64,000 nucleotides of DNA, taken from Escherichia coli (lineage in GTDB: Bacteria > Pseudomonadota > Gammaproteobacteria > Enterobacterales > Enterobacteriaceae). The translations under genes and the position numbers were made by a program. A model generated the notes under the pieces. It was not told the DNA's origin. It did not search any database and saw only the letters and a list, made by a program, of their open reading frames with translations. This document shows, one piece after another, positions 1 to 64,000 of this stretch. The stretch is taken from assembly GCF_022846255.1 (NCBI RefSeq), contig NZ_AP025682.1, one strand, 5' to 3'. How positions within the stretch are numbered: the first letter of the stretch is position 1; every line of letters starts with the position of its first letter.

Positions 1-1650
1 CTGACGGTCACCGTAACGGACTGTGGTGGAAATCCGGTTGCCAATGCCCCCTTTAGCATCAGACGTGGCGATGCTATAAATCGTCAAGGAACGGTGAATT
101 CAGCCAATCCGGTTTCACTGGATTCAACGGTTTTAACCAATACCTCGACGGAATATAAAGGAACAACTGGAGAAGACGGCACGGTGAATATTGCTGTAAC
201 CCAGAAGTCTGGTGAAGGGGTGAAAACTCCATTGTATATCAGTACGACCGGGATGGTTCAGCCGATCCAGCAGGATGTTATTTTCACCGTTGTAACCAGT
301 CCGGACAGTACGCTCGCCAATATGTGGGGCCATATGCCAGAAACCCTGACTGCGGCCAATGGGACTGTATTTGCTCGCCCCAAACTTTCTGCTGAAGCTA
401 ATGGCGGTGGTGGTACACAATCTGAGACTAACGAAGTATGGGCGATATTTAACCATAAGAAAGCAATTGCATCAGGAGCGAATGCGGTTGGTTGCGGTGG
501 GATGGAATACGTTCCCAGCGAGGAAAATTTGCACTCACTCTATAGTGCATTTTCTTCGGGAAACATCAAAATCACCCAGGGATGGCCGGTTTCTGTAATC
601 TATAAGTCCTCGACACCCGACAAATATGTAACAACAGCTCGTAATTACAATGCGGTTAACCTGAGCACCAACAGTGTGAAAGGTCAGCAAACATCCAATT
701 CAGTACACTATTTAGTGTGTCAAAAAGAGGCTGCTCCTGTCATAAAATCAATAGCCATCAGCACTCAAGATTCTCAGTATGTGTCGGTAGTAGGGTTCAA
801 TGACGCCAGAGATAATGGGGGTAGAGTGAAAACTTTTGATGCCCTGAAATTAAAAACATGGGGTAAGGGCAGTGGTTCGATGACGGTTAAAGTGACGGGG
901 AGCGATAATAAGCCATTAAAAAATGGTCCGTTTATGCTGCTACACGCTCCTGGGTTTGATCGCCAGGGCGGTATACACGCAAATCATACCGACACGGTTC
1001 AGTTTAAAGATAGTCATAGCAGTAGTACGAATAGGAATATGGGGGCTATGGACGTTTATTATGGGACAACAAATGATAGCGGTGAGCTGACGTTTTCATT
1101 AAGCCAGCCGCAGGATGGAACTGGACTAGCCGTGATCATGAGTGCCCGAGATGACGATTATGTTCATAATATACTCAGTAATGATTTCCCTGTTATTTTT
1201 GCGACAGAGACGAGCCCGGATACGAAAGAAGCGAAGTATTGGGGGTATATGTCTGAAACACAAGTACTTGGTGGCAGAGTATTTAATCGTCCTAAATTGG
1301 TGAGTGAGTTACCGGTGTCTGGGGATAGTATTAGTCCTGGAGGCGCTGATGCTGAGGTTTGGGCAGGGATTTCCGGGGATGATTCTCTTGCGGGTATTAA
1401 CGGTGGCTGTGCAGCAGATAAACGACCAACAGTAGCGGAGTTAAATGATTTGCGGTCTGTATATAATACGAGTCACCAATACGGCTACTTTATGAAAGGG
1501 GGATGGCCTGCAATCGGTAAAGATACTGGGCAGAATGAATACTGGACAGATGTTGCCGAGGCGCGTTTTGGATACATGGAGATGTATTCAGGAGATGTAC
1601 ATTACATTGCGGGTGGCCTAAACACGGCAATGCAGATCTGTGCGCAGTAA
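1..1650 (+). CDS. 3' end of a giant Ig-like repeat protein (Rat-family-like); the reading frame is open from window position 1, so the gene starts upstream of the window
   Basis: Frame 1 is open from nt 1 to the stop at 1648-1650 (ORF track lists only from the first Met at 94). The translation has two Big_1-like segments and two copies of the FTV.TSPD..WG(H/Y)M..RPKL motif that recurs nine times in the 2693-aa protein downstream. Confidence 0.75.
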   Translation: MTVTVTDCGGNPVANAPFSIRRGDAINRQGTVNSANPVSLDSTVLTNTSTEYKGTTGEDGTVNIAVTQKSGEGVKTPLYISTTGMVQPIQQDVIFTVVTSPDSTLANMWGHMPETLTAANGTVFARPKLSAEANGGGGTQSETNEVWAIFNHKKAIASGANAVGCGGMEYVPSEENLHSLYSAFSSGNIKITQGWPVSVIYKSSTPDKYVTTARNYNAVNLSTNSVKGQQTSNSVHYLVCQKEAAPVIKSIAISTQDSQYVSVVGFNDARDNGGRVKTFDALKLKTWGKGSGSMTVKVTGSDNKPLKNGPFMLLHAPGFDRQGGIHANHTDTVQFKDSHSSSTNRNMGAMDVYYGTTNDSGELTFSLSQPQDGTGLAVIMSARDDDYVHNILSNDFPVIFATETSPDTKEAKYWGYMSETQVLGGRVFNRPKLVSELPVSGDSISPGGADAEVWAGISGDDSLAGINGGCAADKRPTVAELNDLRSVYNTSHQYGYFMKGGWPAIGKDTGQNEYWTDVAEARFGYMEMYSGDVHYIAGGLNTAMQICAQ

Positions 1651-1686
1651 ATTTCAATATTAGCATTATTCTTTAAATGAATGTTT

Positions 1687-1717
1687 GCCCCCATGTTTTT
1701 ACATGGGGGCAATTTTT
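1687..1717 (+). terminator. Rho-independent terminator after the upstream giant gene
   Basis: Perfect 9-bp inverted repeat GCCCCCATG / CATGGGGGC with a 6-nt loop, followed by AATTTTT, 37 nt after the stop codon. Confidence 0.7.
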
Positions 1718-1776
1718 AATACCGATAAACCTGTGCTAAAGTTTTGCCTTATTAACCGAAATCGCAGGAGACTTCG

Positions 1777-2001
1777 ATGGAAGTGCAGTGTCCGGTTTGT
1801 CATCAATCTATTGAATTACATGGCGGTAGTGCGCATTGTGAATATTGCCAACAGGATATCGCGTTTCAGGCGCTTTGCCCGGATTGTCATCAACCCTTAC
1901 AGGTGCTAAAAGCGTGCGGTGCGGTGGACTATTTTTGCCAGAACGGTCACGGATTAATTTCTAAAAAGCGTATTGAATTTTTGCCGTTTAATATCATTTG
2001 A
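1777..2001 (+). CDS. yfgJ: Small zinc-ribbon protein, YfgJ-like (74 aa)
   Basis: AGGAG 7 nt upstream of the ATG. Four CxxC pairs (CPVC, CEYC, CPDC, plus C47/C54), typical of a double zinc ribbon. Sits where yfgJ lies next to xseA in K-12; identification from memory. Confidence 0.55.
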   Translation: MEVQCPVCHQSIELHGGSAHCEYCQQDIAFQALCPDCHQPLQVLKACGAVDYFCQNGHGLISKKRIEFLPFNII

Positions 2002-2059
2002 ATATATTGTTTTATCATTTATATATTCCATGTGAATGGTAAAACAATTTCTTACTGAC

Positions 2060-2110
2060 CGCACTATTAATATAATTGAGTATGAACAATCATGTATAAT
2101 GTTTAAGAAT
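2060..2110 (+). promoter_or_regulatory. Candidate sigma70 promoter region for sinH in an AT-rich intergenic stretch
   Basis: TATAAT hexamers at 2071-2076 and 2095-2100, the second preceded by TG; no well-spaced -35 found. AT-rich spacer 2002-2200 upstream of the sinH start. Confidence 0.25.
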
Positions 2111-2200
2111 ATATTTAGCCTTTTCTGTCGTGCTATCCCGGATGTTCTGGAATAGAATGGCAGAATTCATTTTTGACTTTATTGTCAATAGGGAAAAGGT

Positions 2201-4375
2201 ATGCTGCGATGGACACGCTGTATTATGCTAACATTTATCTCTGGGGCTGCTTTTGCGGCTCCAGAGATAAATGTTGAGCATAAAGAATCATTACCTGATT
2301 TAGGTAGTCAGGCCGCACAACAAGAAGAACAAACCAACAAGGGGAAATCGCTAAAAGAGCGTGGTGCCGATTACGTCATTAACTCCGCCACGCAAGGGTT
2401 TGAAAACTTGGCCCCTGAGGCGCTGGAATCTCAGGCCAGAAGCTATCTGCAAAGTCAAATCACCTCAACCGCACAATCTTATATTGAAGACACACTCTCT
2501 CCCTACGGTAAGGTCCGTTCGAACCTCTCCATTGGTCAGGGCGGCGATCTGGATGGCAGTTCCATCGATTATTTTGTTCCCTGGTACGATAATCAAACCA
2601 CTGTTTATTTCAGCCAATTTTCTGCACAACGAAAAGAAGATCGTACGATCGGGAATATTGGGCTTGGTGTAAGACATAATTTTGATAAATGGTTGTTGGG
2701 TGGAAATATATTTTATGATTATGATTTTACCCGTGGGCATCGCCGTTTAGGTTTAGGTGCCGAAGCGTGGACTGATTATTTAAAATTCTCTGGCAACTAT
2801 TATCACCCGCTTTCTGACTGGAAAGACTCCGAAGATTTCGATTTTTATGAGGAGCGTCCTGCGCGCGGCTGGGATATTCGCGCCGAAGCCTGGCTTCCCG
2901 CTTATCCGCAGCTTGGTGGTAAAATTGTTTTCGAACAGTATTACGGTAATGAAGTCGCGCTTTTTGGCACTGATAATCTGGAGAAAGATCCCTACGCGGT
3001 AACGCTTGGACTGAATTATCAACCAGTGCCGTTACTGACAGTTGGGACGGACTATAAAGCGGGGACCGGAGATAACAGTGATGTCAGCATTAATGCCACT
3101 CTTAATTATCAGTTTGGCGTTCCGCTAAAAGATCAATTGGATAGCGATAAAGTGAAAGCGGCGCACTCGCTGATGGGCAGCCGTCTTGATTTCGTTGAGC
3201 GTAATAACTTTATTGTTCTGGAATACAAAGAAAAAGATCCGCTTGATGTCACCCTGTGGTTGAAAGCGGATGCCACCAACGAGCACCCTGAGTGCGTCAT
3301 TAAGGACACTCCCGAAGAAGCCGTCGGTCTGGAAAAATGTAAGTGGACCATTAACGCACTCATTAATCATCACTACAAAATCGTTGCGGCCTCCTGGCAG
3401 GCGAAAAACAATGCTGCCCGCACGCTGGTGATGCCGGTTATCAAAGAGAATACTCTGACAGAGGGTAACAATAACCACCGGAACCTGGTGCTGCCTGCCT
3501 GGCAGTACAGTTCCGATCAAGCCGAACAAGAAAAACTCAATACCTGGCGGGTTCGTCTGGCGCTGGAAGATGAAAAAGGCAATCGGCAGAGCTCCGGTGT
3601 GGTGGAAATCACCGTTCAACAGGACCGTAAAATTGAGCTCATCGTTAACAACATCGCCAATGTACCGGATAAGAGCAATCACAGCCACGAAGCCAGCGCA
3701 CAGGCCGATGGTGTAGATGGTGTAGTGATGGATCTCGATATTACTGATAGCTTTGGCGACAACACTGACCGCAACGGTAATGTCTTGCCGCAGGATAATC
3801 TCAACCCGCAGTTGTTTGATGCCAACGATAAAAAAGTGACGCTGACGAATAACCCCTGCACTACCGAGACTCCCTGTGTCTTTATCGCCAAACAAGATAA
3901 AGAAAAGGGGACCGTTACGCTCTCCAGTACGTTGCCTGGCACCTTCCGTTGGAAGGCGAAAGCTGCTCCCTATGATGACAGTAACTATGTTGACGTAACG
4001 TTCCTGGGTTCTGACATCGGCGGGCTGAATGCCTTTATCTATCGTGTTGGTGCGGCTAAGCCCGTGAATCTTATCGGCAATAAAGAACCGTTGCCTCTCA
4101 ATAGCAGCTATCGCTTTGTGTTGTGGCGTGACGCTAACAAAGACGGCGTGTTCCAGCTATCAGAGAAACTCACTGAAGAGGAGATGAAACAGTATGACTA
4201 TCAGTGGGAATTCACGGGACATAGCGTGAATGGCAATACCGGTGCGCAAGCCAATACCACTAACGTCGATATAGAGATCCCGGCAACGAACAAGGAAGCG
4301 GCAGCGAAGTTTAGTGCCCAGGTAACCGATGGCGTGCAGGGATACGGTTTGCAGGTCAATTACAGCAAGAAATAG
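2201..4375 (+). CDS. sinH: Inverse autotransporter adhesin of the intimin/invasin family (SinH-like), 724 aa
   Basis: N-terminal signal peptide (…FISGAAFA/APE). Residues ~110-330 show intimin/invasin beta-barrel-type sequence (DYFVPWYD, LGLGAEAWTDYLKFSGNYYHPLSDW, GWDIRAEAWLP, LGLNYQP), followed by an Ig-like passenger. RBS GGAAAAGG upstream. Confidence 0.85.
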   Translation: MLRWTRCIMLTFISGAAFAAPEINVEHKESLPDLGSQAAQQEEQTNKGKSLKERGADYVINSATQGFENLAPEALESQARSYLQSQITSTAQSYIEDTLSPYGKVRSNLSIGQGGDLDGSSIDYFVPWYDNQTTVYFSQFSAQRKEDRTIGNIGLGVRHNFDKWLLGGNIFYDYDFTRGHRRLGLGAEAWTDYLKFSGNYYHPLSDWKDSEDFDFYEERPARGWDIRAEAWLPAYPQLGGKIVFEQYYGNEVALFGTDNLEKDPYAVTLGLNYQPVPLLTVGTDYKAGTGDNSDVSINATLNYQFGVPLKDQLDSDKVKAAHSLMGSRLDFVERNNFIVLEYKEKDPLDVTLWLKADATNEHPECVIKDTPEEAVGLEKCKWTINALINHHYKIVAASWQAKNNAARTLVMPVIKENTLTEGNNNHRNLVLPAWQYSSDQAEQEKLNTWRVRLALEDEKGNRQSSGVVEITVQQDRKIELIVNNIANVPDKSNHSHEASAQADGVDGVVMDLDITDSFGDNTDRNGNVLPQDNLNPQLFDANDKKVTLTNNPCTTETPCVFIAKQDKEKGTVTLSSTLPGTFRWKAKAAPYDDSNYVDVTFLGSDIGGLNAFIYRVGAAKPVNLIGNKEPLPLNSSYRFVLWRDANKDGVFQLSEKLTEEEMKQYDYQWEFTGHSVNGNTGAQANTTNVDIEIPATNKEAAAKFSAQVTDGVQGYGLQVNYSKK

Positions 4376-4430
4376 GATCAGCGCCATGGCTGATCGGGCC
4401 ACCGCTGAATGTTAACCAAGGAGAGTGTTT

Positions 4431-5423
4431 ATGAAACCTCATATGAAACGTGGCCTGACAAAAGTCGCGCTGGCGCTGATGCTGGCTGGATACTGTGCCG
4501 TGCCAGCCGCTATGGCGGAAGATGCCGCCTGGGTAGACAGTGGGACGACCGCTGAATTCGAAGGGACCATACCCTGGCTTTATCGCGAGGGGGGGAATGC
4601 CACGATTAACTCGGATGATGCGGATCACATCAAAGTAACGTCTGATGGTAAAGGTACTCGTCCTTCAGGTAGCGAGACGGATAAACGCCTTTACTCAGGA
4701 GATACCATCACGTTGGGGTGGGATATCGGCGATACCGAAGGGGATATCGACGATGGTCCAGATGGTATTGATGCGAAAACGACGGCGACTATCAAATGGT
4801 ACAGCTACAGCGATAATGCGGGTGGCGGTAAAACGGAGCTGACCGCAGCGGCGGGTAAGACGAGTTATAAACTCACTGATAACGAACGTGGGCGCTATAT
4901 CGGTGTTGAAATCCAGCCTATCACTCAGACCGGTAATCCCTTCCAGGGAACGTCGCTGACTCTGCTGGATATCTCAACGGCCAGCGGTGGCGGCAGCGAT
5001 ACGGACAATGTTGATCCTGGCCCGGTTGTGAACCAGAACCTGAAAGTCGCCATCTTCGAGAAAGGCACCAGTACCAACCTTATCGGTGGTAATACAGCCA
5101 TTGCGCTTAACAAAACGTATGTGGCCAAACTGTACTCGGATGAAAACCAGAACGATAAGTACGATGCGGGTACGGATGTGGACGTTACCGCTAACTATGA
5201 CTTTGCATGGGTCTTTAACGGTAACAGTAAACAACTTGCTGCGGCGGGTGGTATTGCCAACGCCAGCTTCGATAACAATGACATTGTTATTCCGCAAACT
5301 AACGAACAAGCAAGAGCCAGCCTTAACGGTAGTGACCGTAATGGTAAGACCGGTCTTGCAATCCCGGCAAACGGCGACGGCGTCCAGGGCTATACGCTGT
5401 CTATCATTTACAAACACCACTAA
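4431..5423 (+). CDS. sinI: Secreted protein of unknown function (SinI-like by position), ~330 aa
   Basis: AAGGAG 7 nt upstream of the ATG at 4431 (ORF track starts at the GTG at 4425). Signal peptide (…AVPAAMA/EDAAW). C-terminal DGVQGY motif shared with SinH; N-terminal W…G.T.EF.GT.P motif shared with the giant protein. Symbol assigned from synteny only. Confidence 0.7.
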   Translation: MKPHMKRGLTKVALALMLAGYCAVPAAMAEDAAWVDSGTTAEFEGTIPWLYREGGNATINSDDADHIKVTSDGKGTRPSGSETDKRLYSGDTITLGWDIGDTEGDIDDGPDGIDAKTTATIKWYSYSDNAGGGKTELTAAAGKTSYKLTDNERGRYIGVEIQPITQTGNPFQGTSLTLLDISTASGGGSDTDNVDPGPVVNQNLKVAIFEKGTSTNLIGGNTAIALNKTYVAKLYSDENQNDKYDAGTDVDVTANYDFAWVFNGNSKQLAAAGGIANASFDNNDIVIPQTNEQARASLNGSDRNGKTGLAIPANGDGVQGYTLSIIYKHH

Positions 5424-5431
5424 TGCGCACC

Positions 5432-5462
5432 AACAGCATTCCCGTATGGGAATGCTGTTTTC
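5432..5462 (+). terminator. Intrinsic terminator or attenuator between the sinI-like gene and the giant gene
   Basis: Inverted repeat ACAGCATTCCC / GGGAATGCTGT with loop GTAT, followed by TTTTCC, 9 nt after the stop codon. Confidence 0.45.
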
Positions 5463-5533
5463 CGCCTGTTTTGCTTAGCGACGCGTTAAGCAAAACGGGT
5501 TGACGTTTTGTTTATCATGCTGGAGTTTTCTAC

Positions 5534-8500
5534 ATGTCGGTATGTCTGAAACCAGGAAAAATCATTGTGCTTCTGGGCATGTTGGCAGCCTTTATGCTGT
5601 CTGACTTTGCACGGGCAGGAGTGGAATGGCAGACATATCCTGGTTCTACAGGCGAGTTTAACGGTACAGTTCCTATTGCCGATAGCGCCAGCGTACCCGT
5701 CTATCAGGGAAGCGTTCAGCTTGATCCTGCTGCATCTCATGATGTGGCGTTTTCTGCTAAACCGAATGAATTTAGCGTTGACGATGACGCTGCTAACCTG
5801 ATAGTCGCTAATCCTCAGGACAGTGAAGGCGACCAGTTTTCCACACCACCTGCGCTGCGCTGGGAAAAACAAACGCCGCCGACCGTTAGCCTGGTGTGGG
5901 CCGATGCCGCCACGCCGGATACGCCGCTTAATCCACAGCCTACCGCCAACCGTAGCTTTTGCGCTCAGGGCCTGGCCGGGCGTTCGCTGGTGGCCTGGCC
6001 GCAGATTGATGCGCAGCAGACCATTCCACTGCTTTATCTGCTGACTTCGACCGGTTATCCCTATGAGGGGACGGTGGCGCTGGCTGACCAGAAAGTGACG
6101 CTGAACATCGCGCCCGCGCAGGGCGATTTAATCTCGGTGAGCGCCAGTGGTTATAACGAAACGATCGCGGCGGCGAAAACCACCGTTGGTGACACCATCA
6201 CGCTAACTGTTACCACCAAAGACTGTCAGGGCAACGTTGCGGGCAATATTCCTTTTATTATCAAACGACAGGATGCGAAAAACCGCCAGGATGCGGTGAA
6301 TAACACCGCACCGGTGGTGCTGGATAGCACCGAGTTAACGACGACCGCGACCGAGTATCACGGCACATCGGATGCCAACGGTACGGCAACCATCACGGTG
6401 ACCCAACCTAATGGGCCCGGCGTCAAAACGCCGCTGGTGGTCAGCATCTCCGGCATTGCGCAAACCAGTGAGACGGCGGTTATTTTTACCGTACTCACCA
6501 GCCCGGACGTGGCGCAGGCCACGATGTGGGGCCATATGGCGGAAACGGTTGAGGCTCATGGCTACACGTTCAGCAGGCCAAAACTGGCGGCAGAAGTCAG
6601 CAATGAAAATGCCACGGTCGTCGATCACAACGAAACCTGGTCAACTTTCACCTGGAGCGGGGCAGACAGCCATTGCACCGTGCTGCCGGGCATGCGCCAT
6701 TTCGGCGCACTGGCGACCGTTATTCCCACCACGGTACAGACTGTCCTCGGCTGGCCGATGCAGGATGATTATTACTGGACATCGCTGGCGGGCACTACCG
6801 GGCAGCACCATGCGGCGGATGTCTCTAACCGTGCTGAAGCGCAAAAGCCGGATAGCACCACGTTTCTTGTAAGCTGCGTGGACAAACCCGCGCCTGACGT
6901 CGAACCGAAAATCGTCCTTACGCCAGAAAACTATGATGATACGGCACAGGCGATGAAAGCGAAGGTGGGTGAGGACGCCACGATGCGTCTGACGATCACC
7001 GACAATAAAAACAACGATCAACCGCTGGCGTATTACTACTTCTCGCTGCATCTGGATGACGGCGTTAACCGCAAAAATCAAACCGATCCTGCCTGGGAAG
7101 CTCATCCGGTACAGATTGCTGGCGGCAGTAATTTTCGCCAGGTCGACGCACATACCTATGAGGGCATGACTGATGTCAACGGTCAGGCTTCGCTAACCCT
7201 GAGCCAGCCTGGTGGCGCGGGCGTTAAAACTCACATTACGGCGAAAATGCGCAGCGATTTTAACGCCACGGATGCCAAAGATGTGATTTTTACCGTAATC
7301 ACCAGCCCGGACAGCGACAAAGCGCGGATGTGGGGCCATATGCGCGGCATTATTGAGTCCGGCAGTCTGTATAAACGCCCGTTGCTGGCGGATGAAACCG
7401 AGCATGAACTGGGAACAGTGCGGGAAAACAACGAAGACTGGGCGTTGTACGATCAAAACACCAGTATGCAGGCGGAATGCGGGGTGGGTCATATACCGCG
7501 CCAGAGCTCACTGGAAAGCCTGTTTTCAGCCCATCCCGGTAACGCGATTGGCACTGAGTATGGCTGGCCCACCGCACAACAGAGCTACCTAAGCGCGGTG
7601 GAGCAAGAAACGCATTCATCGGTGAATCTGGGGAACGGGAGCGTCGACAGCTATTCCGGCTTTAAGCAGAATTACCTCTCCTGTTCGGGTAATGAGATGG
7701 TAGCGAATGTTGAAGTCAGCACCGATCATGATGTGTCTGTTGGCACCCAAGCGCAAGCCAAAGTGGGTGACACCATCGTAATGACCGTGCGTACGATTAA
7801 CTCGCTAAATAATTCCCCGGTACCCTTTAGCGCATTCACCATTACCAAAGGTATGGGATATAACCGAGCGGGACAGGTGAGCGGGTTTGATGACCCGAGT
7901 AGCGGCGCAATCACGATGGATAACTCGCAATATGGTACATCACAGCCATCGATGGTTTATGCGGGAACAACCGATGTCCGGGGCGTGGCGACGGTCGAGA
8001 TTAAACAACCGCAGGGCGTCGGGCTAAGAACGGCGCTGAGCGTAACGCCGGTAAATTCCTACCTGCCGAATACCGTTAACTACAGCGTTATTTTTACCAC
8101 CCCAACCAGCCCGGATGTTTCCGGCGCGCAGATGTGGGGCCATATGGATGAAACGATTACCGTTGATTCATCAACCTTTAGCCGGCCTAAGCTGGCGGCG
8201 GAAATCGCCAGCCCGGACGGAACCCTGACCGAAAATAACGAAATCTGGGCGCGCGTGAGCCAGGCCAATACGTCCAGTACCAGCAAAGGCGGCTGCGGCA
8301 CCAATATGCTGCCGCGTCGCTCCCAGCTAAGCGCGTTGTATAGCGCCAACAGTGGTAACGCGGTGCAAACGACGCACGGCTGGCCAACGCAACGTCAGCC
8401 CTACTGGAGCAGCTCACCGGCGGATGTGACACCGCACTTTTTCACGATAGCGCTGAACGATGGCGCGCAGGCCATCGGCGGCAATACGCCGGTTTACGTC

Positions 8501-11500
8501 AGTTGCCTGACGACGGCGAACAAGCCTGCCAGCAGCATTACGCTGGAGGTGGTTGATAAAGCGCAATGGAATGCGGGGAATAACGCGGCAAAGCTGAAAA
8601 AAGGTGAGACACTACAGGTTAAAGTGACAGTAAAAGACTCGCAGGGTAACGCGTTAGCGGATATGCCATTTACCCTCAGTCGCGGTGATGGCTATACCCG
8701 TAGCGGCGAAAAACATATTGCCGGTAGCGGCGATGCGCTGGTAGCGCCCGTGGTGGTCAATGGCGGGTTGGCAGATGAAACAACGTTGAATGACACTGCA
8801 ACGGTGTATACCGCCATGACCGGCAGCGACGGCAGCAAAATCCTTAATATTACCCGCCCGGATACCCACGGCACCAAAACGGCGCTGACGGCAACGCTTT
8901 ACTCCGATGCGACGAAAAAAGACAGCCTGGACACGATCTTTACGGTGGTTACCAGCCCGGATAGCAGCCAGGCGAAAATGTGGGGGCATATGCCGGAAAC
9001 GGTGACGGCTGAGGACGGTACGGTCTTTAAACGCCCGCGGTTACTGAAGGAACTGAGCAGTCAGACTGGGCGAACATCAACGCTTGAAGACAACGAAAAC
9101 TGGGCGTTGTTTAACATTAATTATGCGAGCTCTTCCACGACGTATAGTGGCTGTGGAACCAACTATATTCCAACTCAGGCTGGTCTGACGTCACTGTTTG
9201 CTAATAATGCGGGCAACACCATGAAAACCGTGCAGGGCTGGCCGGTGGCAACGCGCTATTTGTCCAACACGTCCGACAATGGCAGCATGGAGCAGCGTAA
9301 CTACAAGGCGGTCGATCTCAGCAATGGCACGAGTGCGGCAGTGTCATCAACGGCGCTGCAACTGCTGACCTGTCAGACTACACCGGTAACCACGGTGAGC
9401 CAAATCCTGCTGGAAGCGGCAGATCCGGCGACGCTGGATACCACCTATAACGTGGTAAAAGCGAAAAAAGGCGAAGAATCCGTGGTGCGCGTCACCACCA
9501 AAGATGCACAAGGCAACCTGGTGGGCAATACGGCATTTATCCTGACGCGTGCCAACAGCGTGAGTCGGGCTAATGCATCAGCGACGATGAGCGTGGGCTC
9601 GTTGACGGTGACGGATGCCTGGGGCAATACGCGAAATAATTTCCAGTCGACAAGTGAAACCATTTACGGCGTGACCGGTGCTGATGGGGCAACGACATTG
9701 ACCCTGAAACAGGATAACAGTACCGGGTTAAGAACCGATCTCACGGCAAAACTGGATACGTCCAGCAGCGTCAAGGCAACGCTACCGGTGGTCTTTACCG
9801 TCGTGACCAGCCCGGATTCGCCAAAAGCGAATTTTTGGGGACATATGGCCGAAACGGTGGCGGCCTCCGATGGCTCGGTTTATAAGCGACCATTGCTGTT
9901 TGGCGAACTGACCAACAACTATGCGCGATATAGCACGCTTGAGAACGGAGAAAGCTGGGCAAGATTCACCTCGACTCAGTCGATTGACACCAGCATGAAT
10001 GGGTGTGGTACAGATTATATGCCGACGCTGGATGGTCTGAAGTCTTTGTATGACGCCAATAGCGGTAATGCGATGAATACGGTGCAGGGATGGCCGGTAA
10101 ATACGAGTTATCTCACCAACACCCCGAGTGATACACAAGCAGGGAGCCGTTACTACAATGTGGTGCAACTGAATTCTGGCGCGGTTTCGCAAATCGTATC
10201 CACAGTGCTGGCGTTACAAACCTGCCGCACGACGCCGTTGACGACTGCCAGCCAGATTACGCTGGAAGCCGCGGATCCTGCGCAGTTTGTCAGCATTGAT
10301 AGTACGCTTAGCGCTGTCAAAGCGAAGAAGGGCGATGAGGTGTCGATCCGCATTTCGACTAAAGATGCGCAGGGGAATTTAGTCGGCAATACGCCGTTTG
10401 CCCTGAAACACGCGAACTCGATCAATCGTCAAAATGTGACGTCATCGCAGAAAGTGTCGGTCACGACTGCAGCGGGTACGACGGTGGATACCAGTGCAGC
10501 GACCATCCTGTATGGCGTAACCGGGCCAGACGGAACGACGACGATGGCGCTCCGACAGGATGCGTCCACCGGACTACGAACCGACTTTTATGCCTTGTTG
10601 AACGATACCGGCGTGTCGTCGGGCACCTTGCCGGTGATCTTTACCGTTATCACCAGCCCGGACACGCCGCTGGCGGCCAACTGGGGCCATATGGCGGAAA
10701 CCTTTACCAGCAGCGAAGGCGTTACCTTCAAGCGGCCTTTCCTCAAAGCTGAACTTTCCGGCGGTACGGCGAAAACGGTCAATAATGAAGTCTGGTCGCT
10801 CCTGACATCGACTGAGAAAGCGGACGCCAGCAAGGCCGGGTGTGATGAGGCGTATCAACCGCAGACGACAGACATGCAGGGGCTGTATGCCGATTATCCT
10901 AACGGCCAACTGGCAACGGTGCTCGGCTTGCCGACTGCCGCCGGGAACTGGTGGGATTATGACATGATGGCGGCAGTGAGCAATAGCTGGAGTTACCAGG
11001 TGTTTTCGCCGGGTAATGGCCAAACGATTCAGGCATCGTCCGGCTATACGGCGGTAGTGATGTGTCTGGTAAAACCACATACGGAAGCGGCCACAATAGA
11101 GATTACCTCGACGGCGCAGGACGCAGCAAAATCGGCCAGTAATGGTGGACGACCGAGCGCCGTAGCGAAGAAAGGTGAGACGATTCCGTTGACGGTGACC
11201 GTGCGTGATAGCGCCGGGAACCCGATGCCATATGCCGACTTTACCCTCTCGCGTGAAACGACGCTGGATCGCTCGAAAACAGCTGTTAACAGTGCGGTGG
11301 ACGATCTTACCGTAACGGCATTGGTACCGGCGAACAGGGATAGCGTGTTGACAGCGAGCGGAGCAAAAACTCTCGCAACGACGGGCAGCGATGGCACTGC
11401 CACCTTTGAGGTGGGGCAGTACTCTACGACCGGGCTGGCGACGCCGTTAACCGTGACGCTGGCGCGTGATACGACGAAAGCTGCCACGCTGGATGTTATC

Positions 11501-13615
11501 TACACGGTGATCACCAGCCCGGATTCGCCGAGTGCGAAATTCTGGGGGCATATGCCAGACACCTTTACCAGCTCGGCGGGCGTCACCTTCAAACGGCCGT
11601 TGCTGAAAGCCGAAGCGACGTCAGGCTCATCAATTAGCACTAACGGTAACGGTGAAGTGTGGGCGTATATGAGCAACTTGCAAAATTTAACATCGACAGA
11701 TTGCCCGCTGGAGTATCAGCCGCGCAGCAACGAGCTGTTGGATTTATATAGCGATCACCCGAACGGCGCGATAATGACTGACCTGGGGCTACCGATATAT
11801 GCAGGCAAGTGGTGGGCTTATGATATGGTCATGCCGGATTTATATACGTGGCAGTATCAGACTGTCAGCCTGAGCACCGGAGATATCGCGAAGAGCTCGT
11901 CAACCAACGCGCTGATGCTTTGCCTGACGAAGCCGCATCCGGCAGGCGTCAGCGTAATGTTGACGTCATCCGCAATGGATAACGCCAGAAGCCTCAGTAA
12001 TGGCGGGCGACCTAGCGCGTCAGTGAAAAAAGGCAACCCACTGCCAATTGTAGTGACGGTCAAAGATCGTGATGACAACCCGCTGGCGGGAGAGGCCGTG
12101 ACGCTCAGGCGTGGTTCAGCGATGAGCCGTTCAGGAGCAGTAGTGGGCACGCCGGCAAATGCAATGACGTTGACAGAGTTGACACCCGTGTCGGCGGAGT
12201 TTTCTCTGGCCGCACACGATACGCAATGGCAAGGTTTCACCGGCAGTGATGGTACGGTCACTTTCAATGTTGAACAGCCTGAGACCATCGGCCTGGCCAT
12301 CCCGTTCACCGCTATACTGGCGCGAGATGTGGCAACCACAACTGTCCTTGATGCGATCTTTACCGTCGTCACCAGCCCGGATTCCACAATGGCGACCTAC
12401 TGGGGTCATATGCCGGATACGGTCACGGCGGAAAACGGCGTGGTCTTTGAACGGCCTAAATTGTTGAAAGAGTTGCCGTCGAGCACCGGAATTAGTCAGG
12501 TGACGGATAACAATGAAGTCTGGCCGCTGTTTAAGGCAACGCAAAGGGAAGATAGCAGCCTCAGTCCTTGTGAAGCGGCGCGTCGGCCATTGAGCGATGA
12601 TTTAGAATCGCTCTACGCGCGCTATCCGGGGAACACGCTGACGACACAAATCGGTTGGTCTACGCGGTATACATGGTGGGCGCTGGATAACTGGCAGGGG
12701 AATGCCCAGGTTGTTAGTCTGAGTGATGGCTTAAAGTGGTCGACGGTGAATACCGCGTATCAAGGGTGTCTGGTTAACCCGCGCGCGACGGTCTCCAGCG
12801 TCACGCTGACATCAACGGCGCTGGATGACGCCACACAGGCGGCGACGGTGAAAAAAGGCGACGCCGCGCCCATTGTCGTTACCGTAAAAGACAGCGCCGG
12901 GAAGCCGGTGCCAAATATCGCTTTTACCCTAAAACGCGGTGAGGCCGTGCCACGTAACAGCGGGGCGACGCTGTATGGCGATGTGGATGCGATGGACGAT
13001 TTGGCCGTGCAACCTTCATCCGGTGCGGCAGTCACGTTGGCTGACAGCGGAAATACCATCGACGGAGTCACGGGAGCGGACGGTACGGCAAGCTTTACCG
13101 TTCGTCAGGATAATACGCCAGGATATAAAACGCCGTTGACGGTGACGCTAACGGATAACGCCACCATAACGGCGACGCTGGACACGATTTTCACCGTGCC
13201 GACCAGCCCGAATGTCGCCACGGCGTATTTCTGGGGTCATATGGCGGATACCGCCACGGTAAGTGGCAAGACGCTGCATCGCCCGCTATTAAAATCGGAG
13301 TTGCCGTCAGGCGCTACCGCAGCAGCAACGCCTGATGTAAATAATGAAACCTGGGCGCTGGCGCATGTTATGGATTCCTCTAAATGGGATGTCGCGCAGC
13401 AGTGCGGCAGTATGAATAACGTGCCGAGCAGTGCCGAATTACAAACATTACACTCCGGCTTTAGCACATTGGGATGGCCGTCCTCGATAAGCTTCCCGTA
13501 TTTATCTACTGATAAGGCTGGGTCGTTCTATTGTGGTGTTGATGAAGGCTCTGGCAGTCTCAACTGTGGCATTCAGCCTGCGAAAACGCCGGGGTTTGCA
13601 ACCTGTTTCCAATAA
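5534..13615 (+). CDS. ratA: Giant secreted Ig-like repeat protein (RatA-like), 2693 aa
   Basis: GGAG 6 nt upstream of the ATG. N-terminal signal peptide (…[11 protein letters not shown]), no lipobox Cys. Nine tandem ~280-aa modules, each with a Big_1-like segment, an (I/V)FTV.TSPD…WGHM…RP.L motif and a Cys-pair segment. No beta-barrel-like region recognised. Confidence 0.85.
6170..13500 (+). repeat. In-frame tandem array of nine coding modules inside the giant gene (period ~800-860 nt)
   Basis: The TSPD/WGHM motif recurs at about nt 6500, 7300, 8110, 8950, 9810, 10650, 11515, 12370 and 13205. DNA copies are diverged, with pairs 4/5 and 6/7 most alike. Confidence 0.75.
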
Positions 13616-13645
13616 CCTTATCCACCTTGTCAATATGAGGTTCTG

Positions 13646-15197
<1,552 letters not shown>

Positions 15198-16664
15198 ATG
15201 CTACGTATCGCTAAAGAAGCTCTGACGTTTGACGACGTTCTCCTCGTTCCTGCTCATTCTACCGTTCTGCCGAATACTGCTGACCTCAGCACCCAGCTGA
15301 CGAAAACTATTCGTCTGAATATCCCTATGCTTTCCGCAGCAATGGATACCGTAACGGAAGCGCGCCTGGCTATTGCTCTGGCTCAGGAAGGCGGTATCGG
15401 CTTTATCCACAAAAACATGTCCATTGAACGCCAGGCAGAAGAAGTTCGCCGTGTGAAAAAACACGAATCTGGCGTGGTAACCGATCCGCAGACCGTACTG
15501 CCAACCACGACGCTGCGTGAAGTGAAAGAACTGACCGAGCGTAACGGCTTTGCTGGCTACCCGGTTGTTACCGAAGAAAACGAACTGGTCGGCATTATCA
15601 CCGGTCGTGACGTGCGTTTTGTGACCGACTTGAGCCAGCCGGTTAGCGTTTACATGACGCCGAAAGAGCGTCTGGTAACCGTGCGTGAAGGCGAAGCCCG
15701 TGAAGTGGTGCTGGCAAAAATGCACGAAAAACGCGTTGAAAAAGCGCTGGTGGTTGATGATGAATTCCACCTGATCGGCATGATCACTGTGAAGGATTTC
15801 CAGAAAGCGGAACGTAAACCGAACGCGTGTAAAGACGAACAAGGCCGTCTGCGTGTAGGTGCAGCGGTTGGCGCGGGCGCTGGTAACGAAGAGCGTGTTG
15901 ATGCGCTGGTTGCCGCAGGCGTTGACGTTCTGCTGATCGACTCCTCTCACGGTCACTCTGAAGGTGTTCTGCAGCGTATCCGTGAAACTCGCGCTAAATA
16001 TCCTGACCTGCAAATCATCGGCGGCAACGTGGCAACTGCTGCAGGTGCCCGCGCGCTGGCAGAAGCCGGTTGCAGTGCCGTTAAAGTGGGTATCGGCCCT
16101 GGTTCTATCTGTACGACGCGTATCGTGACTGGTGTCGGTGTTCCGCAGATCACCGCCGTTGCTGATGCAGTAGAAGCCCTGGAAGGTACCGGCATTCCGG
16201 TTATCGCTGACGGCGGTATCCGTTTCTCAGGCGATATCGCTAAAGCTATCGCCGCTGGCGCAAGCGCGGTGATGGTAGGTTCCATGCTGGCAGGTACTGA
16301 AGAATCTCCGGGTGAAATCGAACTCTACCAGGGCCGTTCTTACAAATCTTACCGTGGTATGGGTTCCCTGGGCGCGATGTCCAAAGGTTCTTCTGACCGT
16401 TACTTCCAGAGCGACAACGCTGCCGACAAACTGGTGCCAGAAGGTATCGAAGGCCGCGTAGCCTATAAAGGTCGCCTGAAAGAGATCATTCACCAGCAGA
16501 TGGGCGGCCTGCGCTCCTGTATGGGCCTGACCGGCTGTGGTACTATCGACGAACTGCGTACTAAAGCGGAGTTTGTACGTATCAGCGGTGCGGGCATTCA
16601 GGAAAGCCACGTTCACGACGTGACCATTACTAAAGAGTCCCCGAACTACCGTCTGGGCTCCTGA
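15198..16664 (+). CDS. guaB: IMP dehydrogenase
   Basis: Translation from the ATG at 15198 ([16 protein letters not shown]…) gives the 488-aa GuaB; the ORF-track start at 15129 is an upstream in-frame Met. Confidence 0.95.
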
Positions 16665-16732
16665 TTCTCTTCGCCCGACTTCATGTCGGGCGATTTATAT
16701 TATCTGTTTCACTTGCCTCGGAATAAGCGTCA

Positions 16733-18310
16733 ATGACGGAAAACATTCATAAGCATCGCATCCTCATTCTGGACTTCGGTTCCCAGTATACTCAACTGGT
16801 TGCGCGCCGCGTGCGTGAACTGGGGGTTTACTGCGAACTGTGGGCGTGGGATGTGACAGAAGCACAAATTCGTGACTTCAATCCAAGCGGCATTATTCTT
16901 TCCGGCGGCCCGGAAAGTACTACTGAAGAAAACAGCCCGCGTGCGCCGCAGTATGTCTTTGAAGCAGGCGTACCGGTATTCGGCGTTTGCTATGGTATGC
17001 AGACCATGGCGATGCAGTTGGGCGGTCACGTTGAGGCTTCTAATGAACGTGAATTTGGCTACGCGCAGGTTGAAGTCGTAAACGACAGCGCACTGGTTCG
17101 CGGTATCGAAGATGCGCTGACCGCAGATGGTAAACCGCTGCTGGACGTCTGGATGAGCCACGGCGATAAAGTTACCGCTATCCCGTCCGACTTCGTCACT
17201 GTAGCCAGCACCGAAAGCTGCCCGTTTGCCATCATGGCCAACGAAGAAAAACGCTTCTATGGCGTACAGTTCCACCCGGAAGTGACTCACACCCGCCAGG
17301 GTATGCGCATGCTGGAGCGTTTTGTGCGTGATATCTGCCAGTGTGAAGCCCTGTGGACGCCAGCGAAAATTATCGACGACGCTGTAGCTCGCATCCGCGA
17401 GCAGGTAGGCGACGATAAAGTCATCCTCGGCCTCTCTGGTGGCGTGGATTCCTCCGTAACCGCAATGCTGTTGCACCGCGCTATCGGTAAAAACCTGACT
17501 TGCGTATTCGTCGACAACGGCCTGCTGCGTCTCAACGAAGCAGAGCAGGTTCTGGATATGTTTGGCGATCACTTTGGTCTGAATATTGTTCACGTACCGG
17601 CAGAAGATCGCTTCTTGTCAGCGCTGGCTGGCGAAAATGATCCGGAAGCAAAACGTAAAATCATCGGTCGCGTTTTCGTTGAAGTATTCGATGAAGAAGC
17701 GCTGAAACTGGAAGACGTGAAGTGGCTGGCGCAGGGCACCATCTACCCTGACGTTATCGAATCTGCGGCGTCTGCAACCGGTAAAGCGCACGTCATCAAA
17801 TCTCACCACAACGTGGGCGGCCTGCCGAAAGAGATGAAGATGGGGCTGGTTGAACCGCTGAAAGAGCTGTTCAAAGACGAAGTGCGTAAGATTGGTCTGG
17901 AGCTGGGCCTGCCGTACGACATGCTCTACCGTCACCCGTTCCCGGGACCAGGCCTCGGCGTTCGTGTTCTGGGTGAAGTGAAGAAAGAGTACTGTGACCT
18001 GCTGCGCCGTGCTGACGCCATCTTCATTGAAGAACTGCGTAAAGCGGACCTGTACGACAAAGTCAGCCAGGCGTTCACCGTCTTCCTGCCAGTACGTTCC
18101 GTTGGCGTAATGGGCGATGGTCGTAAGTATGACTGGGTTGTCTCTCTGCGTGCTGTCGAAACCATCGACTTTATGACCGCACACTGGGCACATTTGCCGT
18201 ACGATTTCCTCGGTCGCGTTTCCAACCGCATTATCAATGAAGTGAATGGTATTTCCCGCGTGGTGTATGACATCAGCGGCAAGCCACCAGCGACTATTGA
18301 GTGGGAATGA
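16733..18310 (+). CDS. guaA: GMP synthase (glutamine-hydrolysing)
   Basis: 525-aa ORF with an N-terminal glutamine amidotransferase part (…GVCYGMQ…) and an ATP-pyrophosphatase part (SGGVDSSV); 68 nt after guaB. Confidence 0.95.
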
Positions 18311-18334
18311 TTTGACTCTGCACTATGAATGAAC

Positions 18335-18365
18335 AAAACCCTCTGTTACTACAGAGGGTTTTTTA
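18335..18365 (+). terminator. guaBA rho-independent terminator
   Basis: AACCCTCTGT / ACAGAGGGTT stem with loop TACT, followed by TTTTAT. Confidence 0.7.
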
Positions 18366-18402
18366 TACTCACGAATCATAGGATTGAAGTTACTAACATC
18401 GA

Positions 18403-18942
18403 TTAATTAAACCAGCTATCTGATTTATTCTCTTCTGCTTTACCCACGCTTTTCATCAGATCGCGACCGCCTTCAGTCATATTTCTGTTTGCGTCAGCTT
18501 CAGATTGCACCACATCGGTTTGCGCAGCTTTGTGCTTCAGTTCCTGATCGATAAATTCGTTTTCGCGCTTAACGCGGGCTTCTTCTTTCGCCAGCGCCAG
18601 TTTTTGTTTCTGAATCTCTAAGCTGCGTAGCTCATCTTCATAACTTTGATCGCGTTTTTTGTCCGCAGTGGCTTCGGCGTCCAGTTTATCCTGACGAGCT
18701 TTCTTATTCGCTGCTGCCGTTGCCGCTCTTTTATTAGCCGCGGCCTGGGCGTTTGCGCGACGTTGCTTCTCTTGCTGGATTTCCCTGTTGCGCTCCGCGA
18801 CCCATTCGTCATGCTGCCTTTGCTCTTCATTTTTACCTTGCTGTTCCGCTTCTGCGACAGCCGAGAGTTGATCCTGCAATGATGAGGCGATAGCCGGATA
18901 GCTTAAGGAGGCTAAGATGGTGCAAAGAAAAACTTTCTTCAT
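18403..18942 (-). CDS. yfgI: Periplasmic coiled-coil protein YfgI
   Basis: 179 aa with a signal peptide and a highly charged, Ala/Lys/Glu/Gln-rich body; K-12 synteny. Confidence 0.8.
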   Translation of the reverse strand: MKKVFLCTILASLSYPAIASSLQDQLSAVAEAEQQGKNEEQRQHDEWVAERNREIQQEKQRRANAQAAANKRAATAAANKKARQDKLDAEATADKKRDQSYEDELRSLEIQKQKLALAKEEARVKRENEFIDQELKHKAAQTDVVQSEADANRNMTEGGRDLMKSVGKAEENKSDSWFN

Positions 18943-18957
18943 GACTCCTCCTGATCA

Positions 18958-19473
18958 TTAGCTCTTTTCAGGACATTTCGTATTTGGCTGAATACGCGTT
19001 TCGTTATACGTCGTGGTAATAACAACGGCTAAACCTGTCGTAAACTGGCACTCTTTACCCACCTGGGTGGAGGTATACACTTTGGTGCCTTCCTTATATG
19101 TTAAAGAAACACCTTCCACTAAGGTTTTATCATTCACCATAGAACCCGCTGCCGCGCCTACAGCTCCGCCGCCAACTGCACCTGCCGTCGTTCCGGAATT
19201 GCTGCCAGACCCGACGTTGTGGCCGATAACACCGCCAGCGACAGCGCCAATAAGCGCGCCGAAGGCTTGTGCGTTCCGTTTATTTTGGGCGTTGTCTACG
19301 GCAACTTTTGCGGGAAGAATGGAAATAATATTAACGGTTTTAGTTTCTTGTTTGGTATTCAGTTGATCGGTTTGATAAACATCGGCGGTATGATCATCAG
19401 CATTTGACTGGCATCCTGCCAGAGTGAATGACGCTAACATTGCCACAGGCAGAAGACATTTTTTAAATTTCAT
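18958..19473 (-). CDS. yfgH: Outer-membrane lipoprotein with glycine-zipper region, YfgH
   Basis: Lipobox LAGC after the signal peptide and a Gly-rich zipper (GALIGAVAGGVIGHNVG…); start taken at the second Met. Confidence 0.8.
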   Translation of the reverse strand: MKFKKCLLPVAMLASFTLAGCQSNADDHTADVYQTDQLNTKQETKTVNIISILPAKVAVDNAQNKRNAQAFGALIGAVAGGVIGHNVGSGSNSGTTAGAVGGGAVGAAAGSMVNDKTLVEGVSLTYKEGTKVYTSTQVGKECQFTTGLAVVITTTYNETRIQPNTKCPEKS

Positions 19474-19591
19474 CACTATTCCTTGTTATACACATTACGA
19501 AAAATAAGACATTTAAGATCATCAAAAGAGGAAAGTAAATGTATTGCGTATAAAGGAATAGATTAAATTTATTAAAATTCATGCGGGAAAT

Positions 19592-19639
19592 AATTTATAA
19601 AAATACATCATCACAACATATGTATTAATGATGTATTTA
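19592..19639 (-). terminator. Candidate terminator downstream of yfgG
   Basis: 11-bp inverted repeat AAATACATCAT / ATGATGTATTT with a 16-nt loop, followed on the minus strand by a U-rich tract. Confidence 0.3.
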
Positions 19640-19786
19640 TTTCGCAGCCGAACAGGATGAACTTCAGTCAGAACAAAGACGTAAAATTTAAGATGAAAGA
19701 ATATCTGCCGCTTTGATAATCTCAAAGAGCAAAAGCATCCGACAGCGAGGTGCCGTTATGTTCTGTGAGAGTGGAGAAGGTAACCG

Positions 19787-19978
19787 CTAACGTTGTACCG
19801 GTGATTCGACGGAGAGTGTGGATTGCTGAGCTTCTTTTTTGCTCTGATGGTGCTGCCAGGCACCGACGGACGAGTAGATAAAACGGCCAAAGAAGAAGAT
19901 AAAGCTGATGAGCAGTACGATACGGGTCATGCGACTGTTAAATCGGTGTCGTTTTCGCATACTGGTTGCCTGACTCAC
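19787..19978 (-). CDS. yfgG: Small membrane protein YfgG
   Basis: 63-aa ORF with one hydrophobic helix (IVLLISFIFFFGRFIY), in K-12 synteny between yfgH and pdeF. Confidence 0.65.
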   Translation of the reverse strand: MSQATSMRKRHRFNSRMTRIVLLISFIFFFGRFIYSSVGAWQHHQSKKEAQQSTLSVESPVQR

Positions 19979-20329
19979 AAAAGGTTCCTTGAAGTATGTC
20001 CCACGCCGTGGACGGTACTTACATTAAGGCACAACAGGACAAAATGGTCAATTCTTCGTTATGTAAAAAAGCGTCAGTGGATACATATTTTAATGTTATG
20101 GAAGTTAATTTAATTATTTACAATGATGATGTAATAATGATGAGTTAACATGATAAACGTAATAATTCATTAATCAGGGTTATTTTGTTTGATATATATC
20201 AATTGGAACTTTCATATGACACTTAGAATCATTGCTCTCTATAGTGATGAATAATCATCATTCGAAGTCAGGTGGGATGCCTGTCTGAATACACCTCCTT
20301 CAGGATGTGGGGGATTCTGCTGAGCATCT

Positions 20330-22573
20330 ATGAAACTGAATGCAACTTATATAAAAATACGTGATAAATGGTGGGGGCTTCCGCTGTTCCTGCCTTCTTT
20401 AATCTTGCCCATTTTCGCCCACATTAATACTTTCGCGCATATTTCTTCCGGTGAAGTTTTTCTCTTTTATCTGCCACTGGCATTGATGATCAGCATGATG
20501 ATGTTTTTCAGCTGGGCGGCATTGCCAGGGATCGCCTTAGGGATTTTTGTCCGCAAATATGCAGAGCTGGGTTTTTACGAAACGCTCTCATTAACGGCTA
20601 ATTTTATTATCATTATCATTCTCTGTTGGGGCGGTTACAGGGTTTTTACCCCCCGGCGTAACAACGTTTCACATGGTGATAGCCGTTTAATTTCCCAGCG
20701 ACTATTCTGGCAGATTGTGTTTCCTGCAACGCTGTTTCTGATACTTTTCCAGTTTGCTGCGTTTGTTGGATTACTGGCGAGCAGAGAAAATCTGGTCGGC
20801 GTCATGCCCTTTAACCTCGGGACCTTAATCAATTATCAGGCCTTGCTGGTGGGTAATCTGATTGGTGTCCCGCTGTGCTACTTCATCATTCGGGTGGTGC
20901 GAAATCCGTTTTATTTACGTAGCTATTATTCGCAATTAAAACAGCAGGTTGATGCCAAAGTTACCAAAAAAGAGTTCGCAATCTGGCTACTGGCATTAGG
21001 TGCTTTATTGTTGCTGTTATGCATGCCGTTAAATGAAAAAAGCACGATTTTTAGCACCAATTACACCTTGTCATTATTGCTGCCCCTGATGATGTGGGGA
21101 GCGATGCGCTATGGTTATAAGCTGATTTCATTGCTCTGGGCGGTCGTGTTGATGATCAGCATCCACAGCTATCAAAATTACATTCCCATTTATCCTGGCT
21201 ATACCACGCAGCTGACCATAACCTCCTCCAGTTATCTGGTATTCTCTTTTATTGTCAATTATATGGCTGTACTGGCAACCCGTCAGCGAGCGGTAGTCAG
21301 ACGCATTCAGCGGCTTGCGTATGTGGACCCGGTGGTTCATCTGCCAAATGTTCGCGCCCTGAATCGCGCGTTACGTGATGCCCCCTGGTCTGCGCTTTGT
21401 TATTTACGCATCCCTGGCATGGAAATGCTGGTTAAGAATTATGGCATCATGCTGCGGATTCAATACAAGCAAAAACTTTCTCACTGGCTGTCACCATTGT
21501 TGGAACCGGGTGAAGATGTTTATCAGCTTTCGGGTAACGATCTCGCGCTGCGGCTGAATACAGAATCGCACCAGGAGCGCATTACCGCACTGGATAGCCA
21601 TCTCAAGCAATTTCGTTTCTTTTGGGATGGAATGCCGATGCAACCGCAGATTGGCGTCAGTTACTGCTATGTGCGCTCGCCAGTGAATCATATCTACCTG
21701 CTGCTGGGAGAGCTAAATACAGTGGCCGAACTTTCCATCGTGACCAACGCCCCGGAAAATATGCAGCGTCGCGGAGCAATGTATTTGCAACGCGAATTGA
21801 AAGATAAAGTCGCGATGATGAATCGGCTACAGCGGGCGCTGGAACACAACCATTTTTTCCTGATGGCCCAGCCGATTACCGGTATGCGTGGTGATGTCTA
21901 CCATGAAATTCTTCTGCGCATGAAAGGTGAGAATGATGAACTGATCAGCCCCGATAGCTTCTTACCGGTCGCGCACGAATTTGGTTTATCGTCGAGTATC
22001 GACATGTGGGTCATTGAGCATACGCTGCAATTTATGGCTGAAAACAGAGCGAAGATGCCCGCTCACCGTTTTGCTATTAATCTGTCTCCAACCTCGGTAT
22101 GTCAGGCTCGTTTTCCTGTTGAAGTCAGTCAGCTGCTGGCTAAATATCAGATTGAAGCGTGGCAACTTATTTTTGAAGTCACCGAAAGTAATGCTCTGAC
22201 CAATGTTAAGCAGGCGCAAATCACCTTGCAGCATCTTCAGGAATTAGGCTGCCAGATTGCGATTGATGATTTCGGCACCGGCTACGCCAGCTATGCGCGG
22301 CTTAAAAATGTGAATGCCGATCTGCTTAAAATTGACGGCAGTTTTATCCGCAATATTGTGTCAAATAGTCTGGATTATCAGATAGTGGCGTCGATTTGCC
22401 ACCTGGCGCGAATGAAGAAAATGCGGGTAGTGGCAGAGTACGTTGAAAACGAAGAGATCCGCGAGGCGGTGCTCTCTTTGGGGATCGATTATATGCAGGG
22501 TTATCTTATTGGTAAGCCGCAACCGTTAATTGATACGCTGAATGAAATCGAACCCATTCGCGAAAGTGCCTGA
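20330..22573 (+). CDS. pdeF: c-di-GMP phosphodiesterase with MASE1 membrane domain, degenerate GGDEF and EAL domains
   Basis: 747 aa: polytopic N-terminus, EAL-type motifs (EVTES, DDFGTGYAS) in the C-terminus; matches YfgF/PdeF by position and length. Confidence 0.9.
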   Translation: MKLNATYIKIRDKWWGLPLFLPSLILPIFAHINTFAHISSGEVFLFYLPLALMISMMMFFSWAALPGIALGIFVRKYAELGFYETLSLTANFIIIIILCWGGYRVFTPRRNNVSHGDSRLISQRLFWQIVFPATLFLILFQFAAFVGLLASRENLVGVMPFNLGTLINYQALLVGNLIGVPLCYFIIRVVRNPFYLRSYYSQLKQQVDAKVTKKEFAIWLLALGALLLLLCMPLNEKSTIFSTNYTLSLLLPLMMWGAMRYGYKLISLLWAVVLMISIHSYQNYIPIYPGYTTQLTITSSSYLVFSFIVNYMAVLATRQRAVVRRIQRLAYVDPVVHLPNVRALNRALRDAPWSALCYLRIPGMEMLVKNYGIMLRIQYKQKLSHWLSPLLEPGEDVYQLSGNDLALRLNTESHQERITALDSHLKQFRFFWDGMPMQPQIGVSYCYVRSPVNHIYLLLGELNTVAELSIVTNAPENMQRRGAMYLQRELKDKVAMMNRLQRALEHNHFFLMAQPITGMRGDVYHEILLRMKGENDELISPDSFLPVAHEFGLSSSIDMWVIEHTLQFMAENRAKMPAHRFAINLSPTSVCQARFPVEVSQLLAKYQIEAWQLIFEVTESNALTNVKQAQITLQHLQELGCQIAIDDFGTGYASYARLKNVNADLLKIDGSFIRNIVSNSLDYQIVASICHLARMKKMRVVAEYVENEEIREAVLSLGIDYMQGYLIGKPQPLIDTLNEIEPIRESA

Positions 22574-22611
22574 ATAATGCGGGCCGACATTTCTCGTCGG
22601 CCCGCAAAGCA

Positions 22612-26224
<3,613 letters not shown>

Positions 26225-26354
26225 TACCACTTTTACTCCGTTTTATTCACGGGACACTGCCTGGATATTATGGCGAGCAATATTGGCAGATGTCCAACTA
26301 TGCCAGAAAAGGGGGAAAAAAACTGCTGGAGCTTGCGATTTACAGGTGAATTGA

Positions 26355-26381
26355 AAAACGCCAGCGGCAGAGCTGGCGCTT
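26355..26381 (-). terminator. purMN terminator
   Basis: Minus-strand hairpin CGCCAGC / GCTGGCG followed by TTTTT, just after the purN stop. Confidence 0.5.
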
Positions 26382-26394
26382 TAACTACGGGGCA

Positions 26395-27032
26395 TTACTC
26401 GTCGGCAGCGTAGCCCTGCGGCGGCAGACGTTGACCATCCAGCCACGCGGCGTTTTCGTGCATTTTCAGACGACCATCGGCAAACCAGCTAATCACCAGT
26501 GGATAAATAGCGTGTTCCTGGGTTTGCACGCGGGCGGTGATGTCATCTTCCGTATCACCAGCAAATACCGGGACTTTCGCCTGTAAAATAACCGGGCCAC
26601 CGTCCAGTTCATCGGTGACGAAATGCACCGATGTACCGTGCTCCTCATCGCCATTTTCCAGCGCCTGACGATGGGTGTGTAATCCGGGATATTTCGGCAG
26701 CAGAGAAGGGTGAATGTTCAGCAAACGCCCGGCATAGTGGGAGACAAACGCCGGGCTGAGAATGCGCATAAAACCAGCCAGCACGACCACATCGGGTGCG
26801 TACATGTCGATTTCATGAATCAACTCCCGGTCATAGGCTTCACGACTGTCAAACGCGCTGGTGATGAGCGTATGCGTTGCGATACCCGCCTGGCGGGCGC
26901 GTTCAAGGCCGAACGCGTCGGCCTTATTGCTGAAAACTGCCCGTACGGTGCCTTTAATTTTGTTGGTTTTGCAGGCGTCAATAATTGCCTGCAAATTACT
27001 TCCGTTGCCGGAAATAAGCACCACAATATTCA

Positions 27033-27033
<1 letters not shown>
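26395..27033 (-). CDS. purN: Phosphoribosylglycinamide formyltransferase
   Basis: 212-aa ORF; its ATG overlaps the purM stop (TAATG). Confidence 0.95.
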
Positions 27034-28088
<1,055 letters not shown>

Positions 28089-28133
28089 TTACTTGCGGTA
28101 GAAAAATAAAATTCGGCGCAATTCTAACAGGGA

Positions 28134-28149
28134 AAGCAAACGTTTGCGA
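28134..28149 (-). promoter_or_regulatory. PurR operator (pur box) upstream of purMN
   Basis: AAGCAAACGTTTGCGA, a near-palindromic match to the PurR box ACGCAAACGTTTGCGT, 64 nt upstream of the purM start. Confidence 0.5.
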
Positions 28150-28394
28150 GACTGCTTTACACAACCTTTTTGCACGTCTTTTCCCCAGGCGCGCGGCGAA
28201 AGAATACTTGTACCAGGGCAAAGGATCGTTTTCGGATGGAATAATCTTCTTCCATAACCATTTGAATATAAAATAACTTTATCTCAAACCGTTATCATTT
28301 TGACTAAAGTCAACGAAAATAATATTGCCGCCTTGAAGAAAGGAGGTATAATCCGTCGATTTTTTTTGTGGCTGCCCCTCAAAGGAGAAAGAGT

Positions 28395-29021
28395 ATGAAG
28401 ATCGTGGAAGTCAAACACCCACTCGTCAAACACAAGCTGGGACTGATGCGTGAGCAAGATATCAGCACCAAGCGCTTTCGCGAACTCGCTTCCGAAGTGG
28501 GTAGCCTGCTGACTTACGAAGCGACCGCCGACCTCGAAACGGAAAAAGTCACTATCGAAGGCTGGAACGGCCCGGTAGAAATCGACCAGATCAAAGGTAA
28601 GAAAATTACCGTTGTGCCAATTCTGCGTGCGGGTCTTGGGATGATGGACGGTGTGCTGGAAAACGTTCCGAGTGCGCGCATCAGTGTCGTCGGTATGTAC
28701 CGTAATGAAGAAACGCTGGAGCCGGTACCGTACTTCCAGAAACTGGTTTCTAACATCGATGAGCGTATGGCGCTGATCGTTGACCCAATGCTGGCAACCG
28801 GTGGTTCCGTTATCGCGACCATCGACCTGCTGAAAAAAGCGGGCTGCAGCAGCATCAAAGTTCTGGTGCTGGTAGCTGCACCAGAAGGTATCGCTGCGCT
28901 GGAAAAAGCGCACCCGGACGTCGAACTGTATACTGCATCGATTGACCAGGGACTGAACGAGCACGGATACATTATTCCGGGCCTCGGCGATGCCGGTGAC
29001 AAAATCTTTGGTACGAAATAA
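28395..29021 (+). CDS. upp: Uracil phosphoribosyltransferase
   Basis: AAAGGAGAAAGAGT-ATG; translation [20 protein letters not shown]… (208 aa). The ORF-track start at 28368 is upstream of the RBS. Confidence 0.95.
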
Positions 29022-29036
29022 AGAATAAAAATAATT

Positions 29037-29068
29037 AAAGCCGACTTTAAGAGTCGGCTTTTTTTTGA
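29037..29068 (+). terminator. Terminator/attenuator between upp and uraA
   Basis: AAAGCCGACT / AGTCGGCTTT hairpin followed by a T-run. Confidence 0.6.
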
Positions 29069-29106
29069 GTAAAGCGCCTATAACACATAATACAGAGGAT
29101 AATACT

Positions 29107-30396
29107 ATGACGCGCCGTGCTATCGGGGTGAGTGAAAGACCGCCACTTTTACAGACAATCCCGCTTAGTTTGCAACATTTGTTCGCCATGTTTGGTGCAA
29201 CCGTCCTGGTGCCCGTCTTATTTCATATTAACCCGGCGACTGTACTGTTATTTAACGGTATAGGAACACTGCTGTATCTCTTCATCTGTAAAGGGAAAAT
29301 TCCGGCTTATCTTGGTTCCAGCTTTGCCTTTATTTCACCGGTATTGTTACTGTTGCCGTTAGGGTATGAAGTCGCGCTGGGCGGCTTTATTATGTGCGGC
29401 GTGCTGTTCTGCCTGGTTTCTTTTATCGTGAAGAAAGCGGGGACCGGCTGGCTGGACGTGCTGTTTCCACCTGCGGCAATGGGCGCAATCGTTGCCGTCA
29501 TCGGTCTGGAGCTGGCGGGCGTAGCTGCCGGTATGGCGGGTTTACTCCCGGCTGAAGGGCAAACGCCAGACTCCAAAACCATCATCATCTCTATTACCAC
29601 CCTGGCGGTCACGGTTTTAGGTTCCGTGCTGTTTCGTGGTTTCCTGGCAATTATCCCGATTTTAATTGGCGTGCTGGTGGGGTACGCGCTCTCTTTCGCA
29701 ATGGGAATTGTCGATACCACGCCGATTATTAATGCTCACTGGTTTGCGCTGCCGACCCTCTATACGCCGCGCTTCGAGTGGTTTGCCATTCTGACTATTC
29801 TGCCAGCGGCGTTAGTGGTTATTGCCGAACACGTAGGGCACCTGGTCGTAACGGCTAATATCGTCAAAAAAGATCTGCTGCGCGATCCAGGTCTGCACCG
29901 TTCGATGTTTGCTAACGGCTTGTCGACCGTGATCTCCGGCTTCTTTGGCTCCACGCCAAACACCACTTACGGAGAAAACATTGGCGTGATGGCGATCACC
30001 CGTGTTTACAGTACCTGGGTTATCGGCGGTGCGGCGATTTTCGCTATCCTGCTTTCCTGCGTCGGTAAACTGGCTGCTGCTATCCAGATGATCCCATTGC
30101 CGGTGATGGGCGGCGTTTCGCTGCTGCTTTACGGTGTCATCGGTGCTTCCGGTATTCGTGTGTTGATCGAATCGAAAGTGGATTACAACAAAGCACAGAA
30201 CCTGATCCTGACTTCCGTTATTTTGATCATCGGCGTCAGTGGCGCGAAGGTAAACATTGGCGCGGCGGAGCTGAAAGGTATGGCGCTGGCGACCATCGTC
30301 GGTATCGGCTTAAGTTTGATCTTCAAACTGATTAGTATGCTGCGCCCTGAAGAAGTGGTGCTGGACGCAGAAGACGCGGATATAACAGACAAATAA
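29107..30396 (+). CDS. uraA: Uracil:H+ symporter
   Basis: GAGGA upstream of the ATG at 29107; translation [20 protein letters not shown]… (429 aa), polytopic. Confidence 0.95.
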
Positions 30397-30490
30397 TGTA
30401 CCGACCGGGCAGTGTTGCTGCCCGGTTCAAACATCATGGGATTCTGTGGTAAACTTCTCGCGATTTTGTGAAATCCTGGTTGAGGTATCT

Positions 30491-31192
30491 CTGAACACAC
30501 CGGCACAGCTCTCTTTGCCACTTTATCTTCCTGACGACGAAACCTTTGCAAGTTTCTGGCCGGGGGATAACTCCTCTTTACTGGCCGCGCTGCAAAACGT
30601 GCTGCGTCAGGAACATAGCGGTTACATCTATCTCTGGGCACGCGAAGGCGCGGGGCGCAGCCATCTGCTGCACGCGGCTTGCGCGGAATTGTCGCAGCGT
30701 GGCGATGCGGTGGGCTATGTCCCGCTGGATAAACGCACCTGGTTTGTTCCGGAAGTGCTCGACGGTATGGAGCATTTGTCGCTGGTCTGTATTGACAACA
30801 TTGAGTGTATTGCCGGCGATGAGTTGTGGGAGATGGCGATTTTCGATCTCTACAATCGAATTCTGGAATCGGGCAAAACACGGTTGTTGATCACCGGCGA
30901 TCGTCCACCGCGGCAGTTGAATCTGGGATTACCGGATCTCGCGTCGCGTCTCGACTGGGGGCAGATCTACAAATTGCAGCCACTTTCTGATGAAGATAAG
31001 TTGCAGGCGCTACAGTTACGCGCGCGTTTGCGTGGTTTTGAACTGCCGGAAGATGTGGGGCGTTTCTTGCTGAAGCGGCTCGACAGAGAAATGCGCACGT
31101 TGTTTATGACGCTGGATCAGCTGGATCGTGCGTCGATTACCGCGCAACGCAAGCTGACCATTCCGTTTGTGAAAGAAATTCTGAAGTTGTAG
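30491..31192 (+). CDS. hda: DnaA-inactivating (RIDA) protein Hda
   Basis: AAA+ protein. Start placed at the CTG at 30491 (233 aa, GAGGT RBS) following the reported CUG start of hda; the ORF track begins at the upstream ATG 30446. Confidence 0.8.
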
Positions 31193-31206
31193 ATAAGGTG
31201 TTTATT

Positions 31207-31300
31207 GTCGGATGCGGCGCGAACGCCTTATCCGACCTACGCGAAGTTAATCCATAGTATTCGTAGGCCGGATAAGACGCGGCAAGCGTCGCATCCGGCA
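31207..31300. repeat. Pair of REP elements (BIME-like) between hda and yfgD
   Basis: GTCGGATGCGGCGCGAACGCCTTATCCGACCTAC and the inverted copy GTAGGCCGGATAAGACGCGGCAAGCGTCGCATCCGGCA. Confidence 0.6.
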
Positions 31301-31329
31301 ATGTGCTTCAACTAGCGATGGAGCACATC

Positions 31330-31689
31330 TTAACCCACGATTTCCAGTACCTGCTCCGGTGGACGACCAATCCGCGCTTTGCCATTCGCGACCACAATCG
31401 GGCGTTCCATTAGCTTCGGATTCTCTACCATCGCCTGAATCAGCACCTCTTCGCTAAGCGAACTGTCAGCCAGGTTCAGTTCTTTATAAAGATCCTCTTT
31501 TTGGCGCATCAATTCACGAGCGCTATTCATCCCCAGCATTTTCAGCAAATCACGCAGCGTTGCCGCATCGGCGGGTGTCTCAAGGTAGAGCACCACTTCT
31601 GGCTCCACGCCGTTTTCTTTCAGCAGGTTCATCGTTTCCCGGCTCTTTGAACAGCGTGGGTTATGGTAGATTTTTACCTGTTTGGTCAT
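31330..31689 (-). CDS. yfgD: ArsC/Spx-family reductase-like protein YfgD
   Basis: 119 aa, N-terminal Cys in …YHNPRCSKSR…; K-12 synteny. Confidence 0.85.
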   Translation of the reverse strand: MTKQVKIYHNPRCSKSRETMNLLKENGVEPEVVLYLETPADAATLRDLLKMLGMNSARELMRQKEDLYKELNLADSSLSEEVLIQAMVENPKLMERPIVVANGKARIGRPPEQVLEIVG

Positions 31690-31709
31690 TGTTCTTCCTT
31701 TAATGCGAA

Positions 31710-33173
31710 TTACATCTTGGTATAAGGCTTAAAGCGTTCCTGCAGCTGGCGCAACTGGTCGATGCGCGCATCGTAACGCGCTTGTTGCAGGCTGCCTAAT
31801 TTCACCTGCGAACTGGCGCTACTCAACAAGGAAATAGCCTGATCGAGTCGCCCGGCGAGCGCATAACCTTCTGCTCGCGCAGCCAGTTCCTGATCGCGGT
31901 TATTTAGTGCGGCTTCCGCCTGTGCCAGTAAATCCCAGCCGTTGCTGTCATCTTTATTGTTAAAAGTGTAGCGATTCAGAATATTGGCCGCTTCCTGTGG
32001 TTGTCCCCCTTGCAGATAAGCGTTCGCCAGGTTGAGCTGCAACACCGGATTGGTGCGCAAATCGCGGGCATTTTTCAGGCGATTGATAGCGTCATTGGCT
32101 TTGTTTTGCCCAAGATCGATATCGGTAGCCAGATCGAGATACCATGCGTTGCCAGGTTCTGCCGCCAGTAACGGTTGCAGCGTTTTACGCGCCTCGTCGT
32201 ATTTATTGGCTTCCATCGCCTGTAAAGCACGACCATATTGCGCCGCTCGTTGCTGACGAACGTTTCCTTTCGCCCATTCATCCAGCAAATCACTGGTGAG
32301 TTGGTTACGCCCTGAATTGTACATCCCCAGTGTGCGCACTTTTGCCAGATAGAAATCTTCTGACGATTGCACCACTATCGGGCGCATCTGATTGGCACGG
32401 TTACGGGCATCAGCCAGACGGCTTTCCGGTAGTGGGTGAGTGAGCAGAATTTCTGGCGGGCGCGAAGAGTAACGCGCCTGATCGAGTAATTTTTCGAGGA
32501 AGGTCGGCATCGCCTGCGGATCGAATCCCGAGCGTTGCAGCACCTGAATACCAATGCGGTCCGCTTCCTGTTCATTTTGCTGGGTGAAACTGATCATCCC
32601 CTGGCGCGTTCCCGCCAGTGTACCGGTCAGCGCCGCCATCCCCGCCTGCGGACTGGCCATCGCCAGTAAAATAGAACCTAACGCGCCGACCCAGGTCAGC
32701 GGCGCGCTGCGCTGCTGATCTTCCATCGCTCGCGCCAGGTGACGTTGGGTGACGTGGGAGATTTCGTGCGCCATAACTGAAGCCAGTTGACTTTCGTTAT
32801 CGGAATAACGGAACAGGGCAGAGTGCAGCACCACGTTGCCGCCAAAGAAAGCAAAGGCGTTAATTTCGTCGTTGTTGATCAGAAAGAAATGAAACGGTGT
32901 CTTAACCGAATTGGCATGCGAAACCAGACGCATTCCTAGCGAATTAATGTATTGCGTTAACAGCGGATCATTAATTAACGGCGCGCTGCCGCGTAACTGG
33001 CGGACATAATAGTCGCCCATCTGCATTTCCTGACCAATGGAAAGTGTGCTTCCTGCGGAGGTTCCCATATCCGGCAAGGTGTCTGCGCTGTCGGCAAACG
33101 CCGGGGCTACCTGACCAATGGTCATAGCAGCAATGAGGGTTGCAACCAGGTTTTTTTTCAACTGCCTGAACAT
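31710..33173 (-). CDS. bepA: Periplasmic M48 metalloprotease/chaperone for outer-membrane protein quality control
   Basis: 487 aa with signal peptide, HEISH zinc motif ([12 protein letters not shown]) and a TPR-like C-terminal half. Confidence 0.9.
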
Positions 33174-33385
33174 AACCTCTATCCTGTATTTCTGGAGATA
33201 GTCATTTGACCGATACTGTGAAATATCGTTCCCACCGCGCCGCCTTTGAGTGTAACGGCGAAGATTAGCCCACTCAAATGACTTTTCAGTTTCCTGAATC
33301 CGTCATAAAAAGCGAAGTCTTTTTTGTGACATTTCGATACAATTGCGGATCGCAATCCCGCTCTTGAGGTTCAGGGAAGGTCTGT

Positions 33386-34447
33386 ATGCTCGAAATGTTG
33401 ATGCAATGGTATCGCCGCCGTTTTAGCGACCCGGAAGCGATTGCCTTGCTGGTTATTTTGGTTGCTGGTTTTGGCATTATCTTTTTCTTTAGCGGCCTAC
33501 TCGCGCCGTTGCTGGTGGCTATTGTGCTGGCCTATTTACTGGAATGGCCGACTGTCCGCCTGCAGTCTATTGGCTGTTCCCGCCCTTGGGCGACATCTAT
33601 CGTGCTGATCCTGTTTGTGGGCATCCTGCTACTGATGGCGTTCGTGGTACTGCCTATCGCCTGGCAGCAGGGCATCTACTTAATCCGCGATATGCCAGGG
33701 ATGCTTAATAAACTTTCTGATTTTGCTGCCACGTTACCGCGCCGGTATCCGGCATTAATGGATGCGGGGATTATTGATGCAATGGCTGAAAATATGCGTA
33801 GCCGGATGCTGACCATGGGCGATTCGGTGGTGAAAATTTCCCTCGCCTCGTTGGTCGGTTTGCTGACCATTGCCGTCTATCTGGTGCTGGTGCCATTGAT
33901 GGTCTTCTTCCTGCTGAAAGACAAAGAGCAGATGCTGAACGCCGTTCGCCGGGTGCTGCCGCGCAACCGTGGACTGGCAGGACAGGTGTGGAAGGAGATG
34001 AATCAACAAATCACCAACTATATCCGCGGCAAAGTGCTGGAGATGATCGTGGTAGGGATCGCCACCTGGCTGGGGTTCTTGCTCTTTGGGCTGAACTATT
34101 CGCTGCTGCTGGCGGTGCTGGTCGGCTTCTCGGTACTTATTCCGTACATTGGCGCATTTGTGGTGACCATTCCGGTGGTTGGCGTGGCGCTATTCCAGTT
34201 TGGTGCTGGCACGGAATTCTGGAGCTGCTTCGCGGTGTATCTGATTATTCAGGCGCTGGACGGCAACCTGTTAGTACCGGTGTTGTTTTCCGAAGCGGTT
34301 AACCTGCATCCTCTGGTGATTATTTTATCGGTGGTGATCTTCGGTGGTTTGTGGGGATTCTGGGGCGTATTCTTCGCTATTCCATTGGCGACGCTGATCA
34401 AAGCCGTGATTCACGCCTGGCCTGATGGGCAAATCGCGCAAGACTGA
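33386..34447 (+). CDS. perM: AI-2E family inner-membrane transporter (PerM/YfgO)
   Basis: 353-aa polytopic membrane protein; K-12 synteny. Confidence 0.85.
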   Translation: MLEMLMQWYRRRFSDPEAIALLVILVAGFGIIFFFSGLLAPLLVAIVLAYLLEWPTVRLQSIGCSRPWATSIVLILFVGILLLMAFVVLPIAWQQGIYLIRDMPGMLNKLSDFAATLPRRYPALMDAGIIDAMAENMRSRMLTMGDSVVKISLASLVGLLTIAVYLVLVPLMVFFLLKDKEQMLNAVRRVLPRNRGLAGQVWKEMNQQITNYIRGKVLEMIVVGIATWLGFLLFGLNYSLLLAVLVGFSVLIPYIGAFVVTIPVVGVALFQFGAGTEFWSCFAVYLIIQALDGNLLVPVLFSEAVNLHPLVIILSVVIFGGLWGFWGVFFAIPLATLIKAVIHAWPDGQIAQD

Positions 34448-34545
34448 CCTTCAGCGAAAAAATTTGAAACGAGTGTTGCAGGGCAGTGAGACGATTTGAG
34501 ATGTGCTGGCCGCAAGCGCAGCCAGCACGGAATGGAGCAAAGTAA

Positions 34546-35016
34546 TCAGGCGTGTTCTTTCAGCCAGTTCAGCACAACGTCGTGGTGATTGCTGGTTTTG
34601 AAATCGTCAAAAACATGTTCGATTTTGCCATCAGCGTCAATCAGGAAGCTGATGCGATGAATACCATTGTAGGTTTTGCCCATGAAGGACTTTTCACCCC
34701 AGACGCCGAATTGTTCGCACACCTGGTGGTCCTCATCAGACAGGAGCGTAAAGTTAAGCAGCTCTTTTTCCGCAAAACGGGAGAGTTTTTCGGGTTTATC
34801 GGTGCTGATACCCAGCACATCAACGCCCGCTTTTTTCAACTCATCCATGTTATCGCGTAAGCCGCAGGCCTGTACGGTACAGCCGGGGGTCATGGCTTTC
34901 GGGTAGAAATAAACCAGAACACGCTGTCCCTGGAAGTCGGTCAAATTAACTTGTTCTCCGTCTTGATCCGGCAAGCTAAATTTCGGTGCGATATCACCGG
35001 CTTTCAGTGGATTCAT
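34546..35016 (-). CDS. bcp: Thiol peroxidase / peroxiredoxin Bcp
   Basis: 156 aa with the peroxiredoxin active-site region (…YPKAMTPGCTVQAC…). Confidence 0.95.
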   Translation of the reverse strand: MNPLKAGDIAPKFSLPDQDGEQVNLTDFQGQRVLVYFYPKAMTPGCTVQACGLRDNMDELKKAGVDVLGISTDKPEKLSRFAEKELLNFTLLSDEDHQVCEQFGVWGEKSFMGKTYNGIHRISFLIDADGKIEHVFDDFKTSNHHDVVLNWLKEHA

Positions 35017-35588
35017 TACTTAACTCCATCCTGTTCATCATGTTGGGAATAATTGACGACGTTAATACTGCCTTGTGCATTGAGTTCTGTACATAGGGCT
35101 TTGAACGCTTGCTCAATATTTGCTGCGTCCGCAGATGCGGGGCTGTGGGCAGTAATTTGAATATGCAACTGCGCAGCCCGTTCATTTTCAGCAGGTTGCG
35201 TGCGTGACACCAGCTCCGCAATGTTCATATGATGCGCGTCGAAAAGTGCTGTGAAGCGTTCAATTAAATGCGGGGAGTCTGCCACATCGACCTGAACCCA
35301 GACAGATGCTGGCATTGGCGGACGCGGACGCGCCGTAGTGCGCTTCATCACGATTAAAAGATCCAGCTCGGCACCTTTCAACGGTAACGTTGATTCAATC
35401 AGAGTAATGGCATTCCATGAACCGGAAAGCAGCATGATAAACGTGAACTCTTCTCCCAGCATCGCCAGGCGACTGTCTTCAATATTACAGCCGCAACTAC
35501 TGACATGACGGGTGATGGTGTTCACAATTCCAGGGCGATCGGCACCCAACGCAGTGATCACCAGATAATGTTGCGATGACAGTGTCAA
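35016..35588 (-). CDS. gcvR: Glycine cleavage system regulator GcvR
   Basis: Start placed at the TTG giving MTLSSQHYLVITALGADRPGIV… (190 aa) with an AAGGA RBS; the stop overlaps the bcp start. Confidence 0.8.
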   Translation of the reverse strand: MTLSSQHYLVITALGADRPGIVNTITRHVSSCGCNIEDSRLAMLGEEFTFIMLLSGSWNAITLIESTLPLKGAELDLLIVMKRTTARPRPPMPASVWVQVDVADSPHLIERFTALFDAHHMNIAELVSRTQPAENERAAQLHIQITAHSPASADAANIEQAFKALCTELNAQGSINVVNYSQHDEQDGVK

Positions 35589-35733
35589 ACTGGTTATTCC
35601 TTCAAGGGGTGAGTTGTTCTTAAGGAAAGCATAAAAAAAACATGCATACAACAATCAGAACGGTTCTGTCTGCTTGCTTTTAATACCATACCAAACGTAC
35701 CATTGAGACACTTGTTTGCACAGAGGATGGCCC

Positions 35734-36612
35734 ATGTTCACGGGAAGTATTGTCGCGATTGTTACTCCGATGGATGAAAAAGGTAATGTCTGTCGGGCTA
35801 GCTTGAAAAAACTGATTGATTATCATGTCGCCAGCGGTACTTCGGCGATCGTTTCTGTTGGCACCACTGGCGAGTCCGCTACCTTAAATCATGACGAACA
35901 TGCTGATGTGGTGATGATGACGCTGGAGCTGGCTGACGGGCGCATTCCGGTGATTGCCGGGACCGGCGCTAACGCTACTGCGGAAGCCATTAGCCTGACG
36001 CAGCGCTTCAATGACAGTGGTATCGTCGGCTGCCTGACGGTAACCCCTTACTACAATCGTCCGTCGCAAGAAGGTTTGTATCAGCATTTCAAAGCCATCG
36101 CTGAACATACTGACCTGCCGCAAATTCTGTATAATGTGCCGTCCCGTACTGGCTGCGATCTGCTCCCGGAAACGGTGGGCCGTCTGGCGAAAGTAAAAAA
36201 TATTATCGGAATCAAAGAGGCAACAGGGAACTTAACGCGTGTAAACCAGATCAAAGAGCTGGTTTCAGATGATTTTGTTCTGCTGAGCGGCGATGATGCG
36301 AGCGCGCTGGACTTCATGCAATTAGGCGGTCATGGGGTTATTTCCGTTACGGCTAACGTCGCAGCGCGTGATATGGCCCAGATGTGCAAACTGGCAGCAG
36401 AAGGGCATTTTGCCGAGGCACGCGTTATTAATCAGCGTCTGATGCCATTACACAACAAACTATTTGTCGAACCCAATCCAATCCCGGTGAAATGGGCATG
36501 TAAGGAACTGGGTCTTGTGGCGACCGATACGCTGCGCCTGCCAATGACACCAATCACCGACAGTGGTCGTGAGACGGTCAGAGCGGCGCTTAAGCATGCC
36601 GGTTTGCTGTAA
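35734..36612 (+). CDS. dapA: 4-hydroxy-tetrahydrodipicolinate synthase
   Basis: GAGGA upstream of the ATG at 35734; translation [13 protein letters not shown]… (292 aa). Confidence 0.95.
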
Positions 36613-36628
36613 AGTTTAGGGAGATTTG

Positions 36629-37663
36629 ATGGCTTACTCTGTTCAAAAGTCGCGCCTGGCAAAGGTTGCGGGTGTTTCGCTTGTTTTATTACTCGCTGCC
36701 TGTAGTTCTGACTCACGCTATAAGCGTCAGGTCAGTGGTGATGAAGCCTACCTGGAAGCGGCACCGCTTGCGGAGCTTCATGCCCCGGCTGGAATGATTT
36801 TGCCGGTGACCTCCGGTGATTATGCAATCCCGGTGACCAACGGTAGTGGTGCTGTCGGTAAGGCGCTGGACATTCGTCCACCAGCCCAGCCGTTGGCACT
36901 GGTTTCTGGCGCGCGTACCCAGTTCACGGGCGATACCGCTTCATTGCTGGTGGAAAATGGTCGTGGCAATACTCTGTGGCCGCAGGTGGTTAGCGTGCTG
37001 CAGGCGAAAAACTACACCATCACCCAACGTGATGATGCTGGTCAGACACTGACCACCGATTGGGTACAATGGAACCGTCTGGACGAAGACGAGCAGTATC
37101 GTGGTCGTTATCAAATCTCTGTTAAGCCGCAGGGTTATCAGCAGGCGGTTACGGTTAAACTGCTGAACCTGGAACAGGCGGGCAAACCGGTCGCAGACGC
37201 GGCTTCCATGCAGCGTTACAGCACGGAGATGATGAACGTTATTTCCGCCGGTCTGGATAAATCTGCCACTGACGCCGCGAACGCTGCGCAAAATCGTGCC
37301 TCCACCACTATGGACGTACAAAGTGCAGCTGATGACACCGGTTTACCAATGCTGGTCGTACGCGGGCCGTTCAATGTGGTTTGGCAACGTCTGCCAGCTG
37401 CGCTGGAAAAAGTGGGCATGAAAGTGACTGACAGCACCCGTTCGCAGGGCAACATGGCCGTAACTTATAAGCCGCTGTCTGACAGCGAATGGCACGAACT
37501 GGGCGCGAGCGATCCAGGTCTGGCATCCGGTGACTATAAACTGCAGGTTGGCGATTTAGATAACCGCAGCAGCCTACAGTTCATCGATCCGAAAGGTCAT
37601 ACTCTGACTCAGAGTCAGAACGACGCGCTGGTAGCTGTCTTCCAGGCTGCGTTTAGCAAGTAA
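36629..37663 (+). CDS. bamC: BAM complex lipoprotein BamC (NlpB)
   Basis: Lipobox LLAAC after the signal peptide; 344 aa from the second Met; directly downstream of dapA. Confidence 0.9.
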
Positions 37664-37668
37664 AAATA

Positions 37669-37696
37669 CAGGGCTGGAGTCATCCGGCCCTTTTTT
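37669..37696 (+). terminator. dapA-bamC terminator
   Basis: GGGCTGGA / TCCGGCCC hairpin (one G-U pair) followed by TTTTTT. Confidence 0.55.
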
Positions 37697-37706
37697 CTGA
37701 TATGAT

Positions 37707-37722
37707 ACGCAAACGTGTGCGT
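37707..37722 (+). promoter_or_regulatory. PurR operator (pur box) upstream of purC
   Basis: ACGCAAACGTGTGCGT, 15 of 16 matches to the PurR consensus. Confidence 0.55.
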
Positions 37723-37767
37723 CGACAGAAAAACGCGATTTTAGCGGTAATTCGCACGAAATTTGTC

Positions 37768-37822
37768 TGTCGGACGTAGGTCGGATAAGGCGTTTACGCC
37801 GCATCCGACAAAACATCCGGCA
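37768..37822. repeat. REP element in the bamC-purC spacer
   Basis: GTAGGTCGGATAAGGCGTTTACGCCGCATCCGACA, an imperfect GC-rich palindrome of the REP family. Confidence 0.5.
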
Positions 37823-37875
37823 CACCAGACAGCAAAAGATTTTAAAACGTTAATTCACACCCAGGAGTGATAAAG

Positions 37876-38589
37876 ATGCAAAAGCAAGCTGAGTTGTATC
37901 GTGGTAAAGCGAAAACCGTATACAGCACGGAAAACCCGGACCTGTTGGTGCTCGAATTCCGCAATGATACGTCAGCAGGGGATGGCGCGCGCATTGAGCA
38001 GTTTGATCGCAAAGGTATGGTGAACAACAAGTTCAACTACTTCATTATGAGCAAACTGGCTGAAGCGGGTATCCCGACTCAAATGGAGCGTCTGCTCTCC
38101 GATACCGAATGTCTGGTGAAAAAGCTGGATATGGTGCCGGTTGAGTGTGTCGTGCGTAACCGTGCTGCTGGCTCTCTGGTGAAACGTCTTGGAATCGAAG
38201 AAGGTATTGAGCTGAACCCGCCACTGTTCGATCTGTTCCTGAAAAACGACGCCATGCACGATCCGATGGTCAACGAATCTTACTGCGAAACCTTTGGCTG
38301 GGTGAGCAAAGAGAATCTGGCGCGTATGAAAGAGCTGACCTACAAAGCGAACGACGTGCTGAAAAAACTGTTCGATGATGCAGGTCTGATTCTGGTCGAC
38401 TTCAAGCTGGAGTTTGGTCTGTACAAAGGCGAAGTGGTTCTGGGCGATGAGTTCTCCCCGGACGGCAGCCGCCTGTGGGACAAAGAAACGCTGGAGAAAA
38501 TGGATAAAGACCGTTTCCGCCAGAGCCTCGGTGGCCTGATCGAAGCCTATGAAGCCGTTGCCCGCCGCCTGGGTGTACAGCTGGACTGA
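37876..38589 (+). CDS. purC: SAICAR synthetase
   Basis: AGGAG upstream of the ATG at 37876; translation [17 protein letters not shown]… (237 aa). Confidence 0.95.
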
Positions 38590-38756
38590 TTTTTCTATTC
38601 ATCATCTTGCCGTGCTACTGGCACGGCAAGACAACCGCTCTCATAAGATGTGCATTGAACGCTCATTCCTCCGCCATTTCATCCCGCTTTCCTGTGGTAA
38701 TCTTCCTCTGAACCACCTACGATCATTTCTATAATGAATATAATGTTGAGGTATCT

Positions 38757-39620
38757 ATGCGTTGGCAAGGGCGACGTGAAAGTGACAATGTTGAAGACAG
38801 GCGCAACAGCTCTGGTGGTCCGTCTATGGGCGGTCCCGGTTTTCGCCTGCCAAGCGGTAAAGGCGGGCTGATTTTACTGATAGTCGTGCTGGTTGCAGGC
38901 TACTATGGCGTTGATTTAACCGGGTTGATGACCGGACAGCCGGTTTCCCAACAGCAATCAACGCGGTCAATTAGCCCTAATGAAGACGAAGCCGCAAAAT
39001 TCACCTCGGTGATTCTGGCAACCACGGAAGACACCTGGGGACAGCAATTCGAGAAGATGGGTAAAACCTATCAGCAACCGAAGCTGGTCATGTACCGTGG
39101 AATGACGCGTACCGGCTGCGGGGCGGGCCAGTCCATAATGGGGCCATTCTATTGCCCGGCGGATGGCACAGTTTATATCGATCTCTCCTTCTATGATGAC
39201 ATGAAAGACAAACTTGGCGCGGATGGCGATTTTGCCCAGGGGTACGTTATCGCTCATGAAGTCGGTCATCATGTGCAGAAACTGTTAGGCATCGAGCCGA
39301 AAGTTCGTCAACTGCAACAAAACGCGACGCAGGCGGAAGTAAACCGCTTATCTGTGCGTATGGAACTCCAGGCCGACTGTTTTGCCGGTGTATGGGGGCA
39401 TAGTATGCAGCAGCAAGGTGTTCTGGAAACTGGCGATCTGGAAGAGGCGCTGAACGCGGCGCAGGCCATCGGCGATGACCGTTTACAACAGCAAAGTCAG
39501 GGGCGAGTAGTACCAGACAGTTTCACTCATGGCACTTCTCAGCAACGCTACAGCTGGTTTAAACGTGGTTTCGACAGCGGCGATCCGGCACAATGCAATA
39601 CTTTTGGTAAAAGCATTTAA
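38757..39620 (+). CDS. ypfJ: Predicted zinc-metalloprotease-like membrane-anchored protein YpfJ
   Basis: 287 aa, one N-terminal transmembrane helix, HEVGHH motif. Confidence 0.85.
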
Positions 39621-39634
39621 CTTCCGGGGCAGGG

Positions 39635-41650
39635 ATGGCTGAACTGACTGCGCTTCACACATTAACAGCGCAAATGAAACGTGAAGGGATCCGCCGCTTG
39701 CTGGTGTTGAGCGGGGAAGAGCGTTGGTGTTTTGATCATGCGCTTAAGTTGCGTGATGCCTTACCTGGCGACTGGCTGTGGATTTCGCCGCAGCCAGATG
39801 CTGAAAACCACTGTTCTCCCTCGGCACTACAAACTTTACTTGGGCGCGAGTTCCGGCATGCGGTATTCGACGCCCGCCACGGCTTTGATGCCGCTGCCTT
39901 TGCGGCACTTAGCGGAACGTTGAAAGCGGGAAGCTGGCTGGTGTTGTTACTCCCTGTATGGGATGAGTGGGAAAACCAACCTGATGCCGACTCGCTGCGC
40001 TGGAGTGATTGCCCTGACCCTATTGCGACGCCGCATTTTGTCCTGCACCTCAAACGTGTACTTACGGCGAATAACGACGCCATCCTCTGGCGGCAAAACC
40101 AGCCGTTCTCGTTGGCGCATTTTACTCCCCGTACTGACTGGCACTCCGCTACCGGCGCACCACAACCAGAACAACAGCAACTCTTACAGCAGCTACTGAC
40201 CATGCCGCCGGGCGTGGCAGCGGTAACTGCTGCGCGTGGGCGCGGTAAGTCGGCGTTGGCAGGGCAACTCATTTCTCGTATTGCGGGCAGTGCGATTGTC
40301 ACCGCGCCCGCAAAAGCGGCAACGGATGTACTGGCACAATTTGCGGGCGAGAAGTTTCGCTTTATTGCACCGGATGCCTTGTTAGCCAGCGATGAGCAAG
40401 CCGATTGGCTGGTGGTCGATGAAGCCGCAGCTATACCTGCGCCGTTGTTGCATCAACTGGTATCGCGTTTTCCTCGAACGTTGTTAACCACTACGGTGCA
40501 GGGCTACGAAGGCACCGGACGTGGTTTTTTGCTGAAATTTTGCGCTCGCTTTCCGCATTTACACCGTTTTGAACTACAACAGCCGATCCGTTGGGCGCAG
40601 GGATGCCCGCTGGAAAAAATGGTTAGTGAGGCACTGGTGTTTGACGATGAAAACTTCACCCATACACCACAAGGCAATATCGTTATTTCCGCATTTGAAC
40701 AGACGTTATGGCGAAGCGAGCCAGAAACGCCGTTAAAGGTTTATCAATTATTGTCTGGTGCGCACTACCGGACTTCGCCGCTGGATTTACGCCGCATGAT
40801 GGATGCACCAGGTCAACATTTTTTACAGGCGGCTGGCGAAAACGAGATTGCCGGAGCGCTGTGGCTGGTGGATGAGGGTGGATTATCTCAAGAACTCAGT
40901 CAGGCGGTATGGGCGGGTTATCGTCGTCCACGGGGCAATCTGGTGGCTCAATCGCTGGCGGCGCACGGCAGCAATCCACTGGCGGCGACATTGCGCGGAC
41001 GGCGGGTCAGCCGGATAGCAGTTCATCCGGCGCGTCAGCGGGAAGGCACAGGGCGGCAACTTATTGCTGGTGCTTTGCAATATACGCAGGACCTCGACTA
41101 TCTTTCGGTGAGTTTTGGTTACACCGGGGAATTATGGCGTTTCTGGCAACGCTGCGGTTTTGTGCTGGTGCGAATGGGTAATCATCGTGAAGCCAGCAGC
41201 GGTTGCTATACGGCGATGGCGCTGTTACCGATGAGTGATGCGGGTAAACAACTGGCTGAACGTGAGCATTACCGTTTACGTCGCGATGCGCAAGCTCTCG
41301 CGCAGTGGAATGGCGAAATGCTTCCTGTTGATCCACTAAACGATGCCGTCCTTTCTGACGACGACTGGCTTGAACTGGCCGGTTTTGCTTTCACTCATCG
41401 TCCGCTATTAACATCGTTAGGTTGCTTATTGCGTTTGCTACAAACCAGCGAACTGGCATTACCGGCGCTGCGTGGGCGTTTACAGAAAAACGCCAGTGAC
41501 GCGCAGTTATGTACCACACTTAAACTTTCAGGCCGTAAGCTGTTACTGGTTCGCCAGCGGGAAGAGGCCGCGCAGGCGCTATTCGCACTTGATGATGTTC
41601 GCACTGAGCGTCTGCGCGATCGCATAACGCAATGGCAATTTTTTCACTGA
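39635..41650 (+). CDS. tmcA: tRNA(Met) cytidine acetyltransferase
   Basis: 671 aa with a helicase-like ATPase region (TAARGRGKSA) and a C-terminal GNAT-like region. Confidence 0.9.
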   Translation: MAELTALHTLTAQMKREGIRRLLVLSGEERWCFDHALKLRDALPGDWLWISPQPDAENHCSPSALQTLLGREFRHAVFDARHGFDAAAFAALSGTLKAGSWLVLLLPVWDEWENQPDADSLRWSDCPDPIATPHFVLHLKRVLTANNDAILWRQNQPFSLAHFTPRTDWHSATGAPQPEQQQLLQQLLTMPPGVAAVTAARGRGKSALAGQLISRIAGSAIVTAPAKAATDVLAQFAGEKFRFIAPDALLASDEQADWLVVDEAAAIPAPLLHQLVSRFPRTLLTTTVQGYEGTGRGFLLKFCARFPHLHRFELQQPIRWAQGCPLEKMVSEALVFDDENFTHTPQGNIVISAFEQTLWRSEPETPLKVYQLLSGAHYRTSPLDLRRMMDAPGQHFLQAAGENEIAGALWLVDEGGLSQELSQAVWAGYRRPRGNLVAQSLAAHGSNPLAATLRGRRVSRIAVHPARQREGTGRQLIAGALQYTQDLDYLSVSFGYTGELWRFWQRCGFVLVRMGNHREASSGCYTAMALLPMSDAGKQLAEREHYRLRRDAQALAQWNGEMLPVDPLNDAVLSDDDWLELAGFAFTHRPLLTSLGCLLRLLQTSELALPALRGRLQKNASDAQLCTTLKLSGRKLLLVRQREEAAQALFALDDVRTERLRDRITQWQFFH

Positions 41651-41723
41651 CTCCTTCAATTTTCTCCCATGGTCATTGTGAGTCAGCGGCGTAAAATTAA
41701 TGACATCAGTTAAGGAGTTCGCC

Positions 41724-42422
41724 ATGAAACATGACCATTTTGTTGTTCAAAGCCCGGATAAACCAGCACAACAGTTGTTACTGCTTTTCCACGGTGTCGG
41801 GGATAACCCGGTGGCAATGGGGGAAATAGGTAGCTGGTTTGCGCCGCTGTTTCCTGATGCGCTGGTGGTGAGTGTCGGTGGCGCGGAGCCGAGCGGTAAT
41901 CCGGCGGGGCGTCAGTGGTTTTCGGTGCAGGGTATTACGGAAGATAATCGCCAGGCGCGTGTGAATGCCATCATGCCGACGTTTATTGAGACGGTGCGCT
42001 ACTGGCAGAAACAAAGCGGAGTAGGGGCTAATGCCACGGCGCTAATCGGTTTCTCACAAGGCGCGATTATGGCGCTGGAGAGCATTAAAGCCGAACCGGG
42101 CCTTGCTTCGCGCGTCATTGCCTTCAACGGACGCTACGCGAGCCTGCCGGAAACCGCGTCTACAGCCACAACAATTCACTTGATTCATGGCGGTGAAGAT
42201 CCGGTTATCGATCTGGCGCATGCGGTTGCGGCGCAGGAAGCGTTAATCAGTGCCGGTGGCGATGTGACGCTGGATATCGTGGAGGATTTAGGCCATGCGA
42301 TCGACAATCGCAGTATGCAATTAGCCCTGGATCACTTGCGTTATACCATTCCGAAACATTATTTCGACGAAGCGCTAAGCGGCGGTAAGCCTGGCGATGA
42401 TGATGTGATTGAAATGATGTAA
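41724..42422 (+). CDS. ypfH: Esterase/phospholipase-carboxylesterase family protein YpfH
   Basis: AAGGAG upstream of the ATG at 41724; translation MKHDHFVVQSPDKP… (232 aa); alpha/beta-hydrolase GFSQG motif. Confidence 0.85.
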   Translation: MKHDHFVVQSPDKPAQQLLLLFHGVGDNPVAMGEIGSWFAPLFPDALVVSVGGAEPSGNPAGRQWFSVQGITEDNRQARVNAIMPTFIETVRYWQKQSGVGANATALIGFSQGAIMALESIKAEPGLASRVIAFNGRYASLPETASTATTIHLIHGGEDPVIDLAHAVAAQEALISAGGDVTLDIVEDLGHAIDNRSMQLALDHLRYTIPKHYFDEALSGGKPGDDDVIEMM

Positions 42423-42430
42423 TAATAGCC

Positions 42431-42495
42431 GGGTAGGTCTGATAAGACTGTATCAGGCATCATGGCCGGATGCGGCGTTAACGCCTTATCCGGCC
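42431..42495. repeat. REP elements between ypfH and ypfN
   Basis: GCCGGATGCGGCGTTAACGCCTTATCCGGCC palindrome plus an adjacent degenerate copy. Confidence 0.5.
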
Positions 42496-42502
42496 ACTTA
42501 GC

Positions 42503-42703
42503 TTACTTCTTCGGTTGATCCTTTTTCGGCCAGTCGTCGTCATCGTCCCACTTATCGTTGAAATCACGATGCGGGGGAAGCTCCGGCTTGTTGGCGAGAA
42601 ATTTCTTATGGTCGACGCGCTTGAGATCTTTAATCACGTTCAGCAGGACGCCTACCAAAAAGACAATCACCAGAATCCACCAATATTTAGCCAGCCAGTC
42701 CAT
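42503..42703 (-). CDS. ypfN: Small membrane protein YpfN
   Basis: Start placed at [16 protein letters not shown]… (66 aa): one transmembrane helix and an acidic tail. Confidence 0.7.
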
Positions 42704-42730
42704 GCTTATTTCCTCTTGCAGAACCACTCA

Positions 42731-43858
42731 TCAGGCGACGAGCTGTTCCATGATACGTTGATACATACGGGCAAGTAGCTGCAGGTCGGCAGCGTTCACA
42801 CATTCATTAATTTTATGAATTGTGGCATTGACCGGCCCGAGTTCCACCACCTGCGCCCCCATGCGGGCAATAAAGCGCCCGTCGGACGTTCCGCCTGTGG
42901 TCAGTAGCTGCGGTTTAATTTCATTATAGTGCTCAACCGCGTTAACGACCGCATCCACCAGTTTACCGCGCGCGGTCAAAAATGGCTGCCCGGAAAGCCA
43001 CCAATCCACCGTATAGCGCAGTTGATGTTTTTCAAGCAGGGCAAGCACCTGCGCTTTGATCATCTCATCCGTCAGTTCGGTGCTAAAGCGGAAGTTAAAC
43101 TGCACAAACAGTTCACCTGGAATAACGTTGTTACTGCCCGTTCCCGCCTGAATATTGGCAATCTGCATACTGGTCGCCGGGAAGAATTCATTACCCTGAT
43201 CCCACTCAATAGCCACTAATTCATTAATGAAAGGTGCTGCGCGATGTACCGGATTGTCAGCCAGATGTGGGTAGGCAACATGCCCCTGAACGCCATGAAT
43301 GGTAAGGTTGCAGGTTAACGATCCGCGACGACCATTTTTCACCACATCACCTACCACTTCGATACTCGACGGTTCGCCAACCAGACAGTAATCGAGACGC
43401 TCATTACGCGCCATTAACGCTTCGACGACTTTTACCGTACCATTGTGGGCACTAGCTTCTTCATCAGAGGTGATCAGAAATGCCAGTCGCCCCGTATGGT
43501 TGGGATGTTGTGCGACAAAGCGTTCTGCCGCTACTACCATCGCCGCCAGCGAGCCTTTCATATCTGCCGCACCGCGCCCGAATAACATGCCGTCACGAAT
43601 GGTTGGTTCAAACGGCGGATTGATCCAACGATCGGCGTCGCCAGGCGGCACCACGTCGGTATGCCCGGCAAAGGCCAATGTTTCACCTTGCCCACGCCAT
43701 GCCCAAAAATTCTGCGTATCGGCAAAGTCCATGCGTTCAACGGTAAAACCGATCGCCTGCAAACGTTCAATCAACAAAGCCTGGCATCCTGCGTCATCAG
43801 GACTCAGGGAAGGGCGGCGAATAAGCTGTTGTGTCAGCTCAATAACCGGGCACGACAT
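42731..43858 (-). CDS. dapE: Succinyl-diaminopimelate desuccinylase
   Basis: 375-aa M20-family peptidase (…[10 protein letters not shown]…). Confidence 0.95.
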
Positions 43859-43861
43859 AGA

Positions 43862-44236
<375 letters not shown>

Positions 44237-44598
44237 TTATGAGAATAAATACTCATTTAAAGGTGAAAACATTTTGCCTGCAAATGATTATCAGGAAATA
44301 TAACATTATCGAAGTATTCAAATTAACAACCATTAAATAACATTAAACATTTTTAACGTAAACATTAAGAATATTCATCTTGTTATCTGTCTGTATTTTA
44401 ACCAGAATTAAATCAGTATTAGATGCCGTATGAATATCTCGAAATGTTGCGGTGCATCACATACAAATCATCACCGCAGGACCATAGTATTTACATAAGG
44501 TTTGTCCCCCGGAGGTAGTCATCACAGCAATCGAGTAAATTAGCTTCACCACGGTATATTGTTTCCGTAGAATACCCATAATTATAAGAGAGGTTGTT

Positions 44599-44658
44599 AT
44601 GATTGAACGTGAACTGGGGAACTGGAAAGACTTTATCGAAGTTATGCTTCGTAAGTAA
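44599..44658 (+). CDS. ypfM: 19-aa small protein YpfM (MIERELGNWKDFIEVMLRK)
   Basis: Not in the ORF track (too short). GAGAGG RBS upstream of the ATG; sequence matches the small protein I recall as YpfM; a stem-loop follows. Confidence 0.6.
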   Translation: MIERELGNWKDFIEVMLRK

Positions 44659-44719
44659 TTCCTGAGACAAAGTACAAACAGCAAGAACCCGCTGAGCAGG
44701 TTCTTAATCGGAAAGTTGA

Positions 44720-44757
44720 AAAGGGCGACACATTGGCATGTCGCCTTTTTTATTGCT
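44720..44757 (+). terminator. Terminator between ypfM and the convergent acrD 3' end
   Basis: GGCGACA / TGTCGCC hairpin followed by TTTTTT on the + strand; it abuts the acrD stop codon. Confidence 0.6.
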
Positions 44758-47700
44758 TATTCCGGGCGCGGCTTCAGCGGGAAGCGGCGGCGCACCAGCA
44801 CAAAGAACAGCGGCACGAAGTAAATAGCCAGAATAGTGGCCGAAATCATCCCGCCCATTACGCCAGTACCCACCGCATGCTGACCACCGGAACCGGCACC
44901 TGTGCTGGTTGCCATTGGCAATACGCCGAAGATAAATGCCAGCGAGGTCATCAGAATCGGGCGTAAACGCTGACGGCAGGCGTGGAGCGTCGCTTCAAAC
45001 AGGTCGTGGCCTTTTTGGTTCATCTCGTTAGCAAACTCGACGATCAGGATAGCGTTTTTCGCCGATAAACCAATGACCGTTAACAGACCCACCTGGAAGT
45101 AAACATCGTTTTCCAGCCCGCGCATCCAGGTTGCCAGCAGCGCGCCGATAACCCCCAGCGGCACGACCAGCATTACCGAGAACGGCACCGACCAGCTTTC
45201 ATACAATGCCGCCAGACACAGGAATACCACCAGCAAGGAAATGGCGTACAGCGCCGGAGCCTGCGCGCCGGAAAGCCGCTCCTGATACGACATCGCCGTC
45301 CACTCCAGACCAAAGCCGTTTGGCAACTGCTTCACTAACGATTCCATAATATCCATCGCCGTACCGGTACTGACCCCCGGTGCGGCTTCCCCAACAATCT
45401 CAACCGCAGAATAACCATTATAGCGTTCCAGACGCGGCGAGCCTGTCTCCCAGCGTGAGGTCGCGAAAGCAGAGAAGGGCACCATGCCGCCATCTTTATT
45501 TCGGACATACCAGAGATTGATGTCATCTGGCAGCATGCGATACGGCGCAGCTGCCTGCACATAGACTTTCTTCACGCGACCGCGATCCATAAAGTCATTC
45601 ACATAGCTAGAACCCCAGGCGGTTTGCAGTGTGTCGTTAATATCGTCGATAGCAACGCCCAGCGCCTGAGCTTTACGCTGGTCGATATCAATCTGCAACT
45701 GCGGACTGTCGTCGAGGCCGTTATGGCGCACACGGGTTAGCTCCGGGTTTTCCGCTGCCAGCGCCAGCAACTGGTTTCGTGCTGCCATCAGCGCATCGTG
45801 ACCCGCTCCAGCGTGGTCCTGCAACTCCATATCAAAACCCGCAGAACTACCAAGACCGCTAATTGCTGGCGGGCTGCTGGCGATAACGCGAGCTTCTTTA
45901 ATCTTGTTAAACGCCTTCGTTGCACGCTCGATAATGGCAAACGAGGTGCCGGTCTTACTGTCGCGTTCGCTCCAGTCTTTCAGGCGGATAAACATTCGCG
46001 CCACGTTTTGCCCGTTACCCCCAGGGCCAGAACCCACGGTGGCAAACACCGACATGATGTTGTCTTTTTCATGGGTGAAGTAATATTTCTCGATTTGCTC
46101 AACGACTTTCAGGGTCTGTTGCTGGGTTGAACCGCTGGGCAACTGTACCGAGGTAGTAAACATGCCACGGTCTTCCAGCGGTAAGAACGACGTCGGCAAA
46201 CGCAGGAACAGGAACACCATGCCGCCAAGCAGCAGGACATAAATCACAATCCAGCGCAGGCTACGGTGGAGAATTTTCGCCACCCCTTTTTCGTAGCGTT
46301 CGGCGTTGCGGTTAAACATCTGGTTAAACCAGGCAAAAAAGCCTTTTTGCCCGTGATGCTCACCTTTTTTCAGTGGCTTAAGTAGCGTGGCACACAGAGC
46401 AGGAGTGAGGATCATCGCTACCAGTACTGACAGCACCATCGCCGCAACAATGGTAATAGAGAACTGGCGATAGATGGCACCGGTGGTGCCGCCGAAGAAG
46501 GCCATTGGCACAAATACCGCCGAAAGCACCATCGCAATCCCGACCAGTGCCCCCTGGATCTGCCCCATCGATTTACGTGTGGCTTCGCGAGGAGTGAGTC
46601 CTTCCTCACTCATAATACGTTCGACGTTTTCCACCACCACGATGGCATCATCCACCAGCAGACCGATCGCCAGCACCATCGCGAACATGGTTAAGGTGTT
46701 GACACTGTAACCGAAGGCGTAAAGCACGGAGAAGGTTCCCATCAACACCACTGGCACGGCGATAGTGGGTATCAGCGTGGCGCGGAAGTTTTGCAGGAAC
46801 AGATACATAACGAGGAAAACCAGGGCGATAGCTTCCAGAAGCGTTTTCACCACGTCTTCAATGGAGGCTTTAACAAACGAGGTGGTTTCATACGCCACCT
46901 TGTATTCCAGTCCGTGTGGAAAATACTGCGCCAGCTCGTCGAGACGATTGAGCACCAGCTCCGCTGTCGCCATTTCGTTCGCGCCGGAGGCCAGTTTAAC
47001 CCCCAGCCCGGAGGCTGGCTTACCATTGAAGCGGCTAAGATAATCGTATTTCTCCGCCCCCATTTCGACGGTGGCGACATCGCCCAGCCTTACCTCTGAG
47101 CCGTCCTGATTCACCCGCAAGGTGATATCGCGGAACTGTTCTGGTGTTTGCAGCAGTGACTGGGCGTTAATGGTGGCGTTGAGCGCCTGCTTATCGACGG
47201 AAGGCGTACCACCAAGTTGCCCAACCGCAATCTGCGCGTTCTGTGATTCAATGGCATCGGTGACATCTTTAGCCGTCATCTGGAAACTGTTGAGTTTCGC
47301 CGGGTCCAGCCAGATACGCATGGAATATTGCGAACCATAGGCATCGATATCCCCGACGCCATTCACGCGGCTTAACGGGTCCTGAATATTACTGGCAACA
47401 TAATCGGCAATATCCTGCTTATCCATCGAACCATCGGTAGAGACGAAGGCAATGGTCAGAATGTTGGTATCGCCGGTTTTACGCACCGTCACGCCCTGAT
47501 TTTGCACCGCCTGCGGTAACTTTCGCATGGCTGATTGCAGCTGGTTTTGTACTTGCTGCACGGCTTCGTCCGGATCGGTGCCTGCTTTAAAACTTAACGT
47601 GACAGATGCCTGACCGGTGCCGCTGCTCTGAGATGACATATACATCAGATTATCGAGGCCCGTCATATTTTGCTCGATAACCTGGGTCACGGTGTTTTCC

Positions 47701-47870
47701 AGCGTCTGGGCCGATGCGCCGGGATAGTTAGCGGTCACTCGCACATTCGGTGGCGCGAGATCGGGGTATTGTTCAACGGGCAATGAAAAAATCGCCAGGG
47801 TACCTGTCAGACACAACAGGATTGCCAGCACCCAGGCAAAAATGGGGCGATCAATAAAGAAATTCGCCAT
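44757..47870 (-). CDS. acrD: RND-family aminoglycoside/multidrug efflux pump
   Basis: 1037-aa twelve-helix RND transporter ([21 protein letters not shown]…); no adjacent adaptor gene, as for acrD. Confidence 0.95.
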
Positions 47871-48033
47871 TAAAAGAGGACCTCGTGTTTCTGCGTATCG
47901 TTGTAGGCTTGGCTTGCTTCACTGTAGCGGCAAGGTACGAGCCAATCGTGGAGAAAAAAAGGAGTTAATGTAAATTATCATGCCCTTTTATACTGAACCT
48001 TAAGTGCCACTATTCTTTGGTCAATAAGAGGCA

Positions 48034-49734
48034 TTACATCAGCTGACTTTCCTCACCCTCCGCAGAGCGAAAGCTAATACTCACTAACGTGCCGCCGCCG
48101 GAAGGTTGTGAAAAAGTCAGCGTCCCACCCAATCTTTCCGCGCGTTCGCGCATGATATTCAGACCATAATGACCTTCGGGTTCTTTCGGTTCACCGATGC
48201 CAATCCCGTTATCACGGATATAAACCGTGTGATTGCCGTCCGGCGCAGTGACGCAGCTAACGGCGATTTCGCTGGCGTTGGCGTGCTTCATCGCATTCAG
48301 CACCGCTTCGCGAATAATTTGCAACAAATGCACCTGCATTTGCGCATCCAGCGCCAGGGTTGGCAGACGGCAGTCGAGGGTCAGTTTGGCGCTGGTTTGA
48401 TTTTGTAACGTATCCAGCATTTCACGTAGCGCAGAGGGGAGATCCGCCTGCTGTAGCGTCAGGCGGAAAGTAGTTAACAGCTCGCGTAACTGCCGATAAG
48501 CATCATTCAGCGCCTGGGAGAAATCGGCCATGATACTTTGTGCGGTGGCGTTATCTTCCGGTATCGAACGCTTCAGTAACGTCAACTGGATACGTAAGTA
48601 AGAAAGTACCTGAGCCAGCGAGTCGTGCAATTCGCGGGCGATGGTCGCACGTTCTTCCATCAACAATAACTGCTGAAAATGCTTCTGCGCCTGATTAAAG
48701 TACAAACCGCGTCCCAGCATCGACGAAACGCTGTTAAGCAGCGGTTCTGATGATGAAACGTGACTATTTTGCCAGTGCAGTTCGCCGTAAACCGTCTCTT
48801 GCATTGTCACCGGTAAAATCTGCATCGGCAATTCCGGGTTTGGCTGCCCTTCGCTAATCCGCCAGTTGTCACCGACATTTAACTCCAGATATTCAGCCGC
48901 TTCATTGTCGCGAACAATCTGCAAAATATGGCGGAAACAATGCACATCAATCTGGCTGGTGTTCAGCGCCTGCGAACACTGATACAACACCTCCAGACGA
49001 CGCTTGGCCTCGTGGAGATCGCGGGTCTTTTCTTCTACTGACGCCTCCAGCGAACGGTACAATTTATGCAGCTCGCTCGACATCTGGTTAAAGGTTTTTG
49101 CAAGCAGGCCAAGCTCATTCGGCAGGCTGGTATCCAGCGGCGGCGAGTCGAACTGTCCGTGTTCAATACGCTGACTGGCGGTAACCAGCTGATTCAGCGG
49201 GGCAACCACCTGATGGCGTATGCGGCGCAAAGTAAAAAAGACCAGCGTGAAAATACCGATGCCGCCAGCCAGGGAAATCGCCACCACCAGCAGCATTTTG
49301 CGTTCAGCGTAGTGCTGTAAAGCCAGTACGAACAGGTCTATCTGATTAACATAATTATTAATATTGGCCTGATACCACGGCAAGTCGCCCTTGCTGAGCC
49401 GATTATTCATCTCCAGCCAGTTGGCATTCAGATGCGCATAGCGGGTTTTTACTGCCTCTGGCACATACCAGACGTTGAGATTGGTTAATACCGGTGAATG
49501 CAGTGCCTGCTGAAATAACTGGCGATGTGCATTGAGTTGTGGACTGCCACTTTGCAAGTCGTAGCCCAGGCGGTAACTCTGCATACGCAGCGATCCGGCA
49601 ATATTGATAGCCTCAGCGTCGCGTAAACTGCTCGCCAGCGTTAGCAGAGCGATACCCGTGGAAAGAATCGACAGCAGCACAATGTAAAAAAAGGCCCGGG
49701 CCAGACTGGCCGAGACGGGTCGTTTAACAATCAC
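48034..49734 (-). CDS. narQ: Nitrate/nitrite sensor histidine kinase
   Basis: Two transmembrane helices, HAMP region, HisKA_3 (ELHDSLAQ) and ATPase domains; start placed at the GTG giving MIVKRPVSASLARAFF… (566 aa). Confidence 0.9.
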   Translation of the reverse strand: MIVKRPVSASLARAFFYIVLLSILSTGIALLTLASSLRDAEAINIAGSLRMQSYRLGYDLQSGSPQLNAHRQLFQQALHSPVLTNLNVWYVPEAVKTRYAHLNANWLEMNNRLSKGDLPWYQANINNYVNQIDLFVLALQHYAERKMLLVVAISLAGGIGIFTLVFFTLRRIRHQVVAPLNQLVTASQRIEHGQFDSPPLDTSLPNELGLLAKTFNQMSSELHKLYRSLEASVEEKTRDLHEAKRRLEVLYQCSQALNTSQIDVHCFRHILQIVRDNEAAEYLELNVGDNWRISEGQPNPELPMQILPVTMQETVYGELHWQNSHVSSSEPLLNSVSSMLGRGLYFNQAQKHFQQLLLMEERATIARELHDSLAQVLSYLRIQLTLLKRSIPEDNATAQSIMADFSQALNDAYRQLRELLTTFRLTLQQADLPSALREMLDTLQNQTSAKLTLDCRLPTLALDAQMQVHLLQIIREAVLNAMKHANASEIAVSCVTAPDGNHTVYIRDNGIGIGEPKEPEGHYGLNIMRERAERLGGTLTFSQPSGGGTLVSISFRSAEGEESQLM

Positions 49735-49939
49735 ACGCGTCTTCTCCACAAAAAATCATTAATGTTCCAGTTCGCTGAAACGAAATTTAGTCAGTGATGG
49801 GATTATTTGATCTGCCACAGTTTATAGCGAAATAGTTACTTATTCTGGGCACATGAACATTGCCGATTCCCCTGTAAGTCGGGTAATAACAACACTCATA
49901 TAAAGAATAAGGTTTTTACAACCAAAAAAGAAGGTCGTT

Positions 49940-51919
49940 ATGAATCGTTTTATTATGGCCAACAGTCAGCAATGTCTGGGTTGTCATGCTTGTGAAATCG
50001 CCTGTGTCATGGCTCACAATGACGAGCAACATGTCCTGAGCCAACACCATTTTCATCCCCGAATTACGGTTATCAAACATCAGCAGCAACGTAGTGCAGT
50101 GACCTGTCACCATTGTGAAGATGCGCCCTGCGCCCGTAGCTGCCCTAATGGCGCAATCAGCCACGTTGATGACAGCATTCAGGTCAATCAGCAAAAGTGT
50201 ATTGGCTGTAAATCCTGCGTGGTGGCCTGTCCATTTGGTACGATGCAAATCGTTCTGACACCCGTTGCGGTAGGAAAAGTAAAAGCCACGGCGCATAAAT
50301 GCGACCTTTGTGCAGGGCGCGAAAACGGTCCTGCCTGTGTCGAAAATTGCCCGGCGGACGCGCTGCAACTGGTCACTGACGCCGCACTCTCCGGCATGGC
50401 GAAATCCCGCCGCTTGCGCACCGCACGTCAGGAACAACAACCGTGGCATGCCAGTACCGCGGCGCAAGAAATGCCGGTAATGAGTAAAGTCGAGCAAATG
50501 CAGGCAACGCCCGCGCGTGGCGAGCCAGATAAACTGGCGATTGAAGCGCGCAAAACCGGTTTTGATGAAATTTATCTGCCATTCCGTGCCGATCAGGCAC
50601 AACGGGAAGCCTCGCGCTGCCTTAAGTGCGGCGAGCACAGCGTTTGTGAATGGACCTGCCCGCTGCATAACCATATACCGCAGTGGATTGAACTGGTGAA
50701 AGCCGGAAACATCGACGCCGCCGTCGAGCTTTCTCACCAGACCAACACCCTGCCGGAAATTACCGGACGCGTTTGCCCGCAAGACCGTTTGTGTGAAGGT
50801 GCCTGTACTATTCGCGATGAGCACGGCGCAGTAACTATCGGTAACATTGAACGCTACATTTCAGATCAGGCGTTGGCGAAAGGTTGGCGTCCTGACTTAA
50901 GCCATGTCACCAAAGTGGACAAGCGGGTGGCGATTATCGGTGCGGGTCCGGCAGGGCTGGCCTGTGCAGATGTTCTGACCCGCAATGGCGTGGCGGTGAC
51001 GGTGTACGATCGCCATCCAGAAATCGGTGGCTTGCTCACTTTCGGCATTCCTTCTTTCAAACTGGATAAATCCCTGCTGGCACGCCGTCGGGAAATCTTC
51101 AGCGCGATGGGGATTCACTTCGAACTCAATTGTGAAGTGGGTAAAGATGTTTCTTTGAATTCGCTTTTGGAACAATACGACGCGGTCTTCGTTGGCGTAG
51201 GCACTTACCGTTCCATGAAAGCGGGTTTACCCAATGAAGATGCGCCGGGCGTTTATGACGCGCTGCCGTTCCTCATCGCCAACACTAAACAGGTGATGGG
51301 ACTCGAAGAGCTACCGGAAGAGCCGTTTATCAATACCGCCGGACTTAACGTCGTGGTACTGGGCGGCGGCGACACCGCGATGGACTGTGTGCGTACCGCG
51401 CTGCGCCACGGCGCGAGTAATGTCACCTGCGCTTATCGTCGTGATGAAGCTAACATGCCAGGCTCGAAGAAAGAGGTGAAGAACGCCCGTGAAGAGGGGG
51501 CTAACTTCGAATTTAACGTCCAGCCGGTGGCGCTTGAGCTGAATGAACAAGGTCACGTCTGCGGGATTCGTTTCCTGCGCACGCGTCTTGGCGAGCCGGA
51601 TGCCCAGGGGCGTCGGCGTCCAGTGCCGGTGGAAGGCAGTGAATTTGTCATGCCAGCCGATGCGGTGATTATGGCGTTTGGCTTCAATCCGCACGGGATG
51701 CCGTGGCTGGAGTCGCACGGTGTAACGGTAGACAAATGGGGCCGCATCATCGCGGATGTGGAAAGCCAGTACCGTTACCAGACCACGAATCCGAAAATCT
51801 TCGCCGGTGGTGACGCCGTGCGTGGTGCGGATCTGGTGGTTACCGCAATGGCAGAAGGACGTCATGCGGCACAGGGGATCATTGACTGGCTGGGCGTAAA
51901 ATCAGTCAAATCTCACTGA
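49940..51919 (+). CDS. aegA: Fe-S cluster-containing pyridine-nucleotide oxidoreductase AegA
   Basis: 659 aa with N-terminal ferredoxin-type Cys clusters and a C-terminal FAD/NAD-binding region (IIGAGPAGLACA…). Confidence 0.9.
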   Translation: MNRFIMANSQQCLGCHACEIACVMAHNDEQHVLSQHHFHPRITVIKHQQQRSAVTCHHCEDAPCARSCPNGAISHVDDSIQVNQQKCIGCKSCVVACPFGTMQIVLTPVAVGKVKATAHKCDLCAGRENGPACVENCPADALQLVTDAALSGMAKSRRLRTARQEQQPWHASTAAQEMPVMSKVEQMQATPARGEPDKLAIEARKTGFDEIYLPFRADQAQREASRCLKCGEHSVCEWTCPLHNHIPQWIELVKAGNIDAAVELSHQTNTLPEITGRVCPQDRLCEGACTIRDEHGAVTIGNIERYISDQALAKGWRPDLSHVTKVDKRVAIIGAGPAGLACADVLTRNGVAVTVYDRHPEIGGLLTFGIPSFKLDKSLLARRREIFSAMGIHFELNCEVGKDVSLNSLLEQYDAVFVGVGTYRSMKAGLPNEDAPGVYDALPFLIANTKQVMGLEELPEEPFINTAGLNVVVLGGGDTAMDCVRTALRHGASNVTCAYRRDEANMPGSKKEVKNAREEGANFEFNVQPVALELNEQGHVCGIRFLRTRLGEPDAQGRRRPVPVEGSEFVMPADAVIMAFGFNPHGMPWLESHGVTVDKWGRIIADVESQYRYQTTNPKIFAGGDAVRGADLVVTAMAEGRHAAQGIIDWLGVKSVKSH

Positions 51920-51986
51920 TAGCCTGCGCAGACAAACCCGACTTCACAGCGTAAGATAATTGTTCATTTCGCGCTGTGGAGTCGGT

Positions 51987-52562
51987 ATGACGCAACAAAT
52001 CACCCTCGTTAAAGACAAAATTCTCTCCGATAACTATTTCACCCTGCACAACATTACTTACGATCTCACGCGCAAAGATGGCGAAGTTATCCGCCATAAA
52101 CGTGAAGTTTACGATCGCGGTAATGGTGCGACGATCCTCCTGTACAACGCGAAGAAAAAGACCGTGGTTCTGATTCGCCAGTTCCGCGTCGCTACCTGGG
52201 TTAATGGCAATGAAAGCGGGCAACTGATTGAAACCTGCGCCGGGCTGCTGGATAACGACGAACCGGAAGTGTGCATTCGCAAGGAAGCGATTGAAGAGAC
52301 GGGCTATGAAGTTGGCGAAGTCCGCAAATTATTTGAACTGTATATGTCGCCAGGCGGTGTGACTGAGCTAATCCACTTTTTTATCGCCGAATACAGTGAC
52401 AGCCAGCGCGCTAACGCCGGTGGTGGTGTCGAAGATGAAGATATTGAAGTGCTTGAGCTGCCGTTCAGCCAGGCGCTGGAGATGATTAAAACCGGCGAGA
52501 TACGTGACGGTAAGACGGTGTTATTGCTTAACTATTTGCAAATGTCACATTTAATGGACTGA
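51987..52562 (+). CDS. nudK: GDP-mannose pyrophosphatase (Nudix hydrolase)
   Basis: GGAG upstream of the ATG at 51987; translation [15 protein letters not shown]… (191 aa) with a Nudix box (…[13 protein letters not shown]…). Confidence 0.9.
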
Positions 52563-52687
52563 AAAATAACAATAATATTTCGTTGTTTATTATTGGCTCA
52601 ATCCGACAAATCCGATTGAGCCGCGCTACCTGCGCAACGAAGATACGACTTGTGCTGTTTGTTTGAACTTCTGGGGTCGTACCGTCC

Positions 52688-53731
52688 ATGCGATATCGCA
52701 TTTTCCTTCTCTTTTTTTTCGTTTTGTTGCCGATGTCTTTGGTGTGGGCGGCACCAGCGCAACGGGCGTTTTCCGACTGGCAGGTCACCTGTAATAATCA
52801 AAATTTCTGTGTAGCGCGCAATACGGGCGATCATAATGGACTGGTGATGACCCTGAGCCGCAGCGCCGGGGCGCATACCGATGCCGTTTTACGTATTGAG
52901 CGCGGCGGGTTGAAGTCGCCGGATGCGTCAGAAGGGGAGATAGCGCCACGGCTGCTGTTAGATGGTGAGCCGTTGGCGTTAAGTGGTGACAAGTGGCGGA
53001 TTTCACCATGGTTATTAGTAACCGATGATACGGCAACCATCACCGCGTTTTTGCAGATGATTCAGGAAGGGAGGGCGATCACCTTACGCGACGGCAATCA
53101 GACTATTTCTCTGAGTGGCTTAAAAGCGGCGTTGTTGTTTATTGATGCCCAGCAAAAGCGCGTTGGCAGTGAGACCGCGTGGATAAAGAAAGGGGACGAA
53201 CCGCCGCTCAGCGTACCGCCAGCGCCTGCGCTGAAAGAGGTCGCGGTGGTTAACCCAACGCCGACGCCACTCTCACGCGAAGAACGTAACGATTTGCTGG
53301 ATTATGGAAACTGGCGGATGAATGGTCTGCGCTGTTCGCTTGATCCGTTACGTCGTGAGGTGAATGTCACTGCGCTGACCGATGATAAAGCGCTGATGAT
53401 GATTAGCTGTGAGGCAGGGGCCTATAACACCATTGATTTGGCATGGATTGTGTCGCGTAAAAAGCCGCTGGCCTCGCGCCCGGTACGGTTGCGTTTGCCG
53501 TTCAACAACGGTCAGGAGACCAATGAACTGGAACTGATGAACGCAACATTCGATGAAAAATCGCGTGAACTGGTGACCTTAGCAAAAGGGCGCGGATTAA
53601 GCGATTGTGGCATTCAGGCGCGCTGGCGCTTTGACGGTCAGCGTTTTCGCCTGGTGCGTTACGCCGCAGAACCCACCTGCGATAACTGGCATGGGCCAGA
53701 CGCCTGGCCCACGTTGTGGATCACCCGTTAA
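52688..53731 (+). CDS. ypfG: Periplasmic protein of unknown function YpfG
   Basis: 347 aa with a signal peptide; K-12 synteny. Confidence 0.85.
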   Translation: MRYRIFLLFFFVLLPMSLVWAAPAQRAFSDWQVTCNNQNFCVARNTGDHNGLVMTLSRSAGAHTDAVLRIERGGLKSPDASEGEIAPRLLLDGEPLALSGDKWRISPWLLVTDDTATITAFLQMIQEGRAITLRDGNQTISLSGLKAALLFIDAQQKRVGSETAWIKKGDEPPLSVPPAPALKEVAVVNPTPTPLSREERNDLLDYGNWRMNGLRCSLDPLRREVNVTALTDDKALMMISCEAGAYNTIDLAWIVSRKKPLASRPVRLRLPFNNGQETNELELMNATFDEKSRELVTLAKGRGLSDCGIQARWRFDGQRFRLVRYAAEPTCDNWHGPDAWPTLWITR

Positions 53732-53748
53732 ACAAAATGGCGGGGACA

Positions 53749-53803
53749 TGTAGACCGGATAAGACGCACCAGCGTCACATCCGACAATCAGCATCCGGCG
53801 ATC
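53749..53803. repeat. REP-like element between ypfG and tktB
   Basis: TGTAGACCGGATAAGACGCACCAGCGTCACATCCGACA…CATCCGGCG. Confidence 0.45.
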
Positions 53804-53807
53804 ACCA

Positions 53808-55811
53808 TCAGGCACCTTTCACTCCCAGTACCTTATGCGCTTTTGCCACAATATTCTCGGCGGTAAAGCCAAAGAACGGGAACAGCTTATCCGCCGGAGC
53901 AGATTCCCCATAACCTGTCATCCCGACAATTGTCCCTTTCAGACCAACATATTTGTACCAGTAATCGGCAATACCCGCTTCTACTGCCACGCGGGCAGAA
54001 ACATTTGAAGGCAGTACCGACTCGCGATATTCCTCATCCTGGGCATCGAAAATATCGGTCGAGGGCAGGGAAACCACGCGAACATTGCGACCTTCTCCCG
54101 CTAATTTCTCTGCCGCTTGCAGGGTGATTTCCATCTCTGAACCGGTGGCAATCAGAATAATATCTGGCTTACCGCCGCTGTCTTTCAGCACATAACCGCC
54201 ACGAGCAATCTCTTTAACCTGATCCGGTGTTCGTTCTACCTGTGCCAGATTCTGCCTTGAGAGGATCAGTGCTGTCGGTCCGTTGTGGCGCTCAACCGCC
54301 AGCTTCCAGCCAACCGCCGCTTCCACCTGATCGCACGGTCGCCAGGTGCTGAAATTTGGCGTTAAGCGCAGACTAGCCAGTTGCTCAACAGCCTGGTGCG
54401 TCGGACCATCTTCGCCCAGACCAATTGAGTCGTGGGTATAAACCATAATCTGCCGCGCTTTCATCAGTGCCGCCATCCGCGCGGCGTTACGGGCGTATTC
54501 AACAAACATCAGGAACGTCGCGGTATACGGCACAAAGCCGCCGTGGTGCGCGATGCCGTTGGCGATAGCGGTCATACCAAATTCACGCACCCCGTAGTGA
54601 ATGTAGTTGCCCGCCGGATCTTCCTTCAGCGAAACAGAACCTTTCCAGATGGTCAGGTTGCTGGGAGCCAGATCCGCCGAACCGCCGAGCAACTCAGGCA
54701 GCATCGGCCCGTAAGCGTTAAGCGTATTTTGCGAAGCCTTACGGGTAGCGATTTTCGCCGGATTCGCCTGCAACTCATTGATATATTTCTGAGTCGTTTT
54801 CTCCCAGTCCTTCGGCAAACCGCCGCTCATTCGACGGGTAAACTCTTCTGCCAGTTGCGGATGAGCCTTTTTATAGGCGGCAAACTTCTCATTCCAGCTC
54901 TGCTGCGCTTTTTCGCCTTTTTCACGGGCATCCCAGGCGTGATAAATCTCTTTAGGGATCTCAAATGGCGGATGGTGCCAGCCCAGTTTTTGCCGTGCCA
55001 GAGCTACTTCTTCTTCCCCCAGCGGTGCGCCGTGCGCCTCTTCCTTACCTGCTTTATTCGGCGAACCAAAGCCAATCACCGTACGGCAGATAATCAGCGA
55101 CGGCTTATCTTTCACGCTTTGCGCTTCAAGGATCGCTTCCTTCACCGCCTGCGGATCGTGGCCGTCGATCTCGTGGACCACATGCCAGTGATAGGCTTCA
55201 AAACGTTTTGCCGTATCGTCGGTAAACCAGCCTTCGGTTTCACCGTCGATGGAAATACCGTTGTGATCGTAAAAACCAATCAGCTTGCCCAGCCCCAGCG
55301 TGCCCGCCAGCGAACAGACTTCGTGAGAGATACCTTCCATCAGGCAGCCGTCGCCCATAAACACATAGGTGAAGTGATCGACAATTTCATGATCCGGCTG
55401 ATTAAACTGCGCCGCCAGCGTACGCTCTGCTATCGCCAGCCCGACGGCGTTCGCCAAACCTTGTCCAAGAGGACCGGTGGTGGTTTCAACACCTGGCGTA
55501 TAGCCGATTTCCGGGTGACCAGGGGTTTTCGAATGCAACTGACGGAAGTTCTTCAGTTCTTCCAGTGGCAGGTCGTAACCGGTCAGATGCAGCAAACTGT
55601 AGAGCAGCATCGACGCGTGACCGTTGGAAAGAATAAAGCGGTCACGGTCATACCAGGTTGGGTCGGTGGGGTTATGTTTAAGAAAATCGTTCCACAGCAC
55701 TTCGGCAATATCAGCCATGCCCATCGGCGCGCCGGGATGACCAGAATTGGCTTTTTGTACCGCATCCATACTGAGTGCGCGAATCGCATTGGCAAGGTCT
55801 TTTCGGGACAT
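53808..55811 (-). CDS. tktB: Transketolase 2
   Basis: Start placed at [19 protein letters not shown]… (667 aa) with a GGAG RBS; the ORF track adds 21 upstream codons. Confidence 0.95.
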
Positions 55812-55830
55812 ATAACACTCCGTGGCTGGT

Positions 55831-56781
55831 TTATAGTTTGGCGGCAAGAAGATCTTCCAGTTTGCGTTGATCAACGGCGAACAGACGAATGCCTTCAGAC
55901 AGTTTTTCTACCGCCATCGCATCCTGATTGTGCTCCCAACGGAATTCCGCTTCGCTCATGGGAGCTGGGCGTGGGAACGTCTGAGAAGGTGGGATTAATT
56001 TACGTACCACTGGCGAAACTTTTTCCTGTAGCTCCTTCAGCAAATTCGGTGCGATAGTCAGTCGGTCGCAGCCGGTTAAGGCGAGGATTTGTTCGGTGCG
56101 ACGGAAGCTCGCGCCCATCACAATGGTTTCATAGTGGTGTTGCTTATAGTAGTCGTAGATATTGCGTACTGATTTAACGCCTGGATCTTCTTCCACCACA
56201 TACGGGTCCATCGGCTTGCGTGCCTGATACCAGTCATAAATACGCCCGACAAACGGCGAAATCAGAAAAACGCCTGCTTCTGCACAGGCCCGCGCCTGTG
56301 CAAAAGAAAACAGCAGCGTCAGGTTGCAGTTGATACCTTCTTTTTCCAGCTCTTCTGCCGCGCGAATTCCTTCCCAGGTCGAAGCCAGCTTGATCAGAAT
56401 GCGCGATTTCTCAACGCCTTGTTGCTGATACAAGTCCACCAGATGGCGCGCCTTCTCAATACTCTTTTCTTTATCAAAAGAGAGGCGTGCATCAACTTCT
56501 GTTGACACGCGACCGGGTACGATTTTGAGAATTTCAGCACCGAAATTGACCGCCAGTTTGTCACACGCTGCGACCACCTGTTGTTCCTGGGTCTTGCCAT
56601 TTTTTTTACCCCAGGCGATAGCATCGTCTATTAAATGCTCATATTGTGATAATCCGGCAGCCTTGAGTAACAGCGAAGGATTGGTGGTGGCATCCTGGGG
56701 ATGATAATGGCGAATGGACTCAATATCGCCGCTGTCTGCCACGACAGTGGTGAACTGTTTGATGCCGTCTAACTCGTTCAT
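55831..56781 (-). CDS. talA: Transaldolase A
   Basis: 316-aa transaldolase (…[13 protein letters not shown]…), immediately upstream of tktB. Confidence 0.95.
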
Positions 56782-57069
56782 AGGAAATACTCCTTGAAAA
56801 GTAAAGTGTTAGATGAGTGCGTTAATTCACACTTCTGAGGAATTTCGCTAAACGCATCAAAAAAGCATAGCAGACAGGCATGGTATTGCTGGATTAAGCA
56901 GGTAACATCAGTGTTATAGGATTATTACCAAAACATTATATTAATGGTGAGAGTTTGGACTTGCTCAAAGTCTGTAGACTCCGGCAGGGTAATAATGTGC
57001 GCCACGTTGTGGACAGGGGCTGTTGCCCACACACTTTATTTGTGAACGTTACGTGAAAGGAACAACCAA

Positions 57070-59349
57070 ATGGATGACCAGTTAAAACAAAGTGCACTTG
57101 ATTTCCATGAATTTCCAGTTCCAGGGAAAATCCAGGTTTCTCCAACCAAGCCTCTGGCAACGCAGCGCGATCTGGCGCTGGCCTACTCACCAGGCGTTGC
57201 CGCACCTTGTCTTGAAATCGAAAAAGACCCGTTAAAAGCCTACAAATATACCGCGCGCGGTAACCTGGTAGCGGTGATCTCTAACGGTACGGCGGTGCTG
57301 GGGTTAGGCAACATTGGCGCGCTGGCAGGCAAACCGGTGATGGAAGGCAAGGGCGTTCTGTTTAAGAAATTCGCCGGGATTGATGTATTTGACATTGAAG
57401 TTGATGAACTCGACCCGGACAAATTTATTGAAGTCGTCGCTGCGCTCGAACCGACCTTCGGCGGCATCAACCTCGAAGACATTAAAGCGCCAGAATGTTT
57501 CTATATTGAACAGAAACTGCGCGAGCGGATGAATATTCCGGTATTCCACGACGATCAGCACGGCACGGCAATTATCAGCACTGCCGCCATCCTCAACGGC
57601 TTGCGCGTGGTGGAGAAAAACATCTCCGACGTGCGGATGGTGGTTTCTGGCGCGGGTGCCGCAGCAATTGCCTGTATGAACCTGCTGGTAGCGCTGGGTC
57701 TGCAAAAACATAACATCGTGGTTTGCGATTCAAAAGGCGTTATCTATCAGGGCCGTGAGCCAAACATGGCGGAAACCAAAGCCGCATACGCGGTGGTGGA
57801 TGACGGTAAACGTACCCTCGATGATGTGATTGAAGGCGCGGATATTTTCCTCGGCTGTTCCGGCCCGAAAGTGCTGACCCAGGAAATGGTGAAGAAAATG
57901 GCCCGTGCGCCAATGATCCTGGCGCTGGCGAATCCGGAACCGGAAATTCTGCCGCCGCTGGCGAAAGAAGTGCGTCCGGATGCCATCATCTGTACCGGCC
58001 GTTCCGACTACCCGAACCAGGTGAACAACGTTCTTTGCTTCCCGTTCATCTTCCGTGGCGCGCTGGACGTTGGCGCAACCGCCATCAACGAAGAGATGAA
58101 ACTGGCGGCGGTACGCGCAATTGCAGAACTGGCCCATGCGGAACAGAGTGAAGTGGTGGCTTCAGCGTATGGCGATCAGGATCTGAGCTTTGGTCCGGAA
58201 TACATCATTCCAAAACCGTTTGATCCGCGCTTGATCGTTAAGATCGCTCCTGCGGTCGCTAAAGCCGCGATGGAGTCGGGCGTGGCGACGCGTCCGATTG
58301 CTGATTTCGACGTCTACATCGACAAGCTGACGGAGTTCGTTTACAAAACCAACCTGTTTATGAAGCCGATTTTCTCCCAGGCTCGCAAAGCGCCGAAGCG
58401 CGTCGTTCTGCCGGAAGGGGAAGAGGCGCGCGTTCTGCATGCCACTCAGGAACTGGTAACGCTGGGGCTGGCGAAACCGATCCTTATCGGTCGTCCGAAT
58501 GTGATCGAAATGCGCATTCAGAAACTGGGCTTGCAGATCAAAGCGGGCGTTGATTTTGAGATCGTCAATAACGAATCCGATCCGCGCTTTAAAGAGTACT
58601 GGACCGAATACTTCCAGATCATGAAGCGTCGCGGTGTCACTCAGGAACAGGCGCAGCGTGCATTGATCAGTAACCCGACAGTGATTGGCGCGATCATGGT
58701 TCAGCGTGGCGAAGCCGATGCAATGATTTGCGGTACGGTGGGTGATTATCATGAACATTTTAGCGTGGTGAAAAATGTCTTTGGTTATCGCGATGGCGTT
58801 CACACCGCAGGTGCAATGAACGCGCTGCTGTTGCCGAGTGGTAACACCTTTATTGCCGATACCTACGTCAATGATGAGCCTGATGCAGAAGAGCTGGCGG
58901 AGATCACCTTGATGGCGGCAGAAACTGTTCGTCGTTTTGGTATTGAGCCGCGTGTGGCTCTGTTGTCGCACTCCAACTTTGGTTCTTCTGACTGCCCGTC
59001 GTCGAGCAAAATGCGTCAGGCGCTGGAACTGGTCAGGGAACGTGCACCAGAACTGATGATTGATGGTGAAATGCACGGCGATGCAGCGCTGGTGGAAGCG
59101 ATTCGCAACGACCGTATGCCGGACAGCCCTTTGAAAGGTTCCGCTAATATTCTGGTGATGCCGAACATGGAAGCTGCCCGCATTAGTTACAACTTACTGC
59201 GCGTTTCCAGCTCGGAAGGTGTGACTGTCGGTCCGGTGCTGATGGGCGTGGCGAAACCGGTTCACGTGTTAACGCCGATCGCATCTGTACGTCGTATCGT
59301 CAACATGGTGGCGCTGGCCGTGGTTGAAGCGCAAACCCAACCGCTGTAA
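57070..59349 (+). CDS. maeB: NADP-dependent malic enzyme
   Basis: 759 aa with an N-terminal malic-enzyme domain and a C-terminal phosphotransacetylase-like domain. Confidence 0.95.
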
Positions 59350-59399
59350 TTCTTTTTTAACTCTCACGCTTACCCTGAATATTCAGGGTAAGCGGTTTA

Positions 59400-59641
59400 G
59401 CTGCAATATATTAGTAAAGTTTATTACTGAGTTTGCGAATAATAAAAAAATCAGTATATAAAATATCTCGATATTATTTTATTTATATTCATGCGTTGCA
59501 TATGAAAGTTTATGCACCACATCAAATATCTCTCCATTCTTAGTGATCTACCTCACCTTTTAAACGCGCTTGCCGAATTTTGTTATTTACTCTGACGAAA
59601 AATTGTCACGATACACGAAAGTTTTTCACAGGCGGCGACTC
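59400..59641 (+). promoter_or_regulatory. eut operon upstream control region (AT-rich)
   Basis: About 240 bp of AT-rich non-coding sequence before eutS; no individual site assigned. Confidence 0.3.
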
Positions 59642-59977
59642 ATGGATAAAGAACGCATCATTCAGGAATTTGTGCCCGGTAAACAGGTCACACTGGCGCA
59701 TCTCATCGCGCATCCCGGCGAGGAACTGGCGAAGAAAATCGGCGTTCCGGATGCGGGCGCAATCGGCATTATGACGCTAACTCCCGGAGAAACGGCGATG
59801 ATCGCCGGTGATTTAGCGTTGAAAGCCGCCGATGTGCATATCGGTTTTCTCGACCGTTTTAGCGGCGCGCTGGTGATTTATGGCTCGGTGGGCGCAGTAG
59901 AAGAAGCGTTATCACAAACCGTCAGTGGTTTAGGACGCTTATTAAATTATACGCTTTGTGAAATGACCAAAAGTTAA
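59642..59977 (+). CDS. eutS: Ethanolamine-utilisation microcompartment shell protein EutS
   Basis: Start placed at [14 protein letters not shown]… (111 aa), a circularly permuted BMC-domain protein. Confidence 0.85.
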
Positions 59978-59989
59978 TACGAGGCATTC

Positions 59990-60469
59990 ATGAAACGAAT
60001 TGCGTTTGTGGGTACCGTCGGGGCAGGAAAAACAACGTTATTTAATGCGTTGCAGGGGAATTATACCCTCGCAAGAAAAACACAGGCCGTGGAATTTAAT
60101 GATAATGGCGATATCGATACGCCGGGTGAATATTTTAGCCATCCCCGCTGGTATCACGCCTTAATTACCACGCTACAGGATGTGGACATGCTGATCTATG
60201 TCCACGGCGCGAATGACCCGGAAAGTCGGTTGCCTGCCGGGTTGCTGGATATTGGCGTCAGCAAACGGCAAATCGCCGTCATCAGTAAAACGGACATGCC
60301 AGATGCTGACGTCGCCGCAACGCGAAAGTTATTGCTTGAGACGGGCTTCGAAGAGCCGATTTTCGAGCTAAACAGCCACGACCCGCAAAGCGTGCAGCAA
60401 CTGGTGGATTATCTGGCATCTCTCACCAAACAGGAGGAAGCAGGTGAAAAAACTCATCACAGCGAATGA
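59990..60469 (+). CDS. eutP: Ethanolamine-utilisation P-loop GTPase/acetate kinase-like protein EutP
   Basis: 159 aa with a Walker A motif (GTVGAGKTTL). Confidence 0.9.
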   Translation: MKRIAFVGTVGAGKTTLFNALQGNYTLARKTQAVEFNDNGDIDTPGEYFSHPRWYHALITTLQDVDMLIYVHGANDPESRLPAGLLDIGVSKRQIAVISKTDMPDADVAATRKLLLETGFEEPIFELNSHDPQSVQQLVDYLASLTKQEEAGEKTHHSE

Positions 60470-61145
60470 TATTCGTGAAGCACACGCGCGCGGCGAACTG
60501 GCAATGTCCGTGGTTCTGCGCGCCAGCATTATTACCCCGGAAGCTCGTGAAGTGGCTGATCTGTTGGGTTTTACCATCACCGAATGTGATGAATCGATCC
60601 CGGTAACGGCGTCTGTTCCCGCCAGCGCATCAGCCGATAAAACCGAAAGCCAGCGCATCCGTGAAACCATTATCGCCCAACTGCCGGAAGGTCAGTTTAC
60701 CGAAAGCCTGGTCGCGCAGCTGATGGAAAAAGTGATGAAGGAAAAACAGTCGCTGGAACAGGGTGCACTGCAGCCGAGCTTTAAATCGGTGACCGGCAAA
60801 GGCGGCATCAAAGTTATTGATGGCAGCAGCGTCAAGTTTGGTCGTTTCGACGGCGCACAGCCGCACTGTGTAGGCTTGACTGATCTCGTGACCGGAGACG
60901 ACGGCAGCAGTATGGCCGCTGGTTTCATGCAGTGGGAGAACGCATTCTTCCCGTGGACTCTGAACTACGACGAAATCGACATGGTGCTGGAAGGGGAGCT
61001 GCATGTTCGCCACGAAGGCGAAACTATGATCGCCAAAGCGGGCGATGTGATGTTTATCCCGAAAGGCTCCAGCATCGAATTTGGTACGACATCCAGCGTG
61101 AAATTTCTGTATGTCGCCTGGCCGGCTAACTGGCAATCCCTATGA
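60444..61145 (+). CDS. eutQ: Ethanolamine-utilisation protein EutQ (cupin)
   Basis: 233 aa; overlaps the eutP 3' end by 26 nt. Confidence 0.9.
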   Translation: MKKLITANDIREAHARGELAMSVVLRASIITPEAREVADLLGFTITECDESIPVTASVPASASADKTESQRIRETIIAQLPEGQFTESLVAQLMEKVMKEKQSLEQGALQPSFKSVTGKGGIKVIDGSSVKFGRFDGAQPHCVGLTDLVTGDDGSSMAAGFMQWENAFFPWTLNYDEIDMVLEGELHVRHEGETMIAKAGDVMFIPKGSSIEFGTTSSVKFLYVAWPANWQSL

Positions 61146-61945
61146 AAGATTTCATCACCGAAGCATGGCTAAGAGCGAACCATACGCTCAGCGAAGGCGC
61201 AGAGATCCATCTCCCTGCGGACAGTCGCCTGACGCCCTCTGCCCGGGAGTTACTGGAAAGCCGCCATCTGCGCATCAAGTTTATTGACGAGCAGGGCCGC
61301 CTGTTTGTTGACGATGAACAGCAGCAGCCGCAGCCCGTTCACGGGCTGACCAGTAGCGATGAACATCCGCAGGCGTGCTGCGAACTGTGCCGCCAGCCGG
61401 TGGCAAAAAAGCCGGATACGCTGACTCACCTGTCGGCGGAAAAAATAGTTGCCAAAAGCGATCCGCGCCTGGCTTTTCGCGCTGTTCTCGACAGCACCAT
61501 TGCGCTGGCAGTGTGGCTGCAAATTGAACTGGCGGAACCGTGGCAGCCGTGGCTGGCGGATATCCGTTCGCGTCTTGGCAACATTATGCGCGCTGATGCG
61601 CTGGGGGAACCGCTGGCCTGCCAGGCGATTGTCGGGCTTTCTGACGAAGATCTGCATCGGCTTTCTCATCAACCGCTGCGCTATCTTGGTCACGATCATC
61701 TGGTGCCGGAAGCCAGCCACGGACGCGATGCGGCGTTGCTCAATCTGCTACGCACCAAAGTGCGGGAAACCGAAACCGTAGCAGCGCAGGTATTTATCAC
61801 CCGCAGCTTTGAAGTATTACGCCCGGACATCTTGCAGGCGCTGAACCGCCTTTCCAGCACGGTTTACGTGATGATGATCCTGAGCGTAGCGAAACAACCG
61901 CTAACGGTGAAGCAGATCCAACAACGACTGGGGGAAACGCAATGA
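61142..61945 (+). CDS. eutT: Ethanolamine-utilisation corrinoid adenosyltransferase EutT
   Basis: 267 aa; ATGA overlap with eutQ. Confidence 0.9.
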
Positions 61946-62958
61946 TTATTGAACGTTGTCGTGAACTGGCGTTGCGAGCGCCCGCCAGAGTAGTTTTTCC
62001 GGATGCGTTAGATCAACGTGTGCTGAAAGCTGCGCAATATTTACATCAACAAGGTCTGGCAACGCCCATTCTGGTCGCCAATCCGTTTGAACTTCGTCAG
62101 TTTGCGCTCAGTCACGGCGTGGCGATGGACGGGCTACAGGTGATAGATCCGCATGGCAACCTCGCAATGCGGGAAGAATTTGCTCATCGCTGGCTGGCCC
62201 GCGCGGGCGAAAAAACGCCGCCGGATGCGCTGGAAAAACTTACCGATCCGCTGATGTTCGCCGCCGCAATGGTCAGCGCCGGTAAAGCGGATGTCTGTAT
62301 CGCGGGCAACCTCTCTTCCACGGCGAATGTGCTGCGTGCCGGATTACGCATTATCGGCTTGCAGCCAGGCTGTAAAACGCTCTCATCCATTTTCCTGATG
62401 CTGCCACAGTACAGCGGTCCGGCGTTGGGTTTTGCCGATTGCAGCGTGGTGCCACAGCCGACGGCGGCACAACTGGCGGATATCGCGCTTGCCAGCGCCG
62501 AAACCTGGCGCGCCATCACCGGAGAAGAACCGCGCGTGGCGATGCTGTCGTTTTCCAGCAACGGTAGTGCCCGTCACCCCTGCGTTGCCAACGTCCAGCA
62601 GGCGACAGAAATCGTCCGTGAGCGCGCACCAAAGCTGGTTGTCGATGGCGAGTTGCAGTTTGACGCCGCCTTCGTGCCGGAAGTGGCGGCGCAAAAAGCG
62701 CCTGCCAGCCCGTTACAGGGCAAAGCCAATGTGATGGTTTTTCCGTCGCTGGAGGCAGGAAATATTGGCTACAAAATCGCACAACGACTTGGCGGATATC
62801 GTGCCGTCGGGCCATTGATACAAGGACTTGCCGCGCCGATGCACGATCTCTCTCGTGGTTGTAGCGTGCAGGAAATTATCGAACTGGCGCTGGTGGCAGC
62901 TGTGCCGCGTCAGACAGAAGTGAACCGCGAAAGCAGTTTACAAACACTGGTTGAATGA
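61942..62958 (+). CDS. eutD: Ethanolamine-utilisation phosphotransacetylase EutD
   Basis: 338-aa Pta-like protein; ATGA overlap with eutT. Confidence 0.9.
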
Positions 62959-62996
62959 ACGGTCCCGTTCTGGACCCTGATAAAGAGGAAAGCACA

Positions 62997-63290
62997 ATGG
63001 AAGCATTAGGAATGATCGAAACCCGGGGCCTGGTTGCACTGATTGAGGCTTCTGACGCGATGGTTAAAGCTGCGCGCGTCAAGCTGGTTGGTGTTAAGCA
63101 GATTGGCGGCGGCCTGTGTACTGCCATGGTTCGTGGTGATGTTGCAGCCTGTAAAGCCGCGACCGATGCCGGTGCCGCAGCGGCACAGCGTATCGGCGAG
63201 CTGGTATCTGTACACGTTATCCCGCGTCCGCACGGCGACCTGGAAGAAGTCTTCCCGATCGGCCTGAAAGGCGATAGCAGCAACCTGTAA
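62997..63290 (+). CDS. eutM: BMC shell protein EutM
   Basis: AGAGGA upstream of the ATG at 62997; translation [28 protein letters not shown]… (97 aa). Confidence 0.9.
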
Positions 63291-63396
63291 TCACCCTGTG
63301 TGACGTCGATTCGGGCGTCACGCTCTCTCCTTTTTCATTTTACCTTCTGCGGAGGGTAGGGGGAGCTTTTACCTGAAATACGCCACGGAGGCGGGT

Positions 63397-63684
63397 ATGA
63401 AACTGGCAGTCGTCACTGGACAAATTGTTTGTACCGTACGCCATCACGGACTGGCGCATGACAAATTGCTGATGGTGGAAATGATTGATCCACAAGGTAA
63501 TCCTGACGGGCAATGCGCCGTCGCCATCGACAATATTGGCGCGGGAACCGGGGAGTGGGTGTTACTGGTGAGTGGCAGTTCCGCCCGCCAGGCGCATAAA
63601 AGCGAAACGTCACCGGTCGATCTGTGCGTGATTGGCATTGTCGATGAGGTGGTGTCTGGCGGTCAGGTCATTTTCCACAAATAA
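63397..63684 (+). CDS. eutN: BMC vertex protein EutN
   Basis: 95-aa EutN/CcmL-family protein (MKLAVVTGQIVCTVRHHG…). Confidence 0.9.
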   Translation: MKLAVVTGQIVCTVRHHGLAHDKLLMVEMIDPQGNPDGQCAVAIDNIGAGTGEWVLLVSGSSARQAHKSETSPVDLCVIGIVDEVVSGGQVIFHK

Positions 63685-63695
63685 GGCAGAACATC

Positions 63696-64000
63696 ATGAA
63701 TCAACAGGATATTGAACAGGTGGTGAAAGCGGTACTGCTGAAAATGCAAAGCAGTGACACGCCGCCCGCCGCCGTTCATGAGATGGGCGTTTTCGCGTCC
63801 CTGGATGACGCCGTTGCGGCAGCCAAAGTCGCCCAGCAAGGGTTAAAAAGCGTGGCAATGCGCCAGTTAGCCATTGCTGCCATTCGTGAGGCAGGCGAAA
63901 AACACGCCAGAGATTTAGCGGAACTTGCCGTCAGTGAAACCGGCATGGGGCGCGTTGAAGATAAATTTGCCAAAAACGTCGCTCAGGCGCGCGGCACACC
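63696..64000 (+). CDS. eutE: Acetaldehyde dehydrogenase EutE, 5' part only (runs off the window end)
   Basis: ATG at 63696; translation MNQQDIEQVVKAVLLKMQSS…ETGMGRVEDKFAKN…; absent from the ORF track because there is no stop within the window. Confidence 0.8.
   Translation, partial: MNQQDIEQVVKAVLLKMQSSDTPPAAVHEMGVFASLDDAVAAAKVAQQGLKSVAMRQLAIAAIREAGEKHARDLAELAVSETGMGRVEDKFAKNVAQARGT

What the first reader, a model, noticed from the sequence alone, without database searches (positions are those of the whole stretch)
5534..13615. Giant protein has a Sec signal peptide but no recognisable membrane anchor or dedicated secretion partner
The N-terminus looks like a cleavable signal peptide without a lipobox Cys. 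I see no beta-barrel-like region (unlike the neighbouring 724-aa inverse autotransporter), no C-terminal type I secretion-type repeat, and no usher, TpsB or T1SS genes in the locus. How a ~280-kDa Ig-repeat protein reaches or stays on the surface is unexplained. One hypothesis is that it depends on the co-located inverse autotransporter and/or the 330-aa secreted protein.
Basis: inference. Interest (0 to 1): 0.55.

Follow-up and report, generated by a model that had tools for sequence, protein, structure and literature searches.

The report
RatA-like adhesin beside SinH transporter
The giant gene is the known E. coli RatA-like adhesin of the sinH-sinI-ratA cluster, and although it has no membrane anchor of its own, it is always encoded just after the SinH outer-membrane transporter and shares a start-of-protein motif with SinI, so export or tethering through SinH is its most likely, still untested, route to the cell surface.

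Summary
ORF 5534-13615 encodes a 2693-aa protein (282 kDa mature). It has a cleavable signal peptide (ARA|G after residue 28) and no lipobox. It has no second hydrophobic segment, no RTX motif and no barrel family. No usher, TpsB or T1SS gene lies nearby.

It is a known protein: NCBIfam equivalog "RatA-like protein", in the E. coli sinH-sinI-ratA ("ila") cluster, which is related to the Salmonella CS54 island. After the signal peptide comes a conserved 190-aa N-module. Nine [BIg21 + InvE_AD] units then tile the protein to its last residue.

It remains untested.

Evidence added here:
- The order inverse autotransporter, SinI-like gene, N-module gene recurs wherever upstream DNA was available, including an unrelated genomic context with a different 413-aa cargo.
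- SinI and all Rat proteins begin their mature chains with one shared motif, (LKxG)xW-x6-T-x4-G-T-x-P. An HMM built from SinI alone finds only Rat N-termini.
- SinI is a chimera: Rat-type N-terminus plus SinH-type C-terminal domain.

Verdict: a known gene and a known open question. The shared motif makes the question directly testable.

The parts
5534..13615 (+). RatA-like giant adhesin gene (2693 aa plus stop)
   Evidence: ORF list and translation. NCBIfam NF011844 'RatA-like protein' equivalog: 5430.9 bits against a cutoff of 3870, covering residues 3-2693.
5534..5617 (+). Sec signal peptide, residues 1-28, predicted cleavage ARA|G; no lipobox
   Evidence: Hydropathy and motif checks. Homologues show the same layout.
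5618..5677 (+). Mature N-terminal motif [20 protein letters not shown] (family pattern (LKxG)xW-x6-T-x4-G-T-x-P), shared with SinI
   Evidence: An HMM built from the SinI N-terminus alone finds Rat N-termini and nothing else. Per-locus table. hhalign probability 90%, E 1.7e-6, against E 0.055 for the reversed control. Joint alignment A5.
5618..6187 (+). Conserved Rat N-module (residues 29-218), with no Pfam or PDB match; candidate SinH-recognition or tether module
   Evidence: Conservation in alignments A1 and A2. Only 53 representatives in 1.84 billion proteins; every match that includes the start of the module begins at residues 15-41, i.e. just after the signal peptide. No PDB relative. AlphaFold model poor.
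6188..13606 (+). Nine tandem [BIg21 Ig-like + InvE_AD lectin-like adhesion domain] units, residues 219-2691, each adhesion domain with a Cys pair
   Evidence: Pfam scans. One unit matches PDB 5n40_A 'Putative invasin' at E 1.9e-32. Cys positions.
2201..4375 (+). sinH, intimin-like inverse autotransporter (724 aa); proposed translocator or anchor
   Evidence: NF033423 inverse_SinH equivalog, 1474 bits. Homologues carry PF11924 IAT_beta.
4025..4363 (+). SinH C-terminal domain (residues 609-721), homologous to the SinI C-terminal domain
   Evidence: BLASTP 30% identity, E 7e-10. hhalign probability 99.65%, E 4.5e-25.
4431..5423 (+). sinI, SinI-family autotransporter-associated protein (330 aa, signal peptide 1-29)
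   Evidence: NF040711, 370.7 bits. AlphaFold model pLDDT 89.4 with two beta-sandwich domains. No Pfam family.
4518..4577 (+). SinI mature N-terminal motif EDAAWVDSGTTAEFEGTIPW, the counterpart of the RatA motif
5040..5411 (+). SinI C-terminal domain (residues 204-327), SinH-like
5432..5502 (+). Two strong RNA hairpins in the sinI-ratA spacer: a 12-bp stem followed by UUUU, then a 17-bp stem. Possible attenuator between sinHI and ratA.
   Evidence: RNA fold -46.3 kcal/mol, z -6.19. Not flagged by the terminator scan, because the tail has only 4 T.

Best explanation
The gene encodes the E. coli RatA-like adhesin. In effect it is a barrel-less inverse-autotransporter "passenger": nine Ig-like plus lectin-like adhesion units.

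Proposed route:
1. It crosses the inner membrane through Sec, and the signal peptide is removed after Ala28 (shown only by sequence features).
2. Its crossing of the outer membrane and/or its retention on the surface depends on SinH, the inverse autotransporter encoded two genes upstream, as in the ZirT/ZirS two-partner system (inferred).
3. The element that links it to SinH is the conserved N-module, which starts at the first mature residue with the motif (LKxG)xW-x6-T-x4-G-T-x-P. SinI carries the same motif (inferred from conservation).
4. SinI combines this Rat-type N-terminus with a copy of the SinH C-terminal domain. It is therefore either a second cargo of the same route or an adaptor between SinH and RatA (inferred).
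5. The N-terminus stays proximal to the cell and the lectin-like C-terminal units point outwards, as in intimin and invasin (inferred).
For: Identity:
- Full-length equivalog match to RatA-like protein.
- The locus matches annotated sinH / SinI-family / adhesion-domain genes in at least 747 complete E. coli genomes.

Passenger-like build:
- Nine [BIg21 + InvE_AD] units.
- One unit matches the solved 'putative invasin' 5n40 at E 1.9e-32.

Gene linkage:
- In every locus with upstream DNA, the N-module gene follows sinH then sinI. This holds for 14 loci from Escherichia, Citrobacter, Pseudocitrobacter, Superficieibacter, Leminorella and an unclassified Enterobacteriaceae genome.
- A metagenomic contig shows IAT_beta, then a split SinI-like gene, then a Rat gene.
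- A distant 413-aa N-module protein with a different cargo lies in an unrelated neighbourhood, yet is again preceded by IAT_beta (760 aa) and a SinI-like gene (294 aa).

N-module placement: every match that includes the start of the module begins at residues 15-41, directly after the signal peptide.

Shared motif:
- An HMM of the SinI mature N-terminal 29 residues was searched against 5960 six-frame ORF segments. After the SinI proteins it hit only Rat-like giants, at their mature N-termini (E 2e-6 to 1e-2), with no unrelated hit below E 0.65.
- Profile-profile comparison gives probability 90%, E 1.7e-6. Controls give E 0.055 (reversed), and 0.24 and 0.51 against SinH.
- Salmonella RatA, RatB and SinI carry the motif too.
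- Within loci the motif variant co-varies: the 'EF' type occurs in both SinI and Rat of the window, L001, L003 and L005, and the 'TI/AI + LKxG' type in both elsewhere.

SinI chimera: the SinI C-domain is homologous to the SinH C-domain (probability 99.65%).

Precedent:
- ZirS secretion strictly requires ZirT, and this was reconstituted in E. coli K-12 (PMC2270342).
- The hypothesis for Rat-like proteins is published (PMC4943183).
Against: - No experiment on RatA localisation or SinH dependence was found in the searchable library. Shea et al. 2022 (PMC8853676) was not readable.
- Most of the linked loci are orthologous (next to xseA), so they are not independent observations. Only two or three contexts are independent.
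- The window's own RatA N-terminus did not reach E 10 with the SinI-derived HMM. The near-identical L001 and L002 copies score E about 0.55. For this allele the similarity rests on the pairwise match (E 0.031) and on the family profiles.
- No sequence similarity was found between the RatA N-module and any part of SinH.
- A 282-kDa cargo whose lectin domains contain Cys pairs would have to pass a 12-stranded-type barrel that SinH's own linker should already occupy. Heinz et al. call this problem unresolved.
- The strong hairpins between sinI and ratA suggest that ratA need not be co-expressed stoichiometrically with sinHI.
- ZirS and ZirU could not be checked for the motif.
Confidence: 0.6

Rival explanations
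1. Surface docking only. RatA crosses the outer membrane by some other route. It is then held on the cell by its N-terminal motif or module binding the Ig-like C-terminal domain that SinH and SinI share. SinI acts as an extender, giving a SinH-SinI-RatA chain.
For: - SinI has both the Rat-type N-terminus and the SinH-type C-domain.
- This would explain why a barrel already occupied by SinH's own linker need not conduct a 282-kDa protein.
- The N-terminal segment of SinI is modelled with moderately high confidence (pLDDT 78-91).
Against: - No alternative export system is encoded nearby.
- In the ZirTS precedent, the inverse autotransporter is required for secretion itself.
Confidence: 0.15
2. 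SinH-independent release. RatA is a Sec-exported protein released by a general pathway (type II secretion, outer-membrane vesicles or lysis). It acts as a soluble or loosely bound lectin-like factor, and the linkage to sinH-sinI reflects a shared function, not shared export.
For: - No sequence similarity to SinH was found.
- Strong hairpins separate ratA from sinI.
- A Salmonella Infantis IncFIB record carries ratA-ratB-shdA without sinH or sinI behind an IS26.
Against: - The gene order is conserved even in an unrelated context with a different cargo.
- An N-terminal motif shared specifically with SinI is unexpected for a T2SS substrate.
- The IS26 record looks like a captured chromosomal fragment, not a functional unit.
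Confidence: 0.12
3. RatA is not surface-exposed at all. It is either periplasmic or a poorly expressed, silenced island gene with no dedicated export.
For: - No anchor or barrel was found.
- No localisation data were found in the searched literature.
Against: - Nine invasin-type adhesion units make sense only outside the cell.
- The 8-kb ORF is kept intact across many genomes.
- Literature summaries report that deleting ila cluster genes attenuates UPEC in murine UTI (PMC12928451).
Confidence: 0.08

Closest known systems
RatA-like protein of the E. coli ila cluster (sinH-sinI-ratA), and RatA/RatB of the Salmonella CS54 island
   Same: - Full-length NCBIfam equivalog match.
- Same BIg21/InvE_AD (formerly DUF824/DUF823) repeat build.
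- Same position after sinH-sinI and beside xseA.
- Same N-terminal motif as Salmonella RatA and RatB.
   Different: - This allele is about 93% identical in DNA to the copies in other complete E. coli genomes, while the flanking genome is 99.4% identical.
- It is longer (2693 aa) than Salmonella RatA (NF011843 profile 1860 positions) and RatB (NF011842 profile 2435 positions).
- The window also holds the end of a second, divergent Rat-like gene upstream of yfgJ that was not found in other E. coli genomes.
ZirT/ZirS/ZirU of Salmonella (inverse-autotransporter-dependent two-partner secretion)
   Same: - An inverse autotransporter gene is followed by genes for Sec-exported, barrel-less, Ig-fold proteins.
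- The first partner (SinI, like ZirS) resembles the C-terminal passenger domain of the transporter.
   Different: - ZirS is 276 aa and is released into the medium; RatA is 2693 aa and built like an adhesin.
- Dependence on the transporter is shown for ZirS and not for RatA.
- Whether ZirS and ZirU carry the N-terminal motif could not be tested.
Intimin, invasin and Yersinia invasin-family inverse autotransporters (type Ve)
   Same: - Ig-like domains capped by a disulfide-containing lectin-like adhesion domain.
- One RatA unit matches the solved 'putative invasin' 5n40 at E 1.9e-32.
   Different: - RatA has no IAT_beta barrel, no LysM or periplasmic region and no linker in the same polypeptide.
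- The Ig + lectin pair is repeated nine times instead of occurring once at the tip.
Classical two-partner secretion (TpsA/TpsB, e.g. FHA/FhaC)
   Same: - A very large Sec-dependent exoprotein with a conserved module at its mature N-terminus.
- It is encoded next to an outer-membrane barrel protein.
   Different: - No TPS domain family was found in the first 1200 residues.
- The partner is a 12-strand-type inverse-autotransporter barrel, not an Omp85/POTRA protein.
- The gene order includes the small SinI protein.

Membership tests
RatA-like protein (NCBIfam NF011844, equivalog) | Full-length HMM match above the curated cutoff | tested here: met
   5430.9 bits against a cutoff of 3870; residues 3-2693 against profile positions 1-2683.
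RatA-like protein (NCBIfam NF011844, equivalog) | Repeated BIg21 (DUF824) and InvE_AD (DUF823) domains | tested here: met
   Nine units from residue 219 to 2691.
RatA-like protein (NCBIfam NF011844, equivalog) | Position in the sinH-sinI-rat island beside xseA | tested here: met
Inverse autotransporter (type Ve) | N-terminal IAT_beta barrel in the same polypeptide | tested here: not met
   No barrel family in the Pfam scans. The SinH barrel query hits only sinH.
Inverse autotransporter (type Ve) | C-terminal passenger of Ig-like domains ending in a lectin-like adhesion domain | tested here: met
   BIg21 + InvE_AD units; 5n40 'putative invasin' at E 1.9e-32. The last unit ends at residue 2691 of 2693.
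ZirTS-like substrate of an inverse autotransporter | Sec signal peptide and no barrel | tested here: met
ZirTS-like substrate of an inverse autotransporter | Encoded downstream of, and on the same strand as, an inverse autotransporter gene | tested here: met
   Window, 14 genome loci and two independent contexts.
ZirTS-like substrate of an inverse autotransporter | Sequence similarity of the substrate to the transporter's Ig-like passenger | tested here: not met
   The RatA N-module shows no significant match to SinH. The feature is met for SinI.
ZirTS-like substrate of an inverse autotransporter | Secretion strictly dependent on the transporter | not testable with these tools
   Needs fractionation or surface labelling in sinH deletion and wild-type strains. 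No such data were found in the searched literature.
Classical TPS exoprotein (TpsA) | N-terminal TPS domain (NPNL/NPNGI motifs) and an adjacent Omp85-type TpsB | tested here: not met
   No such Pfam family in residues 1-1200. No TpsB among the neighbours.
Type I secreted giant adhesin (RTX, SiiE or BapA type) | C-terminal secretion signal or RTX GGxGxD repeats, and an adjacent ABC/MFP/OMP gene set | tested here: not met
   No GGxGxD motif. The C-terminus is a complete InvE_AD domain. No T1SS genes nearby.
Lipoprotein | Lipobox with Cys at position +1 | tested here: not met
   No lipobox in the first 45 residues; cleavage context is ARA|G.

The most novel reading that the evidence does not exclude
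The motif (LKxG)xW-x6-T-x4-G-T-x-P at the first mature residues, with its ~170-190-aa module, may be a dedicated targeting or docking signal. It would define a family of inverse-autotransporter-dependent partner proteins (SinI, RatA, RatB, and short Ig/lectin cargos such as P0199), playing the role the TPS domain plays in type Vb secretion.

SinI carries both the signal and a copy of the SinH tip domain. It would then act as an adaptor, letting SinH display a 282-kDa lectin array that it does not encode itself.
Probability: 0.3. Interest if true: 0.7.

Novelty: already known. Interest (0 to 1): 0.4.

Why it matters
sinH is common in extraintestinal pathogenic E. coli, and SinH is being developed as a vaccine antigen (PMC9937491, PMC12525524). 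If SinH also exports or carries the far larger RatA lectin array, then SinH-directed antibodies, sinH mutant phenotypes and adhesion assays all need to be read with RatA and SinI in mind.

More generally, how an inverse-autotransporter barrel could serve a separate polypeptide is an unresolved point raised by the ZirTS work. The N-terminal motif shared by SinI and every Rat protein gives a concrete, mutable element with which to test it.

Tried and rejected
- **AlphaFold model of the Rat N-module** (12-sequence alignment): pLDDT 41.7, so no usable fold, and its structure could not be compared with SinI.
- **PDB sequence search with the N-module profile:** no hit.
- **Foldseek of the confident SinI model against PDB:** only generic FnIII/Ig tandems with E above 0.01, and no ZirS/ZirU-like entry. 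AFDB50 returned SinI-family and SinH-family proteins but nothing that identifies a mechanism.
- **Last homologue search with the 46-aa joint motif alignment:** only 6 short fragments, uninformative.
- **Profile of the N-module against 1.84 billion representatives:** did not retrieve SinI at E <= 1e-3. The SinI-Rat relationship is therefore limited to the motif plus weak collinear matches (DTEGD, TxTGxP). It rests on profile-profile and motif-HMM tests.
- **Co-variation of SinH barrel identity with motif type:** considered and rejected. Overall identities do not track the motif type, and there are too few independent lineages.
- **ZirS and ZirU sequences:** could not be obtained, so the motif was not tested in the only experimentally proven substrates.
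- **Shea et al. 2022 (PMC8853676), the main experimental paper on the ila locus:** not held.
- **Lipoprotein, T1SS/RTX, sortase-type, TPS and chaperone-usher readings:** rejected on sequence and neighbourhood.
- **bamB and yfgM a few genes upstream in E. coli:** core genes, treated as coincidental.


Full report
**What is there**

ORF 5534..13615 (+) encodes 2693 aa. NCBIfam places it full-length in the equivalog "RatA-like protein": NF011844, 5430.9 bits against a cutoff of 3870. The two upstream genes are sinH (724 aa, intimin-like inverse autotransporter, NF033423) and a SinI-family autotransporter-associated protein (330 aa, NF040711). Downstream is xseA on the opposite strand.

The rest of the window is 99.3-99.4% identical to E. 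coli chromosomes. The same der-yfgJ-sinH-sinI-"adhesion domain-containing protein"-xseA-guaB layout is annotated in E. coli SMS-3-5 and A36. At least 747 of 5426 complete E. coli genomes hold most of the region.

The literature calls this the ila cluster (sinH, sinI, ratA) and relates it to the Salmonella CS54 island (PMC12928451; PMC12525524).

**Check of the observation**

- **Signal peptide.** The N-terminus [32 protein letters not shown] is a standard signal peptide with an A-x-A site after residue 28. There is no lipobox, and it is the only hydrophobic segment in the protein.
- **Other export motifs.** There are no GGxGxD or LPxTG motifs. The mature mass is 282 kDa.
- **Domain tiling.** Pfam scans tile residues 219-2691 with nine [BIg21 + InvE_AD "adhesion domain"] units. 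No barrel, anchor or secretion family appears.
- **Barrel search.** The SinH barrel used as a tblastn query hits only sinH.
- **Unassigned region.** Residues 29-218 are proline-rich, with 18 Pro in 190 residues.
- **Neighbours.** No usher, TpsB or T1SS genes are present.

The description is therefore confirmed. One caveat remains: the AlphaFold model of the N-module was too poor (pLDDT 41.7) to exclude a small fold of any kind by structure.

**What the parts look like**

One repeat unit matches the solved "putative invasin" 5n40 at E 1.9e-32. Each adhesion domain carries a Cys pair. This resembles the Ig + lectin tip of intimin and invasin (established knowledge of those families). RatA is thus built like an inverse-autotransporter passenger, repeated nine times, without a barrel.

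The N-module is strongly conserved (alignments A1 and A2). It has no PDB relative. It is rare: 53 representatives among 1.84 billion proteins. Every match that includes the start of the module begins at residues 15-41, directly after the signal peptide.

**Linkage to SinH and SinI**

A scan of one genome per species with the N-module returned 17 loci.

- **Genome loci.** In every locus with enough upstream DNA, 14 in all, the order is sinH, sinI, Rat gene. The genera are Escherichia, Citrobacter, Pseudocitrobacter, Superficieibacter and Leminorella, plus an unclassified Enterobacteriaceae genome. Two short contigs show the ends of sinH and/or sinI in place. Most of these loci sit beside xseA and are orthologous, so they count as few independent observations.
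- **Independent context 1.** A metagenomic contig has IAT_beta, then a SinI-like gene with an in-frame stop, then a 2128-aa Rat gene.
- **Independent context 2.** The distant N-module protein P0199 (413 aa) has an Ig_Eae/Invasin_D4-like C-terminal part instead of Rat repeats. It lies among aromatic-degradation and ABC-transporter genes, yet it is again preceded by an IAT_beta protein (760 aa) and a SinI-like protein (294 aa).
- **Tandem paralogues.** Second Rat genes such as RatB keep their own N-module.

**The shared N-terminal motif**

The mature N-termini of RatA ([20 protein letters not shown]) and SinI (EDAAWVDSGTTAEFEGTIPW) resemble each other at the same position. The pairwise value is E 0.031.

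Across families the resemblance is clearer. The SinI consensus is NLKxGQWQxVSxxTGTIQGTVPWI. The Rat consensus is LKGGxWQELxxSTDAINGTVPxAD.

Three tests support the relationship:

- **Motif HMM.** An HMM built only from the SinI N-terminal 29 residues was searched against 5960 six-frame ORF segments (556,428 residues) from the window and all loci. It found the SinI proteins, and after them only Rat-like giants, each at its mature N-terminus (E 2e-6 to about 1e-2). No unrelated segment scored below E 0.65.
- **Profile-profile comparison.** This gives probability 90% and E 1.7e-6 for the motif. The alignment extends collinearly through DTEGD and TxTGxP. A reversed control gives E 0.055. Either N-module compared with SinH gives E 0.24 and 0.51.
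- **Archetypes.** Salmonella RatA (LLKGGTWQELNSVTGAVNGTAP) and RatB (SSGAWQELTEQTAAINGTPP) carry the motif.

Within loci the variant co-varies. An "EF" form without LKxG occurs in both SinI and Rat of the window, L001, L003 and L005. The "TI/AI" form with LKxG occurs in both proteins elsewhere. This may reflect a single evolutionary event.

One weakness should be stated. The window's own RatA did not reach E 10 with the SinI-derived HMM. The near-identical L001 and L002 copies score E about 0.55.

**SinI is a chimera**

Its C-terminal domain (residues 204-327) is homologous to the SinH C-terminal domain (609-721): BLASTP E 7e-10 and hhalign probability 99.65%. Kingsley 2003 had already noted this, as cited in PMC4943183. 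Its N-terminus is of the Rat type.

The AlphaFold model of mature SinI is confident (pLDDT 89.4, pTM 0.79). It shows two beta-sandwich domains, with the motif in a non-regular N-terminal segment. The model has no significant PDB match. Its AFDB relatives are SinI-like and SinH-like proteins from Enterobacterales and Orbales.

**Comparison with what is known**

- **Gal-Mor et al. 2008.** They showed that ZirS, a Sec-exported protein, is secreted only when the inverse autotransporter ZirT is present, including in E. coli K-12. They noted that no TPS-like recognition domain was known.
- **Heinz et al. 2016.** They extended this to SinH/SinI and explicitly hypothesised that Rat-like proteins are substrates of the inverse autotransporter. 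They also flagged the unsolved problem that the barrel lumen is occupied.
- **Goh et al. 2019.** They found that the E. coli SinH orthologue IatB promotes biofilm without the downstream gene, and left its transport role open.

As far as I could find, the shared N-terminal motif and the chimeric nature of SinI's N-terminus are not described in those papers. Heinz et al. call the Rat N-terminal region "highly divergent".

**Most likely mechanism**

1. Sec export and signal-peptide cleavage (sequence-based).
2. Recognition of the N-terminal motif or module by SinH, followed by SinH-dependent outer-membrane translocation and/or tethering, with the lectin-like units pointing away from the cell (inferred; confidence about 0.6 for SinH dependence).
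3. SinI acts either as a second cargo or as an adaptor (inferred).

Rivals: docking without SinH-mediated export (0.15), SinH-independent release (0.12) and no surface exposure (0.08).

**Verdict**

This is a known gene in a known island, carrying a known and still open question about export. The comparative evidence here strengthens the SinH/SinI link and supplies a specific motif to mutate. It does not establish the mechanism.

Noticed in passing
window 1-1650 (+), with terminator-like hairpin 1685-1712 and a yfgJ-like zinc-ribbon gene at 1777-2001: The window opens inside a second Rat-like gene. Its last 549 codons are present: BIg21/InvE_AD-type repeats, about 30% identical to the RatA repeats. 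It lies upstream of yfgJ and sinH. The region had no megablast match in 5426 complete E. coli genomes, whose der-yfgJ junction lacks it. Its N-terminus, and therefore the motif, is off-window.
   Followed up: partly
window 5432-5502 (sinI-ratA spacer): Two strong hairpins: a 12-bp stem followed by UUUU, then a 17-bp stem. MFE is -46.3 kcal/mol with z -6.19 against shuffles. This may be an attenuator or terminator that uncouples ratA expression from sinH-sinI. Conservation in other loci was not examined.
   Followed up: partly
window 1820-16000 compared with 16001-64000: The sinH-sinI-ratA island is only about 93% identical to the best E. coli matches, while the flanking chromosome is 99.3-99.4% identical. 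The closest N-module copies are in a 'Citrobacter sp.' MAG (98%) and in Pseudocitrobacter vendiensis (93%). This suggests allelic exchange of the island between genera.
   Followed up: partly
window 4518-4577 and 5618-5677; loci L001, L003, L005 against L007-L009 and L014-L016, L018: Within a locus, SinI and Rat carry the same variant of the N-terminal motif. Both have the 'EF' form without LKxG, or both have the 'TI/AI' form with LKxG. This may be co-evolution with a common partner or a single ancestral event.
   Followed up: partly
L009 (E. coli E69, CP089930.1), locus coordinates 5823-7652: The SinH barrel match is split into two pieces about 770 bp apart. This suggests an insertion or disruption of sinH in that strain, while sinI and the Rat gene remain.
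   Followed up: no
L024 2644-3618 (metagenomic contig): The SinI-like gene carries an in-frame stop and is called as two genes of 120 and 140 aa, next to an intact IAT_beta gene and a 2128-aa Rat gene.
   Followed up: no
L026 (Salmonella Infantis CP150497.1, IncFIB 'plasmid' record) 9283-32549: The order is IS26, ratA, ratB, shdA, xseA, guaB, without sinH or sinI. A piece of the chromosomal CS54 island appears to have been captured or assembled next to IS26 on a plasmid record.
   Followed up: no
AFDB50 hits to the SinI model: Several SinI-like proteins from Hafnia, Budvicia, Yersinia, Regiella, Fukatsuia and Zophobihabitans are named 'Ornithine carbamoyltransferase' in UniProt. This looks like a propagated misannotation.
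   Followed up: no

Follow-up and report, generated by a model that had tools for sequence, protein, structure and literature searches.

Pur boxes upstream of purMN, purC and guaBA in an Escherichia coli chromosomal segment are very probably operators of the purine repressor PurR

We found that three 16-bp boxes upstream of purMN, purC and guaBA in a 64-kb stretch of Escherichia coli DNA (the window) are very probably cis-acting operators of the purine repressor PurR. PurR is a dimer of the LacI/GalR family, and its corepressors are hypoxanthine and guanine. The identification is based on identity to sites bound by PurR in K-12 ChIP-chip, a statistical excess of boxes in the window, their intergenic and promoter-proximal positions, and conservation. 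The PurR operators of purMN, purC and guaBA are already known, and a preliminary description of the window was right to rate these sites as a sanity check and not a novelty; they are textbook PurR operators. Their value is as a positive control, that is, real operators recognised from raw sequence. The purine-regulon cis-elements of the window are identical to those of K-12 and open no biological question. Small additions are the register and full length of the guaB box and a weak site in yfgO/yfgC. The three boxes, each very probably an operator, are:

28134-28149, minus strand: PurR box of purMN, reading TCGCAAACGTTTGCTT on the strand of purM, the same as the K-12 ChIP-chip motif
37707-37722, plus strand: PurR box of purC, ACGCAAACGTGTGCGT, the reverse complement of the K-12 ChIP-chip motif
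15129-15144, plus strand: PurR box of guaBA, ATGCAATCGGTTACGC, the reverse complement of the K-12 ChIP-chip motif

The preliminary description had quoted near-consensus pur boxes for purM and purC, and both read as quoted at those coordinates (AAGCAAACGTTTGCGA at 28134-28149 and ACGCAAACGTGTGCGT at 37707-37722). It had also pointed to a weaker, half-site-like candidate near guaB at about 15130-15145. There is a site at this location, with its register 1 nt further left, and it is not a half-site; it is a full-length, degenerate 16-bp box with a central CG and 11 of 16 matches to the consensus. Compared to the palindromic consensus ACGCAAACGTTTGCGT, the purM box has 2 mismatches, the purC box 1 and the guaB box 5, and all three have the central CG. 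The core of the purM box is a perfect 12-bp palindrome, GCAAACGTTTGC. A consensus search that allowed up to 3 mismatches found 3 sites in the window, compared to 0.66 expected. The third of these, a match with 3 mismatches at 31018-31033, is inside hda; 1.6 such sites are expected per window, so this one is probably due to chance.

None of the three boxes is in coding sequence, a placement that the preliminary description had named as grounds for refutation. All are intergenic, ending 63 nt from the annotated GTG of purM (28070, minus strand), 153 nt from the ATG of purC (37876) and 53 nt from the ATG of guaB (15198), and these distances are those implied by K-12 coordinates. Gene annotation was carried over from E. 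coli strain 1105. Many complete E. coli chromosomes matched a 2.5-kb slice around the purM box at 99.9% identity, and the slice was found in 5424 of 5426 genomes. Based on gene order and strands, the window is inverted relative to the K-12 map. Its left end contains bamB-der-sinH-sinI-large adhesin and then xseA (minus strand). These are followed by guaB (ATG at 15198) and guaA, then yfgI, yfgH, yfgG, pdeF, ppx and ppk, and, beyond purN and purM, by upp (ATG at 28395), uraA, hda, arsC, bepA, yfgO, bcp, gcvR, dapA and bamC, with purC next. The purine genes near the purM and purC boxes are:

27033-28070, minus strand: purM coding sequence, GTG start at 28070, annotation from strain 1105
26395-27033, minus strand: purN, 3' of purM
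37876-38589, plus strand: purC coding sequence, ATG at 37876, followed by ypfJ and genes through to the eut genes

We compared the boxes to the motifs under K-12 PurR ChIP-chip peaks in Table 1 of Cho et al. 2011 (PMC3159470). In that study, the purM-purN motif TCGCAAACGTTTGCTT had a log2 enrichment of 2.08 with adenine and 0.98 without, and the purC motif ACGCACACGTTTGCGT had 2.08 with adenine and 1.52 without. The guaB-guaA motif GCGTAACCGATTGCAT (0.84) and the yfgO/yfgC motif CCGGAAGCGATTGCCT (1.18) had enrichment with adenine, with no value listed without adenine (PMC3159470). All four motifs are unchanged in the window. That is, the three boxes upstream of purM, purC and guaB are letter-for-letter K-12 ChIP-chip motifs, bearing out the proposal that they are sites of the known PurR regulon. 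The K-12 operators of purMN, purC and guaBA (He et al. 1990, Meng et al. 1990, Cho et al. 2011) have the same 16-mers, the same distances to the start codons and the same neighbours.

We also scanned both strands of the window with a log-odds matrix. The matrix was made from 24 of the Table 1 K-12 motifs, none of them from the window in order to avoid circularity; the cvpA-purF motif AAGAAAACGTTTGCGT was among the training sites, which scored from 11.4 to 25.5 bits. The purC box scored 18.75 bits (p 2.8e-7), the purM box 17.07 bits (p 8.1e-7) and the guaB box 15.16 bits (p 2.6e-6), with 0.33 sites at the guaB score expected per window. The motif cut-off in PMC3159470 was p<1e-4. All three scores are well past this value, and the sub-threshold scores that the preliminary description gave as grounds for refutation were not found. 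There were five positions with at least 15.1 bits in the window, compared to 0.64 +/- 0.85 in 200 dinucleotide-preserving shuffles. Since ygfT, a paralogue of aegA, is among the PurR targets of K-12, the narQ-aegA intergenic region was also checked, and it had no match to the matrix.

A simple sigma-70 scan made just two calls: the promoter of upp and, on the minus strand that encodes xseA, a candidate. The promoters of purM, purC and guaB, which have poor -35 hexamers, were missed, and promoter assignment was based on conserved -10 blocks. Upstream of purM this block is:

28121-28129, minus strand: presumed extended -10 of the purM promoter (TGtTAGAAT)

The sequence on the purM strand reads ...gtcTCGCAAACGTTTGCTTtccCTGtTAGAATtgcgccg..., and the TAGAAT hexamer begins 7 nt downstream of the box. 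This spacing places the box in the -35/spacer region, at about -36 to -21, and mapping from K-12 coordinates would put the transcription start at about 28113. A PurR site 28 nt upstream of purM has been described, and deletion of AAACGTTTGCTT from a multicopy clone of the upp-purM intergenic region abolished the PurR-titration phenotype (PMC3266220).

The purM box is conserved well beyond E. coli. A PurM-based scan with one genome per species gave 80 loci. A box with at least 13.6 bits was present 53-132 nt from the start codon in 41 of the 42 loci from Enterobacterales and one Gilliamella (L002-L043). In these loci the box and CTGnTAGAAT, at fixed spacing, formed the sole conserved block upstream of purM; the 3 nt between them and the flank upstream of the box were freely variable. 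To judge from the aligned sequences, this pattern marks an extended -10 promoter in which the operator forms the -35/spacer region. Boxes with at least 15 bits were also found 44-76 nt upstream of purM in Pasteurellales (10 of 12 loci), Vibrionales (12 of 12) and Aeromonas (2 of 2). The same scan found no purM box in loci from Alteromonadales/Shewanella or Orbales. Within E. coli, the 44-mer centred on the purM box was identical in 5400 of 5423 genomes.

The upp-purM intergenic region has other recognisable elements. The upp promoter has TATAAT at 28347-28352 followed by GATTTTTTTTG, which we take to be the UTP-sensitive start-site and reiterative-transcription region. The sequence TTGACTAAAGTCAA (28300-28313) is the FNR site described in PMC3266220.

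Upstream of purC, the box is between a terminator and a long leader:

37670-37691, plus strand: intrinsic terminator hairpin of bamC, from a terminator scan; its T-run abuts the purC promoter
37698-37706, plus strand: candidate extended -10 of the purC promoter (TGaTATGAT), read from the sequence, immediately 5' of the box
37776-37809, minus strand: REP element in the purC 5' leader (37723-37875), between the operator and the start codon

With this candidate -10, the box probably lies across the transcription start, at roughly -6 to +10. The sigma-70 consensus scan called no promoter at purC, the candidate -10 was not clearly conserved in Pseudescherichia vulneris, and a literature search on the purC promoter returned nothing relevant. 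An identical purC box is located 153 nt before the ATG in E. albertii and 60 nt before it in P. vulneris and Escherichia sp. ESNIH1. The REP element is present in the purC leader of E. coli and E. albertii and absent from that of P. vulneris and Escherichia sp. ESNIH1. The E. coli leader is ~93 nt longer than in the latter two, another small addition. There are 3 copies of the REP repeat in the window (0 expected), with the others at 31210-31234 and 42468-42492.

Conservation gave partial support to the purC operator, with a box in 5 of 10 loci that contained purC. Rosenbergiella has a different, good box 63 nt upstream of purC. In Mangrovibacter, two Rahnella species, Yersinia nurmii and Acerihabitans (L021, L023, L026, L037 and L040), the 1 kb upstream of purC contained no recognisable pur box; in several of the box-less loci purC is almost directly after the bamC terminator. 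As far as these loci go, the purC operator is not universal even within Enterobacterales. Only 380 of 5412 E. coli genomes had an identical 44-mer centred on the purC box. Strains vary in the bases just 3' of the box: the polymorphisms within the 44-mer are 2-7 nt downstream of the box, and the box and candidate -10 were invariant in the window and three divergent strains.

The guaB box is next to two promoter elements:

15149-15154, plus strand: -10 hexamer TATAAT of the guaB promoter, invariant alignment columns among guaB loci
About 15102-15123: A/T-rich UP-element region of the guaB promoter, at its probable position in the window

An UP element at -59 to -38 of guaB has been described, together with a putative PurR site that overlaps the core promoter and through which PurR lowers guaB expression (PMC2885671). 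In agreement with this, the box is between the UP-element/-35 region and the -10, that is, in the -35/-10 spacer of PguaB. We drew guaB loci from metagenomes with a degenerate-codon DNA pattern and kept the 23 loci in which GuaB was at least 90% identical and enough upstream DNA was present. A box was found 50-64 nt before the ATG in 22 of the 23, with at least 12.8 bits in 21 and 9.5 bits in one. Variants of the box were AAGCAATCGGTTACGC, ATGCAACCGATTACGC, AGGCAAACGATTACGG, AGGCAATCGGTTTCGG and GCGCAACCGATTACCA. Most of their changes fall at positions 7 and 10, where the K-12 training sites are variable too. Below ~85% GuaB identity, no comparable guaB box was found in the metagenome loci. 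Among E. coli genomes, the 44-mer centred on the guaB box was identical in 5418 of 5420.

It is possible that the guaB box is conserved as part of the core promoter (the -35 edge and spacer of PguaB), that it is not a meaningful PurR operator, and that its likeness to a pur box is incidental. We consider this unlikely. The box has the lowest matrix score of the three, matches the consensus at only 11 of 16 positions at a score expected 0.33 times per window, and has the weakest ChIP enrichment of the three, just 0.84 log2 and with adenine only (PMC3159470); the PurR site of guaBA was termed "putative" in PMC2885671. The -10 and leader blocks beside the box are conserved even more strongly than the box, and because the box overlaps the core promoter, promoter constraint could explain part of its conservation. 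However, spacer DNA is normally unconstrained in sequence, and the variants across Enterobacterales still preserve GCAA.CG.TT.C, the pattern critical for PurR. In addition, one locus (L161) had lost the box and retained the -10 element, indicating that the box is not required for promoter function as such and that the two are separable. The guaB box is also under a reproducible K-12 PurR ChIP peak. Finally, a PurR-dependent decrease in guaB expression is reported, for which PMC2885671 cites Meng et al. 1990 and Davies & Drabble 1996.

We think it very improbable that the boxes are bound mainly by a LacI/GalR-family regulator other than PurR, for example RbsR or CytR. A central CG and A/T-rich half-sites are common to operators of the LacI family, and RbsR has been reported to influence purine genes. 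We found no support for RbsR or CytR in this analysis. The ChIP-chip experiments used tagged PurR, and occupancy increased with adenine, as expected if hypoxanthine is the corepressor (PMC3159470). Furthermore, the titration effects of the purM box were ascribed to PurR (PMC3266220).

There is next to no chance that the boxes are fortuitous palindromes without a regulatory role: although two equally high matrix matches in coding sequence look incidental (uraA, 18.09 bits, and sinH, 17.65 bits), this reading is effectively refuted by the excess of sites over shuffled sequence, the location of all three boxes in promoter regions of purine-nucleotide genes, their identity to ChIP-bound K-12 motifs, and a deep positional conservation in which the flanks are not conserved.

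We looked further at the two matches in coding sequence. On the minus strand, the match in uraA (29483-29498) reads ACGGCAACGATTGCGC, a single base away from the operator of yieG. The peptide that it encodes, GAIVAV, is invariant, and its wobble positions vary between species. The 16-mer, with all five codons, was unchanged in 9 of 40 species, compared to 1.8 expected. Among 425 five-codon windows of uraA, 20 were conserved equally or better, and the window with the box ranked 15th for codon identity. Conservation of this box is thus unexceptional for the gene, no separate PurR peak was reported at uraA in the K-12 ChIP-chip (PMC3159470), and we rejected the match as an operator, as it is probably an effect of chance or codon usage. 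The match in sinH (4320-4335, at the 3' end of the gene, 2201-4375) reads AGGTAACCGATGGCGT, which differs at a single base from AGGTAACCGATTGCGT, the intragenic operator of purB. It is inside a strain-variable adhesin gene and is probably also due to chance. It seems highly doubtful that either or both of these intragenic boxes are genuine purB-type PurR roadblock sites; if true, uptake of uracil would be linked to purine status through a functional site in uraA.

The preliminary description had overlooked the fourth K-12 ChIP-chip motif in the window:

33431-33446, plus strand: K-12 PurR ChIP-chip motif of yfgO/yfgC, CCGGAAGCGATTGCCT

This motif scored 13.8 bits (p 5.6e-6), a score at which 0.7 sites are expected per window. 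It is located 45 nt inside the yfgO/perM open reading frame, in contrast to the statement that PurR binding regions are intergenic (PMC3159470). Only E. albertii and Mangrovibacter retained the motif, the latter with one change; in other species its sequence drifts with codon wobble. Because of its position in the reading frame and its decay by codon wobble outside Escherichia, we do not count the motif among the conserved operators; it may be a weak PurR site specific to this lineage.

If the three boxes are PurR operators, then PurR with its corepressor would bind each 16-bp imperfect palindrome when purines are plentiful, and transcription would be repressed. In He et al. 1990, purified repressor reportedly bound every pur operator, and every operator overlapped its promoter. 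For purMN, repressor would be bound in the -35/spacer region, just upstream of the conserved extended -10; for guaBA, in the spacer between the -35 and the -10; and for purC, directly after the candidate extended -10, spanning the transcription start. Repressor bound at any of the three would block binding of RNA polymerase or formation of the open complex. The near-perfect boxes of purMN and purC would be expected to give strong repression, and the degenerate box of guaBA weak, adenine-dependent occupancy.

Occupancy by PurR has been measured on the identical K-12 sequences by ChIP-chip (PMC3159470) and, for purM, also by titration and deletion (PMC3266220). We infer from these data, and from the sequence, the exact start sites, PurR occupancy and repression in the source strain. 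The purR gene is located outside the 64-kb window. It was found, at a coverage of at least 80%, in 5423 of 5426 complete E. coli genomes and is very likely present in the source strain. Since purR is not in the window, the conclusion in the preliminary description that regulation is intact goes beyond what the operators alone indicate.

The boxes resemble other PurR operators. The purF operator ACGCAAACGTTTTCTT of the reference PurR-hypoxanthine-DNA complex is likewise a pseudo-palindrome of 16 bp, with GCAAAC half-sites around a central CpG. Relative to it, the 12-bp core is fully symmetric in the purM box, position 11 of the purC box carries one asymmetric change from T to G, and both halves of the guaB box are degenerate. 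The intragenic operators of purB and purR, which are of the roadblock type, belong to the same motif family. In contrast to these, the three boxes are promoter-proximal and would act on initiation rather than elongation (PMC3159470).

The guaB leader contains an inverted repeat, GGCAATATTT...GAGATATTGCC (15160-15196), predicted to form a hairpin just 5' of the ATG (-14.4 kcal/mol, z -2.6). Both arms were near-invariant in 18 distinct Enterobacterales leaders. The hairpin could occlude the ribosome-binding region.

The boxes do not differ from those of K-12. Elsewhere the window does differ: the hyf operon is missing between yfgO and bcp, and xseA has a sinH-sinI-adhesin island next to it. The bcp gene is directly after yfgO/perM (34447-34546 is between them). 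In K-12, the hyf hydrogenase-4 operon and focB are located between these two genes; it is the absence of hyf and focB that leaves only ~10 kb between purM and purC. The cluster of sinH (an intimin-like inverse autotransporter), sinI and a 2693-aa adhesin (2201-13615) is between der and a zinc-ribbon gene on one side and xseA on the other, and is presumably an accessory island absent from K-12. Lastly, pdeF (20330-22573) is an intact 747-aa open reading frame in the window and is frameshifted in the annotation of the otherwise 99.9% identical strain 1105.

Follow-up and report, generated by a model that had tools for sequence, protein, structure and literature searches.

In the Escherichia coli window analysed here (the whole 64,000-nt stretch of contig NZ_AP025682.1), the DnaA inactivator Hda is almost certainly made as a 233-aa protein initiated at a CUG codon (CTG at 30491-30493), on an mRNA transcribed from an extended -10 promoter and carrying the Shine-Dalgarno (SD) sequence GAGGU, and the GTG at 30446, with which a mechanically called open reading frame (ORF) begins, lies upstream of that mRNA. 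The CTG start is in itself not new, as it was published in 2008 and is already present in RefSeq, EcoGene and structural work, and the CUG start and the transcription start site (TSS) were both demonstrated by others. The additions made here are minor, and comprise the overlap of the promoter with the upstream GTG, the finding that the CUG and SD geometry does not vary across the order, and an inconsistency of annotation outside the Enterobacteriaceae; the conservation of the CTG, the SD, the spacer between them and the -10 element was established in the present comparison.

The hda locus and its annotated start

By sequence comparison, the DNA around hda belongs to E. coli and matches strain LF82 at 100% identity over 1 kb, with the gene order upp, uraA, hda, arsC/yfgD, bepA. 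Mechanical ORF calling places a 248-codon ORF at 30446-31192 (+), of which the CTG at 30491-30493 is the 16th codon. The first-pass annotation had this ORF opening with an ATG at 30446, which is incorrect: the opening codon is GTG, and the ATG closest to it, at 30436, is out of frame. The features of the region are as follows.

30403-30427 (+): hairpin right after the uraA stop codon, with an 11-bp stem and a 3-nt loop
30426-30431 (+): putative weak -35 element TTCAAA (tentative), at -36 to -31 and 18 nt from the -10 hexamer
30446-30448 (+): GTG opening the mechanical 248-codon ORF, not a start codon, at -16 to -14 of the hda promoter
30447-30455 (+): extended -10 element TGgTAAACT, with TG at -15/-14 and the hexamer at -12 to -7
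30462 (+): hda TSS (G), from Cappable-seq in strain EDL933, the sequence of which is identical to the window
30462-30490 (+): hda 5' untranslated leader of 29 nt, from the TSS to the CTG, with no codon periodicity
30482-30486 (+): SD sequence GAGGT, with a 4-nt spacer to the CTG (5 nt when counted from the equivalent of the GGAGG core)
30491-30493 (+): hda initiation codon CTG (CUG), decoded as fMet, from RefSeq, EcoGene 3.0 and conservation
30491-31192 (+): hda coding sequence (CDS), 233 codons plus TAG, with matches to NF005982, TIGR03420 and PDB 5X06
30506-30523 (+): beta-clamp-binding motif QLSLPL, codons 6-11 of the CTG-initiated form, matching PMC5397184

That Hda initiates at a CUG to give 233 residues had been proposed in the first-pass annotation, and current annotation agrees. 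RefSeq records a CTG start and a 702-nt, 233-aa hda in LF82 (1692-2393 of locus L001, equal to window 30491-31192) and in K-12 MG1655 (b2496, 2618075-2618776, NP_416991.2), and likewise a CTG start and 233 aa in EDL933, with the CDS start at 3421810. The version number of NP_416991.2 implies that this sequence had been revised. A passage of EcoGene 3.0 (PMC3531124) describes the hda CTG start as experimentally shown, citing Su'etsugu et al. 2008 (J Biol Chem 283:36118), and names yfjD, also with CTG, as the second confirmed case. The crystal structure of the E. coli Hda-clamp complex (PMC5397184) numbers Hda 1-233, with the clamp motif 6-QLSLPL-11, the Arg153 finger, a lid at 165-233 and a mass of 26.6 kDa, and the PDB 5X06 construct reads as a tag followed by MNTPAQ. 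As regards start-site data, the main texts of a retapamulin Ribo-seq preprint and of a Salmonella riboproteogenomics paper do not mention hda.

Two further observations concern the neighbourhood of the gene. Between the hda stop and arsC, at window 31205-31300 (+), there are REP/BIME-like palindromic repeats (gtcggatgcggcg...cgcatccggca), and a 1-kb query from this locus gave a median of 3 and a maximum of 6 matches per E. coli genome, consistent with such repeats, where the 80-nt start region gave 1. A supplementary table of the 3'-end mapping by Adams et al. (bioRxiv 10.1101/2020.07.18.207399) holds an RNA end antisense to hda at MG1655 2618272 (+ strand), which corresponds to approximately window 30995 on the minus strand.

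Promoter and transcription start

A Cappable-seq study of EDL933 (PMC10469882 Table S5) lists a single gene-specific TSS for gene 17915 (EDL933_RS17915, hda), at 3421839 on the minus strand, found under all eight culture conditions. As the EDL933 CDS starts at 3421810, and MG1655, EDL933 and the window do not differ in promoter, leader or start sequence, this TSS falls on G30462, 29 nt upstream of the CTG, which is thereby at +30. It is also exactly 7 nt after the extended -10 element TGgTAAACT, so placed that hda would be transcribed from a sigma70-type promoter of its own (30447-30455).

The -10 element is strongly conserved: in 81 aligned sequences the TG (30447-48), the TA and the ACT (30450-55) are invariant, with a free base between TG and TA, and the pattern TGnTAnnnT recurs in Yersinia, Hafnia, Erwinia, Proteus, Dickeya and Xenorhabdus. 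This conservation suggests that the extended -10 is the working promoter element of hda. A consensus promoter and terminator scan of 30300-30600 found nothing. For the promoter this result was rejected as a false negative, since the extended -10 is invariant and the TSS has been mapped; a generic scan misses the hda promoter because just 8 of its 12 positions agree with the consensus. TTCAAA at 30426-30431 may tentatively be regarded as a weak -35 element, of which just the TT(C) is conserved, and these same bases form part of the hairpin that follows uraA. Within the 3' arm of that hairpin, GCCCGGTTC is kept across species in the alignment, and the arm adjoins the hda promoter and extends into the putative -35.

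The GTG at 30446-30448 overlaps the TG of the extended -10. With the TSS at 30462, this GTG is inside the promoter and absent from the primary hda mRNA. The first-pass annotation had regarded all 15 codons between 30446 and the CTG as 5' leader, which holds for the 29 nt of 30462-30490 and fails for the 16 nt of 30446-30461, these being promoter DNA made up of the extended -10 and the discriminator. For genome scans the locus illustrates how a promoter can be absorbed into a mechanically called ORF, the supposed start codon GTG here being part of an extended -10 element; the E. coli annotation in RefSeq already allows for this.

Leader and Shine-Dalgarno sequence

The leader carries the GAGGT that the first-pass annotation had seen ahead of the CTG, and it is found at 30482-30486, 4 nt upstream. 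GAGGT is invariant in the alignment and in the six other genera (87 sequences), and 80 of the 81 aligned sequences have 4 nt between it and the CTG. Pairing with the 3' end of 16S rRNA is predicted at -8.9 kcal/mol for the CTG and at -4.3 kcal/mol for the GTG at 30446, against a background with a mean of -4.0 kcal/mol in which about 7% of windows reach -8 or below. The GAGGU of the leader would thus put the P-site of the 30S subunit on the CUG at 30491, which would be read as fMet by the initiator fMet-tRNA to give the 233-aa Hda.

The bare motif GAGGT-N4-CTG is within chance in the window (3 observed, 1.03 +/- 1.09 expected, with at least 3 in 8 of 100 shuffles), and the meaning of the hda copy comes from conservation and experiment. 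The other two exact matches are at 7667-7678 (-) and 47085-47096 (-). A regulatory RNA structure in the hda leader was considered and rejected, as the leader has no unusual secondary structure (fold z = +0.6) and an Rfam search of it gave no match. The leader also contains an out-of-frame mini-ORF at 30468-30494 (+), GTG AAA TCC TGG TTG AGG TAT CTC TGA, the terminal TGA of which overlaps the hda start codon (CTGA). This TGA is a by-product of the invariant CTG-AAY, and the frame of the mini-ORF start is not conserved across species.

Conservation of the start codon and of the upstream stretch

The comparison set consisted of hda loci from the genomes of 80 Enterobacteriaceae species and from six genera of other Enterobacterales families (Yersinia, Hafnia, Erwinia, Proteus, Dickeya and Xenorhabdus). 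Codon 1 is CTG in all 87 distinct Enterobacterales hda CDSs, with TTG, GTG and ATG absent. There are 27 invariant-Leu columns in the alignment, and the 26 besides codon 1 each use 3-6 synonyms, with the major codon at 28-86%; that codon 1 is fixed as CTG while these vary indicates something more than the conservation of leucine.

Upstream of the CTG the picture is different. In the 45 nt before it, the column entropy at the three codon positions is 0.69/0.69/0.65, compared to 0.15/0.05/0.68 in the 20 codons after it, and the distance from the -10 to the SD ranges over 24-30 nt across the aligned sequences, so that indels are not multiples of three and the frame is broken. Judged by its sequence, the 45-nt stretch from the GTG to the CTG behaves as non-coding DNA, with no codon periodicity and with frame-breaking indels. 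The first-pass annotation had proposed conservation of the upstream 15 codons in other enterobacteria as a check, and its expectation was borne out, as there is no conservation as coding sequence.

Frame by frame, 60 of 79 species have an in-frame stop no more than 15 codons upstream of the CTG (27 of them at 7 codons and 26 at 14). In 46 of the 79 there is no ATG, GTG or TTG between the upstream in-frame stop and the CTG, so their conserved N-terminus can be made only from the CTG. A GTG in frame at -15, as in E. coli, was found in only 7 of the 79. Within E. coli the 80-nt start region is near-invariant, with 5362 of 5426 records at 99% identity or more and 64 below 99%, which makes a population-level test uninformative. 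E. coli SCPM-O-B-8794 (locus L004) has a 1-nt insertion, CCCTGG for CCTGG, at the equivalent of window 30474-30478, and the upstream GTG is thereby out of frame within E. coli itself.

Ten species (L007-L009, L011-L017 and similar Citrobacter loci) have an in-frame ATG 24 nt (8 codons) upstream of the CTG, in the context ATG AAA TCC TGG GTT GAG GTA TCT CTG. This ATG is approximately 6 nt from the predicted 5' end of the mRNA and has no SD.

Outside the Enterobacteriaceae, the start region of Yersinia (L084), Hafnia (L085), Erwinia (L086), Proteus (L087), Dickeya (L088) and Xenorhabdus (L090) reads GAG GTG (C/A)TT CTG AAY, at approximately 401-410 of each locus. In these six genera the GTG is what gene callers take as the start of Hda, with a product of 235 aa (MLLNTP...); this GTG would be the 3' end of a Shine-Dalgarno GAGGTG, and the CTG follows it at the E. 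coli spacing. The Enterobacteriaceae codon at the same position is GTA or GTC. Both the 233-aa and the 235-aa Hda are found in public databases for a given species, for example Hafnia paralvei (P0182 and P0178). Gene callers that ignore CTG mis-annotate hda, a point which RefSeq already takes into account for E. coli.

The N-terminus of Hda

The Hda of the window scores 474.8 bits with NCBIfam NF005982 (cut-off 268) and 281.7 bits with TIGR03420 (cut-off 194.8), and its sequence is the same as that of Hda in chain E of PDB 5X06. On the long form the NF005982 alignment covers residues 14-248, and TIGR03420 starts at Q6, so the N-terminal extension (residues 1-13) is outside the family models. 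In the CTG-initiated product, residue 153 is R (the arginine finger of Box VII in the AAA+ domain), and the calculated mass is 26.63 kDa, compared to the published 26.6 kDa and to 28.37 kDa for the long form. The numbering of PMC5397184 (QLSLPL 6-11, Arg153, lid 165-233, 26.6 kDa) thus fits the 233-aa form alone.

The position of the N-terminus matters in view of the part that Hda plays in switching off DnaA-ATP, and the clamp-binding motif must be at the extreme N-terminus. Distant Hda homologues have the motif 2-13 residues from their N-terminus, and in the 233-aa Hda, with the motif at residues 6-11, it would be N-terminal and exposed; in a GTG-initiated form QLSLPL would occupy residues 21-26, unlike the rest of the Hda family. 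RIDA activity (stimulation of DnaA-ATP hydrolysis with the DNA-loaded clamp) has been established for the identical K-12 Hda, WP_001307333.1 (PMC5397184).

Other possible start sites

The hairpin after uraA is predicted to fold at -22.2 kcal/mol (z = -3.44) and is terminator-like but has no U-tract, and a simple terminator scan did not call it; it may act as a uraA terminator of a weak or non-canonical kind, or may stabilise the 3' end. With the U-tract missing, read-through transcripts that contain the GTG may exist despite the TSS table, and since the frame in E. coli itself is open from the GTG at 30446, sequence alone leaves room for the long form. It is therefore conceivable that transcripts reading through from uraA yield a minor 248-aa isoform beside a main CUG-initiated form. 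Such dual initiation is nevertheless very unlikely: there is no usable SD ahead of the GTG, the extension is unconserved even within Escherichia, its frame being broken by the insertion in L004, and 15 extra residues would bury a clamp-binding motif that is near the N-terminus family-wide.

Early studies with a 248-aa Hda employed a mis-extended protein. A start at the GTG of 30446, as in older annotations and mechanical ORF calling, draws on the same open frame, and automatically predicted protein sets contain a cluster of the 248-aa form with 3510 member sequences (P0152). As an account of Hda synthesis it is hardly tenable, as the GTG is at -16 to -14 of the mapped TSS and so missing from the primary mRNA, the SD pairing before it is at background level, it occupies -15 in just 7 of 79 species and mostly gives way elsewhere to stops or frameshifts, residues 1-13 of its product are outside the family models, and the literature and RefSeq use 233 aa. 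Initiation at the near-cognate ATC at 30473 or CTG at 30476, both in frame and inside the mapped mRNA, would give a product 5-6 residues longer and has a negligible probability, these codons being upstream of the SD, 11-14 nt from the 5' end and in a poorly conserved stretch with indels, with an in-frame stop 7 codons upstream of the start CTG in 27 species and an MNTPAQ N-terminus in RefSeq and structural work. Initiation at the CUG of 30491 is accordingly the reading adopted below.

A weak start codon, possibly under selection

Hda governs the speed at which DnaA-ATP is switched off after the start of replication. Compared to AUG, CUG is a much poorer initiation codon, and IF3 discriminates against it. 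Hecht et al. (2017) reportedly put its efficiency at roughly 1% or less of that of AUG. Starts at AUU and AUA are also disfavoured by IF3 (PMC9723500). Poor initiation at the CUG would most likely hold Hda scarce.

A change from CUG to UUG takes one silent transition, yet was never seen in the 87 Enterobacterales sequences. Neither the CUG nor the SD geometry changes across the order, and TTG, GTG and ATG are completely absent at codon 1. These observations suggest that a weak start has been selected for, and such a start may serve to keep Hda low. A more ambitious reading, which we regard as improbable, is that the CUG is actively maintained as a regulatory device, that discrimination by IF3 sets Hda synthesis, and that the 235-aa MLLNTP annotations are mis-called from the GTG of the SD. 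If this were true, the capacity for DnaA-ATP inactivation would be coupled to growth rate, or to the condition of the machinery for translation initiation.

Comparison with known systems

The AUU start codon of infC is a sensor in an IF3 autoregulatory loop. Like yfjD (CTG), infC and pcnB (AUU), hda has a near-cognate start that is placed by a normal Shine-Dalgarno sequence and read by the initiator tRNA; unlike infC, it shows strict conservation of its CUG without a known regulatory loop. With extended -10 (TGnTATAAT) sigma70 promoters, the hda promoter shares the TG at -15/-14, the A-11 and T-7 of the hexamer, a distance of 7 nt from the hexamer to the TSS, and a weak -35; it differs from their consensus in its hexamer TAAACT (4 of 6 matches), and is known here from its sequence and TSS. 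As a protein, the window Hda is like the Hda/HdaA family (NF005982, TIGR03420; PDB 5X06, 3BOS) in its full-length match, N-terminal clamp motif, AAA+ fold and Arg153. In terms of the start, distant homologues (40-55% identity) are unlike the window hda, their annotated start being an ordinary Met a few residues ahead of the motif, and among the homologues compared the CTG start was seen only in the Enterobacterales. The closest system is hda of E. coli K-12 (b2496), which is the same gene, with the same promoter, leader, start and annotated 233-aa product, and from which the copy in the window, carried by an LF82-like strain, does not differ in substance.

Follow-up and report, generated by a model that had tools for sequence, protein, structure and literature searches.

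Six REP units of the y and z2 types in four intergenic spacers of an Escherichia coli chromosome segment, one of them in the purC leader

REPs, also called palindromic units, are extragenic repeats of Escherichia coli that consist of a GTAG head and an imperfect palindrome of 30-40 nt in which an AA/GC bulge is conserved (PMC8266576, PMC3333891). Three types are distinguished, y (35 nt), z1 (29 nt), and z2 (37 nt), with ~600 extragenic copies that are often paired as BIMEs (PMC8266576, PMC3333891), and the published totals for MG1655 are 355 REP elements and 697 units. Two kinds of BIME are of importance here. BIME-1 (RIB/RIP) is a single inverted REP pair at the 3' end of transcription units, in which z1 and y units are separated by a long L linker with an IHF site. 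BIME-2 combines y and z2 units in inverted orientation into tandem arrays with an S linker and s/l/r motifs, and shows strong binding and cleavage by DNA gyrase (PMC2817692). Inverted doublets that fold as one long hairpin have been described as REPINs (Bertels and Rainey, PMC3116915). At the RNA level, REP325 of the yjdMN operon acts both as a partial Rho-dependent terminator and as an mRNA stabiliser, and a REP is found in about 30% of convergent spacers (bioRxiv 10.64898/2026.03.23.713779). Terminal REPs have been reported not to prolong half-lives when considered genome-wide. BIMEs are furthermore known from the literature as a source of intergenic polymorphism.

The window analyzed here is a 64-kb stretch of an E. 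coli phylogroup-B2-like chromosome that extends from guaBA to the eut genes and corresponds to 2.57-2.63 Mb of MG1655 in reverse orientation. Gene names were obtained by projecting the annotation of Nissle 1917 onto the window (window position = locus position + 10,499), and ypfG, tktB, and talA were added to the gene list by comparison with MG1655. The first part of the gene order reads guaB, guaA, pdeF, ppx, ppk, purN, purM, upp, uraA, hda, yfgD (arsC family), bepA, yfgO, and bcp, and the second part gcvR, dapA, bamC, purC, ypfJ, tmcA, ypfH, ypfN, dapE, yffB, acrD, narQ, aegA, and nudK. Around the hda/yfgD site, a 1.5-kb piece shares 99.9% identity with Nissle 1917, ATCC 11775, and further human isolates; it was found in 5,425 of 5,426 complete E. 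coli genomes.

Exactly six REP units, referred to as u1 to u6 (Table 1), are present in the window and are distributed over four spacers (hda/yfgD, bamC/purC, ypfH/ypfN, and ypfG/tktB). All six belong to the REP (palindromic unit) family of E. coli and are of the y or z2 type. Units u1, u3, and u5 were compared with the published Y consensus and units u2 and u6 with the published Z2 consensus (PMC2817692), and the five align with the identities listed in Table 1 (30-33 of 35-37 positions). Moreover, an independent nhmmer profile, built from the six REPs that flank rayT in MG1655 (REPtron) and unrelated to the copies in the window, recovered the same five units; in u4 only positions 1-16 align to it, a weak match (E=0.59). 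Neither this profile nor one built from the six units revealed further copies in the 64-kb window at E<0.5. Unit u3 matches the REP that was co-crystallised with TnpA_REP at all but one of 32 positions. The GTAG head 5' of the palindrome is kept in five of the six units (u1, u2, u3, u4, and u6) and reads GTGG in u5. In the predicted folds of u1-u3 and u5, a 2x2 internal loop (AA/GC) lies between the GGAT/ATCC and GNCG/CGNC stems; u6 has a variant AA/CA loop and the inner stem of u4 is gone. The free energies of the hairpins are 4.4 to 7.8 SD below those of shuffled sequences at hda/yfgD, bamC/purC, and ypfH/ypfN, and 1.4-2.6 SD below at ypfG/tktB.

Table 1. Positions of the REP units and associated features in the 64-kb window (Y and Z2, identical positions relative to the published consensus; E, E-value with the independent MG1655 REP profile)
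Feature	Position	Strand	Remarks
u1, y-type REP	31206-31240	-	inverted REP on the + strand; starts 13 nt past the hda stop; Y 32/35; E=6.2e-9
u1-u2 linker	31241-31262		22 bp between the GTAG-proximal ends; read from the sequence
u2, z2-type REP	31263-31300	+	ends 29 nt before the yfgD stop; Z2 33/37; E=6.2e-7
3' end of the orthologous K-12 bepA-yfgD RNA	31264	-	foot of the z2 hairpin (A of CTAC); mapped over 61 nt with one mismatch
bamC intrinsic terminator	37670-37696	+	from terminator scan; upstream of u3
purC -10 hexamer TATGAT	37701-37706	+	coordinates checked on the window
PurR operator of purC	37707-37722	+	same 16-mer as the ChIP-chip PurR site for purC (PMC3159470)
purC transcription start	37713	+	inside the PurR operator; orthologous to the mapped MG1655 start
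Leader duplication, copy A	37723-37757	+	~35 bp, upstream of u3; aligns over 35 nt to the single-copy Citrobacter werkmanii leader
u3, y-type REP, single	37776-37810	+	+64 to +98 of the purC leader; Y 32/35; E=2.2e-9
Leader duplication, copy B	37827-37860	+	downstream of u3; adjoins the purC ribosome-binding site
u4, degenerate z2	42433-42459	+	starts 10 nt past the ypfH stop; GTAG and outer stem intact, apex deleted
u5, y-type REP	42464-42497	-	GTAG changed to GTGG; 5 nt from the ypfN stop; Y 31/35; E=7.9e-9
u6, z2-type REP, single	53750-53786	+	18 nt past the ypfG stop, 21 nt before the tktB stop; Z2 30/37; E=3.5e-4
REP-tail-like fragment GCATCCGGCGA	53791-53801	+	kept in all three allele types of the spacer; weak alone

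When compared with the E. coli REP of the y and z2 types (Gilson, Bachellier and Hofnung; nomenclature of Ton-Hoang et al. 2012, PMC3333891), u1, u2, u3, and u6 combine the GTAG head, the palindrome of 35-38 nt, the bulge, the apex, the extragenic position, and the high copy number, and u5 shows all of these features except the GTAG head. Departures are seen in u4, which measures 27 nt and is without an apex, and in u6, where ACATC stands instead of GCATC. Judged by the annotation of Nissle 1917, whose record is near-identical, all six units lie outside genes. A 101-nt query spanning the hda/yfgD site matched at least 40 places per genome in 5,425 of the 5,426 complete E. coli genomes, and the REP matches elsewhere in E. 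coli overlapped no annotated feature among the matches listed. An earlier sequence-only reading of the window had described GC-rich imperfect palindromes at 31207-31300, 37768-37822, 42431-42495, and 53749-53803, had assigned them to REP/BIME elements, and had called these typical of E. coli-group chromosomes. The content is as it described at all four places, and both the family assignment, which it had proposed to check with REP consensus sequences and which a failure of the palindromes to align with the REP family would have overturned, and the multicopy, dispersed character expected from counts in other genomes hold up. The REP repeats in the window are ordinary and already known, with nothing new in kind. 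The density is ordinary as well: in 64 kb, four elements and six units are found against ~4.9 and ~9.6 expected from the MG1655 totals, and three of the four elements lie between convergent genes, against a published genome-wide share of ~60%.

The share of the spacer that is REP amounts to 69% at hda/yfgD, 81% at ypfH/ypfN, and 49% at ypfG/tktB, and to 17% at bamC/purC. Because of these shares, the earlier statement that the palindromes explain much of the unassigned intergenic structure is right for the first three spacers and too broad for bamC-purC, where the non-REP part consists of the bamC terminator, the purC promoter, the PurR operator, and the leader. Two further statements likewise need to be narrowed. 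All copies are intergenic, but they do not always lie between gene ends, as the bamC/purC copy is in the 5' leader of purC and not in a 3' region; and the joint label REP/BIME suits hda/yfgD and ypfH/ypfN, which are REP pairs and BIME-like, but not the other two sites, which are single REPs. For annotation, 230-odd bases can be labelled REP/BIME and dropped from the unexplained intergenic structure. A scan of the whole window with Rfam returned no family at gathering score, and a whole-window scan for short-range inverted repeats yielded, besides the REPs, just ordinary terminator-like hairpins. REP-tail-like short fragments adjoin u3 (37768-37775 and 37813-37822) and u6 (see Table 1); they are weak alone, and such 10-mers are common in the window.

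Taken as a whole, we consider it very probable that the window holds six y/z2 REPs, namely one intact pair, one decayed pair, and two singletons, that were spread by TnpA_REP and that have an effect at the RNA level at the convergent spacers.

The intact pair lies in the 137-bp spacer between the convergent genes hda and yfgD, where u1 and u2 are predicted to fold together as one long hairpin (-56.1 kcal/mol, z=-7.8). It shares the inverted orientation of y and z2 units with BIME-2. Its GTAG ends, however, face each other across 22 bp, which is the geometry of the junction between two BIME-2 units. As there is a single pair with the linker geometry of an inter-unit junction, we regard the site as a partial or atypical BIME. 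The long hairpin also recalls the inverted doublets of REPINs, from which the pair differs in that its arms are of different types (y and z2) and the hairpin is imperfect. A minority allele, found among ~490 records in the 90-95% identity band, has a 32-bp deletion in which the linker and the greater part of u1 are lost. The stretch from the z2 REP to the yfgD stop (31301-31329) contains another, separate hairpin, AATGTGCTTC..GAGCACATC, which is imperfect, has no T-run, and is conserved in K-12.

The decayed pair is located in the 80-bp spacer between ypfH and ypfN, which are also convergent. Here the non-GTAG ends of u4 and u5 face each other across a gap of 4 nt. K-12 and E. albertii have a full z2 plus y unit at this site, with linkers of 12 and 16 nt, respectively, and the allele of the window is thus a derived, deleted form. 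Because u4 has a length of 27 nt, close to that of z1, it was considered as a z1 unit; the comparison with K-12 and E. albertii identifies it as an apex-deleted z2 and rules this out. Both alleles are common in E. coli, the short one of the window occurring in ~2,525 records and the long one of K-12 in ~2,809. The z2 plus y composition and the facing non-GTAG ends correspond to the arrangement at the S linker of BIME-2, and the 12-nt linker of the K-12 allele is like the S linkers beside rayT, whereas in the window the linker has been reduced to 4 nt.

At all sites, the window differs from BIME-2 by having one pair per locus at most instead of tandem arrays with S linkers and s/l/r motifs, and the ypfH/ypfN pair, like that of hda/yfgD, is better classed as a partial or atypical BIME. 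With BIME-1, the pairs have in common that a single inverted REP pair stands at the 3' end of transcription units. Membership in BIME-1 was nevertheless rejected for both, because no z1 unit is present and because the linkers of hda/yfgD and ypfH/ypfN contain no match to the IHF consensus WATCAANNNNTTR with up to one mismatch.

The remaining two sites hold single REPs. One of these, u3, lies in the 212-bp spacer between the tandem genes bamC and purC. The start of purC has been mapped in MG1655 (NC_000913.2 2,595,803) and gives a 163-nt 5' UTR (PMC3415461, supplementary file 2). As this start corresponds to window position 37713, u3 occupies +64 to +98 of the purC mRNA. The Term-seq 3' ends of bamC in K-12 (2,597,798/9; PMC7815308, supplementary file 1) map to 37695-37696 of the window, at the bamC terminator and ahead of the REP. 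From this layout, u3 can be said to sit in the 5' leader of purC and not at the 3' end of a gene. Within the leader, a stretch of ~35 bp is present on both sides of u3, and its two copies share a gapless 13-nt core repeat (37745-37757 and 37848-37860). A purC promoter at TCGACA-18-GGTAAT downstream of the PurR box, with the ~35-bp repeat as a duplicated core promoter, was also considered and is ruled out by the mapped start, which falls within the PurR box; the repeated ~35 bp belong to the leader. The purC REP is a clean, species-wide case of a REP in a 5' leader, an unusual place given that the family is described as residing mostly in 3' UTRs.

The leader was compared across species in a scan that used one exact 16-mer PurR operator and one genome per species. 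In ~50 species of Enterobacteriaceae among the matches listed, the purC ATG is separated from the operator by 49-53 nt and there is no REP. In four Escherichia species the interval between the operator and the ATG is 152-153 nt (171-172 nt from operator to ATG), and it measures 126 nt in Salmonella enterica subsp. arizonae and 129 nt in Citrobacter koseri. All long-form leaders among the matches listed contain a REP of the species' own type between two leader copies of ~35-40 bp.

The purC-leader copy is most likely a tolerated old insertion. An alternative is that u3 has been recruited to control the stability, translation, or attenuation of the purC mRNA as an element of its 5' UTR. The element is transcribed as part of the mapped 163-nt leader and its hairpin is strong (z ~-6). 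Records sampled from all parts of the ranking agree in the length of the bamC/purC spacer, and no fewer than 5,405 of the 5,426 genomes cover 80% or more of the query; the other three loci, by contrast, have indel alleles. The layout is kept at nearly constant length in the four Escherichia species, and in S. arizonae and C. koseri, too, a REP is flanked by duplicated leader sequence. On the other hand, the ~50 species with a short leader cope without a REP (among the matches listed), the REP decays within Escherichia itself (the outer arms show no conservation, one species has lost GTAG, and E. albertii has mismatches in the stem), and the published K-12 Term-seq data report neither a 3' end nor a small RNA in the purC leader. 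Such a co-option is in our judgement unlikely. A related and similarly doubtful scenario is that the REP and the ~35-40-bp duplication predate the split of Escherichia, Salmonella, and C. koseri, with the REP having been kept in step with its genome by conversion or replacement and the leader having been retained as a tuner of purC; the shared layout is equally compatible with three independent insertions into a preferred target or with a neutral passenger. The cross-genus layout of purC could serve to examine if concerted evolution links REPs at orthologous sites to the other REPs of a genome.

At the three convergent spacers, a role of the REPs at the RNA level is to be considered. A terminator scan found no intrinsic terminator in the hda/yfgD, ypfH/ypfN, and ypfG/tktB spacers, and the mRNA 3' ends of the three convergent pairs therefore probably depend on Rho and the REP hairpin. 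The functional 3'-end data come from K-12, whose alleles differ from those of the window at ypfH/ypfN and ypfG/tktB. In K-12, the bepA-yfgD transcript has a 3' end mapped by Term-seq at MG1655 2,618,003 (+) (PMC7815308, supplementary file 1), which by orthology is exactly the foot of the u2 z2 hairpin on the bepA-yfgD sense strand. Bicyclomycin-sensitive Rho termination regions have been reported for K-12 at 2,618,272 (+), antisense to hda and ~270 nt past the hda/yfgD site, and at 2,593,424 (+), antisense to ypfH and ~350 nt past the ypfH/ypfN site (PMC7815308). By orthology, these regions fall at ~30995 (-, inside hda) and ~42070 (-, inside ypfH) of the window. Because of the antisense Rho regions in hda and ypfH, the bepA-yfgD and dapE-ypfN transcripts appear to cross the BIMEs into the convergent neighbour. 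The K-12 Term-seq data report no 3' ends at the REPs of ypfH/ypfN and ypfG/tktB or on the hda strand of hda/yfgD (PMC7815308). The tktB-sense 3' end of K-12 maps past u6 to window position 53687, at a hairpin inside ypfG; this GGGCCAGGCGTCTGGCCC hairpin (53687-53714, -) lies in the 3' end of the ypfG coding sequence, and the 61-nt region around it is identical between K-12 and the window.

A mechanism may be proposed in which transcription enters or crosses a convergent spacer and Rho would terminate it in the antisense region beyond, after which the stable REP hairpin would halt 3'-to-5' exonucleases and thereby leave a protected mRNA 3' end; the REP may in addition contribute partial, bidirectional termination. 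For the RNA-level role at 3' ends, K-12 lends support on the bepA-yfgD strand of the hda/yfgD orthologue, and at the other sites and strands we infer it. The K-12 data at hda/yfgD fit REP325, where a REP in a 3' region serves as an exonuclease barrier and partial Rho terminator. REP325 differs in that it comprises 12 units between tandem genes, whereas the sites of the window have one or two units mostly between convergent genes. REPs within 15 nt of stop codons were reportedly treated by Liang, Rudd and Deutscher in 2015, and the REPs that lie 13, 10, and 5 nt past the hda, ypfH, and ypfN stops could presumably stall terminating ribosomes.

The palindromes stand where terminators are expected and three of the spacers have no other one, so that they might be thought of as gene-specific hairpins, i.e., private terminators or attenuators that merely resemble REPs. 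No T-run follows any of them, however, the consensus is common to unlinked loci, and at least 40 copies are present per genome, which makes this reading highly improbable.

As to their origin, the REPs would be non-autonomous single-strand-DNA elements that have been spread and rearranged by TnpA_REP (RayT), encoded elsewhere in the genome or absent. TnpA_REP needs an intact GTAG and bulge (PMC8266576, PMC3333891). Units u1-u3 keep both the GTAG and the AA/GC bulge and could thus still be substrates of the enzyme, while u4, which has lost its apex, and u5, whose head is mutated to GTGG, are probably inert for mobility when judged against the published requirements. The 64-kb window does not encode rayT. 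A query consisting of the 3' end of MG1655 yafL, rayT, and flanks was covered to at least 80% in 3,550 of the 5,426 complete E. coli genomes, and rayT is absent in 35%. Its loss has been published for B2 strains such as CFT073, and some genomes, for example that of strain JCM 5491, keep yafL and the flanking BIMEs without rayT.

At three of the four loci (hda/yfgD, ypfH/ypfN, and ypfG/tktB), indel alleles are present that are confined to REP sequence. These loci may be used as strain markers, and one of them swaps the REP for another repeat family. This is the 76-bp spacer between the convergent genes ypfG and tktB, which holds u6, the most diverged of the full-length units, with a weak fold (z=-2.6 and -1.4). 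Three alleles are found here: that of the window, a K-12 type in which 18 bp of the 5' half of the REP are duplicated, and a third that carries an unrelated repeat instead of the REP. The third was observed in the E. coli O6:K2:H1 strain C 691-04A, where a GC-rich sequence ..CCCCTCGCCCCTCTGGGGAGAGGGTTAGGGTGAGGGG.. is orthologous to 53732-53807 of the window. The CCCCTCGCCCCTCTGGGGAGAGGGTTAGGGTGAGGGG repeat is dispersed and unannotated, the median number of places per genome being 16; near full-length matches (at least 80% of the query) are present in 831 genomes, presumably at ypfG/tktB. It appears to resemble the boxC family.

That other families use such spacers, as in the O6:K2:H1 strain, could suggest that the palindromes of the window themselves belong to another dispersed enterobacterial family (ERIC/IRU, boxC-like, or MITE). 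With the GTAG head, the GATAAG...GCATC arms, and the y/z2 apex seen in the units of the window, and with the alternative ypfG/tktB repeat being unrelated to them in sequence, there is hardly any probability left for this reading. Although short REP-tail 10-mers are frequent by chance in coding sequence, chance GC-rich palindromes can be dismissed altogether, as the two-arm pattern GATGCGRCG-N3-12-CGYCTTATC occurs four times against 0.00 expected from shuffles and the REP 3' motif CTTATCMGRCCTAC (up to two mismatches) five times against 0.72 expected, a count reached by none of 100 shuffles, and as the profile gives E-values down to 2e-9.

Two further observations concern the gene content of the window. 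The hyfABCDEFGHIJR-focB cluster, which spans ~13.9 kb between bcp and yfgO in MG1655, is missing; at its position (34448-34545) there is just a 98-bp spacer with the bcp terminator hairpin, and neither a REP nor another scar is present. The first ~13.6 kb (1-13589) are taken up by a very large gene for an adhesion domain-containing protein, which is located upstream of xseA and measures 8,052 bp in Nissle 1917.

Follow-up and report, generated by a model that had tools for sequence, protein, structure and literature searches.

The eut locus and its surroundings

The window analysed here is a 64,000-nucleotide stretch of Escherichia coli DNA, the last part of which carries maeB and, on the same strand, eutS, eutP, eutQ, eutT, eutD, eutM, eutN and the start of eutE (Table 1). 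This order is identical to that of strains LF82 and K-12. The gene names and order proposed in a sequence-only reading of the window were correct, since the same gene table is found in LF82 and K-12 and the NCBIfam matches agree. EutS, EutP, EutQ, EutT, EutM and EutN match the like-named NCBIfam models from end to end and above the curated cut-off, and residues 3-322 of the 338 of EutD match phosphotransacetylase models (pta subfamily), also above cut-off. MaeB is as long as K-12 b2463 and LF82 MaeB, from which it differs by 1-2 amino acids; the NCBIfam model that fits it best, NADP-dependent malic enzyme, scores 1162.7 bits, slightly below the curated cut-off of 1178. In addition, talA (55831-56781, minus strand) and maeB lie beside eut in the same context as in LF82 and K-12, and talA, maeB and tktB have been reported as neighbours of the eut operon (PMC11334477).

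Table 1. Positions of maeB, the promoter-proximal eut genes and the elements between them
Feature	Position	Strand	Basis or remark
maeB, NADP-dependent malic enzyme, 759 aa	57070-59349	+	ORF; stop TAA 59347-59349
Palindromic hairpin after maeB	arms 59367-59380 / 59381-59394	+	no T-tract
AT-rich spacer	59395-59536	none	single copy, unannotated, Escherichia only among genera compared
Cross-genus conserved block, probable eut promoter region	59537-59612	+	alignment
Probable eutS 5' UTR, ~47 nt	59595-59641	+	weak SD AGGCGG 59630-59635
eutS, shell protein, 111 aa	59642-59977	+	NF012012, positions 1-111/111
eutP, 159 aa	59990-60469	+	NF012011, positions 1-159/159
eutQ, 233 aa, GTG start	60444-61145	+	NF012001, positions 1-233/233
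eutT, 267 aa	61142-61945	+	ORF and NCBIfam
eutD, phosphotransacetylase, 338 aa	61942-62958	+	ORF and NCBIfam
eutM, major shell hexamer, 97 aa	62997-63290	+	NF012018, positions 1-97/97
H1 hairpin, 10 bp, GC-rich	63298-63323	+	begins 8 nt past eutM stop codon
H2 composite hairpin	63325-63370	+	covariation, covariance-model matches
Conserved ACCUGAAAU box, downstream of U-tract	63371-63379	+	alignments
eutN, vertex pentamer, 95 aa	63397-63684	+	NF011992, positions 1-95/95; SD GGAGG 63387-63391
eutE, 5' part, acetaldehyde dehydrogenase	63696-64000	+	ORF truncated by window end

The region is almost certainly the intact promoter-proximal half of a canonical EUT1-type operon (eutSPQTDMNEJGHABCLKR) at its usual site beside maeB, and nothing found speaks against this identification. 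The locus is nearly universal in the species: it is matched over at least 80% of its length in 5,405 of 5,426 complete E. coli genomes and to some extent in 5,423. K-12 eut (b2437-b2462), next to maeB (b2463), has the same genes, order, lengths, start codons and overlaps, as well as the same 292-bp maeB-eutS and 106-nt eutM-eutN gaps, at a nucleotide divergence of ~2.8% (121 differences over 59642-64000). According to the literature, Salmonella enterica eut, whose promoter P1 is activated by EutR with ethanolamine and AdoCbl, shares the 17-gene architecture. As a separate observation, the 3' half of eutT (61591-61897) is a recombination mosaic.

The window stops at position 64000, codon 101 of eutE, and the 10 distal genes would lie beyond it. 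An operon that is present but non-functional, interrupted or decayed downstream, would have precedents in the CPZ-55 prophage, which K-12 MG1655 carries between eutA and eutB, beyond the part that the window covers, and in the IS insertions of some strains, for instance 90-1, with IS911 between eutM and eutN. Such an interruption is nevertheless very unlikely here, as all seven complete eut genes are intact and the closest relative, LF82 (99.3% DNA identity), has an uninterrupted operon of 17/17 genes without prophage insertion. Frameshifts, which the earlier reading had named as evidence that would count against it, are absent; each complete ORF equals the K-12/LF82 ortholog in length.

Textbooks or databases already describe the operon, its position beside maeB, the overlaps between its genes and a promoter that depends on EutR; no feature of the locus is out of the ordinary in these respects, and their finding adds nothing new. 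Its use is as a check that this genome has an intact promoter-proximal eut region, which is relevant given the influence of ethanolamine utilisation on virulence and on colonisation of the gut.

Gene overlaps and translation

The 26-nt overlap of eutP with eutQ and the ATGA overlaps of eutQ with eutT and of eutT with eutD, all described earlier, are borne out by the sequence, with the same geometry in K-12, LF82 and a divergent Escherichia (L049). Four-nucleotide ATGA overlaps are commonplace in bacterial operons. Translational coupling, which had been suggested for all three junctions, is a fair reading of both ATGA overlaps, at which ribosomes would be passed on to eutT and eutD. The eutP/eutQ junction does not fit so well: eutQ has a strong SD of its own, AGGAGG, 6 nt upstream of its GTG, and in K-12 W3110 EutQ is ~14 times as abundant as EutP (100 versus 7; PMC11334477), a ratio that speaks against the two genes being tightly coupled across the 26 nt they share. 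Together, the strong SD and the excess of EutQ suggest that eutQ is translated largely independently of eutP, with initiation probably occurring at its own SD.

The maeB-eutS intergenic region

The DNA ahead of eutS had been described as a 240-bp AT-rich leader. It is indeed AT-rich (247 bp, 59395-59641, 32% GC versus a window mean of 51.8%), but only the last ~47 nt of it are likely to be leader. The AT-rich spacer has a GC content of about 0.28-0.31 with C exceeding G, and contains direct repeats of 9-21 nt bordering a gap of ~55-60 bp in a divergent Escherichia. It is followed by a 76-bp block that is nearly invariant in Escherichia, Citrobacter and Pseudocitrobacter, with flanks that cannot be aligned. 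From these alignments, the ~190 bp upstream of the block appear to be spacer DNA specific to Escherichia among the genera compared, and not leader.

The conserved block holds a GTGA-N6-TCAC motif (59543-59556) and an extended -10-like element, TGtTATTTA (59581-59589). CRP-like matches to GTGA-N6-TCAC are not above chance in the window (16 at no more than 2 mismatches versus 26.6 expected). In the literature, expression of the entire operon is under the AraC-type activator EutR, which acts with ethanolamine and adenosylcobalamin at a promoter ahead of eutS, and the EutR footprint lies immediately upstream of the -35 of P1 (PMC5821096). The block therefore probably holds the promoter region activated by EutR, the site of which is placed here from the literature. 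The eutS RNA used in a study of Salmonella spans -47 to +48 of the start codon and begins ACAAAAAATTGCCACG (PMC10433801). Its 5' end aligns to position 59595 of the window, which suggests a 5' UTR of only ~47 nt; transcription would accordingly start near 59595, a position taken from a primer design for another species. The Salmonella leader, which has been reported to bind CsrA, can be aligned with the window (ACAAAAAATTGCCACGAT versus ACGAAAAATTGTCACGAT).

Between maeB and the spacer lies a hairpin that had been noted previously as lacking a T-tract; both its existence and this lack were upheld, and its coordinates are 59367-59394, one base on from the 59366-59393 given before. The two arms make a perfect 14+14 palindrome, with 12 pairs in the predicted fold and an MFE of -22 kcal/mol (z = -5.7; 0/200 shuffles fold equally well); the K-12 counterpart has one mismatch (12/13 pairs). 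The stem-loop is GC-rich, as in an intrinsic terminator, but the stem is followed by GUUUAGCU in place of a U-tract and a terminator scan did not flag it; the sequence 3' of the hairpin is GTTTAGCT. The hairpin is present in 4/4 aligned Escherichia sequences and absent in Citrobacter and Pseudocitrobacter, in which a classical terminator with a GC stem and T-tract follows maeB. At the same place Escherichia has the T-less hairpin together with an AT-rich stretch of ~190 bp. If confirmed, this would mean that Escherichia exchanged a canonical maeB terminator of the Citrobacter/Pseudocitrobacter type for a T-less hairpin and an AT-rich spacer.

It is proposed that the T-less hairpin would end or stabilise maeB transcripts, and that any read-through would be stopped in the untranslated, AT-rich, C>G spacer, most likely by Rho. 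The lack of a U-tract and the loss in Escherichia of the canonical terminator of Citrobacter and Pseudocitrobacter could be taken to mean that the hairpin fails to end maeB transcription, with partial maeB-eut co-transcription giving a basal, EutR-independent eut expression. Such co-transcription is improbable. In K-12 W3110 the level of MaeB is the same with or without ethanolamine and B12, and without the inducers the Eut proteins are scarcely detectable, EutM rising 325-fold on induction (PMC11334477). Flat MaeB beside induced Eut supports the insulation of eut from maeB, and the ~250 nt of untranslated C>G RNA (GC skew to -0.26) is a plausible Rho substrate. Neither maeB nor eutS has a 3' end listed in the Term-seq tables of PMC7815308, the sole eut entry of which is an antisense 3' end inside eutM; the published 3'-end maps were made under conditions in which the eut operon is silent.

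Structure and conservation of the eutM-eutN spacer

The 106-nt spacer between eutM and eutN (63291-63396), which is without RefSeq annotation, is predicted to fold into two hairpins, H1 and H2, followed by a short U-tract and a conserved ACCUGAAAU box. H1 carries the hexaloop GAUUCG. H2 consists of an outer stem (63325-63331/63359-63365) and an inner stem (63341-63347/63352-63358), with a U-rich 5' internal loop, a terminal loop UGCG and CUUUU after the stem. A terminator scan flags both hairpins in one of the loci compared (L019) and leaves E. coli H2 unflagged; after the stem end at 63365 the CUUUU provides only 4 U (4-7 U in relatives), and the 9-nt internal loop is atypical of terminators.

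Independent predictions give this two-hairpin fold in 8 lineages (z -0.8 to -5.3), and a stable hairpin occurs at the H1 position in every REP-free, long-enough spacer examined. In an alignment of H2, hand-fitted to the structure and comprising only 7 sequences from ~5 lineages, 88.6% of cells are paired versus 50-59% with the partners slid, and 8 pairs are changed on both sides versus 0-4 when slid; of 500 shuffles, none comes up to the real alignment in paired percentage or in covariation score. The covariance model finds two sequences outside its training set at the same position, in Silvimonas (E = 0.015) and Entomohabitans (E = 0.23), and has no match in the Firmicutes loci searched. The architecture is found again from Enterobacterales to Betaproteobacteria, its stems changing in a compensatory way. 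Even in Chromobacterium and Silvimonas, the EutN proteins of which are only 58-59% identical, the U-tract and ACCUGAAAU box are kept along with an uninterrupted 3' arm, AGGGG(G)A.

Searches for known elements were negative: Rfam 15 gave no covariance-model match at E <= 1 over 56700-64000, and the spacer is not a REP/BIME, a multi-copy palindrome of the GCCGGATG type, being single copy per genome and different in sequence from the REPs of Salmonella and K. pneumoniae. In these two, REP elements occupy the eutM-eutN site instead of H1 and H2; the Yokenella spacer has H1 only.

Proposed role of the eutM-eutN spacer

We tentatively propose that the spacer is an undescribed cis-acting RNA module, distributed across Proteobacteria subdivisions and replaced by REPs in Salmonella and K. 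pneumoniae, which would set the shell stoichiometry of Eut microcompartments, with EutM far above EutN. Placed directly after eutM, H1, H2 and the U-tract would act by attenuation of transcription or by shielding the upstream mRNA at its 3' end, and so would keep EutM high relative to the products of the downstream genes; partial termination, 3'-end protection of the upstream mRNA or directed processing would all be possible modes. Protein levels in K-12 W3110 are 96 for EutM, 1 for EutN and 27 for EutE (PMC11334477). As EutE is encoded downstream of EutN and is 27-fold more abundant, attenuation alone cannot account for the low EutN. If confirmed, a folded spacer could explain an EutM:EutN ratio of ~100:1 from one transcript, a question that bears on the engineering of synthetic microcompartments.

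Intercistronic hairpins and REPs, such as that of malE-malF, stabilise upstream mRNA or partly terminate transcription. The eut spacer resembles these in that stable hairpins stand right after a highly expressed gene with lower-expressed genes downstream, and in that Salmonella and K. pneumoniae have REPs at the equivalent place. It differs in that the predicted E. coli element is single copy, lacks the REP consensus and has a conserved box outside the hairpins. Terminator-like hairpins inside the eut operon, ahead of particular genes, are also a feature of the ANTAR-controlled terminators of the EutV/EutW systems of Enterococcus and Listeria. Unlike those systems, there is no ANTAR regulator among the annotated eut genes of K-12 or LF82. 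The ANTAR dual hexaloop motif has A at position 1 and G at position 4, which neither the H1 hexaloop nor the 4-nt H2 loop fits.

It is also possible, if somewhat doubtful, that the spacer has no specific regulatory role and is a decayed terminator- or REP-like hairpin pair kept by its linkage to conserved eutM and eutN. These genes are near-invariant relative to K-12 (2/294 and 1/288 nt differ), so that the spacer shares its low diversity with its neighbours. Moreover, one lineage has a fold z of only -0.8, the covariance-model matches beyond the training set are just two and weak, and Yokenella retains H1 alone; Salmonella and K. pneumoniae, with unrelated REPs, manage without H1 and H2, which is a point against a role of the spacer. 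Against simple linkage, on the other hand, stands the persistence of the architecture, 3' arm, U-tract and box to Chromobacterium and Silvimonas with compensating stems. In nearly all complete proteobacterial loci compared, in addition, no other junction up to eutE is as long as the eutM-eutN gap. Within E. coli, of 4 polymorphisms found in 5 variant sequences, 3 lie at unpaired positions and 1 changes a G-U to an A-U pair.

Gene content of the eut region

The sequence-only reading had placed eutS, eutP, eutQ, eutT, eutD, eutM, eutN and the start of eutE after maeB, and this order is borne out by the ORFs, by ortholog lengths in the reference strains K-12 and LF82 and by NCBIfam matches. The eut genes are free of frameshifts. 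Every complete ORF within 57070-64000 has exactly the length of its K-12 MG1655 and LF82 orthologs, with 0-6 amino-acid differences. Full-length matches to the like-named NCBIfam models, all over curated cut-offs, were obtained for EutS, P, Q, T, M and N; in EutD, residues 3-322 of the 338 match NCBIfam phosphotransacetylase models, also over cut-off. The 4.7-kb stretch is matched in 5,423 of 5,426 complete E. coli genomes, with the B2 strain LF82 as top match (99.3%); in LF82 the eut operon runs on through eutR without a prophage. After a one-base hairpin correction and a caveat on the word 'leader', the earlier observation is confirmed and its interpretation supported, and the finding is an ordinary, already known operon. 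The reading is silent on the eutM-eutN spacer.

Features of the maeB-eut region (window positions)
Feature	Position	Strand	Description
maeB	57070-59349	+	ORF
eutS	59642-59977	+	ORF
eutP	59990-60469	+	ORF
eutQ	60444-61145	+	ORF, GTG start
eutT	61142-61945	+	ORF
eutD	61942-62958	+	ORF
eutM	62997-63290	+	ORF
H1	63298-63323		GC-rich hairpin a few bases 3' of the eutM stop codon
H2	63325-63365		composite hairpin: pyrimidine-rich 5' arm, U-rich 5' internal loop, inner stem-loop
H2 3' arm			uninterrupted, purine-rich, AGGGG(G)A
U run after H2			3-7 U across lineages
ACCUGAAAU box	63371-63379		conserved; followed by the eutN SD
eutN	63397-63684	+	ORF
eutE	from 63696	+	first 101 codons within the window

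Of the 34 differences that separate 59642-64000 from LF82, 23 fall in the 3' half of eutT (61591-61897), a divergence of ~7.5% that is mostly synonymous; eutS, eutD and eutN show no difference from LF82. Foreign DNA was ruled out as the source of this segment, because other E. coli have it at up to 98.4% identity, most genomes lying at 90-95%. It is an ordinary recombination mosaic, with two eutT allele classes within E. coli.

Insulation of maeB from the eut genes

The hairpin reported after maeB is real and lacks a T-tract; its coordinates are 59367-59394, a one-base shift to the right from the 59366-59393 first given. It is a perfect 14+14 palindrome with a predicted fold of -22 kcal/mol (z = -5.7), and is followed directly by GTTTAGCT, hence the missing T-tract; a terminator scan did not flag it. 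An alignment of the maeB-eutS gap covered Escherichia (four sequences), Citrobacter (five) and Pseudocitrobacter (one). The last two genera have a gap of ~160 bp that begins with a canonical terminator of GC stem and T-tract, e.g. CCGGCGCGGGTTTCTCCCGCGCCTTTTTATTT (comparison loci L010, L021, L052, L102, L119 and L053), whereas the Escherichia gap (window 59350-59536) has no canonical terminator and holds in its place ~190 bp of AT-rich DNA, with the T-less hairpin inside it. Uninduced K-12 W3110 makes MaeB but hardly any Eut protein, and inducers leave the MaeB level unchanged (PMC11334477); insulation of maeB from eut therefore works despite the absent U-tract. Putative Rho action on the untranslated spacer, in which C exceeds G, is the likely cause. 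The published 3'-end maps of PMC7815308 hold no entries for maeB, eutS or eutN.

The Escherichia-specific part of the gap is an unannotated single-copy sequence, found at a coverage of at least 80% in 5,291 of 5,426 genomes. Within 59458-59541, direct repeats separated by 63 bp (ATAAAATATCTC... and ATCAAATATCTC...) border ~55-60 bp that are absent from the gap of the divergent Escherichia SCPM-O-B-8794 (L049). In E. coli SCU-301 (hit H45, NZ_CP051751.1, near 1499292) just the first 54 nt of the gap match, adjoining a gene annotated as glucosamine inositolphosphorylceramide transferase family protein, an arrangement suggestive of an insertion that separates maeB from eutS.

The eutS promoter and leader

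The tract from hairpin to eutS is 247 bp long, with a GC content of 32% where the window has 51.8%. An AT-rich leader of 240 bp had been proposed, but the leader is likely to occupy only ~47 nt of the tract, as judged from the 5' end of the Salmonella eutS RNA. That RNA, which is bound by CsrA, spans -47 to +48 with the 5' sequence ACAAAAAATTGCCACG (PMC10433801), and its 5' end aligns to window 59595. EutR is reported to bind just 5' of the -35 of P1, the EutR-activated promoter that is the sole inducible promoter before eutS (PMC5821096; PMC4643982). Across Escherichia, Citrobacter and Pseudocitrobacter, 59537-59612 is near-identical (TTCTTAGTGATCTACCTCACCTTTTAAAC..CTTGCCGAATTTTGTTATTTACTCTGACGAAAAATTGTCACGAT). 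Taken together, the placement of EutR upstream of the -35 and the Salmonella 5' end suggest a putative transcript start near 59595, a candidate extended -10-like element, TGtTATTTA, at 59581-59589, and activator binding that would fall inside ~59537-59575. A sigma-70 scan of the maeB-eutS gap predicted no promoter, which says little because P1 is activator-dependent. GTGA-N6-TCAC (59543-59556) has the look of a CRP site, but the pattern is no commoner than chance and it was kept only as a conserved sub-block.

At the eutS start region, AUGGAUAAA (59642-59650), a GGA overlaps the start codon. A direct repeat of 15 nt (59595-59609 and 59615-59629) is also present in the eutS 5' UTR; its predicted hairpin does not exceed shuffled sequences in stability (z = +0.45).

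Gene junctions and translational coupling

The overlaps noted from the sequence, 26 nt at eutP/eutQ and ATGA at eutQ/eutT and eutT/eutD, are correct and recur in K-12, LF82 and L049. Every proteobacterial locus examined retains the eutT/eutD overlap (-4 to -14); among the loci compared, the long eutP/eutQ overlap (-26 or -23, GTG start) occurs only in Escherichia, Citrobacter and Pseudocitrobacter, and the eutQ/eutT ATGA only in Escherichia and Pseudocitrobacter. An AGGAGG lies 6 nt 5' of the eutQ GTG, and in K-12 W3110 proteomics EutQ ranks first in abundance among the Eut proteins (set at 100, with EutP at 7 and EutD at 10; PMC11334477). Coupling, as had been proposed, is therefore a plausible reading of the two ATGA junctions; at the 26-nt overlap eutQ clearly initiates independently.

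A conserved predicted structure between eutM and eutN

The eutM-eutN spacer has 106 nt in E. coli; its length in the relatives compared is 106-154 nt, except in Photobacterium (52 nt). In nearly all complete loci compared, no other junction as far as eutE is as long. Spacers were gathered through EutN homologs, a genome pattern scan and a metagenome pattern scan. The genome-collection scan used a EutS pattern, and the matches listed were mostly Firmicutes and included no Salmonella; the metagenome scan, with an H2-tail pattern, gave eight true matches from two lineages already sampled and three chance matches. One architecture, comprising the hairpins H1 and H2, the U run and the box before eutN, is common to Escherichia, Citrobacter, 'Klebsiella sp. 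BIGb0407', Morganella, Pluralibacter, Entomohabitans, two further loci (L135, L137), Chromobacterium and Silvimonas, and is weaker in Buttiauxella and a Rhodocyclaceae genome. With compensatory stem changes, it spans Enterobacterales to Betaproteobacteria.

MAFFT and RNAalifold on raw spacers missed the structure, the 5' arms being misaligned by one or two columns. H2 was therefore assessed on a hand-made, N-padded alignment of seq­uences, seven in number and fitted to the structure, so that counts are biased towards it. In this alignment, 88.6% of cells pair, against 50-59% with partners slid, and eight pairs show both-side changes, against 0-4; none of 500 column shuffles matched the observed paired percentage or covariation score. 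Because the alignment is small and fitted to the structure, these statistics support the structure but do not settle it. The covariance model derived from this alignment found H2 at the same position in Silvimonas (E = 0.015) and Entomohabitans (E = 0.23), both outside the training set, and nothing convincing elsewhere in 1.15 Mb that included ~100 Firmicutes loci (remaining matches E >= 0.6). H1 and H2 are both flagged as terminator-like in comparison locus L019; in E. coli, H1 alone is flagged.

The E. coli spacer is single copy and carries no RefSeq annotation; 4,397 of the 5,408 records that match it are at least 99% identical to the window sequence. Four polymorphisms occur in five variant sequences, three at unpaired positions and one changing a G-U pair to A-U. 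Rfam matched nothing over 56700-64000, spacer included, at permissive thresholds, and full-text searches returned no paper on the spacer. In Salmonella enterica and K. pneumoniae, REP elements (GCCGGATAAGACGC...GCGTCGCCATCCGGC) replace H1/H2 (L123 1101-1200; L124 1073-1200; L133 1048-1200), and in Yokenella (L126) H1 is retained alone.

In E. coli 90-1 (L153 2580-3858), IS911 sits in the U-tract just after H2 (GGGGGAGCTTT, IS911, CTTTTACCTGAAAT) and splits eutM from eutN. In a Pluralibacter-like metagenome contig (L145, ~4020-4108) the spacer is intact to the eutN SD and then continues into sequence unrelated to eutN, a possible rearrangement or assembly join. Small ORFs in the maeB-eutS and eutM-eutN spacers were rejected. 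By eye, no in-frame start lies 5' of the UGA in the ACCUGAAAU box.

Possible role of the spacer

REP elements can act by partial termination or by protecting the 3' end of the upstream mRNA, and those of Salmonella and K. pneumoniae sit where E. coli has H1/H2. Placed right after the most abundant shell gene, H1/H2 and the U-tract would fit either of these roles. On the scale of EutQ = 100, EutM stands at 96, EutN at 1, EutE at 27 and EutB at 37 in K-12 W3110 (PMC11334477), and termination or 3'-end protection at the spacer could produce the ~three-fold drop from EutM to EutE and EutB. Such an effect cannot account for EutN, which is 27-fold below EutE; as eutE is encoded downstream of eutN, poor translation of eutN must also play a part. 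The spacers compared show no conserved hairpin that would mask the eutN ribosome-binding site, and a candidate pairing ACCUG with CGGGU was dropped as unconserved in Citrobacter.

Term-seq of K-12 grown without inducers has recorded, opposite the 3' part of eutM, the 3' end of an antisense RNA (2572217, plus strand), the sole eut entry there (PMC7815308). By our own coordinate conversion this corresponds to about window 63230 on the minus strand, which implies an antisense transcript entering eutM from the spacer or eutN side.
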